Shown piece by piece: positions 1 to 64,000 of a stretch of 64,000 bases of DNA. The stretch is from Gracilinanus agilis (lineage: Eukaryota). Position 1 is the first letter of the stretch, and each line of letters starts with the position of its first letter. A program made the position numbers and the translations under genes. The notes under the pieces are model-generated. The model searched no databases. It was not told the origin of the DNA and saw only the letters and a program-made list of their open reading frames with translations. The stretch lies in the NCBI RefSeq assembly GCF_016433145.1, contig NC_058131.1:353330338-353394337 (forward strand), given 5' to 3'.

Positions 1-50
1 CTCCCTTCAGCTTCACTCGCCGAAGGCATCACTGCCGGAGCTGTGGGAAG
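1..50 (+). CDS. FYVE-domain protein, ZFYVE28/LST2-like, penultimate exon (partial, begins before window)
   Basis: Codons from nt 3 read PFSFTRRRHHCRSCGK (FYVE R(R/K)HHCR motif), followed by GT donor at 51-52 (phase 0). Confidence 0.85.
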
Positions 51-292
51 GTAGAGGACTGCCCTTGGCTTGGATGGTGGAGGGTCAGGACAAGTAGAGG
101 AGAAAGAACACAGAAGGGAACCTGCTGGGGAGGTGGAGAGACAGATGACTGCTGTGTTTCTAGGGTGGTCCTTTCTAGTGCTGGGGAATGGGGGCAGCAG
201 CAGTGAGGTTAGGCCCTTCTGCGGCTGCTGAAGCTCACCTCTCTGGGGTAAGAGTGGAGGAGATGGTGAGCTCTTCCTCCTTTGTCCTCTAG

Positions 293-409
293 ATCTTCTG
301 TTCACGATGCTCATCCAGATCAGTGCCTCTGCCTTGGTTTGGCTACATGAAGCCTGTGCGGGTGTGTGCCCACTGCTATGCTGCCCATGTCATTCCAGGC
401 TGCTCCTGA
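293..409 (+). CDS. FYVE-domain protein, ZFYVE28/LST2-like, last coding exon
   Basis: Polypyrimidine tract and AG at 291-292; reads [41 protein letters not shown] at 407-409; CxxC zinc ligands and RVC motif complete the FYVE finger in phase with the previous exon. Confidence 0.85.
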
Positions 410-1060
410 CATCTCTGCCCCAGGCATGCATGAGTCTTGGCCAGCTGTTGGAACTGCTTCCGCCTGTGTCCAGGCTCTGTGCTGGGGATTAGGGGGGCCT
501 GGCTGCCCTTGGGACAGTCATCCGGGGTGCTGAATCGAACTCAGGGTGGAGAGATTGAACTCGAGTCTGCAGGGGAGAACTTCCCTGCTGTCCCCTCCCA
601 GGTGAGGGGTGACTCTTGGGCCCTTGGACTGTGGATCTGGGGTACTCCTCCTCCCAATCTTGAAAATTCTCAGGGGTGCTGCTCTCACACAAGCTGCGTG
701 TAAGTGACCGAGAAAGGGCAGAGGTTAGGGTGTGCCCATCCTGTCTCCTTTCCTTCCTTCCTCCTGGGACCTCTTAGAATAGACTGGCCCTACTTTTCAG
801 CCCTCTCCTCTCTTTCACTGCCTTTCCAGGCCTGTAGTCTGGGTCTGGCCTGAAGGGGGACCCTGGGGAGTACGGCCAGGTGTTTGTATATGTATATATA
901 AGGTGTCAGTGGTGGGGTGGAGAGCCCAAGAGCACTCTTATTGAGGCCAGTCTGGGCTTGTGAATAGCTGATCTAACCCATCTGTTCCTGCCTGTCCGGT
1001 GGGGTAAGGGGTGAGCACCGGAGTTATGGTTCCTATTGTTCACAAGTATATTTCTGTTTA

Positions 1061-1066
1061 ATTAAA
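1061..1066 (+). terminator. Candidate poly(A) signal (ATTAAA) of the FYVE gene
   Basis: ATTAAA ~650 nt after the stop, preceded by U-rich sequence; TGTATATA Pumilio-type motif at 891-898 in the putative UTR. Confidence 0.45.
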
Positions 1067-1319
1067 GACAGATTCTTCTAAATGGTCTTTAGCTCTCCTG
1101 TGGCCCAGCTGGCAATGGGAGACAGATGAGATAAAAGGGAAGGAAAATGGGGTTTGTTCAAGGGCTTTTACTCATAGTTGCCAACCGGTTCCTTGGAGTG
1201 CATGGAAGACTGAAAGCAGCCAAGTGGGGATCTGTAGAATACTGGGGGTGGGGGGAAGGTAGTTGAGGATAAAACCAAGGGGCCAATAATCCCTGATTTT
1301 TGTCCTGTGCCTGATAATA

Positions 1320-1540
1320 AGGATAGCTGGATCTGGAGTCAGGAAGACTTGGGTTCAAATCTAACCTCAGATACTTCCTAGCCGTGTGACCCAGGGCAAG
1401 TCACTTAGCCCTATTTGCCTCAGTTTGCTCATGTGTAAAATAAGGTGGAGAAGGAAATGACCAACCACTCTAGTATCTTTGGCAAGAAAATGCCAGATGG
1501 GGTCATGAAAAGTCAGACAACTGAAAATAATTGAATACCA
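1320..1540 (+). mobile_element. MAR1-like CORE-SINE (CORE domain + RTE-type tail)
   Basis: tRNA-derived B box (gggttcaaatc), CORE (gtgtgacccagggcaagtcactt...cctcagttt) and tail gaaggaaatgaccaaccactctagtatctttggcaagaaaat. Boundaries approximate. Confidence 0.7.
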
Positions 1541-1611
1541 CTTGGTGATGATGACAGTAGAGGAGAGATTTCCATGTTATGTCCTTCATTGATGCTTCAT
1601 TTTGGAGTAGA

Positions 1612-1790
1612 GGGCAGGTAGGTGGTTTAGTGGAATCATGGAAGATCTGAGTTCAAATCCTGCCCCAGACCCTTACTAACTGTGAACCTGGTCAAGTCTG
1701 CTCTAGGACTCAGTTTCTTTATCTGTAAAATGAGATTTGGATCTGATAGCCTTGAAAGTCACCTAGCTCCAAATCTTTGATCCTTGATTC
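1612..1790 (+). mobile_element. MIR-like SINE
   Basis: gagttcaaatcctgcc...ctcagtttctttatctgtaaaatgag CORE sequence; boundaries approximate. Confidence 0.6.
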
Positions 1791-1829
1791 TTTTTAAGGT
1801 CTAGCATGAACTTAAAAAAAACAACAACA

Positions 1830-2310
1830 TGATGCCTTATGTTCTTACAGCAAATTTATTTCCAAATATACTGTTCCTTGCCCCCTCCCGCAATGAGATC
1901 CTTTCCTTGTAACAAAAAAACAAAACAAAACAAAAAAAAACACTTGAAACCAACAGACTCAGACATCCAACCTTACATCACATGCAATATTCCACACCCC
2001 CAACTTCCTCACCTTTCCACCAAAAGGAAGGAGGAACATTTCCCCATCTCTCCAAGGGCAAAATGAGTCATGATAATTACACAATGTTGGGCTCTGCCTG
2101 ATTCTTTTTGTTCCCCTTATTCTAGTCTCGGTGTCTATTGTTTTTCTGGTTTCGCATGCTTCTCTCTGCCTCTGTTCACAAATTTTCTACATGTTTTTCT
2201 GGATTCCTCACTTTTGTCATTTGTTATGATGCAATAATATTCTATTACATTCATATGCCACAATTTGTTTACATATTCCCCTGATTGGTGGACACCTATT
2301 TTCTGACCCT
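1830..2310 (-). mobile_element. Old L1 3'-end fragment
   Basis: Resembles marsupial L1 ORF2-end/3'UTR (aatattctattacattcatatgccacaatttgttt) also seen at ~13480-13520 and elsewhere in window. Confidence 0.55.
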
Positions 2311-2689
2311 TGATTTAAAAAAAAAAAGGTTGGGGGTAGTTGGCTCAGTGAATAGAAAGGCAGGCCTTTCTATTGATGAGAGGTCCTGGGTTCAAAATCT
2401 GATCTCTGGCTGTGTGACCCTTAACTCCAATTGCCTGGCTTTTATGGATCTTTTTGCCTGAAACAATACTTTGTATGGATTCTAAGTCAGAAGAAGGTAA
2501 GGGTTTTCAGGTACATAAATAAAATGTTAAAATTTTTAAAAATGTTTTAGTTGTGCCTTTTATTGTTTGCATTAGTCATTTCCAGGTATATCATTCTTCC
2601 ACCTTTACAGCCTTCCTTTATGACAAAGAAAAAGTTAAGCAATAACACAGTGACCATCTAGGAAGTAGTAATAGTAACTTCCTCCTTGC

Positions 2690-3605
2690 TGTCATCCTGG
2701 CCCATAATTTCAGTGTCACCTTGACTCCTCCCTCTCACCCACAACTAATCCGTTAGCTTCCAAATCTTATTTTTTACCTTTACAGCATTCTTGAGTTCTT
2801 TTTTTTCTCCACTCACATAGCTCCACTCTAGTTCAGGCCCTCAAGATCTCTTTTCTGAGTTATTATCCTAGAATCCTGATTGGTTTCCTTGTCTCAGGCC
2901 TTTCTTCAATCCAGTTCCATTCTCTGAATTGTGAATTCCCTGAAGCATAGATCTGAGCATGTTACTCCCCTGTGCAAGTCATTCCACTGGCTCCCTTTTA
3001 CCTCCCTGATCAAGTTTAGAAGTTCCTCTGTTTAGAACTTTAAAAGCCCCTCACAGATAGGCCTTTCTGGGCCTTCACTAGCTCTGTGAAGGAGACAAAT
3101 AGACTCTCTGGCTGTTCCTTATACACAGTATTCCATCTTCCATTTTTCTACTTCTGGGAATTCTTTGTCTCTTTTAAAGCTTAAACACCACCTCCCTTCC
3201 GTTCTTGCCTTTCCTGTTCTCTACCCACTTCCAACCCCCATATTCTAGAACCTTTTCCTCCAATTATCTTTTTTCTTCTCTCTCTCACTCTCTCCCTATT
3301 ACCCCTTCTGTCTCAGTAACAATTCTAATGGCCAAAAGGGCTAGGCAATTGGGGTTAAGTGTCTTGCCCAGGGTCACACAACTGGAAAGCGTCTGAAGTC
3401 AAATTTGAATCCAGGTCTTTTACCTCCAGCCCTGGATCTCTATCCACCGTGCAACTTAGCTGCACCAAATTATCTTGTTATTTTTTTTAATATCGCCTTT
3501 CCCCAGTACCATGTAAACCTCTCAAGTGCAGGGACTGTTTCATGTTTGTCTTTGTTTCCCGGGCGCCCAGCATACAGCAGGTGCTTAATAACTGCGTGTT
3601 GCTAG
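2690..3605 (+). mobile_element. L2 LINE 3' fragment interrupted by a minus-strand SINE (~3327-3465)
   Basis: Pyrimidine-rich L2-type segments (gtcaccttgactcctccctctcac; agatctgagcatgttactccc) ending in L2-type terminus catacagcaggtgcttaataactgc. Confidence 0.6.
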
Positions 3606-3799
3606 TTAAGCTGAAATCCTCACCCATCCTGTACTAACCCTCCCCTCCGTCCCCCAACTTCGGCTGGAGCTTTTTCGGAGTGAGCAAACTTCACCACTAC
3701 AGACAGTGGCAGTACCCCGCATAGTTTTGAGTCTGGTACTCCCTACAGTCATTAGCCAGGGGCTTTCCTGGCGGGTGGATGGGTTGGGAAGTGCATTCT

Positions 3800-4330
3800 T
3801 TTGGGCATCGCCAGGGTAAGGCTGGAATACCGTTTGCGGTTCTGTCCGCGCAAGCTGGAAGCGGGGCGGGTGTGGAGGCAGCACTCGGCACCTGCGCAGT
3901 GCGGTCTCAGGGCGGGGAGTCTAGGCTGATGGCTCCGCCCCCTTTTCAAATTTGAAACCTGCGCTTTCCCGCCTGAATTTGTTTGCTCGGGAGGAGTGAC
4001 GCAGAGACTCCGAGTCAGCTAATGGGAGCAGAGCGGCCTGAGAGCCCCGCCCAGACGGTGACGCCAGCCCCGCCGTGCCAATGAGAGGGCCAGAAAGTGC
4101 CGGCCCAGCCCTGGCTGTGCCCACGTGTAGAGTTTGGCTTGTCTGGTCCAGACAGCTGGAGGAGGAGGCTGTCAGCGGCCGGGACTCCGGGGCCAGAGTC
4201 CAGCTAGGGTTCACAGACTTCATCTATGGCCTCTGAGAGCTTCCCACCGCCGCCGCTCCAGCTTCCTGGGACGCGGACGTCCTCTGCAGGGAGCTCTTAG
4301 TAGGAGGAGAAACTGTGGGCCTTGGAGCTG
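3800..4330. promoter_or_regulatory. Distal CpG island with GC boxes, CHR palindrome, E2F site, CCAAT and E-box
   Basis: CpG-dense; TTTCAAATTTGAAA 3944-3957, TTTCCCGC 3965-3972, CCAAT 4078-4082, CACGTG 4122-4127, GC boxes near 3861 and 3933. Confidence 0.65.
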
Positions 4331-5229
4331 TGCCACAGGACCGGTCCAACCTTAGGCAAGGAATGGCCTCTAATTGTGAGTGTGGTTTTGAGCGTGCCTA
4401 TTTTCTTCTCTGTAAGATGAGGAGAATGGCGGACTAGATGACTTCTGGCCTGTCTCCATTGGCTTATGAGTCTGGGGTCAATGAAAGAGGCGGCAGAGAG
4501 AAGAAAACATTGTGCGCCCCTTCCCAGGAGTCAGAAGATCAGAACTGGAAGGGACCGGAGAAACTGAGAAAACTAAGGTCCAGAGAAGGTGGGACTTGCC
4601 CAGAGTGGCAGAGCCCATCAATGTCGGGGCTGTCCCTCGAATCCAGGGCTCCCCACTCCTCCATTCAGAGCTCTCGCCACAACCCCTCACTTTGACTCTG
4701 CCGTCTTCTTTGTGTGGTCTGCATCTCCCACCCAGGAGCCCCTGGGATCGGTGGAGGTGATAAAGGGAGTGGGGGCCCAGGGTCACTTTCAGAGGGGCTC
4801 TGTCCAAGCCTGGTTCGAGAGCCTCACTGGGTAATTTAGCCTAGCCTCAAACTCAATACCTACTTCTGATGTGGCCACCAGCAGCTTTCTTCCTTTTCCC
4901 TGTGGGACTTTGGACTAGTCACTTCCCTTCCTTTCTCCCTCACCTCTCCACTCCCTGTCCCAAACTTCAGACTTTCTAACTGTAAAATGCGTGTAGATAG
5001 ATGGTTTGTCTCTGCGATCCCCTTTCAGTTCTGATCTTAGGAGTTTTGGAAGCAGTCATGAGCTAGGAACCTACACCCAAGGCGAACAGACGCTTCACCT
5101 GGAGGGAACGCGGGACCTGAATCCAGGGCTCGCCTCTCTGTCGGCCTGGACTCTGCGTGGGGATATCCCAAGGGCTGGGGGAGGAGAAAGAGACCCAAGG
5201 GCCAACCCCAGCCCCAGCTCCCGGGCGAG

Positions 5230-5408
5230 TTCTAAGGGGGCGGGGCGAGGAGCGCTGGACGTTCGAAGGGGGCGGAGTCCGACTGTCTGTGTTTGTTGCG
5301 CCGTGTCAGTTACATTGTAACAAAAGTGCTGCCGCCACCGGAGCCTCAGATCAGTACCGCAGGGCCCTAGTTCGGCACCCCACCCGTTCGCAGGCAGCTG
5401 TGGTCGCG
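5230..5408 (+). promoter_or_regulatory. MXD3: MXD3 proximal promoter / 5'UTR
   Basis: GC boxes GGGGCGGGGC 5237-5246 and GGGGCGGAG 5269-5277, CpG-rich, immediately upstream of ATG 5409. Confidence 0.6.
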
Positions 5409-5481
5409 ATGGAGCAGGGTGCCAGCAGTAGTATCCAGGTTTTACTGCAAGCAGCTGAGTACCTGGATCGGAGGGAGCGAG
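5409..5481 (+). CDS. MXD3: MAX dimerization protein 3, coding exon 1 (Sin3-interaction domain)
   Basis: MEQGASSSIQVLLQAAEYLDRRER + 1 nt; donor GTAAGA at 5482; SID IQVLLQAAEYL. Confidence 0.95.
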
Positions 5482-6082
5482 GTAAGAAACTTGGTCCCCC
5501 CCCCCCTTTGGGCCTCCCTGTATGTCTTGTTCCCCTCGAGTCAGACCCGGGCGCCTGCAGCCGAGAGAGCCCAAGGGTGGGAGGCAGCTCCCCGGTAGAA
5601 AGGCTTTTTTTGCAAGCTAAACTTATTTTGCTTTCACCTTTTAACTTCATCAAGTGACTACCCCGCCTGGATCCAGCGGGGTCAGCAGAACTGGGGTGGG
5701 GGCAGCATCTTGCTGTCCGCTGTCCTCCCCCTCTCCCCCCTTTCAATCCATCCCAGGCTGCTCCGCTAGCTTCTCCCCCGACTCCCCGCCAGGGCTTCGT
5801 TTCCCTCGCTGTCGTAGCTTGAACCCCCGCTCAGCTTGGGAAGAAGGAGGGAAAGAGGACCTGGCGCCAAAAACCTTCTCCCCTTTTCCCCATGGTCCGC
5901 AGCGCGCCCCCCACTCAGGGGGCCGCAGCTCATGAACAATCTAAAGATTGTCCAATAATCTGGCTCGTGATTTGGGGCAAGCCATTTAAACTCTTTTGGG
6001 CCCAGTTTCTCCATTTGTAAAATAACCTGATGTTGAGGTGTCTTGTAGCTCTAATCGTCTCTGAATACAATCTCTCCCTCAG

Positions 6083-6179
6083 AGGCAGAGCACGGCTATG
6101 CTTCCTTGTGTCCTACTCACAGCCTGGGTCCAGTCAACCGCGGAAGGAGGAGACCCAAGGCTCCTAGGGACAGTTTAAG
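6083..6179 (+). CDS. MXD3: MXD3 coding exon 2
   Basis: AG 6081-6082; (E)AEHGYASLCPTHSLGPVNRGRRRPKAPRDSL; GT at 6180; 97 nt, phase 1 to 2. Confidence 0.93.
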
Positions 6180-6563
6180 GTGAAAGTTGGATTTTGGAGG
6201 GGGGGGGGGGTGCAGCATGAGGTGGAGCTGGCTCATCCCAGCCTCAGTCTACTCAACTGTGAAGTGGGTGTCCCCGTTCTGACTCTAGGGGGAGTCTACA
6301 GGTGACTTAGTTTCAGACTTGGTGCCCGATAGGGGGTGGGTAGTGGTTGGAGTAATGGGTCTTTTTCAGGCTGGTCAGAAAGAAAATTGTGTATAACTGA
6401 AGGCAAGCCATTAACCTCCTCGGGCCTCAGTTTCCTCATTTGTAAAATGAGGATTTGGATACTCTATAAGGCCCTTTTCAATGGGAGAGGAAACAGGGTA
6501 GCCTAGGTCTCAGCTGAGTAGCTGCTGGATTGCTTCACCTTCACCCCCTCACTTGCCTTTCAG

Positions 6564-6593
6564 ATCCATGCACAGCGAACTGGAGAAGCACAG
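6564..6593 (+). CDS. MXD3: MXD3 coding exon 3 (basic region, 30 nt)
   Basis: ttgcctttcag acceptor; (R)SMHSELEKH(R); GT at 6594; phase 2 to 2. Confidence 0.92.
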
Positions 6594-7066
6594 GTGATTC
6601 CGGAGGGGGTGGCTTGCTGTTTGGCCTCATTTGCTCCAAAAAGTGTTTTCCCCTTTTTTCAAAATTTCTCCAGGGGCTTGGAGGCCAGGGGGTTTGGGTT
6701 CCCATGGTAGCAGGGGAGAAGGGGGAAACTGCCTGGGGTACCAGGACAACATCTTAGAATCATAGAGGTAGAGCCAGAAGGAACCCGAAATGGTGTTTAG
6801 TCCAACCCTTTCCTTTTCTAGATGAAAACTGGAACTCCCCTTCCCATGATTAAGAAGCAAAGAGGTTTATTTTAGTGAGCCTTGAGCTTATTTGAATTGA
6901 GGCTCTGGCATCTTCCACTTACATGAGTGTCTCTGAATGGCAGTTTCTTTAGCTGTTACTGGAGACAACTATTTACTTGAATTGCCTAATGTACAGAGTT
7001 GTAAAGAAAATGATTGGAAAAGGCTATCCAAAAGTGATATTATTCTCTGAAAAAATGAGAGGGTTA

Positions 7067-7262
7067 GGGGGCAGCCAGATTAGCCAGGCCCAGAGATGAG
7101 AGGTCCTGGGTTCAAATCTGGATTCATACCCTTCCTAGCTGTGTGACCCTGGGCAAGTCACTTAGCCCCCATTGCTAAGCCCTTTCCTCTCTTCTGCCTT
7201 GGAATCAATACACAGTCTTGAGTCTAAGGCAGAAGGTAAGGGTTGTAATTTAAAAAAAAAAA
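7067..7262 (+). mobile_element. SINE1_Mdo-like SINE
   Basis: ggggcagc head, gggttcaaatc B box, cttctgccttggaatcaatacacagt...gaaggtaaggg tail and A-tract. Confidence 0.75.
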
Positions 7263-7574
7263 TGATGGAGTTAGGCTTACCTAATCTCTAGGATTCCTTT
7301 CTGGTTAGGATTATAGCACTAGGGAGTTAGGTGAGGACCCTTGCCTTATTAGCATTATTGTCACCATCCTGGAGGACAGGGGGACCTTGAACCAAAGGAA
7401 GCAGTCCTCAGGTGGAAAGGCTGCTGGATAGGAAGTGGTCCTGGGTTTCCTGCTGGACCCAACTGGAGCCTGGCAATTTGCTGCTGTTCCCCAAACCTCC
7501 CCCCATCTTAGGGGAAGCCCCCAAACCCATGGATCCCTTCCCAGAAGGCCTGCTCACTCTCTTCCCTCCCACAG

Positions 7575-7689
7575 GAGGGCCCAGCTGAGACACTGCTTGG
7601 AGCAGTTGAAACAACAGATGCCCCTGAGCACAGATTGTGCCCGATACACCACCCTGAGCCTGCTGCGCCGGGCTCGTCTACATATCCAG
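7575..7689 (+). CDS. MXD3: MXD3 coding exon 4 (helix-loop-helix)
   Basis: [38 protein letters not shown]; acceptor ccacag, donor GTGAGG at 7690. Confidence 0.96.
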
Positions 7690-8169
7690 GTGAGGTGGGA
7701 AGGCACAGGGCCTGACTGGACTCTGTCCTGTTCCCCATGGGAGGAGGATCAGGGACGAGGGGAAGCACAGTGCTATCTCGCGTGTTGCAGAGGGAGAGGG
7801 CTCCAACTATTAGAGAGTTGGAATTCTCCCAGTGTTCCATTTGCCATCATAGTGCAATAGAATGCTAGATCTGGAAGAGACTAAATGACTGTGTAGTCTA
7901 GCCTTTTCCTGATGTGGAGGAGAAAACGGAGGGCCAGAGACAGGATTACCTTGACCAAGGTAATGTCATTGCTGGAGTCAATCACTGTTGCCCCTCTTCT
8001 GGCTTCAGAACCTCTTTCTTCTTATCATATTCCTCCTTCTTGGTGTTAGAAGCATACATTGAAGGTGAAGGCTCATGGGGCCAGCCCCTTGCTATCTAGA
8101 CAGGATGAGGGATTGTGCCCTGGAGGGACTTCTTATACACGGGGCCAACGTCTCCATGGTGTCAGTGAA

Positions 8170-8940
8170 ATTGGGACAAATGGAGGCCATTAGTGCTGTG
8201 ACATCTCCAGAGAGAGGTGAGCAGGATGTTTCATCTCTATTAATTTAGTAGGGATAAATGTTAAGTCCTTCAACCAGGCCCCCAAAGTATCCTGAACAAA
8301 TATGAGCTACATAAGATTTATCTAAACAAGAATTAATGTGTGGGAAAAAACAGACATGAGGTGTTAGCAGACTCCACTTAATATGAATTAGCAATGTCCT
8401 GGGAAGGCCAAAAAATAGTCTCAGGGCTGCTTAGACATGCAACATTCCCTTTAGAGAGGGGGCAATGGTCTCTCTGTTCATTCATTAAAACAGGCTACAC
8501 TTGACGTATCATTTCCAGTTTGGGGCTCCGCATTTTAGAAGGAATACTCATGAGCAAAAATTCATTTAGAGGAGGCAGCTAGGTGTCGTAGGGAATAGAG
8601 CACCAGGGCTGGAGTTGGAGGATCTGGATTCAAATTTGGCCTCAGACACTTCCTAGCTGTGTGGTCCTGGGCAAGTCACTTAATCCCAGTTGCCTATCCC
8701 TTACCCCTCTTCTGCCTTAGAATGGATTCTTAGTATCAATTCTAAGAAGGTAAGGATTAAAAAGTTTTAAAAAAGAATTCTTTAGAGGACCATAGACCAG
8801 GATGTTTAAAATCCTGCCGTAGGACTTGAATCAATGGAAGGGATTGGGAATGTTTAGACTGAAGAAGACTTAAGAGGATGATGGTGATGCACTTGCTCTC
8901 TTTACATGTCCAAAGAGATGGCATGGGGGGAAGTGACTAG
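8170..8940 (+). mobile_element. L3/CR1-like LINE 3' fragment interrupted by a SINE1_Mdo-like copy (~8572-8775)
   Basis: CR1-type segments (tccagtttggggctccgcattttagaagg; gggaatgtttagactgaagaaga); SINE flanked by near-duplicate aattc(a)tttagagg. Confidence 0.5.
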
Positions 8941-9340
8941 ACTGTGCTGGTTAGCTCCTCATCACCAGCCCCAGAGGACCAAGTTGTCAAGAAGCACGGT
9001 TTGTTAGGGAGAAACATGCTAACAATGAGAGCTGGCCAACAATGGGAACAGTCTGCTGCTCTGGGAGCTTACAGGGGTCTTTGTCACTGGGGGTCTTCAA
9101 GGGAAGCGTGGATGAGTACTTGCTGGGAAGGTGTAGAAGGGAGTCCTTATTTAAATTGTACAATTAGGGGCAGCTCGGTAGCACCATGGATAGAGCACCA
9201 GCATGGAATCTAGAGGTCCTGGGTTCAAACATGGCCTCAGACACTTCCTAGCTGTGTGACCCTGGGCAAGTCACTCAACCCCAATAACCTAGCCCTTACT
9301 GCTCTTCTGTCTAGAATTGGTACTAAAAACAGAAGCTAAG

Positions 9341-9344
<4 letters not shown>

Positions 9345-9378
<34 letters not shown>
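9345..9378. repeat. (TA)17 microsatellite at the tail of a SINE (~9165-9345)
   Basis: Perfect TA run. Confidence 0.95.
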
Positions 9379-9382
<4 letters not shown>

Positions 9383-10823
9383 ACATCCCCTAAATGTACT
9401 ATATGCCTAATAGTACATTTAGGGGACGTAATAAGTGAACTCACAGCTTCTAGGATAGAAAGAACTCAGATTGGTATAGAGGAGGGAGAGCTTTCTAGTT
9501 TGGTCCAAAGCAATAGCTAGGGATTCTGTAAAAAAAAAAAAAAAGCTAAAAGAGAATGTGTACCAAGGCATGGGGCAAGGGAGGGAGGGAGGGAAGGAGG
9601 GGGAACAATCTGTTCGTGGGCCCCAAGGTGGAAATCTAGAGAATAGCAAGGAGGAGATTAAAACCATCTGCTAGTGCTTAGTATGGTGCCTGGCACAAAG
9701 GATCAGAGATCTAGGGCCAGAAGGGGACCACATACTCCATCTTGTCTAAGCTCTTCAGAGGAAACTGACTTGACCATGGTGACAAAATGAATAAGTATCC
9801 CAAGCAGGATTTGAATACGGGTCTTCCCGACTCCAATGCCTATCCCTGCCATGCCTCATATACTAGGAGCCCTCATGAAGCAAGTGCTCAATGAATGCTC
9901 ACTGAATGAATTCCATAGGAGCTCTATTAATTCCCCATTGTTCCTATGGTCTTTTTGCCTTCTCCTTGTCTTGTTCTAGTAGATTTTTCAGACAGGAGAT
10001 GACTATCCCTTCTCCCCTGGTTCCTTCCTAATCTGCCTAAAACATACTCGGGTCTTCCCAGTCCTAAAACTGTCACTCCTCACCCCTTCTCTCTCCTCGA
10101 ACCATCATCCATATCCCCAACCCAACCCCTTCACTGTCAAACCTCTGAGAAATGTCATCTGTACCCAATGTTGTCAATTCTTTATCTCTCGTTCATTCAC
10201 TTTTCAACCTGTTCCTATGTGTCTTTCATCCTTGCCAGTCCCCATGGATCCACTCTTAAAAGTCACCAACGTTCTCCTAATCAATTCATCCAGCGCCGTT
10301 TTATCAGTCCTTGTCCATTTGGTGCCTTCTACAGCATTTGACATGATAGACAATCCTGTTTTCCTTTACTTTTCCTTTTTTTTAAAAAAACTCTTACCTA
10401 ATGTCTTAGAATTGACACTAAATTTTGGTTCCAAGGCAGAAGAGCAGTAAGGGCTGGGCAATTGGGGTTAAGTGACTTAATGTGGATCACACAGCTAGGA
10501 AATGTCTGAGGTCAGATTTGAATCCAGAACCTCCAGACTCCAGACTTGGCACTCTTGAATGAGCCATGTGGCTGCCCCAACCCTTTCTGGCTACTTTTCC
10601 CTACCTTGGTTTTAGAGTCTGAACATTCTCCTTGTTCTCCCTGACTACTGGTTCCCTACCTGTTCTTGTTCCTCACCCTGAAAGAAATTGAATCTAGAGT
10701 AAGAACAACTGCTTTCAAATCCCAACCTTGCCATGTCTAATAATGATGGCTAATGGCTCTTTGTCTGTGAAGCATTTTTTTATGCATATCACTTAATGGG
10801 GCCTTATATACATTCTGAAGACT

Positions 10824-11029
10824 GTTTTTTTTTTTTAAACCCTTACCTTCCATCTTGGAGTCAATACTGTGTATTGGCTCCAAGGCAGAAGAGTGGTAAA
10901 GGTAGGCAATAGGGGTTAAGTGACTTGCCCAGGGCCACACAGCTAGGAAGTGTGTGAGGCCATGTTTGAACCCAAGACTTCCCATTTCTAGGCCTGGCTC
11001 TCAATCTACTGAGCCACCCAGCTGTTGCC
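10824..11029 (-). mobile_element. SINE1_Mdo-like SINE with TSD
   Basis: Full-length reverse copy; flanking duplication CTGAAGACT at 10815-10823 and 11030-11038. Confidence 0.85.
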
Positions 11030-11973
11030 CTGAAGACTATATTATAAGGCATTGTTATCTCAGTTTTACAAGTAAGGAAACAGGCTCATAAAGGTGAATA
11101 GACCACTATGACCACACACCTTTTAAGCATCAGAGTTGGGATTCAAACCCTCATGTCTTCTTAACTCCAACTTCCATGGTGCAAGCTGTTCCTTCTTACC
11201 TGTGTGACCTTAGTTACTTAAGAGATTACTTAATCAACTTCTCTGGACCAGTTTCCTCATTTGTAACGAGAAAGGGTAGATGATTTCAAAAGTCCCATAG
11301 CATTCAAAATCTTATGACCCTCTTCCTGTCCTTTTAGGGTGGGATCTAGTCTTGGCCTTCTGTTCTCTCTTGGAAATCTCGTTATCTCTCAGCTGATGGT
11401 CCCCAAAGCTCTCTGTCTCTAGCCCTGATCTCTTTTCAGCTCCCTAGACCCTGGCTGTTCCATGTGTGTCTCAAACACAATATCTCCAAAACTGAATTGC
11501 TGACTTTTCCTAAAAACAAACTCAAAACCAAACCAAAACAAACAAACAAACAAACAAACAAACAAAACCTGTTTCTCCTCCTGATTTCATTGTTTCTGTC
11601 GATGCAATATTTACTGTGGGTCCCATTTTGGACAGCCTGGTGTCATCCTTGACTTTTCCTTCTTTCTTTCCTTGTATGTCTAATTAGTTTCCAAAGGCTA
11701 AAGAGTCTATGTCTGAAATGGCCTCCCACTTCTTCCTTATTTTTTATATCTCAATACTCTTCCATGGCAATCATATTACCACAATTCATTCAGCCATTCC
11801 CTAACTGATGCGCCTCCCTTCAAGCTCTGATTTTTTGCCACCACCACGAAAAAGAACTCCTAGGAATATTTTTGTACATATAGGTCCTTTTCTTTTTTTT
11901 TTTTTTAATCTCCTGGGGGTACAGACCTAGGAGTAATATGGTGGTGATTCACTACTACCACCTTAGTCTACGT

Positions 11974-12188
11974 CTGTGTTGACAAACCTATGGCACACAT
12001 GCCAGAACGTGTCGGAGTGTGCCAGAGGGAGCTGCTCCCTTCCCCTTCTCCAAGCATGCATGAGGAAAATTCTCTCATGACCCACCCCTCTGCCCAGCAG
12101 CCCAATGAGAGCGGGTAAGGGGGTGGCTCACATGTGGTGTGAGGGCTGCAGTTTGGGTACTCCATCTCTAAAAGGTTCACCACCACTG
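11974..12188. mobile_element. hAT MITE (degenerate), same family as 63156-63544
   Basis: Left ctgtgttgacaaacctatggcac, right ctctaaaaggttcaccaccactg; shares gagctgctccc and ctctgcccagcagcccaatg with the 63 kb copy. Confidence 0.7.
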
Positions 12189-13660
12189 GTAGGTTTTCCT
12201 TACCCCATGCTTATAGTACTGCAAAGGCCTCCTAGATCTGTTTAGAGCTTTTTGTTTCTACTCTCTCCCTCTCCTGAGTCATCTCTCACATTGCCACTGA
12301 ATCTACCAAACCTGCAACAGGAACTTTGGATTCTTTTGCCTGGAGTTTAAGGAACTTGTCATTCAGCTCCATATCACTTTCATAGTCCCTGTGCTTTAGC
12401 CAAATTGGGCGACTTGAAATTCCACACACACAACCTATACTTATAGGCCTCCATACCTTTACTTATGTTACTCCAAATGCCTAGGAAAGTAAATTCTCTT
12501 AGCCTATACTGTCTGTTGAATTTAAAGTCTAACCAAAGTGCCACAATGTTCAGGAAGGTAGATGGTAGTAGGGGAAAGAGATCAGTATTTTGGGTCAGAG
12601 GAACTGAATTTGAATTCTGATTTTGTCCCTTCTTACCTCTGTGGTTTTGAGCAAGTCCTTTAATTTCTCTTGGCCTCAGTTCATTTTTCTGAAAAATGAG
12701 GGGTTTGGACTAGATGACCTCTAAGCTCCTTTCTGCCTCTAAATCAATGATTTTATAATCTCATTGGGCCAGAATACTAGATTGGCTTGTCTGGAAGGGC
12801 TAGTACCTTGACCAATGAGGAAGAATTGGGTGGATGGGATAGCATTGAGGAAGACTGAGTACCAGATGAAGAATTACTATTCTTTTTTTTTTTTAGATCT
12901 CTCCTTCCTCTCAGATCCATTCCTCCTGAATATTCCTCAGTCTTACATAGAAACCATTCCATTTTGACATCTGCCTTACTTCAGTCCCATTTTCTTTCGA
13001 ATATCTCACACTTTCTTACAATAGTGTACCTTTTCCCCAATTTATTATTTATTTAACAATTTAACATTGTTTTCGCTTTAAATTTTGAGTTTGCAATTCT
13101 CTCCTTACCTTCCCAAGCTTCTCCCACCCACTGAGAAGGCAAACAATATGATATTAATTATAATGTGACATCATGCAAAACATATTTTCATATTAGTCAT
13201 GTTGAAAAATAAAGTGAGAAAATTATACTTCAATTTGAACTCAGAGTTCATCAGTTCTTTCTCTGGAGATGGATAGCATTTTTTCATCATGAGTCCTTTG
13301 GTATTGTCTTGTATCATTAGATTGATCAGAGGAGCCAAAGCTTGCACAATCAATCTTCATTACAACATTGTTGTTACTCTGCAGTGATCTCCTGCTTCTT
13401 CTCACTTCACTTTTCATCCGTTCACATAGGTCTTCCCATGGTTTTCTGAAACCACTCCCCTCATTATTTCTTATGTCACATTAGTATTCCATCACAATTA
13501 TATACCACAATTTATTCAACTATTCCCCATTTGAGTAGCCTCCCCTCAATTTCTAATTCTTTGCCACCACCACAAAAAAGAGTTCCTATAAATATTTTTG
13601 AACTTATAGGTCATTTTCCTTTTTCTTTGATCTCTTTGGAGTAGAGACCTAATCAGAAGG

Positions 13661-14017
13661 TGTTATGAATAATATTGATAAAGAAGGATACATTTAAACG
13701 TATTCATAGTTTATTTAAAGGCATATTGGTAATTAAGAAGGCCATGCACCTGCTAAGATCTAATTCAAATTGCCCGCCATTGTTACTCTGCAGTGATCAT
13801 TCTGCCCACCTGGCTGCTTCCTATGAAAGAGATCGTCTCAGTCAAGTTCTGAGACTTTATACCTTTGTCTATGTAATCACACTTCCTGCCTACCTTTATT
13901 ACAAGAGGAATCATGGTAAATGTAGTTTCCAAGTCCCCTAAACGTCTACAGGAAGTTTATATCATATCTAAATATTAAAGCTCAATGAACCCCCAAGAAC
14001 CCCAAATTCCACTAACA
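13661..14017 (-). mobile_element. Solo LTR (357 bp)
   Basis: TG...CA ends; AATAAA near 3' end on minus strand; reverse complement aligns by eye to 44254-44600 (ggaaactacattt.ccatgattcctcttgtaat; gaattagatcttagcagg). Confidence 0.7.
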
Positions 14018-14206
14018 CAAAGGTATGCATGGTTTTAGAGCCTTTGGGCATAGTTCCAGATTGTTCTCCAGAACAGGTGGATTGGTTTGCTACTCTACCA
14101 AAAGTTCATTAAAGGACCTATTTTCTCTCATCTCCTCCAGTATTTGTTATTTCTAATATGTATGAGGTGGTACCTCAGAGTTGTTTTAATTTGCATTTCT
14201 CTAGTC

Positions 14207-14408
14207 CAGTGATGGGCAAACTACAGCCTGTGGGCCAGATGTGGCCCCCTGAAATGTTCTGTCTGGCTGCTGGACATTATTCCTAATCTGAAGAATACAA
14301 TGAGTAGGATGCAATACAATGAAACTGAAAGAGTTGCCTTAGAAACAGACTTACAGATGAGCATTTCCTTTTCTTTGGCCCCCTCTTTAAAAAGTTTGCC
14401 CATCACTG
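14207..14408. mobile_element. hAT-Charlie MITE (202 bp) with perfect 16-bp TIRs
   Basis: CAGTGATGGGCAAACT ... AGTTTGCCCATCACTG; TSD ctctagtc / c-ctggtc (Charlie-type TCTAG target); host L1 rejoins cleanly. Confidence 0.88.
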
Positions 14409-16237
14409 CCTGGTCAATAGTGATTTAGAGCTTTTTTTATATGCCAATAGATAGCTTTGATTTTTTTTTTCCTTCAGAAAACTGCCCGTTCATATCTTTT
14501 GACCATTTTATCAAGTGGGGAATAGGTCTTATTTTCATAAATTTGACTCAGTTCCCTTAAATATTTGAGATATGAAGCCTTTATCAGAGAAACTTGCTAT
14601 AAAAAATGTTGATGTTACTTTATTGTGTATGGTACCTTTTAGCCAAATATAGTTTCCCTGATTATCTCTTTTAACTGGGCCTCTTTTTACTTTTGCTTTG
14701 TCTGAGATCATGATTGCTCTACCTACCATTTTTTACTTCCACTGAAGCTTCATAGATTATAGTCTTGCCCTTTATTTTAACTCTCTGTGTCTCTTTCTGT
14801 TTCAATTATGTCTTGTGTATACAACATATTGTTGGATCCTGATATATTCTGCTATCTGCTTCCATTTTAAGGGTTAAACTCATCCCACTCACATACAAAT
14901 TAATGATTACTGTGTATATCCCTCCATCCTACTTTCTTCTGTTTTTCCTGCTTTCTCTCTTTTTAATCCTGTCTCTCCTCAAATCAAAAAATCAATACTA
15001 TGTATTGGTTCCAAGGCAGAAGAACAGTAAGGGCTAGGCAAAGGGGGTTAAGTGACTTCCCCAGGGTCACACAACTAGGATGTATCTGAGGCTAGATTTG
15101 AATCCCGTCTCTAGGTCTGGCTCTCTATCAACTGAGTCACCCAGCTGCCCCCCCCCCCCCCCACACACTTTAAAAATTCTTCCTTTCTTGCCTTGCCCTT
15201 CCCCCTTCTCCCAGTATATTCCTTTCTCACTGCTACATTTATTTTTTGAAAATCATCCCAACATTGACTCACACCTGGGTCCTTTTTCTATGTAAACTTC
15301 TAACTGCTCTAATAATGAGAAAGTACTTAGGAGTTATCCATATTATCTCCCCATCAAGGAATGTAATTAGTTTAACTTTATTGAGTCACTTATGATTATG
15401 TTATCATTCTCTTGAGTCTTCTGTTTGAATGTCAAATTTTCTATTTCTTTCTATTTTTATTAAGAATGTTTGGAGGGGCAACTAGGCAGAACAGTGGATA
15501 GAGAGGCAAGTCTGGAGTCAGGAGGACTGAGTTCAGATGTGACTTCAGACACTTCTTATGTGGCTCTAGATAAATCACTTAACCCCAATTGCCTAGTCCT
15601 TGTCACTCTTTTGTCTTAGAATTAGACTACAATACTTTGGAAAAAAAAAGAATGTTTGGAAGTCCTCTTTTTCATTAAATATCCATTTTTCTGAAGTATT
15701 GTAGTCAATTTTGCTGGGTAGGTTATTTTTATTTGTATTCTTAACCTCTTTGCTTTCCAGAATATCATATTCTAAGCCTTCTGGTCCTTTAATGTGGAAA
15801 CTGCTAAATCTTGTATGATCCTAATGTGACTCTATGATATTTGAATTGTTTCCTTTGGTTACTTTGAATACTTTTTCCTTTAAAGTATATATCTCCTAGG
15901 AGTTCTGGAATTTAGCTAAAATGTTCCTGGGAGTTTTAATTTGGGGATCTTTTTCAGGAGGTGATTGGTGGATTCTTTCCATCTCTATTTTATCCTCTGG
16001 ATCTAAGATATTGGGGCAGTTTTCCTTTATAATTTCTTGAAATATGATATCTAGGATTTTTTAATCATTATTTACAGGTCTAATTCTTTAATTATCTCTC
16101 CTTGATCTATATTTCCAGGTCAGTTGTTTTTGCAATGAGGTAGTTCACATTTTTCTTCTATTTTCACCTTTTGCTTTGTTTTACTTTTACTTGAAGTCTC
16201 ATGGAACAATTAGCTTCCACTTGCCCAATTCTAATTT

Positions 16238-16470
16238 TTTAATGATTCATGTTCTTTCCCTCCTCTCCTCCCAACCCCCTCCCAGAACCAACAAGCAATT
16301 CCACTGGTTTTATATGTGTCTTTTATCAAGACCTATTTCCACGTTATTACTATTTGCATTAGAGTAATCACTTAGAGTCTACATCCCCAATCATATCCCC
16401 ATCAACCCATGTGATCAAGCAGTTGTTTTTCTTTTGGGTTTCTACTTACACAGTTCTTTCTCTGGATGTG
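16238..16470 (-). mobile_element. 5'-truncated L1 3'UTR fragment inserted in older L1
   Basis: 12-bp TSD CAATTCTAATTT at 16226-16237 and 16471-16482; similar to L1 3'UTR-like sequence at ~38230-38420. Confidence 0.7.
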
Positions 16471-17066
16471 CAATTCTAATTTGTAAGGAATTATTTTCTT
16501 CTGTGGGCTTTTGCACCTCCTTTTCCATATGGCCAATTCTGCTTTTAAAGGAGTTCTTTTCTTCAGTGAATATGTGTACCATTTTTACCATTAGGCCCTT
16601 TTTTTTAAGGCTTTGTTTTCTTCAGTATTTTTTGCACCTTCATTAGTAAGCTATTAGTTCTCTTTTCATAATTTTCTTGCATCACTTTCATTTCCTTTCC
16701 CAGTTTTTCCTCTGTCACTCTTACCTGTTTCTTTTACTCTTCCAGGAATTTTTGCTGATCTTGGGGCCAATCAGCATTTTCCTTTGAGTCTTTGCTTGTA
16801 TTTGTTATTCCCATTGTTGTCATCTTCTGAGCTTATGTCTTGATCTTCTTTGCCACTATAGTAGCTTTTTGTGGCCAAATTCTTTTTGGGAGGTTGTTTG
16901 TTCATTTTTCTAGCCTATTCATGACTTTAAACTTTATTTTAAAGTTGGGTTTTGCCTACCTCTGGGTGGAAAGGTACTATGCTAAGCTTCAGGCTTTTTT
17001 ATGCTACTGTTTTCAGGGCTAGTTCTGAGGATGTGCAAGTTTTTTGTGCTTCCAGGGTGGCATTAT

Positions 17067-17271
17067 TTTTTTTTTAAACCCTTACCTTCCATCTTGGAGT
17101 CAGTACTGTGTATTGGCTCCAAGTCAGAAGAGTGGTAAGGACTAGGCAATGGGGGTCAAGTGACTTGCCCCAGGGTCACACAGCTGGGAAGTGTCTGAGG
17201 CCAGATTTGAACCCAGGACCTCCCGTCTCTAGGCCTGGCTCTCAATCCACTGAGCTACCCAGTTGCTCCCT
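17067..17271 (-). mobile_element. Young SINE1_Mdo-like SINE with 13-bp TSD
   Basis: Near-consensus reverse copy; TSD AGGGTGGCATTAT at 17054-17066 and 17272-17284. Confidence 0.9.
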
Positions 17272-19693
17272 AGGGTGGCATTATCTTGTGAGAGGTATGG
17301 TCCCTACTTTCCTGGTCTCCTTTCTGGCCTTTACTCAGGAAGGGCCTCTGCTCTATTGGAGCTACAAGTTTCAGTGTTCTTTTTGACCTGGGAAATGTGA
17401 CCAGGTCCTCTGCTTCCTTGTGTCTGCTTCCTAGTGCTCCTCTCCACCCTGGAACTGCCTCTCAGAACTGCTTATGAGTAATAGAATTGCCAGTCAGCAC
17501 CAGCTTCACTCAGTACCAGCAAAGGGTCCTCTGTAATCTCTGACTAGTTTTCTGACCCCCTTAAGTATCTCTGGGCTTGAGAGCTCCCAAAGCTGCTGCT
17601 GTTATGGCTGCTTCCCAGGCTTACCACTAGTTTACCCTGGTGTTACAGTCCTCTTCTGAGGACTCTCGTGTTGTCTTGAGCTGGATAAATGTCTCCTGCT
17701 CTTTTGTTGACTCTGCCTCTCCAAAACTTGATTCAAGGCATTATTTTAAAGTTGTTTGGAGGGGATTGTTGGGAGAATTCAGCTGGGACTTGGCCTTGGT
17801 TCCACCCAGATCTACCACAATCACTTTTTAAACATCTGCTCCACCTCAGTCTAAGTTCTTTCCAGTACCCCATACTTTCTTACAATAACTTTTTAAAAAT
17901 ACATAAGCACCAAAGCAGGGTTCCATTTACAAAGCCAGCAGTTTCTGACTGTACATTTGATAGTGATGGGAGAGCCAGGGGACCTGGTGTTTTCTCGGTG
18001 TGATCTCAAGTGAGTAATTTCCTTTTTCGGCACCTCAGTGGTTTGAACTAGATGATCTCTAAGGCCCTTTTCCAACTCGAATGTTCTAAGATTCCACAAG
18101 AGAAACCCAAGTCCTATCTAATTAGCTCATTTGTTAGTTATCAGTTACCACTTTAGGAGGGATGCCTGTGTGTGGGGACGCCTGTCTGCTCGCCTGCCCA
18201 GAGACAGCTCAGAGCTGTGGGATGACAATTTTGACAGAATAAACCTCATAATGATAATGAGCCTCATTATCAGTGCTCAGAAACCTTGAGCCAGCCTGAT
18301 TTCCTATTTGCATCAAGTGCAAATCTCTCAACCTGTATTTATAAGATTTCCCCCCCCCCCCAATCTGGCTTCAAACCACTTCCTTAACATCACCCTCTCC
18401 TCCTCCTTTATACCCCTTTAGCTGGGCAGAACTCTACAACACACTAAGAACACACTGTGCTGATTCCTGCCACGTTATCATTCCTTCGTCTGGAATTCTT
18501 TCTTTGTCTAGCTCCATCCTACTCATCTTCAATAGATTCTTCTTAAGTTCTGCTCCTTCTAGGAAAATTTTTCCATGCATTCCAGCCTAGTCTGTTCTTC
18601 TTCCTCTTCTGAATGCTCATATTAGCTTGAAGCATACAGCAGGATACTATTTTCTATGAAATAAATATTCCTTGTTCCTTTTTTCCCCTCATAAACACTC
18701 TCATATACTATTTTTTCTCAGTTATACTGATGGTGGCTTGAAGTCAGGACTGTTTGCTGATATCCTGCCGTCTCTTCCACATTACCCAAGTATCATCAGT
18801 CCATATTAAAGCTCCAAATATACAAATTATTGTTTGACAAATAGATATTGATTACGCATCTACTGTAATATGGATGAAATGTTGATCTGAAGGGAGTAGA
18901 GAAGAACCCAGCTGCACTCTGGATGTTCATTCCACTCTTCTTGGCCGTGATACACATAAGATGCCTTGGGGCTCCTTTTATCTGGTTACAAGACAGCTCA
19001 AGTTCTTAAATCATCTGTCTTCATTGGGGTCTGTCTATATGCTCAGCCCTGTGAGGAATACAACACAGGAAGACCATATCCCTACCTTCAAGGAGTTTTC
19101 AAACCTTTTGGTGGTAGCAGTGCAATAAGACCAATACGAATTGATGAAATAAATGTTATAGGACCTCCAAGGAGAGAGGGGATCAGTGCAGGTTGTTCTG
19201 GTGAAGGAGTTTCATGGAGGAATTGGGCCCTGATGGGCTATTGGCATCTGGAGAGACAATCTAGTCTAGACCTTTCTGGAGAAAGCTTTAGCCCCAGAAA
19301 ACACTAGGAAACCAATCTAAGTACTGAAAATGGCCCAAGTGCTAGGAGAAGGCTACCAGCTCAGGTTAACATTTTTTCCTGCAATGGCAGTATCCAAAAG
19401 ATACTGCAGCTCCTTTGGTTAATGTGAGTTGGCCTGAGTTCCCTGAACCCATTGCAGTCACTCAGAAAATTGATCTGATGTGAATAAAGTTGGCTCAGAT
19501 TCATTGGTTGTCAGAACTGGTCAAAGAATCCATCCAACATTCTTATTTTACAGCTGGGGAAACTGAGGTCCAAAAATGTAATGGACATACTTTTCACATA
19601 TCAGACAGGATCCCCTACCAGATACTCCCACCTTTCCTCTACATTGCCCTCTTATACTTTACCTGCTACCACTGTTTTCCTGTAATCTGAGCC

Positions 19694-19738
19694 TATATAA
19701 TATATAATATATAATATATAATATATAATATATAATAT
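19694..19738. repeat. (TATATAA)6 tandem repeat
   Basis: Six perfect 7-mers plus a partial unit. Confidence 0.9.
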
Positions 19739-20328
19739 GCCCTATCCTTCCTCCCTGCCAGAATTAAATCCCCTCCACTACATGGGAGAAATCAGGTACA
19801 GGAAGGCCTCAGGGATGACAAGCTAGAGAAAAGATTTAAACATTTGCTGTCTTTCTGAATTACGAGGCAACAGGCCTTCTTGGCTGTCCCTGGGGTGATG
19901 AGCATGGACAGATGCTTCCTCTTCTCTCCTCCCTCAGATCACCAAGACTTACCAAGGATGTTTGTCTTGGGGAGGGGGCAAGAGTGGGGCTTCCTGAATG
20001 CCTGGCTCTGTCTAGTTCCACCCTAACTTGACTTCAAAGAGTAGTACAGATCCTGAGTAGGTGGAGGAGAAGCCTTGTCACCTCTGTTGGCCTAAAAGGT
20101 TAAGCTCAATCAGCTCCAGCAGGATGACTCAAGGCGCCACCCAAGGGCAGCTTTCAACTCGTCTTCCCTATCAGCTTCATGAAGGTCTCAGGATCCCAGA
20201 GGATGGGACTTTGACACAGTCTGGGCTATGACTTGGTTAAACCAAGTTCTTGTAGGGATTAGAGATGGAAGAGATATTCACACACTAGCTAGCACTGAGG
20301 GCTGACTCCTTGCTTCTTGTGACCATAG

Positions 20329-20506
20329 AAGCTAGAAGAACAGGAGCAGCGGGCACGAAGACTCAAGGATAGGCTCCGAAGTGAACAGCGGAACCTGCGC
20401 CAGCGGCTGGAACAGCTCCGGGGAGCAGGTGGGGAGTGGGAGCGTCTTCGGGTAGATAGCCTGGACTCCTCTGGCCTGTCTTCAGAGCGCTCCGATACTG
20501 ACCAAG
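20329..20506 (+). CDS. MXD3: MXD3 coding exon 5 (leucine zipper)
   Basis: [59 protein letters not shown]; acceptor catag, donor GTGAGT at 20507. Confidence 0.95.
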
Positions 20507-20760
20507 GTGAGTGACGTCCCTGATTATCCTGTTTGGAATTAGTGTCAGTCCTGACCCTGCCACCTCCTTGCTTTCTGAGTGGAAAGCAATGGACCCCAGA
20601 AGACCTGGACCACTGCTGTAGAATCCCTGGGGACAAGCAAGCTCATCCATCTCATCCCACAGCTAAAACAGTGAGGCCTACCCTTTAGCCCCTTAAGAGA
20701 GGCAAGACTTCTTCCTTTCTCAGTGACTTTGGACCTGACTTTTCTCTGGTCTCTCCACAG

Positions 20761-20876
20761 AGGAGCTGGAAGTGGATGTGGAAAGCCTGGTGTTTGGGGG
20801 TGATGCCGAGTTACTTCGAGGCTTCAGCACAGGCCAAGAGCACAGCTACTCTCACAGTGGTAGTGCTTGGCTATGA
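20761..20876 (+). CDS. MXD3: MXD3 coding exon 6 (last)
   Basis: EELEVDVESLVFGGDAELLRGFSTGQEHSYSHSGSAWL*; total CDS 609 nt = 202 aa + stop. Confidence 0.95.
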
Positions 20877-21336
20877 CTGGCCCCACAGTAAGCAGATCTC
20901 CCACTCTCCTGGCTGCACCAAGCTGCCCAGCTTGCCAGAGAAGCTGCCACAGGACTGGTGAAGTTGGGCATTCCTGCAAAGCAGAAAACTATGGGACTGC
21001 AGAGGCTGCTGCTGGCTCTTGGAGCCATTTTAACCAGCCTCAGTTGCATCCTTCCTCTCTTATGTGGGCACGGACTGAAGCTTACTCATGTTGTGGGGGG
21101 AAAACAGGAGTAAGCCAAGCCCTTAACATGGAACCAAACAATGCAAAGATCTATTCTCTGTTAAGAGGTTACAGGAGGCAACCAGAGGCCCCTAACAAGG
21201 GGCTGATGTGGAGCTGGCCCATTGCTGCCTGTGTTTTTATACATTTTTTACAGCATTGATTTTTGTTCCTTTCAGTATTGGGATGCAAATCTTGTGCTAA
21301 GCTGATTTGGTGTCCAGCACCCAAGGGACTAGTAGC

Positions 21337-21342
21337 ATTAAA
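21337..21342 (+). terminator. MXD3: Candidate MXD3 poly(A) signal (ATTAAA)
   Basis: First canonical-variant hexamer noticed after the MXD3 stop (~460 nt). Confidence 0.35.
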
Positions 21343-21596
21343 GTGGGATGGGGCTAAACTCAAGACTCTGGCTCTAGCTCCACAGACACCATACAGTATT
21401 TTCAGTAAAAAAAAATTTTCTAAAGTCTGCCAGTAAGCTATCTTATTTTTTCATGATTGGGAAGGAAGTGTATACCTCAAGTCCTATGCAGGGTTCAAGC
21501 TGATGGCTGAAGTGTCATTCTAAACCTGGCAGGATTACTCAATACCTCCAAGGTTCAGAAACCTCAATAAGCCAAGGACAGGGTTGAAAATTGATT

Positions 21597-21602
21597 TTTA
21601 AT
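21597..21602 (-). terminator. PRELID1: Candidate PRELID1 poly(A) signal (ATTAAA on minus strand)
   Basis: tttaat on plus strand ~205 nt past PRELID1 stop. Confidence 0.55.
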
Positions 21603-21807
21603 GATAAATTACAACTCGGACACAGGGCGGGTAATGGGACAAGAGCTGGATTGTCTGTGGGCTTGCATCGTGCTGATGGTCTGCTTGGGGGCTGGGGCTC
21701 TGGACTCCAAGCTCAGGTCTTGCCAGGAGGCTCTCAGTCTTGGGGACTGGCAATCTAGGAGGGCAGCAGGGCCCTTTTGGTGCAGGGGAGGCAGCAGGAT
21801 GGCTCCT

Positions 21808-21959
21808 TTAAACATAGTGTTGCTGTTGCTGCTGCTGTTTCTTCGTGGCTGCCTTGCTGGCCAGGTCCTTGGCCTTCTCAGTAGCCGCCAGAGCAGTTTC
21901 TTTTGCCTTCTCAGTTGCTTCCTTAGCTGTTTCAACAAGTGTCTTAGAAGGAGCTTCAC
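21808..21959 (-). CDS. PRELID1: PRELI domain containing 1, coding exon 5 (LEA-like repeats, poly-Q tail)
   Basis: (G)EAPSKTLVETAKEATEKAKETALAATEKAKDLASKAATKKQQQQQQHYV*; total CDS 663 nt = 220 aa + stop. Confidence 0.95.
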
Positions 21960-22448
21960 CTGCAAAAAGAGAATCTTGGACCATCAGTTACAGGGTACCT
22001 TGAAGATCTAATCCAGCCAACTCATATGACGTATAAGGAAATAAGAGGTTCAGACAGAATAAGGGCCTTGTTCAAGGTCACAGAGCTCAGTAAGGATAAG
22101 ATCAAGATTTTGGACCCAAGACTTCTGACTCCAAGACCAGTGCTTCTTCCATCACACACTAAACTATTTAGGTCTTTCATCTGATTCCATTTTCTAGTCT
22201 GAGGATCAGGGCTTAAGTAGCAGCCTCAGTCCCAAGCTAGAAGGAATCTCAAGAGATGTTTTTCTAAGTGAGATGACATCACCTAACCAAGGTCATACAG
22301 GTATTAGATGGTAGAACCAAGATTCTAAACCATATAATTCCAAATTCATCATTCTTGGTGGGAAGGGGACAAGAGGGGTATTTTTTTTCTTGAGTCCTCA
22401 TAATGTCAGTTTCTAACCCTCCCCATACTCAAAACCCTTAATTCTTAC

Positions 22449-22527
22449 CTTGCAATTTGGCCAAGATGTACTCAAAGCCTTTGATGGTCTTGGTCACATT
22501 ACTTTTGAATCTAGCCAGGCCAAATTC
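22449..22527 (-). CDS. PRELID1: PRELID1 coding exon 4
   Basis: EFGLARFKSNVTKTIKGFEYILAKLQ(G); cag acceptor, GTAAGA donor. Confidence 0.95.
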
Positions 22528-22679
22528 CTGAAAGGACAAGATGGGACATGAAGAGTTGGTTTTTAGCCTTTCTAGATGCTGCCCATGCCCATGGCTAATC
22601 TAGGTTCCTCAGAGCAGTGGAGAATCAAAGATTCTATCTCTACCGCCCCCTTCAGCACCTCACCAAATTGCCATGTTAC

Positions 22680-22793
22680 CTGTACAGCTCTGGACACCCC
22701 AAACAAACTGGAGGAGACCCAGGCCTCCCGACGGATTTCAGTCCAACCACTGTTTTCAGGGTTCACACAGTAAACACATCTTTCCTCCACCAC
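22680..22793 (-). CDS. PRELID1: PRELID1 coding exon 3
   Basis: VVEERCVYCVNPENSGWTEIRREAWVSSSLFGVSRAVQ; 114 nt, phase 0. Confidence 0.96.
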
Positions 22794-23282
22794 CTGGAGT
22801 GAAATAATCACAAGCCTTCAGTAATCTAGACCCCCAAGGGGAAAAAAAAAGCAAGATTCCAAAGGGCCTAGGGTCAGATACCATGAAAAACAAGCTGTTA
22901 TCGTTACCTTATCACAGCTATTATTTATATAGTTCTTACTATGTGCCAGATACTCTGCTAAATCCTTTATAATTATCTCCTTTTATCTTTACAACAATAC
23001 AAGAGGTAGTACTACCCCCCATTTTACAGATGAAGAACCTGAGGTAGAGGGTTAAGTGACTTGCCTATAACAATCTATTGGAGGCATCAAATTTAACCAT
23101 TTCATTTTACATATGAGAAAACTAAGCCCTAGAGAGAAGTGACTGTCAAATAGCACACAGCAAAGTACTGGCAGATCAAGAATTACAAACAACTTTGCAA
23201 CCACTCTTCTTTGTGAACCATGCTGCCTTCCCTCTTCAGTGAACCCCTCCTCTGAATGAGTGAATGCTAAAGAGGCACCTAC

Positions 23283-23508
23283 CATCAGCCGAGCATGGTT
23301 AATGTTCCAGGTGAAAGTGGTCATGGTCTGGTTTTGTGGGTCCACGATAGAGTCTTCTAGGATATATACCGAGTGGGCTACGTTAGCAGGGAAGAAGCGC
23401 TCCGCCCAGCGGGGCATCCTGTTGGTCTTTGTCAGAAGCCGCCTGGATAGCAGCTTCTGGTCAGGAGTGACCTCCCGGTGCACAATATCCTCGGTCAGCA
23501 CATGTTTG
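23283..23508 (-). CDS. PRELID1: PRELID1 coding exon 2
   Basis: (S)KHVLTEDIVHREVTPDQKLLSRRLLTKTNRMPRWAERFFPANVAHSVYILEDSIVDPQNQTMTTFTWNINHARLM; 226 nt. Confidence 0.97.
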
Positions 23509-23634
23509 CTGTATGGGAAACACAACCCAGGAGGTCGGCTAGGGAAAGTGACCCGATGAATGTATTAGGTACCTAAAGCACTGCCATTTCATGTCCTATT
23601 CCCTCCTGTTTCTACTACATTTTCACTTAAGTTC

Positions 23635-23640
<6 letters not shown>

Positions 23641-23678
<38 letters not shown>
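23641..23678. repeat. Poly(A)38 tract in PRELID1 intron 1
   Basis: 38 consecutive A. Confidence 0.95.
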
Positions 23679-23680
<2 letters not shown>

Positions 23681-24372
23681 AAGGCAGTTCAATGTTCCTC
23701 AAATCTTATTTCAGCATCCAGTCCATCCCTGTATCTGTGACATGGCTAAAAATAACTATCTTATTTGATATTTATTGAATTCAGAATTTTAAAAAAAGGA
23801 AGTTGGCTCTATGTTTCTCAGAGTGTTGGAAGAAAAAGAGGACCCTTAGGCCTGACTTCACACCCAAGGTGTTCCCAGACAGCAGCCCAGCCCCATCACT
23901 TCCAATCCCGGGGTGGGCCAGGGTGGAGCCCAGGCTCAGGGCAAATTCCAAGCCGAGGGAGGCTGCAGAGAGTGACTCTCTCAAGGGCCCTTTGGGAGGC
24001 GGTGCCCCGCGGGGCCGGAGCCCCTTTACCCGAGAGGTGAGCTGCCCCTCCCCCACCGCTCTGGCTCCTGGGACCTGATTCCAACGAGCCGGGGAAATGG
24101 GGGTGGGGGGGTGGAGGGGAAAGGTCTCCGGCCTCTGCTTACAGAATCTCAAGCACTAAGGGATCCTGCCCTTTGAAGGGGCTGGGGGGTGGCGCCCACG
24201 GTCTCCCACCCGCTCCGGAGTGGGGTTGGGGGGCTTCAGGGTTTCCTGCCCGCTTCTAAAAGAGAAAAGCGAGAGGAGAGGCCGGCGGTCTCCTGAGCTC
24301 TCTACTGGAGGCGTGGGGTCTCCTGACCTCGCCTGCAAGGGGTCGAGCGACACTCGGGTCTCCGGGCCTCAC

Positions 24373-24464
24373 CTGTAGGGGTTGGGGTAGCGCTGCCAGA
24401 AGGCAGTGAACACTTGGTCCCAGGAGCTCCGGAGCACGCTCTGCCCCAGGAAATACTTCACCAT
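24373..24464 (-). CDS. PRELID1: PRELID1 coding exon 1
   Basis: ATG at 24464-24462; MVKYFLGQSVLRSSWDQVFTAFWQRYPNPY(S); donor GTGAGG. Confidence 0.96.
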
Positions 24465-25430
<966 letters not shown>

Positions 25431-25780
25431 TGAAGGCTCCAGTCCATAAGGGTAAGGGTTTGAGTAGGTATGTGAAACTGACGGGGAACACCCTGGTCAG
25501 CCAGCCAGTTAACCTGATTTTTGAGGCCCGGCTTTGCTCCTGATCCCCGTAGGCATTTGTTATTCGCTTCCTCTCTCTGGGCCTCAGGTTCTTTTCTTGT
25601 AAAATAAGTAAGAGTGACCTTTGCCTGGTATCTCCCCTAGGGTTGTTGGAGGTTGAACAAAAGGGAAGTGAAAAAGGCTCGTGTAGACTGCTGTGGGTGG
25701 TATAGGTACCAGTGGTGGTTGTTGTGGAAGGGAGCAGTTGAGAAATGAGGGATGACTATTTCCTTCCCCCCCACATACAG

Positions 25781-25849
25781 ACCATTGGGGCAGCATTTGT
25801 GGCCAAGGTGATGTCTGTGGGAGACAGAACGGTGACACTAGGCATTTGG
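25781..25849 (+). CDS. RAB24: RAB24 coding exon 2
   Basis: [23 protein letters not shown]; cag/GTGAGT. Confidence 0.96.
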
Positions 25850-26261
25850 GTGAGTGAAAGAGACACACCTCGGATTACTTGCCCCATTGGGTGAAGGGCT
25901 CTTCAGGCAATATTTATTTCCTGATACCTCCCTGAGGCGGCCACCTCACCTCAAAAGTTCTGAACTGTTAAGGACCATTTGGGTGGTCCTTCAGAGCAGG
26001 CAGCTTCTCCTTACCCATCCCTTAATGCTGTACTAGAGATTAGGAACCTCTGTTTTGCCCCTAATAAGCTGTGTAAACCATGGCAAATCACCTCCTAGTT
26101 TTTGTTTCTCCATGTGAAAAACATCAGGACTGGAGACTGTAATGTAAGGCCCTATGATTGAGTGAGCCCTCTCATCTCTGGGAATTGTGGTTTAGAGGGT
26201 TGTTGACCAGGTTATTTCCAAGCCAGGGGCCAAGGTTGAGTTTTGACCTGGTTCTCCGTAG

Positions 26262-26673
<412 letters not shown>

Positions 26674-26873
26674 TGATCATACAACTACTAAGTGTCTGAC
26701 AGGATTTGAATGCAGGTCTTTGTAACACTCCTGCCTAATAATCCTACCTCTTGAAAAAGGCACTCAGAAAACCAGATCCACACAAATTAATAACTAGGTC
26801 ATTTTGTCTACAAGATCAGAGTAGTAATACCTGCCAAAGAGGTGTTTGTGAGGAAAGCACTTTGTAACTTTAA

Positions 26874-27161
<288 letters not shown>

Positions 27162-27387
27162 TAGTTTCATATTCCTGGGGAGATCCCAACAAGGTTGAAA
27201 GGGCCAGAAGCAAAATTCATGCTCTAGGTAGAAGGGAGTGGGGCAAGATGAAACATTTGAAGTTCCTGTTTCCTTGGCTTTTCTGCAATCCCTCCTCCTT
27301 TTATCCTTCTTCTGGGTGCTCATCCCAGGAAAGGCAGGACAAAGGCAAAGCAGCCTTATTTGCTCACTCCGAGGTGTGTGTTTACAG

Positions 27388-27438
27388 ACATAAAAGCTCA
27401 ACTCTTTGAGACATCTAGCAAGACGGGCCAGAGTGTAG
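27388..27438 (+). CDS. RAB24: RAB24 coding exon 6
   Basis: (D)IKAQLFETSSKTGQSV; cag/GTAAGT. Confidence 0.95.
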
Positions 27439-27744
27439 GTAAGTTACAGTTTGGTGGCTAAGTCATCTTGTAGACCAAGTTTCAGTTAGGCTGGGAAAGC
27501 CAAATTTGGGGAAAATTGGGGGTAGGGGCAGTAAACAAAGCCAACCGGCCCCTGGAAGACTGACATAATGGTAGAGAATGCAAAGGTTGTCCTGCTTACC
27601 TGGGATTTAGGGTCTTTGTACTGTGGATCAGATTGGGAGGGCAAAATCCAGCCTCAGGAGATGGGATTAGCTTGTGAGAACAGAAGTAGCCAGCCAGGCT
27701 AATTTTCCTGCCTCCCCCCCCCCTCCCACTTTCATTAACCCTAG

Positions 27745-27807
27745 ATGAGCTGTTCCAGAAGGTAGCAGAAGATTATGTCAGTGTGGCTGCATTCCAATTG
27801 ATGACAG
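27745..27807 (+). CDS. RAB24: RAB24 coding exon 7
   Basis: (D)ELFQKVAEDYVSVAAFQLMT; tag/GTAAGG. Confidence 0.95.
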
Positions 27808-28124
27808 GTAAGGGTGCCTCCCAAACTCTGGCACTCCCTTTTTGCCTAGTTCTTTGATTATAATGATTTGCTGCTGAACAGGACCTTAGTCTGCTCCAGT
27901 CCCCTCATTTTTGGAGGCAGCTGAGGTACAGGGACCTGAAGTCTCTCCTCCCAGGTAGGTAAGCAGGAACCAAACTAGGATTCAGACCCTTTAGAATACG
28001 CTTTGATGAATTAAGGCTACCCAACACCCCAAAGGGTAAGACCCCAGTTTTCTAGGAGCATGGTCCTAGAATCCTTTATTCTCTCTTGAATGAGTGATTA
28101 ATATTGGCTTCCCTCTCTCTGCAG

Positions 28125-28189
28125 AGGACAAAGGCGTTGACTTGGGTCAGAAGGGCAACACCTACTTCTACAGTTGCTGTCATCACTGA
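28125..28189 (+). CDS. RAB24: RAB24 coding exon 8 (last)
   Basis: (E)[20 protein letters not shown]; total CDS 612 nt = 203 aa + stop. Confidence 0.96.
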
Positions 28190-28447
28190 GAACCACCCTG
28201 TCCCTTGGAAGGGGCTCTGCTGGACCCTTGTCTGCTCTCTGTTGGTTGAAAGGCTATCTGAGCCACTCACAATCTCAGAGGCAGAAAGGGATGGCCACAC
28301 CTCCTGCCTGTGCTCGCCCAGGATCAGGGGCAGCAGCAGCACCCTGAAAGGCTAGAGGCGGCCTGTTCTGACCCTGGGCTCTCTGCTGTTCCCTGGGCAG
28401 TGCTTGTACCTCTCTCTGCACATAATTTAAGTGGCTTCTGCCTTGTA

Positions 28448-28453
28448 AATAAA
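28448..28453 (+). terminator. RAB24: RAB24 poly(A) signal AATAAA
   Basis: Canonical hexamer ~260 nt after stop. Confidence 0.75.
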
Positions 28454-29929
28454 ACCTCCCCACACCCCCACCCCCCTCATTAATAGTCCGACCACTTCCT
28501 TGCTGTTTCTTTGGGAGGGAAGAATGACTGTATTGGGGATTGTAGGATTACTCAAGATTGCTTACCTTACCCGAGTTTAGGGCCTTAAGAGCATAAATTG
28601 GTAGTAGAGGCAGCCCCTGAAAGTTCCTTTCTCTAGTCTTCTCCTAGGTGAAACATCAGTCATTTCTCATAGAGTTCCCATCTATGGTGTGGTAACTGCT
28701 GATTGCAGGGAATTATGAGTCAGGATGCCTGGGCTTTTTGAGGAATATGACTGGAGTCTGGGCTACAAAGTGCCCAGGGACCTAAAGGGATGCCAGTACT
28801 CTAGGTTTGGCCAGACTAGTGGTGCCACTGGAAAGCTACCACTGAAGGTCTTGGCCCAATGCTACAAAATTACTGTCTAGAGGCCAGGCATGTTTAGGGG
28901 ACCCATACTCCAATATCTCTTATGAATTATTCTAGGTTTGCAGAATCTGCCAGAAGTGTAGCCTCTTTCTAAGGGACAGGCTTGGTGATAGGTTCTATAG
29001 CCTAGGCTTGTCTAAAAGGAAAATTGACCCAGAAACGTTTGGAGGTTTGTCAAAGGCTCATCTCCCTTAGATAGCGGGGGATGGTTCTTTCTGGCAGCTT
29101 CATAACCCACCCTCTCTGTCCATAAACCAGGATAAAGTCATCTTGGGACTTGGTTGAGTTACGACTTAGTCTTATTAGTACCATCGTGTCATAGTGGATC
29201 ATGAAGAGCTCTAACTTCCAGTTGGGAGGTGTTCAGATGAATGCAAAGTGAGGCTTAGCCTTTTATGTTTGAAAAGCTCACATAAACATCACATAAAAGC
29301 TGGACGGGGCCAGTAAGGTTGAAGTCCTTTCAATGATGATCAAGGTCACAAGTCAGACCCTAAATCTGACTAGTGTTAGTAATGCAATTTATGTCCAAGC
29401 CTTGGTTGCAGACCTTCAGGAAGTAAAGTCCATAAATGAAGTAACTACTTGGAAAGTACTATGGGTATAGCTTCCTTTTTGTAAACCAATTCCTCAAAGT
29501 TAACTTCCTCTAAAATCTTCTAAGTCCAATTCTGTCATCTTAGTGAAGCTTCCTGGGATTGCCGCTTGCTCTCTCCCTCCTCGAATATCAAACACTATGG
29601 CGTATGCACCACTGATGTGTTCTGGAATCTGACACCCATTTGAATTTGCCCGTCTGCATGCTCCCAAGAGGGCAGGAATCATATTATGCAAACTTTGTCC
29701 CCGATCACCACACAGTGCTGGACACAAGCCTTAATAAACACTTACTGGATGAGTACCTGATGCCTAGGCACATACTTGGGTAAAGCTGATGATTTCCACT
29801 GGTAAAGGTCTGGCAGACTGCCAGTGCTGCCAGCACTTGTCTGTGGAGCCCTGGGCACTCCTGTCCCTTTTTTTTCTCATGAGCTAACATGTCACCCCAT
29901 ATGCAGTAAGACAAAACACAGGGCCAGGG

Positions 29930-32900
29930 CAGTAAGAGTAAAGTTAAACTTTACTTTACAGTAATTTTTTTCTTCTATATACAAAGAATTACAGTACATA
30001 TCATGGGGGCTCTTAGAGCAGGGCTCCCCTTTTTTCATTTCACTTACAGACAGCCGACAGTCTAAGGGGAGCAAAAAGAAACTAAGCAATGGTCCAAGGC
30101 TTTCTCCCCCCCCTTCTCCCTCTCCTAAAAATATATTTATATATATAGATAGATCTCTATTGTCAGCTTCTTTTTAATGTGTTCTTTGCCAAGACCCTTG
30201 ATGAGAACTAGAGAGCTGTGATGAGTGAGCTGGTCTTTGACAAAACTTCTGTGTGTCTTTTCACCCATTGAAACACCCCTCCCACAACACATACACACAG
30301 TAAGCACCAGAACACCAAGTGCAGACCAGTCCTGTTCCCATCCCAAATCTGCATGTGAGTGGCCTTTGACCCCATCATTTCCTTTAGCAAGTTTGCAAAA
30401 TCTCACTTGGCTTTGGGGAGTGGGGGGTCAGGGTCCTCTCCTAATAGACTCAAAGCCCAGAGGCATCAGTGCCTGTCTCTAAAAGCCCCTACTTAAGTAG
30501 CAGAATACAAGACAGGAAAGCACTGTGAGAAGGTACCACATGACAACAGGAAATGGTGTTTCTTGCTTCTGTTTGTAGCAAACATTCCTCCTCCTCCAAG
30601 TGCTATTTCAAAGTAGCTTCTTATGCTCATTCTTTAATACCAGTCTATTTTCTTCCATCCTTGCCCTTCACCAAGCAATCCCTCTCTGCTACTGGATGGG
30701 TCACATCTGGTCTAGAAGATAAAAGACATACTGACTTTGGGCTACTCAATCTGGAGTGGGGAGAGAAAGAAGGGCCTCATTTTCTGGCAAAGGAAGGTGG
30801 CAGATGCATTTTCTGGTTACACACCCATCTGTTCTCTAGGAGCACAGATTTAGTCTCCCTTTTGTGGGCTCAGTGACCCTACATCTTGGAAATCCCATTG
30901 GCTGGAACAAGGGAAGTCCCTTTGCAACCGTCCCAAGTTTCTCTAAAATTCTTTGCAAAGTTGGTACTAGGCCCAGCGGTGCTGAAGGCAGATCTTTGGG
31001 GGAAGTCTTGCTTTTCTTCCCACCTGGCCCACATGAACTCAAACTAAAGAAAATGCTTCTTTTTTTTTAAATGAAGTTTCATGCCCCCTAACAGGAAGCC
31101 CTGGGATTTTTTTTATTTTAACCACCAGCTCCTGTCCATCTTTTGCTCAACCCTTGGCAGTGCTTGTATGAGGAAAATAGCACCATAGATGAATTTTTGT
31201 GTACAATGCGATTTAACTATTAACTATTTTTATGCAGATTTATCACACTAATGCAACCTCTGGACTAGTTGACCCTAGGAAGCTTAGTCAAGAATAATTA
31301 GGCACATCCAATTAAAGCCACATATATTCATCACTTAGTTCTACAACTCTGGAATGTCAGAAAACACTGAACAGCTGGCAGGGCCTGACTGTCTTACAAA
31401 TGGCAAGACAAACCCCTCCAAGCCCATCACTCCACCCCCTCAGTAGGAATGCAGGAACCGCAGGCCCTTTCCCATTACTAGCTTCTCAAATGTCACTTTA
31501 GAGAGCACCCAAGCCAGCAGGAATTAGAAATGTAGAGATCACAAAGTCAACTTCAGCCATTTGGCTGGTGGGTCTCGAGTCAGGATCATAATGTTCCAAC
31601 GAGAGCCTCTGAGAAGGAAGCCATGGATTGGAACCTGTACAAAAAGTGCAGTAGATCAGAGCATACAGTTAACTCACCCAAGTCCTCTCTCTTTATCTCT
31701 GCCAAAGGTGATGCTAATATGAAGGGTGTCAAAATGGAAGGGGACTCTCTCCAGCTGCCCTCCAAAATGATCCTGCTACTTACCAGGTCACAGCACTTGG
31801 GAAGTTTACCTACAGCTATCTTTGTAAAGAATCCCTGATAATGTTTCAATGTACTAATTTCTAGCTAGAAAATTCAAAAGATTTATCTTCATCATCACCA
31901 TCACCCCTCCTCCCCAGGGACTTCCTTATTCTCTAGCTTTTTAGCAGTAAAGCAGCAAACAATGAATTAAGTTTACATCTAAAGGAATTTTTGGATCACA
32001 AACCCTTGGGTGCTTTAGTGACCATAATTAGTATTGAGAGATGATCACAATGGGAAGAACTTTGGATTCAGTGACAGGAGAGGGAGCTGGGGTTCTAAAG
32101 GCCAGTACAAACAGGCTGTTATAATTACAAGGGCCTCCCGCCCTCTCCCAGAAGTCTGGTCATCATTACTGTCTGTTGGAGGGAAAGCTGAAGTTGATAG
32201 GTCTGGTGATTTTTAAGCACTTGATTGAGGAATCAAAACCACCTCCTGAATCCTGAACTGGCTTACAATCTTTATTACATTTAGAGTCCATTTTTCTGTC
32301 AATGAAGGCTCTTAAGGTTCTTAGTCCCTCCTGAGTAGTTGGCATTTCAGAAGGAACCCATTAGGGTTAGCCAAGTTGAAAATGGACTCTCAACTTACTT
32401 TTGATTTCATAGGCATTTCTTACTAGTTATCAACCCTCCTAGTGGTGATTTCTGTTAATGATCATATGTTAGATCCTTCTCAATAAAGGGCATGTCAACA
32501 TGCATCAACCCATACTTTGCTCCCCAAGAAGATTCCTGGCCATAAGGGACTATCCATTCAAAGAAAGCACTGCCCAGGCACCAAGCATGGCCCACAGAGG
32601 ATGTCTTACAAGTCTAAACTAAGAATGTTTCCCTCACCTGGCTGTTTGGGAGGAAAAATGGTGAGACCCTGTCTAAAAGGAGGAGGTTGATCAAACGGAA
32701 AACATTCAAGGGCCTACCTGGGGCTCCACACTTTTAGGTCTGCATTCCTGCTCCCCTGAGCCTAGACAAAGTTTCTGACACATGACTGACTTACTGAGCA
32801 ATGCTACTTATAGGACAAGCGTCTTTAGAATTAAGACTCCTCCACTAAAAAAATGTTTAAATAGCCTGCACCAAAAATATTCACAGTTTATTTCATGAAA

Positions 32901-35256
32901 CAAAGAGCTAGGGTAGTTTTTCTTTTTTAAAACACACAACAAAGTGAAACATAGATTCTGACAGTGCAGTATGGATTCCTTTCTGGTAAACAACTACAAG
33001 TGCAAGGGGAACAGAGGAGGAAGGGAATGGGGGTGAGCACAGAATCAACACTACAGTTTAGGAGAATTCTGGGGGTCAAGGGTAGTAGAGAAGACCCTAC
33101 AAATGTAAGTTATATATTTATTCTTCTCACACATGATAAATACTTAACATATTGAGCCTCAGTGTTTCTGGGTGAATTCTTTTTTTTTTAAATATATTTT
33201 CATGGTTTAAAATTATTTTTAAAAAGAAAATAAAAAGGCTTTCATTTTTCTCCTCTTTCATGAGGACTTTGGGAGTGGGTAGACAGCATTCTTTCCCCAC
33301 TTGCTGCTGGAAGGAAGCTTAGCAGCACATTCACAGGACCAACCAACAAGGGATTAAAGCCCAGTGGGTCTTCCAAAGAGATGTGCAGTGGAGCCAGAGA
33401 GGCCTGGTCAGATAGGATTCCACAAGGAGGGCAATTCAGCTTTGAGAAGGAAAGGGAGATACAAGAATAACCTCAACCCTTTACTCTATCTGGGGTTCAG
33501 AAATGAGGTTCAACCATGTCACCTCCTTGGAGACCAATTTTGAAAATTCTTATTCCAGGGAGCAACTACTTGTAAATGTGCACTCACTTTTCCCTTCCTG
33601 GAATGAAGGAGGTCAACTCACCTACCAAGAGGTTCCTAATTCCCAAAGGGAAATATTTAGAAGTTATAGTTAGGGAGTTAGGACAAAGTAAAGAATCCTA
33701 ATAGGGGCGTAAAAGCCATTGCTAGGACAGAATGGCCGAGACAGTGCCTATTGGCTAAAGGCTTCTCCAGTTGGCAAAGCACAGAGGTAATGTTTGTTAC
33801 AGGTAGAGGAGAGGGCTGGGGAGGGCAAGGGAAGAGTACTGGCCAAACAGCACTTCTTGCTGGCAGTCAGTGAACTGGGCTAACCACGGGGAAGGGTAGC
33901 ACCAACAGTTTTCCCAGTCCCTCTGTTCCCAGTTCAGGGCAGCAGTAAGATTATCAGCAGTTTCAAAGAGTTGTCTATCCTGGACATTGCTCTACACCTT
34001 GTCTCCTCAGCCTTGGTTCTTCTGGGGGCTTGGATAGTCCTAAGTCATGGGACCAGATGCAGTTCTGACCTCAGTCAGCAAAGCAAACTCTCACAAGAAA
34101 AAGCAAAATTATTCTCAGGTGAGAGTTAGATGGAGCCCACCCCATAGTGTAGAAAGGAGGAAGTAAATGGTGTCCCCCCCAGATGAGCAGGCTCCTTATC
34201 TCATGGTTGGAGTAAGGTAATATTCTATTATTCAACACGCAGAGGGAACATGCAGAAGTGGTTATTTTCCTGCAATGATGTGGGGATGCAGAGCTCACTG
34301 ATAACCTGGCAAACTTCCTTCCACTGAGACTTAGCACAAGACACATTTAGTTCCAAAGCACCTGAGTGTTTGCTGGAGGTGAGCACGGAGGGGGAAACCT
34401 GTTTCAGGGACAGGGCTCTAATAAGAGACACTGTTTTTAGTCTTAAGCCCAGCTCCTCTGCCCAGCTCCTTATGCAGAGGCACATCAACCTGTTCTAAGC
34501 TCGCATAAGGAAAAAACTGAGGGCTCAGACTAGCCTGGCTAGAAATAACAGCTGCCCAATGGGCAACCCACTGTAACATTATCATTGTACCCCTCTCAAA
34601 AATGGACCCTGGAGTGAGCTGTCTATGTGAAAAGCACACCTGGCCCGAGGTCTGTTGGGACCCACCAACCATGAGTTAGTCAGACAACACAATCACTTCT
34701 GGGGGTAGGAGCATCAAAATGCAAGAGACAAGTGAAGCTGAGGGTCCACCGTCTTGACATCACCTCTTCCCTCCTGGCCAAAGTTTCTCGAAAGGGCAGG
34801 AGCTGAATGAAAGGCCATCACTTTCTCTTAAGGGATGTTCCCAGACCCCACAAACAGAAGTTCCCTCCCCTCAAAAGCCCGGGGAAGTCCCACTATCTTT
34901 CCAACCTGACCACTGGAACTGAATTCCATGCTTGAATCCAGAGTGGAATTTTTATTTCAAGTTTACCATGTGTAAAAAGAAGGAAAATGGACCACAGTCT
35001 TCTTGGGTGCACCCCCCCTCCCCTTTAGATTTTGGTACATGGATAACTCAAGCCACCCCCACTGGCTAATGTCACAAGAGTTTCTGAGAGTTGGGGGATT
35101 AGGAAGGATGACAATGGAAAAGGGTTTGGTTTTTTTTGTTAGTTTTGTTTGTTTTTTTTTTTTTTAAAAGAAAGAGAGAGAAAGAAAAGACTTCCCTCCC
35201 CAAACAGTACCCCAGCGGGCAAGCCTTGTCTGGCCACATGGCATTTACTACTATCA
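29930..35256 (-). other. NSD1: NSD1 3'UTR (~5.3 kb)
   Basis: Follows NSD1 stop; no SINE/LINE copies recognised; distal AGTAAA (plus tttact 29950-29955), upstream TGTATATA (29976-29983) and downstream GU-rich ctgtgttttgtc. End inferred. Confidence 0.65.
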
Positions 35257-36995
35257 TCACTTCTGTTTCGACTCTGCAGGCTCATGGTTGGAAGGGGTCT
35301 GGTTAAGAGCTGGTACTGCACTTTGCTCAGGCTTAGGGTCTGGCCCTTTGATTAGCCCTTTGCCAAGGGGTCGACAAGTCTGTGCCAATGTCTGTGGACT
35401 CCCAGGTGACCGACAAGTCTGTGCCAATGGCTGGTCTGCCCCAGTAGGACCAGGACTCAGCTTGGCTGCAGTCAGCACTTTGCCTGCAGGCCAGGGAGTG
35501 GGCCCTGCTGGGGACTTCCCCAGGGCCCAGGGGGGGTGCTCTGTCATTGCTGACCGTTTCTCTGCTGGGGGAACAAGGTCTGGTGATTTGACAGGGGGCC
35601 TAGGGGACTGCACCATAAGTGGTGTTGTTTTTGTGGCAAGCCCTGGGGATTGTGGGGATCCAGCCATGGGTTCTCCTGAGGCTAGGGCTTTGCCGAATGA
35701 CCCAGAGCTCTGCTCCATTGACACAGGTACACGTCCTGCGGCCCGAGGAGCTTGTTCAAACAAGTAACCCTTGGCAGGGGGCCGCGGGATCAGTCTGGCT
35801 TGTATGAGTGTTTTGCCAGCCTGCCAGGTGTGCTCCACAGGGGCTGAAGCTCTTCCAGATGCTTGGAGGACTGCTTCGGAAGGGTGAACTTTCTCAGTGG
35901 CCCGAGGCATTTGTCCCAGTGCTTTGTTAACAGGCCAGGGACTCTGCTCCAGCACTGGTAATTTTTCAGTGGGCTGGGGTGTAATTTCATGAGGTGAAGC
36001 TGCTCGTTCCTTTTGACGAGGACTCAGTTCAAGAACCATAGTAGCTCGATCTTTTGGCCGAGTATTTTGGTCCACGGGCCTTAGTGCTTTTTCATTAGAT
36101 ACAAGGTTCTGGACCACAGCTGACAGCACTTTTTCAGAAGGTGGGAGTCTCTGGCCCAAAGGGACAAGGGGCTTGTCTGAGGTCTGGGGTTTGGGTCCAG
36201 TTGTCACTGGGGACTTGTCTGAGGTCTGGGGCTTTGGGCCATTTGTGACTGGGGACTTGTCTGATGCCTGGAGTCTCGGTCCAGTAGTAACTACAGGCCT
36301 ATCTGGTTGCTGAGACTTTGAGCTGATAGTACCCAAGGACTTATCCAAAGATTGAGGCTTTGGGCCTGCTAAAGCTACAGGTCTGTCCAACAGTTGGGAC
36401 CTGAGGCCAGCTGCTACTGAGGACCTGACTGATGGTGGGGATTTGGGGCCTGACAGTGCTTGAGAAGGGTTGTCAGACAGTTGAGGTCTAGGGCTTGTCG
36501 CTACAAGAGATGTATCTGCTGGCCTCTGGCCTACTTCTAAGGGCTGAGGTCTTGGACCTGATACTCCAGGGCTTTTATCTGGTGACTGGGGCGTGGAGTC
36601 AGGCATCACAAGTGGTTTATCAGACAACTGTGGCCTCTGACATGTTCCTACTAATGTTTTCTCTGATAGCTGGAGCCTTTGGCCCATTGCCCCAGGGGCT
36701 TTGTCCACCATCAGGGGTCTTTGAGCAGGAATCTCAGAAGGCTGCTCTGCTAGGTGAGTGTTTGCACCTGGAGTCAGCGGCACAGGGGGAGGCACGTACT
36801 CACGGATCTCCCCAGGCTCCAGAGGGTTGGGGCCACATGGATCATGCTCTGTGCAAGACAGGCGACCATCCAATTTAGAGATGAACAGCATTCCCTCTCG
36901 GTGTTGTTTGCAGAAGGAACTAGGGCACATCTCACAAAAAGATGCAGCTTCTTTTCCACAAACGTCACACTGGTGCCATGGACACTCCCATTTCC
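35257..36995 (-). CDS. NSD1: NSD1 last coding exon (C5HCH + low-complexity C-terminus; human exon 23 equivalent)
   Basis: (G)[66 protein letters not shown]...PAESKQK*; cttttcag acceptor; matches 557-aa ORF. Confidence 0.97.
36172..36297 (-). repeat. NSD1: 42-bp coding tandem repeat (~3 units) in NSD1 last exon
   Basis: cttgtctga recurs at 36172, 36214, 36256; encodes GP(R/K)(L/P)Q(A/T)SDKSPVT(N/T)-type 14-aa units. Confidence 0.9.
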
Positions 36996-38908
36996 CTGAA
37001 AAGGGAGAAAATAGTTGTGCAGCATTACAACAGGCATAGAGGAGATATAAGATGGCTCAGTAACCTCCCCAGTCTGAAGCTTTCCTAACCAATGGGGGAG
37101 TGGGGGTGGGGGAGGGAATGGGGACACAGACACACATTAAATGGGGGGACACCCGAACATGCCCCACACATTAAAAAAAAAATCACTTTGTCCTTCAGAG
37201 ACACAGATTCCTTGTTTACACAAGAAAAACTATTTTCACTCAGAGTTGAAAGGAATAGTTAACAAAAAAGGGAGGACTGATCCCAGTAAACATGGATGTA
37301 ATTGAGAAATACATCTGTTCTGGAAGAACTGCAGGAAATAAAAATTACCAATGCATCTTGTGGCTCTTTGTTTAGCTACCATAGGAACAGAAAAATTAAA
37401 TACATATTTGGTAGGAAAGACTCATTCTTGTTCACATGCTAAATAGCCTTATCTAAGGTTCTTGAAAAAAGAGCTGAGTTGTTTATCCTAATCTTTCTTG
37501 CATTCATGGCTCAGAGGTGCTCCCTCTAAAAGGTAGAAAATCCCTTACTCATGCCTTTTCTGCCCAGAGTGCCACAAACGCTCTCCCTCCGCCACTAAAA
37601 TGGCATACCCCAGGCCTTCACATCCACACTGTACATGCTCATTTCACCAATGCCAAAACTATTTACAAAGATTTCAAAGTCAGCACCTTAAAAACGACTG
37701 GCAGAAAAATAGATACATGTTCCTCTCCACCACAGTGTACATTAAGTAAGAACCACTTCCAAAGAGCATCAAATTCTCTAGGACTGTGATTGGGGTCTCA
37801 TTCCTTAAGAACATCTAACAACTATTCCAAAATCTTAAGGCTAGAAGGGAATGCCAGTTCTTCTGATACAATCTGATGACTAAAGAGATGATATTCCAGG
37901 AAAGTAATCATTCAGCTACCTCACAAAGACCTCTAAGGAAGACCAATCATTATATCTTCCCTTAAAATAGTCAAAATTATGCTTTTGTACAGCTTTCTTT
38001 AAAACAAACAAAACAAACAAACAAACACCCCTTATCTGTAGTCTTAGAATTGATACTTAGTATTGGTTCCAAGGCAGAAAAGTGGTAAGGGGGTTAAGTG
38101 ATTTGCCCAGTCACACAGTTAAAAGGTGTCTGAAGTCAGGTTTGAATCCAAGACATCCTGTCTCCATGCCTGGTTCTCTATCTATTGAGCCATCTAGTTG
38201 CCCCTACCCTTCTTTTTTTAAATTTTAATTAATTTAGAATATTTTCCCATGGTTAAATGATTAACCTCCCCTCTCCCTTCCCTGAGCTGATAAGAAATTC
38301 CACTGGGTTTTACGTGTATAATTGAGAATGACCATTTAAAGTAAAAATCCCTCATCATATACCCATCGAACCACATAATCGATCATGTTTTTCTTCTGCA
38401 GTTCTACTCCCCAAGTAGTAGTATTTTCATAGATGCAGATGCTACTATTTCCTCTGGGTGTCCTCTCCCTCTCCCTCCCCTAAACACCTCCTTATCTCCT
38501 TTCTTAGAATCAATACTAAGCATCAGTTCCAAGGCAGATAATCCCTAAGGAGTAGGCAAAGGAGGCTAAGTGATTTGCCTAGGGGCACACAGCTAGAAAT
38601 GGGTGAATCCAAACTTGAACCCAGGACCTCCAATCTCCAGGCCTAGTTCTCTATCCATTGATATATCCACCTAGCTACCCCATCTTCCTTTTATCTTAAC
38701 AAAGAAGAATTTCAGATATGGTGAGATATTTTCATGGGTTAAGTGATAATGTAAATTTCAGCTAACCAAGCCACACTTCTCTCCTCTTCTAGAAAGTCTT
38801 ACTTGGGAAGGCAATCCTTCATATATTCTCAGTCTGTGGCAAATATGAGATCTTAGAGGTGGATTCAGTTCTAGGTAGTCAAGAAGACAAGTTATTGGTG
38901 GTACTAAC

Positions 38909-39113
38909 CTGCAGGTCTTTTTGTCAAATTCAGGCAGTCAGCATGATAGACTTTGGGGCAACCTGGTTTCTTGCAGGATACGAGTTGCCCTGCATCCCCA
39001 CAGCTGAAACATTCATCCTCTCGCTCCTTTGTAATCTCACCCTGGGATCGGCGCTTTACCTGTTGTCTTCGTTTTAGTTTCTTGGATTTCTCTTCTGTGG
39101 GATTAGGATGATT
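38909..39113 (-). CDS. NSD1: NSD1 exon (PHD5; human exon 22 equivalent)
   Basis: NHPNPTEEKSKKLKRRQQVKRRSQGEITKEREDECFSCGDAGQLVSCKKPGCPKVYHADCLNLTKRPA(G); 205 nt. Confidence 0.96.
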
Positions 39114-40473
39114 CTGTGGGAAGGAGATTTGTCAATCAACACAACTATTTTGTTTTATTCTTGACATTTCTTAACTTCTCCAACTGACATGAAAAGGAAA
39201 GGAAAAAAGGATGTTTAAAACAGGTCTGAAGCCAGAGCAATCTGAACAAGACACTCAATTCCAATATTTTCAAGTGACCAATTTAAAAATCTATATTAAC
39301 TGAAACAGTATATTACCAAAAGAACCCCCCCCCCCAAAAAAGCCTCTTTACATTCTGTCTTAGTAACAACTCTAAGACAGAATAGCAAGGGCTAAGCAAA
39401 TGGGGTTAAGTAGCTTGTCCATGGTCACACACCTAGGAAGAGTCTGAGGCCAGATTTGAACCTAGATCCTGCCAACTCCAAGCCTGTGACTCTATCCACT
39501 GGGCTACCTAGCTGCCCTAAAAGAACACTCCCCAAAATCATGAGAGCCAAAACAAACAAACAAACAAATAAATAAATAAATGAATGATCATGAGAGTAAG
39601 AATTCTCATTCACAGTAGCCTTCCATGAAACAAGTAGTCCAAGGATAATTCTTAAACATATGAAAAACATATATTTATATATAAAAAAAGGGCTGAACAT
39701 TAAAATTTTCTCTCTCATGCATCTAAAACAGCTTTTGATTTTATCCATTTTATTTCTTGCCAGTGCCACTGTTAATTTCTCACTTACATTTTAAATACTA
39801 ACCTCTTGGGCAGCAAAAATCCAAGTAGGTGTTTTTTTGCTGTAGACAAAATGGAAAATTCAGCAGGAAGAATTATCTATCTAACTTAGCATTTGTTCTC
39901 TTGTGTCAAGATGCTGAGAATTCAAATGAGCTTAGAGAAAGTAGATGATGATGTGGAATTGGGAAGCAGTAACAAAGGAGGTGATCATATTTTTTACCAA
40001 CCATGTTAGAAGTCAGAAAAAAAAACCAACAACTCAAATGTTGTTAGGTCCTATATGGCCTATGTTTCAGTTATTAAGAGAAGAGGTTCAGAGGGTAGCT
40101 AGGTGGCTAAGTGGATGGAGAGCCAGGCCTAGAGATAGGAGGACCTGGGTTCAAATCTGATCTCAGACACTTCCCAGCTGTGTGACCCTGGGCAAGTCAC
40201 TTGACCCCCATTGCCTGGCCCTTACCACTCTTCTGCCTTGGAACCAATACACAGTATTGATTCTAAAATGGAAGTAAGGGAGAAAAGGAGTGGAGAGAGG
40301 AGAGGAGAGAGAGGGAGAGGGAGAGGGAGAGAGAGACAGAGCGAGAGAGATTGTGATTCAATCAACATCAGAATGCTTTAGTGAACAGCTAAGGTTGACA
40401 ACTCCAGGCAAAAATATCTTTTCTCCAAGAAAATCACTATTACCAACACTGAAAATGTGCCAGGATGAAGTAC

Positions 40474-40580
40474 CTTTGGCCGAACACCCAAGAAACCACT
40501 GCAGTTTGGTGCTCCACATTTGCAAACAGTTTTTCCATTCCCTAGACACTCTAGATTGTAGTTGAAGGTAAGTTCAGTGC
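40474..40580 (-). CDS. NSD1: NSD1 exon (SET end/post-SET; exon 21 equivalent)
   Basis: (G)[35 protein letters not shown]; 107 nt. Confidence 0.96.
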
Positions 40581-42407
40581 CTGAAAAGGAAAAAATATGA
40601 ATAAAATGACATTGTATTACTCCTTGTTACCTGTCAGGAATACCTGCTAACGGAAAAGAGCATTTTCATTAAAAAGGGGTTATTGGTTTCAAAGGGAATA
40701 GGCTAAAAATGAGACTTAGAAATAACTTTAAGGGCAGATAGCTTTGGGAATCTACAGCTTGGGAAAGCACATACAAATAACAAAAGTCCTTTGATCTCAA
40801 CAACATATGATAGTAGCATGATATAGGGACAAGAGAACCAAAAAAAACAAGGAAAGAGAACACTTTTAACTCTAACAGGGGTGTTGGAAGGAGGAGTGCT
40901 TCATGGCAGAAGGAAAAATGAAACATCCTTGAAAAAAATGCAGAGAGGTAGGAGATGGCATGTCCAAGTTCTAGGAATAGATGGTAGTCTAGTTTGCCTA
41001 TAATGTAAAGTACCTGAACAACAATAACAAACAGACAACTGAATAGCTATGTGAAATACATAAAGAAATAAAGGGAGGGGATCTCATTTCATAGCCATGA
41101 TCCCATGAAGTATGTAATAGAGAAAAAGAATAATGTAAAAATCAGCTGCAAGGCTAGAGTTATATCGAAGAACTTAAATGCTAGACTAAGCGGCAAACAC
41201 TGAAAGCTTTTGAGCAGGGATGTGACAATTATACCTCTGCTTCAGAAATTTATTTTTGTAAATTTTTGTAAAAAAAAAAAAAAAAAAGTTGTGCAAAATA
41301 TGGGCTGAAGAGACCAGAGGCAAGGAAATAGGTCTGAAAGTTGCTATAATAGTGTATATGAGAAGTAATGAGGACCTGAACTAAAGTGGTGACAAAGGTG
41401 AGTGGGCATAAATTGTGGGAACTGAATTTGTAAGACTGAATGGATGTCAGTGGGAAGTTTCACATCTGGGTGATTGAAAAGAGGGCAATGCCCTTGAAAG
41501 AAATAAAGAAATAAAGAAATAAAGAAATGGATAGGGTGTTTTGGGGTGTGGGAAAGTTTGGAGAGGTGAGGAGATAGGGTTTAGTTCAAGATATTAGGCT
41601 TGAAGTTATAAGAACAAAATGGTCAGAATGACTCAAGGACCAATAAATGCATTCTTGTAAATAATCTTTTGCTTTAATTTCAATGTTTTCCATGAGTACA
41701 ATTATTTTACCTCCTTCACCACAGAGTAATAAAGAAACATTCCTTTGAAGAATCATATGTGCCTTCTAGAATGCTCTGCACAAAATTTACGACTCATTTA
41801 CTGGACAAACTATTTCTCTCTAGGGAAGGTACTGCCAACCCAAGATAAAAGACATGGTAGCATAACTAGAAATTTGGGAAGTATTATGAATTTGTGAGGA
41901 AATGAATATCCCATCTTGTGGAGAAAAATAAAAATCAAGTTCTTAATGAAATGTCAATAGGTTAACACTGAATAAATGAACTTTGCCCTTCTGACTTTGT
42001 TTTTTATTCTGACTACTGCTTTTTATTGCCAATAAAGATTGAGCAAAGGGCAAACCTAGTCTTTTTTCCTCAGAATTCTTGCACAAAATTTCCTAACTAG
42101 TCGAGGTTGAATGAACTTGATGACAGCACATTTGTTGAAGGAACTCTTTCTAAGGAGACCATTAAGAACAGAGATATGGGTAGGCCACAATTTAGATTCA
42201 TTTTTCCCCCCTGGCATTAATATGAGCCATAAAATAACTGTACTAGAAAAATGTAACTTGCCGTGTATACCTGAAATTCAAGTCATTCTTGCTACTATAT
42301 ACAATATGAATTGTATTCATTTCCAACAATTAAGTAAGCTCAAATTAGTTACTCAAGGATGGACACTCTTGTATTTATTAAAAACCACTTAAAGGCTATT
42401 TTCTTAC

Positions 42408-42549
42408 CTGCTTTGATGTCACTTAGGGCAAAAAGCCCAACCCGGGTATCTCCATTCACAGACCACTTCTGAGTTTCACAGTTGGGCTGGCAGCAGTGAT
42501 TCATAAACCGAGCATAATTTCCTTTGGGGCCAGCATCAATAATCCGGTC
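42408..42549 (-). CDS. NSD1: NSD1 exon (SET; exon 20 equivalent)
   Basis: [47 protein letters not shown](G); 142 nt; RFMNH catalytic motif. Confidence 0.97.
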
Positions 42550-44253
42550 CTGCAATCAGTTAAAAACAAAAACTATTTTATTCATAGTTTAATTTTTAAA
42601 ATTATTTTAAAGAGAAATATTGCACTACCTCCTTATATTTGAAGCAAATAATGGTAACAATAGCTCATGTTTATACTGCACTTGAGTTTTCTAACCATGA
42701 GACAAACACAGACACAGACACGCACAGGATGAAGGAATGAAGTGACTGATCCAGGGTCACATAGCTAGAAAGTGTCAGGCTAGGGGTTTGAACCTATACT
42801 TTCTAGATAATGATGTTATCACCATTTGTATATAAATAAACCTCATTTGCCATTACTCTCTGCATATATTCTTTTGTGCTAGACATGATGTTTGTGTCTA
42901 TAACACAAATATGTGCAGGAGCTTATTTCTGAATGGTCTGTCCCAGAAGGATGAAGCTTTTTGATCATAACACTTTTATAACCATATATTCAAGCATTTA
43001 ATAGTTGAGATCTGCATCACTGAGGGGGAATGATATTTCAAATGATTTTTTTAAGTATCAAAAAGGGAAAATTAGTCAAAAGCCTAATTGACTCTGCACA
43101 TATCTGTACAGGGCAGACACATACAGACTGAACTACATGCATAAAATATTAGTTTAAAATGCAACATTTTTTATTTAATGATATTCATGGGATATAAAAT
43201 TACTTGGACTATGCATTTACAAATGTATTTCTAACTACTGCTTCTTTTAAAAATAAATTAATTTGGGGGCAGTTGGGTAGCACAGTGGATAGAGCACCAA
43301 GTCTGGAGTACGGAGGACCTGAGTTCAAATCTTAGAATTGATATTAAGACAGGTTAGATTTTTTTTTTTTAACTTAACAAAATCTGTCTACTCTCCCCTC
43401 TAACAAGCCCCCACAACTAAAAAAGAAAGGAAAACAAAGCTCTTGTAACAAATATATTTGGTCAAACAAAACAAATTTTTGCAATGTCTGTGTCCCCTCA
43501 CCCCAACCTCCTCAAAAAGTGAGACCAAATTTCTTGTGAAATTCTCCCAAATCTATTTCTATTTAGGTTAAAAAAAGAGTTGCAAGCAGAACACAAACGG
43601 GAAAAAAGAGACTTCTGAAAAAAAGTAAAATAGCTTCCCTTTTCTGATCGAACCAAACACAGTTCATGCACTTTGCACACCTTCAAAAGCACTAAGTAAT
43701 TGTTTTAGATATTATTAAGATATCACAAGACAGATTTAGAGGTGGAAGGGACTTAAGGATGGCTAAGAATGATATGTAAAAAGACATTTTCACAGTAATT
43801 GATCTCGAATTGTACTATAAAGCAAAAATCATTTCAACAGTCTGGTAACTTCAATAGTCAACTGTGAAATCTTGGCTACTCTCAGCAATGCAATGATTGG
43901 GACAATCTTAAAATTAAAAGACTTATGATGGGGAATGCTATCCACCTCTAGAGAAAGAACTATTGGGAGTTGGATGGGTGCAGATCAAAGTATACTATCT
44001 TTCAAAATCAGTGTAGTTACAGTTTTATTTTAATATTTTGGTTTTGTATGAGTGTGCTCTTACCTGAATGACCAATATGGAAGTGTTTTATGTGATAATA
44101 AAAATTAAAAACAAAACAAAAAACAGTGTGGCACTGGCTAAGAAAAAAGAACGGAAGATCAATGGCATAGATTATAGGGGTGAATGACCATAAGCAACCT
44201 AATGTTTGAGAAACATGAAGATTTCAAACTGCTGGGAAAATCAGACAACAGTG

Positions 44254-44600
44254 TGTTATTTGGAATTTTATGGGTTCCACTGAGAGGTATTTGGGGCTCA
44301 TTTGAGTTTTAAATATTTAGTTATATGACAAACTTCCTGTGGATGTTTAGGGGGTTTGGAAACTACATTTCCCATGATTCCTCTTGTAATGCAGGTAGAT
44401 AGGAAGTGAGATTATGTAACAATAATAGAAAATTCCTGGGGTGATTAGAGGCGGTCTCTTTTGGTACCTGCGTTCTTTTGGCACGTGGGAGAGGTGGAGA
44501 GAAGGTATGGCTGGGAACTTGAATTAGATCTTAGCAGGCGCGTGGTCATCTTATATTTTACCAAATGGCCTTAATTAAAATATTAATACTCTCTCTTCCA
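44254..44600 (+). mobile_element. Solo LTR, same family as 13661-14017
   Basis: Starts tgttatttggaa; shared blocks with reverse complement of the 13.7 kb copy; right end degenerate. Confidence 0.65.
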
Positions 44601-45292
44601 TTCCCCTCTTATCTCTAACTATTGTAGTTAGAAGACCTTTGTGGGTATAAGATGATTATGTAAAATGATCACTTGGGGTGACTAGGTACCCAAGGATCAT
44701 CAGGGGGGATTGCCATCAGAAATAATGTCACCCAATTAGTAAAATACATAATACAGTCCCTGCGATATAGCAGATACTTGGAAAATGCTATTAGTATTAT
44801 TTTTGTTGTCATCATAACTTTAATTAGTTCCTTTGCTACTTGAATGAAATTTTCTAAGTTAATCACCATTTCATCTGCATATGATGATAATTATGAAATC
44901 TCTGCCAATGTTTTAAATATTTTGTTTATTTTTCTACATTTATTTCTTTAGCTAGCTCTCCTAGAGCTCTGGCCCATACTGGATGGAGAAGTAAGAGAAT
45001 ATCCACATTTTAACTCTGTACTTGGAGGAAAAGTTTAATGTTTTTAGATAATTCAGATAATATCAGCTTTTATATTAGACATATACTTATTTTGTATTAC
45101 TGAAATTTCTTTCTATGCTTATTCTCAAAATTCATAAATTCTTATTTTCTCAGATTTTAATATATATTCATAGTTAAGTGGTTTAAATTGTTTTTATCAT
45201 TATTGAGAATTATCAATTATCAATAATAATTAGTGCTGTTATATCAATAAATATTCCAAATATCCTAAAAAAAAAAAAAAAGAAAGAAAGAA

Positions 45293-45881
45293 TGTCACCC
45301 CATCCAACTTAGAATTAAGTGGGGAGGGGAAGATTAGTTACCCACATGTAACAATAAGTAACAAATCAAGATCAAGGGACTGCCCGAAACAGTGTTGAGG
45401 CTGCCATTTGTCCACTTGAAATTGAAGGTGGATGCAGGAAGTGACAAAAGATGCTATATTTTAAATATGACGGTAACTTCCTGTGGAGGCAGTTGGCGCT
45501 TTGAACTTGGTATAGAAGGATCTCTGGCGAGACCTCAGACAGCCTCCCTCTGAATTGTCATGTAGGTAAGTTAGGCTGACTTCTTTTCTCCTCCCTTGGC
45601 GTTTCTGGAGGCTCTATGTAGACCTCAAGTGGCCTCTCTTGCCTCTGTAATTGTAAAAGGCCTTGTGGCTAGAAGCCTTGTTTAATGAACCTCTGTGCTC
45701 CTTTGCTGGGACCTCTAAATACTTATCTGGTCGGGGCCAGAGTTTCTCTCTCTCTATTTCCCTACCTTCAACCTTCCTAATTGTAAATAAACTTCCTGAC
45801 TTGGTTCCATTTTTTTATTTGAAATCAAGTTAATCCGATTTCTGGCGACTATACCTTAAATATCTAGTTTCCCCTCTTACA
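45293..45881 (+). mobile_element. Solo ERV-type LTR (589 bp)
   Basis: TGT...ACA ends, TATA-like tatattttaaata, AATAAA 45786-45791, internal donor GTAAGT 45566-45571, ETS cores. Confidence 0.6.
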
Positions 45882-46373
45882 ACAATAAGGCAGAAACTAG
45901 GCATAGTCAAATATCTCATACCCTATATATCAAAATAAGGTGAACATAGAATAGTTGATTTGGCAGATCTATGGAGAAGAGAAGAATTTATGACCAAACA
46001 AGAGATAGAGAATTACAAAATATAAAATGAAATAGCTATCTTTAGCAATATAATCATCCAAGACAATTCTAAAGGACTTATGACAAAGAAAACTATTCAC
46101 CTCCAGAGAAAGAACTGTTGGAGGAATCAGATGGAGATCAAAGGATACTATTTTTCACATTAATTTATTTAAGGATATTGTTATATTTTGGGGGTTCTGT
46201 TTTTATATTAGTATTGTCTTTTAATAATGATCAACATGGAAGTATGTTTTGCATGATAATACATGTATAACCCAGATCAAATTGCTTACCATCTTCAAAA
46301 GGGGGGAGTGAAGTGTTGTATAACATATAATTGAGAAAACATCTTTGATGAAAAAGACATTTTCTGTACTTAC

Positions 46374-46490
46374 CTTATCCAAAGTGAGCATGTAGAAATT
46401 GGTGATGTCATGTTCTTGGGCATAACGGATTCGGGCCCTACACTCCTCTTCATCTATTAATTCTCCCACATACTCATTTACAAATTCGCC
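46374..46490 (-). CDS. NSD1: NSD1 exon (SET; exon 19 equivalent)
   Basis: [39 protein letters not shown]; 117 nt. Confidence 0.97.
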
Positions 46491-48229
46491 CTGTAAAAAA
46501 AAAAAAAAAAAGGAACTATCCTTAAGGGCAGGAAAGTGCACAAAAACTTACCTGTGATTCTCTTTAAAGGCTTACCTTGCACTAAGAAAATAAGATAACC
46601 AGGTGGCATCTTCTTAATAAGAGTATGTGGGCACAGCACATTAAGTGTGTACTAACTGGTTCTTAACTGACTCAGGCAGGTTTTGAGCCAAGAGTTTTAC
46701 ACCCTCTCACATACTTTCCATGGATTTTGAAATTATTGGAAAGGTAAAAGCCACAGTTTAACTTCTTTCATATCTCCACCAAACACAAAAGTGCTTTTCA
46801 TGTCAACAACTGGTTCCATCTGCAGCTTCTTTTATTCACTTAGTCTAGGCTCTAAAATGTTTTCTTCAAACCTCTCTTATTTTCCTTTATGCTGAGAGGA
46901 TGAAGAGGGACATCTCTTTGAGAAAGTTAACCCTTCCATTTGGGTCATCAAATCCTCTAGAACCACATGAGTGCCATTCATTTGTGTGTACTCTTAGACA
47001 ATTTTGTAACAGTTCAGGCACAAGATTTTGAAAGTCTAACCTAAGACAAAACAAACAAAAAAACCCAAAAGTATTCTCGAGATTACCAAGAGTTAAAATT
47101 ATCTTTTGATGGTAATGTCTTCATTCTTTCATTTAAGTGTATGTATACCTCTAGATTTTTTTCTTGGCTTCTAAGCTCTCAATATAGATGAAAATCTGAC
47201 AGTTCAAATTCAGATTATCTGTTTCCCTATGTTCTAATTTTTGTTGATAAAACCACCAGTTAAATAATCACTTTAAGAATTAAGTATCATATTATAAGAA
47301 ATGTTTTACCTATTCCTTCCCCATCATGACTTGTCAAAACCAACAAATTTCAATTACATGTCTCATATACCCTCTATCATTTCCTTTCTACTTTGTCAGC
47401 AACCATCTTGGCACTCAATGCCAGGACAAGATAAGAATCTTCTAGATATATGTATCCCTTCTATATCTTGCCTTTCCCCATCATGGTTTATGAGATATTG
47501 CAGGTCAGCTCAAGAAATTAAATGGGAATTTTGGGGATGTTTTGTAGAAGCTGCAGAATAAAAAATTAGTCTGGGAAAAGAATGTGAAAGTCAGCAGAAG
47601 ATTTAACAAAGGCTAGAAATGTTAATATTTTCTCATATAAAGCCTATGTGCAAATATTTAAGCCAAGTTTTACAATAAGGTACTGCAAACACCCCATAAA
47701 AGAAGAAACAATAAATAAAAGAAGAAAAAAAACCAGACTTCTTGGTATAAAGGGAGAGCCAAAAAGCAGATTTTCCATATTGTGGGGCACTCTGCTTCTA
47801 AATCCCCTAGATGTGAAGTCTATCAGCTTCTAATCTTAGGTTTTTCTACTCTAGCCTATCCTGTACATAAAAGGTACTTAAAATTACAATTATAGTCATG
47901 GTTCCATTTAAATAAAGAAATGAAAATTCCTTTATCTAATCAGAATCTATCCTTTCCCTCTTAACTAAAAAACAAGCAAACAAATAAACAAGGCCTTTAC
48001 TTTTTGTCTTAGTAGCAATCCTTTTTTTTTTTTTTTTTAACTCTTTATTTTCTGTCTTATAATCAATACTGTACATTGGTTCCTAGGCAGAAAAGTGGCA
48101 AGGGTCAGACAATGGGGGTTAAGTGACTTGCCCAGGACTACACAGACAAATGTGTCTGAGGCCACATTTGAACCCAGATTTTCCCAACTCCAGGCCTGTC
48201 GCTCTATCCACCAAGACATCTTAGCTGTC

Positions 48230-50830
48230 TCTACATCTGTCTTTATACCTTATTACCCCTAAATTTCTTCTCTGTCCATCTAGTGATATTCATGAATTCT
48301 ACCCCTCAGTATGTTGCCAGGACATTATCCTTGATCATCCTCTCTCCTTTAGTTAAGCAGTTCAACTCTTACACTATATTCCCCACAATTGAATTCCTTG
48401 TTCTTTTGTCCTATCACCAGTGACTCATGCCTCACCAAAATGCCAATACTAGATTAATTCCATTCTGTCTCATATATAACTAAATGCAAGACCTTGGGGG
48501 AAAGTCAATGAAACTCTAGTTTCTTCATCTGTAAAATAGTTAATAAAAGCACCTGGTACTTCATGGATTCTGAAACTCAAATCAAATAAGGTAACGTTAT
48601 ATAAAGCACTCTGCAAAACCTTATAAGTTCTCATTGTTAGCAGCTGTTGCTCTTGTTATTATCATCACCTACCTACCTTTTCTACTCCTACTCACATGCT
48701 CCTAAATAAAACTGGGAAAAAATGATGTATTAAAATGCACAAAGTCCATGACAAGTTTAAGTTCTCAAATATCAACAAGGTCCTTACGATTACAAAACAA
48801 TTATTTCTAATTAATTTTTTATCCTACCTTCTACAATGGACATTCCACACTTTCTCTCTTCTCCTCAGTCTCCCTATAGACTTATTTCTCTTTCTTTCAA
48901 CTCTCTCAACTTAGGACTTTGTCCTATACTTGACAGAAGAAACTGAGCCCATTTATTGTGAAAGTTCCCTCCTCTCACCATGCCTTAACACCTGCAGGCC
49001 CATTTCCTTCATTGACATAGCCCTTCTCAATGAGACCAATCTTGTTGCCATTCATTACAGACCTCTCTACCAAATTTTGCTCTGCATTATCATGACTCCT
49101 CTTCTGATCTCCTCTCTCTCCTTTTTTACCAATTCCTTAAGTGCCTACAAATAGGCCTGAACTTCCCCTTTTCCATCTCCAACAGATCTTGCCTTCCATA
49201 CAACTACTGTGCTTCACCTCCTTTTTCCTTTCCCACCTAAAGAACCTGAAAAAGCCATCTATACACAAGGCCTCGAAATCTTTTCCTCTGACTCTTCCAA
49301 ATACCTGGCTACTAATCTTATCAATCAGAAGCTGATCTCTCCAAAAGTCATCTTTGAATTTGAGAAATCTAATGTCCTTTTCTTGATCCTCATCTTTCTC
49401 TTGAGGTCTTAGCAGGATTCAATATGCTGACCACTACCCTCCTTTTCCTGTATCAAATCTCTTCTCTGGGTTTTGATGATAGTATTTGGTTTTCCTCCTA
49501 TCGGTCTAACCACTCCTCAGTCTCCTTAGCTAGAGCACCATCTATGTAAAGCCATGAACTAAGACTATTTTAGGAACTCATCTTTTGCTTGATATTCTTT
49601 CATTTAGTGACATTCCTGGCATCCAAGGATTTATTTATCACCTTTCTATAGATCACTTTTAGATGTGTAAATCCAGCCCAAGACTGCCCTTTAAACTCCA
49701 AACAAAAATTATCACTTAATAAATATTTCCTATAGAGCAGATATCTCATACACATCTTAAACTCAATGTGACCAAAACAGAACTTATCTTTCCCTGCAAA
49801 CACACTTCCCTATTTCTAGGTGGGGTCCAACTATCCTTCCAATCACTTAGGTGGACACACCTTTGGTGTTAACCAGAGTGACATAATGAGAACCTGAGCT
49901 GCAGTTAGAAAGATCCAAGAGTTCCAATGTTATCTGAATCACTTCCAAGCTGTCCCCCCCTTGGAAAGTAACCTCTCACTTTCAAAATTCTCATATATTA
50001 AATGGGGAACGATAAAAGAATCTGTCAAAGGATTGTTGTGAGGATGAAAAAAGAGAGTATATACAAAGTACTTTGAAAACTTCAGTGTTATATATGTTAG
50101 TTATTACTACTGTTACTATCCTTAATCCGTCTCAACATATCCAATAAATTACCAAATTTTTATAGACACGGCATCTCTCTAGTATGTTTCTTTCTCTGGG
50201 TTCACACAGCCTCCATCCTAGTTGATGCACTTAATCACCTCTCACCTAGATGATTACAAAAGTCTTTCTATGCTTTCTATTCTACTCCAACTGATTTCCT
50301 AAAATGTCAATGTGACCATGCTGTGTCTCTTCTCATCAAATGTCAACAGTTACTTCATTACTTCTAGGATCTAACCCTCTGTTGGTATTTAAAACTTGTA
50401 TTACAATCTGGTCCCTTCCTAAATTTCTAATTTTACATGTTATGCCTCTCCACTCTCTGCTTTACTTAGCCTGAGCTACTTGCTTCTCCACACAAAGGAT
50501 ACTCCATGGCCGATCTCCATGCCTTCACACTGGCTGCCCTAAAGATTTGGAAGCTGTTCCAGTACCTGTGCAGTCTGAAATCCCAACTATTCTTCAAGAT
50601 TCAGCTCAAATGCCACCTCCTACAAGAAGCCTTTTCTGGTCTCCCTATTGTTAACATCTTCCTCCTAAAGCTTCCTTGTATTTACTTTGTGAATATTCTG
50701 AATATAATTATTCTGTACATGTTATCTCTATGTGAGAGAATATGGGAATGTGTATTCTCTGAGGGAAAGGAGTGTCTCATTTAGTTGTCTTATCGCTGAT
50801 ATTTAGCACATAATAGGTGCTTGGTGACTA
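48230..50830 (+). mobile_element. Fragmented L2 LINE with embedded MIR pieces
   Basis: L2-type degenerate RT and 3' segments (aaactcaatgtgaccaaaacagaact; ttcaagattcagctcaaatgccacctcct; cacataataggtgctt). Confidence 0.55.
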
Positions 50831-51397
50831 ATTCTAATTTTTATTCTACATATAGGCATCCACATGGCTTCATTGTTACTAGACTTTTAAGAACCTGGAG
50901 AGCAAAGGAAATCTAAATTTTTACCCTTTTATCTGCCATTCCATAACCAAGATTGTTCACTTTATACTGCCGTCAATCAATGTTTGTTGAACTGAATCAC
51001 CACAGTGAATATTTTCTTCCTCTATACCAGAGGTATTAAACATGTGGGCCACAGGGTCCATGTGGTCTACAATACTCCTGAGAATGGTTCAAAAATTAAA
51101 ATGTAATTGGATATATTTAACAAAATTAATAGAAAAATAAAATAGGCATCTAATTGTGGTTTTCTAAGTCAATGTGGCCTGTAGGGATTCTTATTAATGC
51201 TTTAATGGCTGTATCTAATATATAGCATTAGATAAGCAAGTACTATCTGCCTGTTTACATACAGCATTTAGACTAATCTTAACTTTCACGGTGCTTCCAA
51301 GTGGAGAGAGAAAATGGAAACAGGTAAGTCTTGAGGGAAATTATGTTTCTTTTCCATTTCTAAGAAGATTCATGTAATTGTCAAAGACATCTTTTAC

Positions 51398-51667
51398 CTT
51401 TTTAATATCCATCTTTGTCCGTAAGCCCCAGCCTCGCTGTAATGTACGGAAGATTTCAACCTCAGGATACTGGCGTTTTGAGAAGCACTGGTTCTGGCAG
51501 CGTCCACCAGCAGGACAGACAGTGGGATGGCACTCGTATAAGAGCATGCGGTTAATACACTCTGAGTCAATGCCACAGGGGTTTTCATCTGAGGCTTTGC
51601 AGTTACATCGGGGAATTTCTGACAGGTCTGCAGTAAAGATCTGAACTCTGCCTATTGGACGATTAAC
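51398..51667 (-). CDS. NSD1: NSD1 exon (AWS + SET start; exon 18 equivalent)
   Basis: [90 protein letters not shown]; 270 nt. Confidence 0.97.
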
Positions 51668-52750
51668 CTAATGAAACAAGAAGAAAACCAACTCAATTAG
51701 AAGATAGTACTCACACAATTGCTTCTCTTTTAAAAAATGAAAGCTAGACACAGTGAATAAACTTACCTGCTTACAAAAGGATTCATGATTTTCCTACATC
51801 TAACAATGCAATTTAAAAATCATTACTAGTATGTCTATATAAATTGATTGAAGGTATCAAAAACAATGTAATCAAAGCCCCTTATTTAACAGGTAAGAAA
51901 TTATGGCCCAGCTAGTTTATCAAAGTTCAAAAAGAAATATAGCATAACTAAGAATGGACAATCTGGTACCCCATTAATATGTCTATTCTCTTAATTTCAT
52001 TATACCATTTTATCATTGGTGTTCTACAAATTATTCAGCTACTCTCCATCTGTTAAACATTTTGTTTCTAAGTTCTTCCTCCCACCCACACAACCAATCA
52101 ATAAATAATGGTGCTATGTTTGAAAAATTAATAATATTCTCAGGATTTTTCCAAAATAATAGGACTAACAGGTTTCATTATTTTTCTACCTTTTATAGCA
52201 CATTATCATGTCCAAATTTGCAATTCTAGCAATTTGTGGATGCAACTACTTCTCCACAACTCCAAAAATAATGTGTTTTTGTTAAGTGTGGTCAGATTAC
52301 ATCCAAGACAACAGTCTTTGAGGCAAATTTGAAACCTAAACCTATGAACAAAAGCAGGGAAATCATTCTGGAGAACTCTATTCTCTTAAAATTTAACTGA
52401 AAGGAGACAACATATCAAATAAAAGCATCTACTCAAACATTCCACAGTCCAGAATATATTTTCATTATTTAAACATTCTTCATTCTTTAAATATCTATAG
52501 ATTATCATGAGCATACCTTTTCTGACATAATGTTAAGTAACTATTATCTTTTCCATAAAATTGAGTTCTGTTTTGCTTTCTATAAATCAGTTTGATAAGA
52601 GCCAGGGACTAGATCTATGACTTCACAGGACTAAAGAATGCCCAAATAAGGGGAACTCTCTTCACTGATATAGGTCAACACCCTCTCTGCAACTTATTGG
52701 CTTAAAGATCCTTATTCTGTATCCTATCACATAGTGATTTCACAAGTTTG

Positions 52751-52781
<31 letters not shown>

Positions 52782-53417
52782 GAGGGAAGTAGATGTATAC
52801 TTTTCACTGTGTCCAGCTAGCTATTATGCAATCCTCTATCACAGAGGTTAATGAGAACTGATGATTTTAAGGTCTACAAAGCACTTTCCAAACAATAGCT
52901 TGACAAGTCAGATTACTATATGGATTATTACTTACACTTTAGACATGAGGAAATAGACTCATAGACAAGTTCCATTTATCAGCAACATTTTAATTCCTCT
53001 TTTTTTGGTGGAACTACTGGTTCTACAATTATGAACTGATGCCTGATTTGGCAGTTGTGTCATTTTATTCCAAGAAGACAAAAACATTTATCTAAATAAG
53101 ATTCATGACCAATGTTTTTTCTTTATGGTATTTCGGCCTTTTCCATAACACTCAATGCAATTTATTAACTGAATCAAATCTAAACAGTTTTTGCAAACTT
53201 TTTCTAAAGCCACTTTATGTGAAAGATTTTATCAGTGTTGCCCTTCCTGGAACCATAAAGCTGTAGCATCTTACAGATTCTTTTCAAATCATGTACCTTG
53301 AACTAAACAAATATTACTATGATGGCTAACATGAGGCAAGGGCAATCAACTGTCATAATGTATGGATATGTTCAAATGTCTACTTCTGGAGAACAACTTT
53401 ACAGAGTTTTTCCTTAC

Positions 53418-53530
53418 CTTGATATGCTTGTAGGGTGGTGGTTTCTTGTCATTTTTTCTGTCTTCCTGGAGCTGTCTTAGCTCTTTCTGGGCCTTTAATT
53501 CTTCAAAACGGACAGCAGCTTCTTGAAGAG
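53418..53530 (-). CDS. NSD1: NSD1 exon (exon 17 equivalent)
   Basis: (A)[37 protein letters not shown]; 113 nt. Confidence 0.96.
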
Positions 53531-53752
53531 CTAAAAAAATAAGAGTGCACAAGCCAATTTAAGATACTTGATATAATAAATGCTTATATAAAAACATCAA
53601 TTTTTCAAATTAAGTGTATACTTATTAATTTCATTAGGCATGAAGAAGGAATAAGAGACTATATATCCAACATCCAGCACAGTATCTAGTGAACAGAAGT
53701 TTAGTAAATGCTTGGTTCTTAACCTTCAATAGCTTAAAATCTACTTGTGTGA

Positions 53753-53939
53753 GGGGGCAGCTGGGTAGCTCAGTGGATTGAGAGTCATGCCTAGAGACGG
53801 GAGGTCCTAGGTTCAAATCCAGCCTCAGACATTTCCCAGCTATGTGACCCTGGCAAGTCACTTGACCTCCCCATTGCCCACCCTTACCACTCTTCCACCT
53901 ATGAGACAATACACAGAAGTTAAGGGTTAAAAAAAATAT
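53753..53939 (+). mobile_element. Young SINE1_Mdo-like SINE with TSD
   Basis: gggggcagctgggtagctcagtggattgagag head; TSD ATCTACTTGTG at 53739-53749 and 53940-53950. Confidence 0.88.
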
Positions 53940-54578
53940 ATCTACTTGTGAACAAGTACATAGAGAATGATGCTAGATGTTTAGTGCAAAGTCTTAAGGG
54001 AATAATATATGCATTATAATATGTACAAAGAAAGCAATTGATTTATAGCTATATAATCAATATTATGACCATTCCCTAATTTTGCAATTTAGTAGAGAAG
54101 TGAACAGATTTAATGATTAATGAATGGGAGCACAGAAAATTACAAAAAGAAAAACAATGAAGAAACTTTTAAAGAACCTGATTCATGGGAGAATGTTAAA
54201 ATACATAGTTGCCATCCATGAGCTCAAAAATAAAAGGCCTTTAATCACAGTGAAAATTATAATTATAAGGATGATATTAGAAATTAAGTTTTATTATATT
54301 AGGTTAGAGATAAAAAAGTAGAGAAACTGGCTTGAGAAAGGATTGGAGTTTTAAAAGATCTGAGACACAACGACAGTTTCAAATGTTGACAGTGTGTGGG
54401 GAGAAGTTTAACGGTTTTTCTATGACAGTTAGTCTCTCAGTGTGGCAGTTATGGGATTGGGGGCAAGTGTATCTGAATGATGGTGGTCCCAACACTACTG
54501 GTCTATCAGCTTATGTGGGGCCTCTGGCCTCAGATTTATCTATAGGAATATGTCTCACAAACACAAATACTCTTTTAC

Positions 54579-54784
54579 CTTTTTTATATGTCCCATCAAC
54601 TCCTTTGCCCATCTTGTCCTTACTACTGACATCTCCCTCCATGTAGGGAAAGACTCGGGCCTGATGGGTCCATAAGTAATCATTAGAACCAAAAAATAAA
54701 ACAGGAAATTCACCCACATCATGTCTCATCTTATCAATATTGGAAGGAATAGCTCGAGGATGACAAATTTCAGCTGGCCACCAC
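54579..54784 (-). CDS. NSD1: NSD1 exon (PWWP2; exon 16 equivalent)
   Basis: (R)[68 protein letters not shown]; 206 nt. Confidence 0.97.
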
Positions 54785-54982
54785 CTGTGAGTGATAAAAA
54801 GGAAAAAACACTCAGATACATACATGTGGACTTTGGAAAGGAGTTTAGAGAGTGAGGGTAGGAACACTTCTAATTGAATATTAATTAAAAATAAATCAAA
54901 CAATAATTAAAAATACATCTAATGAAAATCTTGTTAAGAAATAAATCAATTAAAACAATATTTCTATTCAATTCTTTCTTAC

Positions 54983-55139
54983 CTATATCGGCCAACTTTT
55001 ACCCAGACGACCTCTCGGTAGTGTGGTTTTTTGCCTGCCTTACAGTCATTGCAATACCAGTTGCCCTCAGGGATATCTATATTCAGACATTCTCGATGAA
55101 ATGCAGCAGGGCAAGAGTCACAGCACAAAAGACTGCCCC
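54983..55139 (-). CDS. NSD1: NSD1 exon (PHD/PWWP2 start; exon 15 equivalent)
   Basis: (G)[51 protein letters not shown](R); 157 nt. The next upstream exon was not found, so it lies beyond 64000. Confidence 0.96.
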
Positions 55140-58100
55140 CTGAAGGAATAGAGGAACTCATGAGTCAAAATTACAAAGCATCACAGTTTGGTCAATAGGG
55201 ATCTTTTAATAAGTGCCTTCTTTCTTGGGATGGGAGCCTCAAGTTATACTGAAGTAATGACCAGAAAAATATAACCAGTATTTAGCTTATACTACACATC
55301 CCCATTCCTGGAATGATTATTTCACAGAACCATAAATTTAGAGCTAGAAGCAGCAATTGAATCCAATCCTTCTCACCTTGAAAATAGGGACACGGAGGCA
55401 CAAAAAGCATAAGTGATTTGCCCAGGTTCACATAGCTAAATAGATGTTCAAGGCAGGATTTGAACTCAGGTCTTCCTAATGGCACATACCAAACCGTATT
55501 CACTATACCACCTAGTTTCTGCAAATGTCCCACACAATTTTCAGAGACCATTTTCCCCATTAAAATTCTGTAGCATTTGGTTTTCTTTTTCAAGATAAAA
55601 TTTAAGCTATCTTGCTTATCTATGTTTCCTTCTGTTCTCTTCTAACTTTTTTTTTAACCCTAACACCTCTATCCCTTTAATTGGCTAGGGAGAGAAGAAA
55701 GGAGAACACTTCCCTGCCTCCCATCTTGTAATGAATATGCATAGTCAAGAAAAACACATTTCCACACTGAACATGTCCAAAAAGGCACAACTTCATTAAT
55801 GGTATGTTGGGATAATGGATGGATTTTATATTGCTCAGAGTTTTAAAGTCTTTAAAAATTATTTTTTTTTTTTTAGTATTTTTGCTGTTATTGTACAAAT
55901 CATTCTTTGGGTTCTACTCTTTTAACTATCAGTTCACAAAAGTTTTCACAGAATTCTCTAAAACCATTTATGGTGTATAACTATATACTATTATATTTAT
56001 ATCACTAGTACCCAAACTGATGGGTTCAATTCCACTACAAAAAGAGTGGCTATATTGGATACATATCCTTTTATGGTTAATATATATATCCCTTTCTTCT
56101 GACTTTCATATCCTTGGGATATGAGCCTACCAGTGATATTCCTGTTGGCACAAAATAAATGCTTAAACAAATGATTATTTTTTTCTTTCCTTCACAGATC
56201 AAAGGGTATACTGAAAGTTTAGTGGCTTTTGAGGCAGAGTTACAAATTGCTTCCCAGGCTGGCTAGACCAATCCACAGCTTCACCAATAATGTATTAATA
56301 TGCTTGCTTTCCCATAGCCAATCGAACATTTGTCATTTACCTTTTTTTGCCAATGATTGCTATAATACAGAAACTGAATCACTCTAATTTACATTAATCT
56401 AATTATTAGTGATATGGAACATTTTTAAAAACAAGACTAATCTCTTCCTTTGAAGAATTACCATATCATATTCTTTAGCCACTAATCAAGTGAAGAGTGG
56501 TTCTTAGTCTTAAAACAACCTGCATAGATTACTGATTAATACTAGAAATGATATCTTTATTAGAGAAACTTCCTTCAAAGATTTTTTTCTTTAAACTCCA
56601 TTTAAAATCTCACAAAGCACTGCTTTAACCCAGGCTATACTCGCCCCCCCCCCATCTTCAAATGACTTAGCAGTATTTTTTAGAAAAATTTACTCATGTA
56701 TACGTGTTATTTTCCTATCAGGAGAATACTGACTTCATGAGGAAATGGAAAAAGTTTCATTTATTTTTTTGTATCTCATATGCCTTGCACAGTGCTTGGC
56801 ACATAGCAGGTAATTAAAATATATGTGCTGGATTGAATTAAATAACTAGTATTTGAAAATCAACATTTAGACCCCAGGTTGGCCACTGAGCCATGTAACT
56901 TTAAGCAAATAACTTTGCTTTATAAAAAAATTTAAAATTCTTACCTTCTGTCTTAGAAATGATACTAAGTAGCTATTCCAAGGCAAAAGAGTGGTATGGG
57001 CTAGGCAATGAGGGGGTTAAATGACTTGTCCAGAGACCTATAGCTAGGAAGTGTCTGATACTAGATTTGAAGGCAGGATCTCCAACTCTAGATCTGGATC
57101 CATTGAGCTACCTAGCTGCCCCATAACATCACTCTTGTGAGGCTAAGATTCTTTTTCTGTAAAAGGATACACAGCATTTAGACTAGAGGGCCTCTAAAGT
57201 CTTTTATTCTGTAAAGCTATATACTTTCATAGAGGGTACTACATAAATTAGCAACTGAATCCATGCAGTTGTATTGTTTGCCAAGTGTATGTTCTTTTAT
57301 GCAATAAGCACTTATGACCTTCTGTCTTCTATTCAGGTGCCACTTTTTAAGTTTCTAGCACTGCACTTTAGAAATCAAAGTCATTTAAGAAACTATTGAA
57401 TGGATTTCAAGCTAAGCACAATGTAACCTGAGGAATTTATTATACAGGGTAGTTTCTGAGAATTTAAGATGTTCATGAGTAAGAGTCATTTTTAAGAGAA
57501 GGGAGATATGGGACAAGATGGGATTTGAAGTCCAGTGTTCTTTCTACTACCCCATGCCGCCTCACAGATGCAGCCTGAACAAAGACACAAAATGAGAATG
57601 TGACCCTTGGCTGGACTCAGAGGAATTCATTTGGAGATATGTCTAAAGAGATCAAGAAAAAAAATTAATGGACACATGATTTTTAGGTGAATGGAGAGGA
57701 GGTAGAGAAGGAGCTAGATCAATTTTTACATTTTCAGCCTAGCGGTCCAGGTGGATGGAAAAAATAAGAAAATAGAGTGCAATATCTCTATTCAGGGGTA
57801 GAGCAAAAGATAAGGAGTCATAATTAATGAGCTATGGGATATAATTTCTAAAGTCTGTTCCAGTTCTAGAGGAAACAATTTCAGATATTCACTTTGCATT
57901 TTGTCATTTACAGTCTCATTATATCACTGGTAAGGGCTCTTCCCTATGGATATGAAGAAGTGTGCAAAGGATTAAACACACAAAGGTGAACACTATTCTT
58001 TCTTCCTTTGTTCTCCTATTATCTCTTAGGAGCTGAGGACTCCCTTATTAATTTATTCTATTTTATTGTCATGTGTTACTTTTAATTCCTCAAAAGAAAA

Positions 58101-60988
58101 AAAAAAGATAAGGGGGAAGAACATTTTTTTATGCTTGCCTAAGAGGCTCAACTAGAAGCAGAGGCAGCCTGAGATTCAATACACCACAATTTGCTGTTTG
58201 ATAGGAACTACCCAAAATTCATTCGTTTATGTCACCAAAGGTGGTAATTTCCCAATTGATCAAAAGCTTCAAAAATATGAGAGGCTTAGGTGAGGGAATA
58301 AGATAACATGATCATCTTTTTTTTTTTTTTTAAACCCTTACCTTCAGTCTTAGAATCAATACTATGTATTGGTTTTATGGCAGAAGAATGGTATGGGTTA
58401 GGCAATGGGGATTAAGTGACATAGCTAGGAAGTGTCTGAGGCCACATTTAAACCTAGGACCTTCCATCTCTAGGCTTCTCAATCCACTGAGTCACCCAGC
58501 TGTACCCCTGGTAATTTTTAATAAATATGCCACTTACACCTTAAAGACCATATGCAAATGAAAAAGGAAAGGAATTTGGTAGATCATTTAGTCCATTCCT
58601 TCATGTTATAAAAGTGAGGAAATGGAGATTCTGAGGTGGCTGTGACTGACAATATATAACTACTTCGTAGTAGAACTGGAGTAAAATCAAAGTGTTTTAA
58701 ATCTCTTGTCCAGTGATTATTTTTCATATGCCATATTAAATCATTGAGTAGTTATTAAATAAAAATAGTTACAAAACTCTCTCACTAGTATCAATCAGAA
58801 ATCTTTCCACTCTGTATAACTACTGAAAAGGCTGCTAGCCTCATTCATTACTATTGAGCAATTCAACTCAATTCAACAAAGACACATATATATTTACTAT
58901 GTATTCAGAAGTACTTTGGTAAGAAGTGGGAAGTACTTTGGTAAGAAAGAGGCATTGACCCATAGGATTTAAGAAGTAGGAGGTTTTTCTGAAAATAACC
59001 TATGCACCCCATTTATTTTATACAGAAAACTAAGTCATATGGAAGGGACCTAATTTGTGCACTGTGAAACAAGTTAACTAGGATTCAAATTCAGGCTAAC
59101 TACAAAAACTTCACTATTCTACTACATCTTGGTTTGGGAGCACATACTAAATGGAATTCCTGTTCTCCTTAGTCTTGATTATAGTTATATTCTTTCAATA
59201 AGACAACATAAAGAACTATGACTGGAGAACAACATAATTCTCTAGGAAAAAAAGAATTCTTTAATAATGCTATACTTTTGGTTTGGAATATTCAGGAGAA
59301 AAAAGTTGGGCCCACTGAAGAAATCACTGATAAAGACAGCATGGTAAAAACAATGGAATTTAGGGACAGTGAATTTGGATTTGAATCTTAGATCTGATCT
59401 TAAAATGTATAAATACAGAAACTCATTTAATATCTCTGGGCCTCAGTGAAGTTCTGAGTTAGAGAATTCTGGTTATGTTTCTTCTTATCTCTCTAAGCAA
59501 TGGTTGTCTAATATGTAAAGTGAGGGGGAAGGATGAAATGTCCAGTTCCAGGATCTATGGCACTATTTGAAATAAGATTAGATTTATTATACTGTCTCTA
59601 AGAGATCAGGGCTAGGAACAGTGAGTGAAGGTTTTAAAAACAGATATAGAGTTGATATAAGGAAAAACTGACCAATATTCAAAATTATACTTAATTTTAA
59701 AAAATTAATAAAAAAAAATACCTCACTTCGAGGTCTTCAAACAAATGCTGAAATGCCAACCTATCAGATGTGTTTGCAGAGGTGCCATCTAACCCTTAAG
59801 TTCTGTGATTCAGTAATATCAGCCCTCTTCTGTAGAGTAATGGATGCTAAGGTTCCTTCTAGCTTTAATATTCTGTAGTTCTCTGATATTTAAAGGAAAG
59901 GAGAGATCTGCAGAAGATGCTTCATGAAGAAGAAGCTTGTAAAATAACAGGCCTATTTGTATCCTGCGAGATCAAATGAATGAAAGCAATGATTCTCACA
60001 ACTTTGTTAATAAAAATACACTATGACTAGTAAAGAAATAAACCATTGCAGCAGAACAGGAAATACATTATAGACATTAGGTTTCAAAACCTACATGTTC
60101 TAAGTCAAAGAAGAATAACTGGGTTTAAGAGCTACATAATTATTATCACTGGTTCAGTCATTCTGCAGTCACAGCCTCCCCTCTTTAGAAATTGTCTGTG
60201 AACCACAACAAAGATGACACAAAAAAACCACACAGGCATAAAACTTCTATCAGGCAGCCCAAATATATGTGGTTATAGTGTCAGCACAGAAGGACAAAGA
60301 TTTAAACCAAAGGACAGAAAAGGAAAAAGAAATCACACATGAAATGAACTATTTCCTACAGATAAATATTCATCAAACAAAACAGAGTATAGGAATTGGC
60401 TAAGGAAAGCATCTTCTTTTACTCAAGTATGAAGGAAAGAAGAGCTAAGAGTAAAAGCAGAGTGTTAAGTCTGGTGACTAGTCTACTTAAACTGAGAGGT
60501 TTGTATTTTAATAGTTATTCACTTTATTTTCAATTTGCTATTATCACTAAAAATAAAACTATTAATATTTTGGATGTGTTTTTATATCTTTGACCTCCTT
60601 GTAGTTTTAGTAAAGGATTTATGGCAAAAAGAATCTCAACAATTTTAGTTACTCTTTTTGCATAATTACAAACTGATATCCAGAAAAGTCTAATTCATAG
60701 TTCTATAAAAGGTGTATTAATAGAACTGTTTATCCCACAGCTGCTTGAACACCGAGTGTTCCCATTTTGGGGATTTGGGGGTTATTGTTGCCAATTTGGA
60801 GGATGTTGGGAAACTCGAAAGCCATTTTAATTTTTCATTTCTATTATTAGTGACTAGGAAACTGTTTTTGCCATTTCCTTTGTAATTTTTTTGAAAATTG
60901 TTACTTTCCCTTGCCAATGTTTCTACAGGAGAGGGAGAGGCTCTTGGTCTTATATACTGATGTCTCTTCCCTAAATATGTGATACAAG

Positions 60989-61191
60989 TTTTTTTTTTAA
61001 TTTTTAAAAATTTTTAAACCCATAACTTTCTGTGTATTGGCTCCTTGGTGGAAGAGTGGTAAGGGTGGGCAATAGAGGTCAAGTGACTTGCCCAGGGTCA
61101 CACAGCTGGGAAGTATCTGAGGCTGGATTTGAACCTAGGACTTCCCATCTCTAGGCCTGGCTCTCAATCCACTGAGCTACCCAGCTGCCCT
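60989..61191 (-). mobile_element. SINE1_Mdo-like SINE with TSD
   Basis: TSD TGTGATACA at 60978-60986 and 61192-61200. Confidence 0.85.
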
Positions 61192-63155
61192 TGTGATACA
61201 GGTTTTAAAGATGTAAAGTACATTTGAGGCCAATGCCTTCTTTTAAGGACCAGGAATTGATGCAAATTGATAGTTGCAAAGTGACTTGCCCCTGGCAAGA
61301 TTGAAGTGGTAAAGCCAGGATTAAAGTCTAGGTTTATCAGCTACATTTTATTACCTATTGCAGCATTTTGCTTGATATTTCATCTAGATTCTATTTGTTA
61401 AAAGCCTTTGACTTTATGTAGTTAAGTTTCCTTCCTGATCATATTAAAAAAATTTTATTTGAAGGGGGAAAAAAGGGAAGATAAACCTTTTTACAAATGG
61501 TTGTACCCTCTTGGACCTGGCTGAAAGAAATATTTATTGGTTGATTATGTATGACAACAGGTGCTAACCTAAACCTAATTTCTGCTAAATGCTTTATTAT
61601 GGACAAATAGGGCCTACTTCCCAATAAATGATTACCAAAGAATTGGTTGTAAGGCAACTATTTTCCATTGTATATGGTTGAATTGTGGAATATCTGAATA
61701 AGTTGTAAAATATTACATTGCTTAATATGAAACATTTAAAGAAACTTAAGACTCATGGGAATTTACATAGGAACTAAGGTTGAATGAAATAAACAGAATT
61801 AAAATATAGACAAACTGCAAAAATGTTTATTAAAAAATACTGAAAAGAATTTGAAAAACTATTAACAGTCTTATAAATACATCTCCCTCTTCTTGGCAGA
61901 AAGGCAAAGAAGAGCCTCATAGATAATATCACATACAGTCACTGCATTGGGTGTTTTGGCTGAAACTGTTTTTATTTGTTACAAAGAACTTTCCTGCCTT
62001 GTAACAAGGTACCTTCCCCTGTAACAAAGAAAAACAATTGAGCAAAAACAACCAGTGCAGTGACTGTATGAAGCAATAAATACAACACTGGAAAAAGGTG
62101 ATTTTTCTGGAAACGCTGATTTAAAACAAAAAGGAACAAAATGAAATTTACAAAAAAGAAAGAAAAGAAAATAGATGCCCCAAAGTTTTTATTTCTTTTA
62201 ACCCCTGCATATATTAGGAATAGTTAATATACAGAAATGAAAACTCTATTTATTGTTATATTGTATAAAATGTGAAGATTGTTGTTGGTACCTAGGCTAC
62301 TCAAAGTTCAGAGGATCATGTAATTTTAACTTTTAACAGAATGATTATATTGATCAACTACTGATTCCAGAGAATACATAAAACATTTTGCCTAACTTTT
62401 CCTAACAAAAGGTGATGGATTCAGGATAAAGGCTAGGTCATATATTTTGGGGGCATGTCTAACAAGTATTTTTGGCTTTATAATAAATAAAATACAGGAA
62501 TTTTGTTTTTAATTTCTTTTTTCAATCAGGAGAGGAAAGAAAATGAACTCTAGTCAATTTTTAAAATAAAATAAAATTTAAAAAAGAACCAGAAGGGCAT
62601 ATTCTAAACCTCCTCATTTTAGACAAGAGGAAAACAAATCTAGAAGATAGAACTAAGGCTGGATTTCCAGTACTGTATTCTTTCCAATAGAGCACTGTTA
62701 GAGATATAGTTAGTTCCAGAAAACCCCTAAAAGTTGTGAAAGCCCTGAGCCATCATTTGTTTTTTGAAAAGAAAAGCCACACAGAAGCCTTCCAACATCT
62801 ATACTGTCTATTCCTCAAATATTCTCATGGCTCAGTTCTCTCAGGTTGTTCCTTCCCATGATTTACTGCTGCTCTCCACCAGGCACAAAGTCATGCCCTT
62901 GATCTTGTCATCAACCATAAATGTCCCACCTCTACGTTCAAGAATTCTGCAACTCTTATCTTTTCATAATTGATTGGTTTTCCACCTCTCCTTTCTGCCT
63001 TTCCTTATAAAACTCTCCTCTTCAGTCACACTGAAACTTCCAACCCCTCAATTTTCTTCCGGGCCATCTCCTCTGAACTCTCCTCCTTTCCCCACTTTGA
63101 ACTCTTAATAAATGAGTTCAACTCTACACTAATCTCCTTGCTTAAAATCCTAGCC

Positions 63156-63544
63156 CAGTGATGGCAAACCTATGGCATGGGTGCCAAAAGTGGAGCTGCT
63201 CCCCTCCTCCTCCTCTCTACTATGCCTGATGACTTCACATCCCCTACCCCTCTGCCCAGCAGCCAATGGAAGCACACAGGGACAGCTCAGAGGCAGCAGA
63301 GCTAGAGCTGGAGGGGAGCAGAGGGTCATTCCCTTTCCCCTCTTTACACTCCCTAAGGACATTCCTCATTTCACCTGTCCCTCTCCCCTCCCCCAGCAGC
63401 CCAATGGGATCGCTTCCTCCCTCCCCTTTGTGGGGGTGGCAGAGCATACTGGACATTCATTTGTGGTGAGGAACATGACACTCGGTCTCTGGTCTGGGGG
63501 GTGGAGGCCTAGTACTCGTGTCTCTAAAAGGTTCGCCATTACTA
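63156..63544. mobile_element. hAT MITE (389 bp)
   Basis: TIRs CAGTGATGGCAAACCT / AGGTTCGCCATTACTA; 8-bp TSD tcctagcc / ccctagtc (6/8). Confidence 0.82.
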
Positions 63545-64000
63545 CCCTAGTCTCTTTACCATATCACCAGTTAGGTCACATGCCAAGCCTTAGCCTTGGA
63601 TCACTCAGACCATCAGTTGCCTCCACTCTTACACATGTGAGACTGAACTAAGGTGAAAAAAATTATCTAACAGTTTTAGGAAGATCCACTACAAAATAAG
63701 GTTATTCAACCTCAACTGGGACCTCACTACTGTTAAACAATCCTACCTAATCTACCCACTGCTCTCCACAATGGCTATTCTATATCTTTTCACCCTTTCT
63801 AAATCCCCTCTTTCACAGTCTTGACTGAGAACCTTACTCACATGATGAAATACTTATTCCACACAAAGTTCATCCTTTTGTGTTCTAAAGGGATCCCATT
63901 CCATCCCATAACCTCCAAGATTGTCACAGACAAATTCTTTAGGAATATATAATAAAGCACAACAGCAGAAAACATAAGTCTGAGCATATCTCACCCCCTT

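Follow-up and report, generated by a model that had tools for sequence, protein, structure and literature searches.

An LST2-type FYVE gene upstream of MXD3 in Gracilinanus agilis very probably belongs to an ancient sister clade of ZFYVE28

Introduction

The first 409 nucleotides of the DNA analysed here, a 64,000-nucleotide stretch of the Gracilinanus agilis genome (the window), encode the end of a FYVE-finger protein resembling ZFYVE28/LST2, and the next gene on the same strand is MXD3. ZFYVE28 proper adjoins Mxd4 in opossum, chicken and Xenopus (PMC3177325). The locus therefore raises the question of which gene lies beside MXD3: ZFYVE28 itself, a duplicate of it, a member of another FYVE family, or a remnant. 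An earlier note on this DNA, made from the letters alone, had proposed a second LST2-like gene retained from a genome duplication, kept in marsupials, lost in humans and still uncharacterised. McFerrin and Atchley had described an unannotated ZFYVE28-like protein ("ZFYVE28*") linked to Mxd3 and Prelid1 in 2011, and such linkages were taken as evidence for paralogous regions derived from two rounds of genome duplication (PMC3177325). The duplicate-copy idea is correct, and the 2011 paper had already published it as a passing remark.

We conclude that window positions 1-409 are, very probably, the 3' end of a real and annotated LST2-type gene belonging to a clade (clade B) that is sister to ZFYVE28/LST2 proper (clade A), and that the duplication separating the two predates the split between sharks and bony vertebrates.

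Results

The end of a clade-B gene at the window edge

Reading and translation of the sequence confirmed the in-phase splice of two exons that the earlier note had drawn from a GT at position 51 and an AG at 291 (Table 1), and a pyrimidine-rich tract precedes the acceptor. Positions 3-50 are translated into 16 residues ending in RRRHHCRSCGK (...FTRRRHHCRSCGK); among them are the PI3P-binding R(R/K)HHCR motif and the second CxxC pair of zinc ligands. From the last coding exon come RVC and the final two pairs of zinc ligands in the FYVE finger. All of the FYVE signatures that had been reported as intact are present in the joined 54-residue translation, six zinc-ligand cysteines, RRRHHCR and RVC being visible in the window itself. 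The phase-0 intron separates the CGK and IFC codons not only in the window but also in gar, sawfish, rhea and sand lizard, where its length is 615, 1765, 125 and 533 nt, respectively. A 3' untranslated region of about 0.67 kb downstream of the stop codon is plausible, the ATTAAA signal being the sole poly(A) signal variant found by motif scan in positions 410-1085. The window contains no N bases, and an Rfam scan of all 64 kb returned zero matches.

Table 1. Features of the window, with positions counted from its first letter.
Feature	Position (nt)	Strand	Details
Penultimate coding exon, 3' part	1-50	+	48 nt of codons from base 3; exon extends left past the window edge
Last intron	51-292	+	242 nt; GT 51-52, AG 291-292; phase 0
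Last coding exon segment	293-409	+	38 codons (IFCSRCS...RVC..HCY...PGCS); TGA stop 407-409
Putative 3' UTR	410-1085	+	about 0.67 kb; end point placed from ATTAAA at 1061-1066
MXD3, downstream neighbour	5409-7860	+	ATG 5409 (MEQG..., SID-type N-terminus); bHLH exon within ORF 7435-7860, HLH E 7e-7
PRELID1 exon	23052-23525	-	convergent with MXD3; PRELI E 2e-23
CpG-rich block	~24-25.5 kb		between PRELID1 and the expected RAB24 start
NSD1, 3' half	35257-54903	-	Pfam hits in the rows below
NSD1 last exon	35257-36930	-	C5HCH E 9e-11
NSD1 SET-like exon ORF	46221-46541	-	by eye; zero Pfam hit
NSD1 PWWP exon	54511-54903	-	PWWP E 1e-15

Two side observations concern the same segment. The wallaby protein (P0384/P0416) runs beyond the position of the opossum stop and ends in ...VCSLHLCPRR, and the window frame after the TGA (407-430) reads HLCPRHA and then stops; it seems that the stop codon has been displaced by a few codons in the wallaby lineage. 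When sampled words of positions 1-1100 were looked up in many small RNA-labelled public runs of two coded organisms (A and C), a constant 12-13% of them were found, as were 60% of the sampled words of the last coding exon (293-409). The 60% might stem from one base change in that exon or from a closely related species, and a strain variant or a partial contig would give a similar picture. Every sampled word of both 1-1100 and 293-409 occurs only in runs of a third coded organism (B).

The gene is already annotated

The 54 joined residues are the exact C-terminus of the 575-aa Monodelphis domestica protein F6XJ86 in UniProt, and the RefSeq protein XP_007474199.2, named "lateral signaling target protein 2 homolog", ends in the same residues; the peptide of the penultimate exon is identical to residues 522-537 of both entries. 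The two entries differ from each other at residue 518, just upstream of the window (CLHCMAC versus CLHCTAC), presumably an assembly or strain difference. In Monodelphis assembly GCA_027887165.1 the gene covers 26.7 kb, and the next gene on that strand, 4.9 kb further on, is an HLH gene of 201 aa; in the window, 5.0 kb separate the stop codon from the MXD3 ATG.

At the level of the last exon, the peptide matches human ZFYVE28 best (PDB chain 9f43_G; 25 of 35 aligned residues identical, E 7e-12), and the next FYVE families (Vps27, HRS, RUFY1 and EEA1) follow at E 1e-5 or worse. The resemblance to ZFYVE28/LST2 that the earlier note had seen in this finger, and the identity of about 70% that it had given, were both accurate. 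This short peptide is 71-74% identical to both clades and by itself cannot separate them, so the full-length protein is required. In a phmmer search, residues 6-388 and 406-572 of the full protein aligned with human ZFYVE28 (2.6e-133), and Pfam recognizes a FYVE domain (E 4e-21). The name "lateral signaling target protein 2 homolog" is shared in NCBI and UniProt by two sets of proteins: a long set of about 920-1020 aa, which is ZFYVE28 proper, and a short set of about 510-780 aa with RRRHHCR instead of RRKHHCR. The marsupial proteins, F6XJ86 among them, fall in the short set. The clade-B gene is annotated in RefSeq and UniProt for opossum and many other species; together with the printed mention in PMC3177325, these entries mean that the gene, which the earlier note had called uncharacterised, is not undiscovered.

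A sister clade of ZFYVE28

A maximum-likelihood tree was built with IQ-TREE (LG+C20+F+G4) from 46 full-length proteins aligned over 731 columns, with annelid and aphid LST2 as the root. In it the short proteins fall together as clade B, with 27 sequences ranging from sharks to marsupials (support 100/100), and ZFYVE28 proper forms clade A, with 16 sequences ranging from skates to one placental (94/94). Within each clade the species tree is followed from the cartilaginous fishes upward. Eight species have both copies: sawfish, bowfin, three frogs, tortoise, swan and gannet. Marsupials and platypus group together inside clade B (100/99), as do the amniote B sequences (100/99). Forcing the mammalian B sequences onto clade A cost 217.8 lnL units and was rejected by the AU test (p-AU 6e-59), which rules out a true ZFYVE28 orthologue misplaced by a long-branch artefact. 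The clade-B gene is by this analysis not a ZFYVE28 orthologue but a member of a separate sister clade, as the earlier note had suspected when it judged the peptide too divergent for an orthologue. Because both clades contain cartilaginous fishes, the duplication is older than the split between cartilaginous and bony vertebrates; hagfish LST2 sits at the base of the tree on no resolved branch.

The two clades have evolved at different rates. Terminal branches in clade A are mostly 0.01-0.2, and its FYVE finger is nearly invariant from sawfish to swan. Branches in clade B are several-fold longer, the marsupial stem alone amounting to 0.93 substitutions per site. The faster evolution of clade B could reflect relaxed constraint.

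The MXD3 locus and the origin of the duplicate

Open reading frames and Pfam hits bear out the neighbours previously named for this window, MXD3, PRELID1 (-) and NSD1 (-), so that the region is the 5q35-type block and not the MXD4/NSD2 block; space for RAB24 remains beyond PRELID1. The clade-B gene does not adjoin MXD4. In the window, in rhea and in sand lizard alike it lies directly upstream of MXD3 on the same strand, with PRELID1 beyond on the opposite strand. The rhea locus reads 996-aa gene (-), clade B, HLH, PRELI (-) and Ras-type GTPase (+), which is the order of the window (clade B, MXD3/HLH, PRELID1 (-) and the expected RAB24/Ras). Other species share parts of it: in sand lizard, clade B is followed by HLH and PRELI (-), where that locus ends; in spotted gar, clade B (+) lies between a FAM193 family gene (-) and a 199-aa HLH gene (+); and in sawfish, clade B (+) precedes PRELI (-). 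Frog clade B and sawfish clade A showed no neighbouring genes in the 10 kb around them. The upstream opposite-strand gene is of the FAM193 family in gar (Pfam FAM193_C; locus L001, 1-8170) and is a gene of similar size, the 996-aa one, in rhea (locus L003, 255-9131).

Human FAM193A, ZFYVE28, MXD4 and NSD2 all lie on 4p16.3, and on that arrangement a FAM193-LST2-MXD triplet would have been duplicated in both paralogons. Both the timing of the split and its chromosomal setting, in FAM193-LST2-MXD-PRELID paralogons, are consistent with an origin in the early vertebrate genome duplications. The alternative would be a segmental duplication, ancient but small in scale, and the tree leaves it some room in that it dates the split no more closely than before the shark/bony-vertebrate divergence, with hagfish unplaced at the base. 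The neighbourhood makes it unlikely. FAM193, MXD and PRELID genes flank clade B in gar, rhea and sawfish, which points to neighbour families duplicated in parallel, and the human cluster on 4p16.3 would be the counterpart. The parallel duplication was seen on the clade-B side in gar, sawfish and rhea and is taken on the clade-A side from the human 4p16.3 arrangement and from the published placement of MXD3, MXD4 and their neighbours in 2R paralogons (PMC3177325). Tree, AU test, synteny and an intact full-length database protein together uphold a second LST2-like gene as an ancient ZFYVE28 duplicate in the MXD3/NSD1 paralogon.

Two further features of the locus were noted in passing. A 411-aa open frame at 24256-25491 (-) lies in a block of 63% G+C and has a low-complexity translation rich in Pro, Arg and Gly, which suggests that it is no gene but an artefact of a CpG island at a bidirectional promoter. 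The ORFs 17108-17386 (+) and 53634-53909 (-) share a near-identical peptide stretch (GH(T/I)AGKCLR.DLN.GPPVSR..SQSTELPSC). The first lies in an intron of MXD3 and the second in an intron of NSD1, and they resemble two copies of a single interspersed repeat.

Distribution and losses

Protein homology searches found clade B in sharks, rays, bichir, sturgeon, gar, bowfin, coelacanth and many frogs, and also in squamates, turtles, crocodilians, many birds, platypus and at least nine marsupials; membership in the tree likewise places a second LST2 copy in sharks, ray-finned fishes, frogs, reptiles, birds and platypus. The gene is also present in the early-branching teleosts tarpon, conger, bonefish and one mormyrid. 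Most lineages of jawed vertebrates have thus kept it.

The 120 best matches to the platypus protein among annotated proteins include no placental clade-B protein. Because the bottom of those 120 matches is already occupied by non-mammalian ZFYVE28 proteins, a placental orthologue of comparable similarity should have been listed, and clade B has apparently been lost in placentals, as read from annotated proteomes. The earlier proposal of a gene kept in marsupials and lost in humans was supported as to the loss, in that no placental member appears among the best hits, and too narrow about the retention: the gene is not marsupial-specific. With the copy retained in lineages from sharks to birds and platypus, what stands out is its apparent loss from placentals, and perhaps from most teleosts as well. 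Teleost matches to clade B are confined to the elopomorphs (tarpon, conger and bonefish) and the mormyrid, and the match lists contain only the long ZFYVE28 type, and no clade B, for zebrafish, cichlids, pufferfish and other clupeocephalans, which suggests a second, independent loss in most teleosts.

Integrity of the gene

Upstream of the window, the intactness of the gene rests on database gene models. Open frames of about 560-575 aa are found in opossum, koala, wombat, wallaby, Tasmanian devil, Antechinus and bilby, and one of 547 aa in platypus; for Gracilinanus the databases hold a partial model of the protein. The WxxD motif, RRRHHCR and eight cysteines are kept in all clade-B proteins checked, as is RVC, with the exception of RIC in sand lizard. 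Between opossum and the Australian marsupials, the N-terminal domain is 89-93% identical, the helical block 93-100% and the FYVE finger 86-92%, but the linker only 47-65%. Full-length clade-B proteins of other vertebrates are encoded on Logan contigs assembled from public runs; at 2.1-3.5 kb, these contigs have a size that fits spliced mRNA.

These observations bear on whether the opossum gene is a decaying or untranscribed remnant for which the gene models are optimistic. The long marsupial stem branch and the apparent dispensability of the gene in placentals would be expected of such a remnant, which is nonetheless very unlikely: full-length frames exist for platypus and no fewer than nine marsupials, and every species checked has retained the FYVE motifs; across the split between American and Australian marsupials, the linker has diverged far more than the domains; canonical splice sites flank an intron whose position is conserved; and the RNA-sized contigs of other vertebrates carry the full-length protein.

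Protein architecture and the remaining alternatives

An AlphaFold model computed from a 37-sequence alignment has a helical N-terminal domain (residues 1-290), a disordered linker (297-410), a three-helix block (412-472) and the FYVE finger. The pLDDT is about 85-95 in the N-terminal domain and in the block at 412-472, and 74-88 in the finger. The database protein contains, outside the window, an LST2-type helical domain of about 290 aa and a conserved block (LFVCISGVADQLQTNFAS...; LFVCISGVADQLQTN(F/Y)AS), both with columns that are invariant across the 37 sequences, and in XP_007474199.2 the finger gains WVPD and the first CxxC pair, for a total of eight cysteines. The alignment to human LST2 covers residues 5-389 (288 bits) and 696-879 (166 bits) of the human protein, and residues 390-695 have no counterpart. 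The top 20 matches in the Swiss-Prot part of the AlphaFold database are all LST2 proteins, from worms to human (E 3e-34 to 9e-23). The FYVE part superposes on the FYVE fingers of Vps27 and endofin at 1.1-1.3 A, and a PDB fold search with the N-terminal domain gave insignificant helical-bundle matches (vinculin and FAT type, E > 1).

With the architecture at hand, the most obvious alternative, that this is the true and single-copy ZFYVE28 of the marsupial, merely evolving fast, has almost no probability left. The best match among solved structures is indeed ZFYVE28, and the last-exon peptide is about equally close to both clades. Against this stand the grouping of the opossum protein within clade B and the rejection of its union with clade A; the neighbours MXD3, PRELID1 and NSD1 in place of MXD4; the RRRHHCR motif and the short linker without a TOS motif, as in all clade-B proteins; and the placement of opossum ZFYVE28 beside Mxd4 (PMC3177325). 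It is rejected by tree and synteny together. Membership in another FYVE family such as RUFY1 (on the same human chromosome arm), HRS or endofin is just as negligible and is likewise rejected, FYVE fingers being mutually similar enough for RUFY1, Vps27 and HRS to match, but only within the finger and, for the last exon, at least six orders of magnitude more weakly, whereas the N-terminal domain of the clade-B protein also aligns to LST2 and its leading structural matches are all LST2 proteins. We found none of the three outcomes that the earlier note had named as speaking against its duplicate: grouping with a sole ZFYVE28 or with another FYVE family, disrupted and unexpressed upstream exons, or an annotated eutherian orthologue at this position.

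The TOS motif and a possible function of clade B

Human LST2 docks on RAPTOR through a TOS motif at residues 401-405 (FFMDD), whereupon it is phosphorylated at S670 and monoubiquitinated at K87; the modified protein is stable and has a broad reticular rather than purely endosomal distribution, and TOS, S670 or K87 mutants are endosomal and short-lived (Battaglioni et al. 2024, PMC11348030). By motif scan, an acidic-RVFFM(D/E)D TOS motif is present in 14 of the 16 clade-A sequences, those of sharks included, and a FLMDD variant in a fifteenth. The same scan found no TOS-like motif in any of 29 clade-B linkers or in the three outgroup sequences (hagfish, aphid and annelid). The lysine equivalent to K87, the K in KFP(E/D)(E/D), is kept throughout clade B and everywhere that it can be scored. 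The restriction of the TOS motif to clade A is possibly a small, new observation.

We infer from its motifs that the clade-B protein would bind PI3P, localize to endosomes and down-regulate EGFR, that is, that it would be a PI3P-dependent endosomal adaptor. As an LST2-like protein it would be recruited to PI3P-bearing endosomes through its FYVE finger and modulate receptor sorting there. Because its short linker lacks both the TOS motif and the S670 region, it is probably not gated by mTORC1 in the manner of LST2 and so would escape that control. The TOS module, by its distribution across the tree, would have arisen on the ZFYVE28 lineage after the duplication. Taken as a whole, the model of clade-B LST2 as a naturally TOS-less and mTORC1-uncoupled, constitutive endosomal regulator of receptor sorting, one that would retain the PI3P finger and the K87-type lysine while evading RAPTOR docking, with a TOS motif that arose only in the ZFYVE28 lineage after duplication and placentals that keep the mTORC1-gated copy alone, is offered tentatively, as a possibility that we consider rather less probable than its negation.

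Discussion

As a genome feature, the left edge of the window is the ordinary 3' end of an annotated gene, and the synteny reasoning of the earlier note was sound. The wider significance lies in the family. LST2 has a widely retained sister gene that is apparently absent in the model placentals and present in chicken, Xenopus, opossum and basal fishes, and this sister gene does not have the motif by which LST2 was recently shown to dock on mTORC1. As a probable ohnologue pair, the two genes are a clear example of asymmetric evolution, with a slow, highly constrained copy that carries a new regulatory motif and a fast copy that was apparently later lost in placentals. The contrast between them is a natural way to see what the TOS/S670 module contributes to LST2.

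The closest known system is ZFYVE28/LST2 itself (Q9HCC9; PDB 9F43 and 9F45, with mTORC1). The two share the N-terminal domain with its K87-type lysine, the LFVCISGVADQLQTN(F/Y)AS block and a FYVE finger with WxxD, R(R/K)HHCR and RVC. They differ in clade and in locus, ZFYVE28 lying beside MXD4 and clade B beside MXD3; in the linker, which is about 140-150 aa in marsupial clade B and about 470-570 aa in ZFYVE28; in the TOS motif and S670 region, which clade B lacks; in the finger, with RRRHHCR in clade B and RRKHHCR in ZFYVE28; in the C-terminal tail, which is shorter in clade B; and in rate, clade B evolving several-fold faster. Other FYVE proteins (Vps27, EEA1, HRS, endofin and RUFY1) share the three PI3P-binding motifs and superpose at 1.1-2.2 A over about 60 residues, with zero similarity outside the finger. 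The other clade-B genes, among them those of platypus (P0381), rhea (P0316), sand lizard (P0354), gar (P0053) and whale shark (P0006), are orthologues with the same clade, neighbours, motifs, short TOS-less linker and intron site, and the platypus protein has the same ...PGCS end. From these the marsupial gene differs only in lineage-specific ways, its long stem branch and a linker whose sequence is not conserved.
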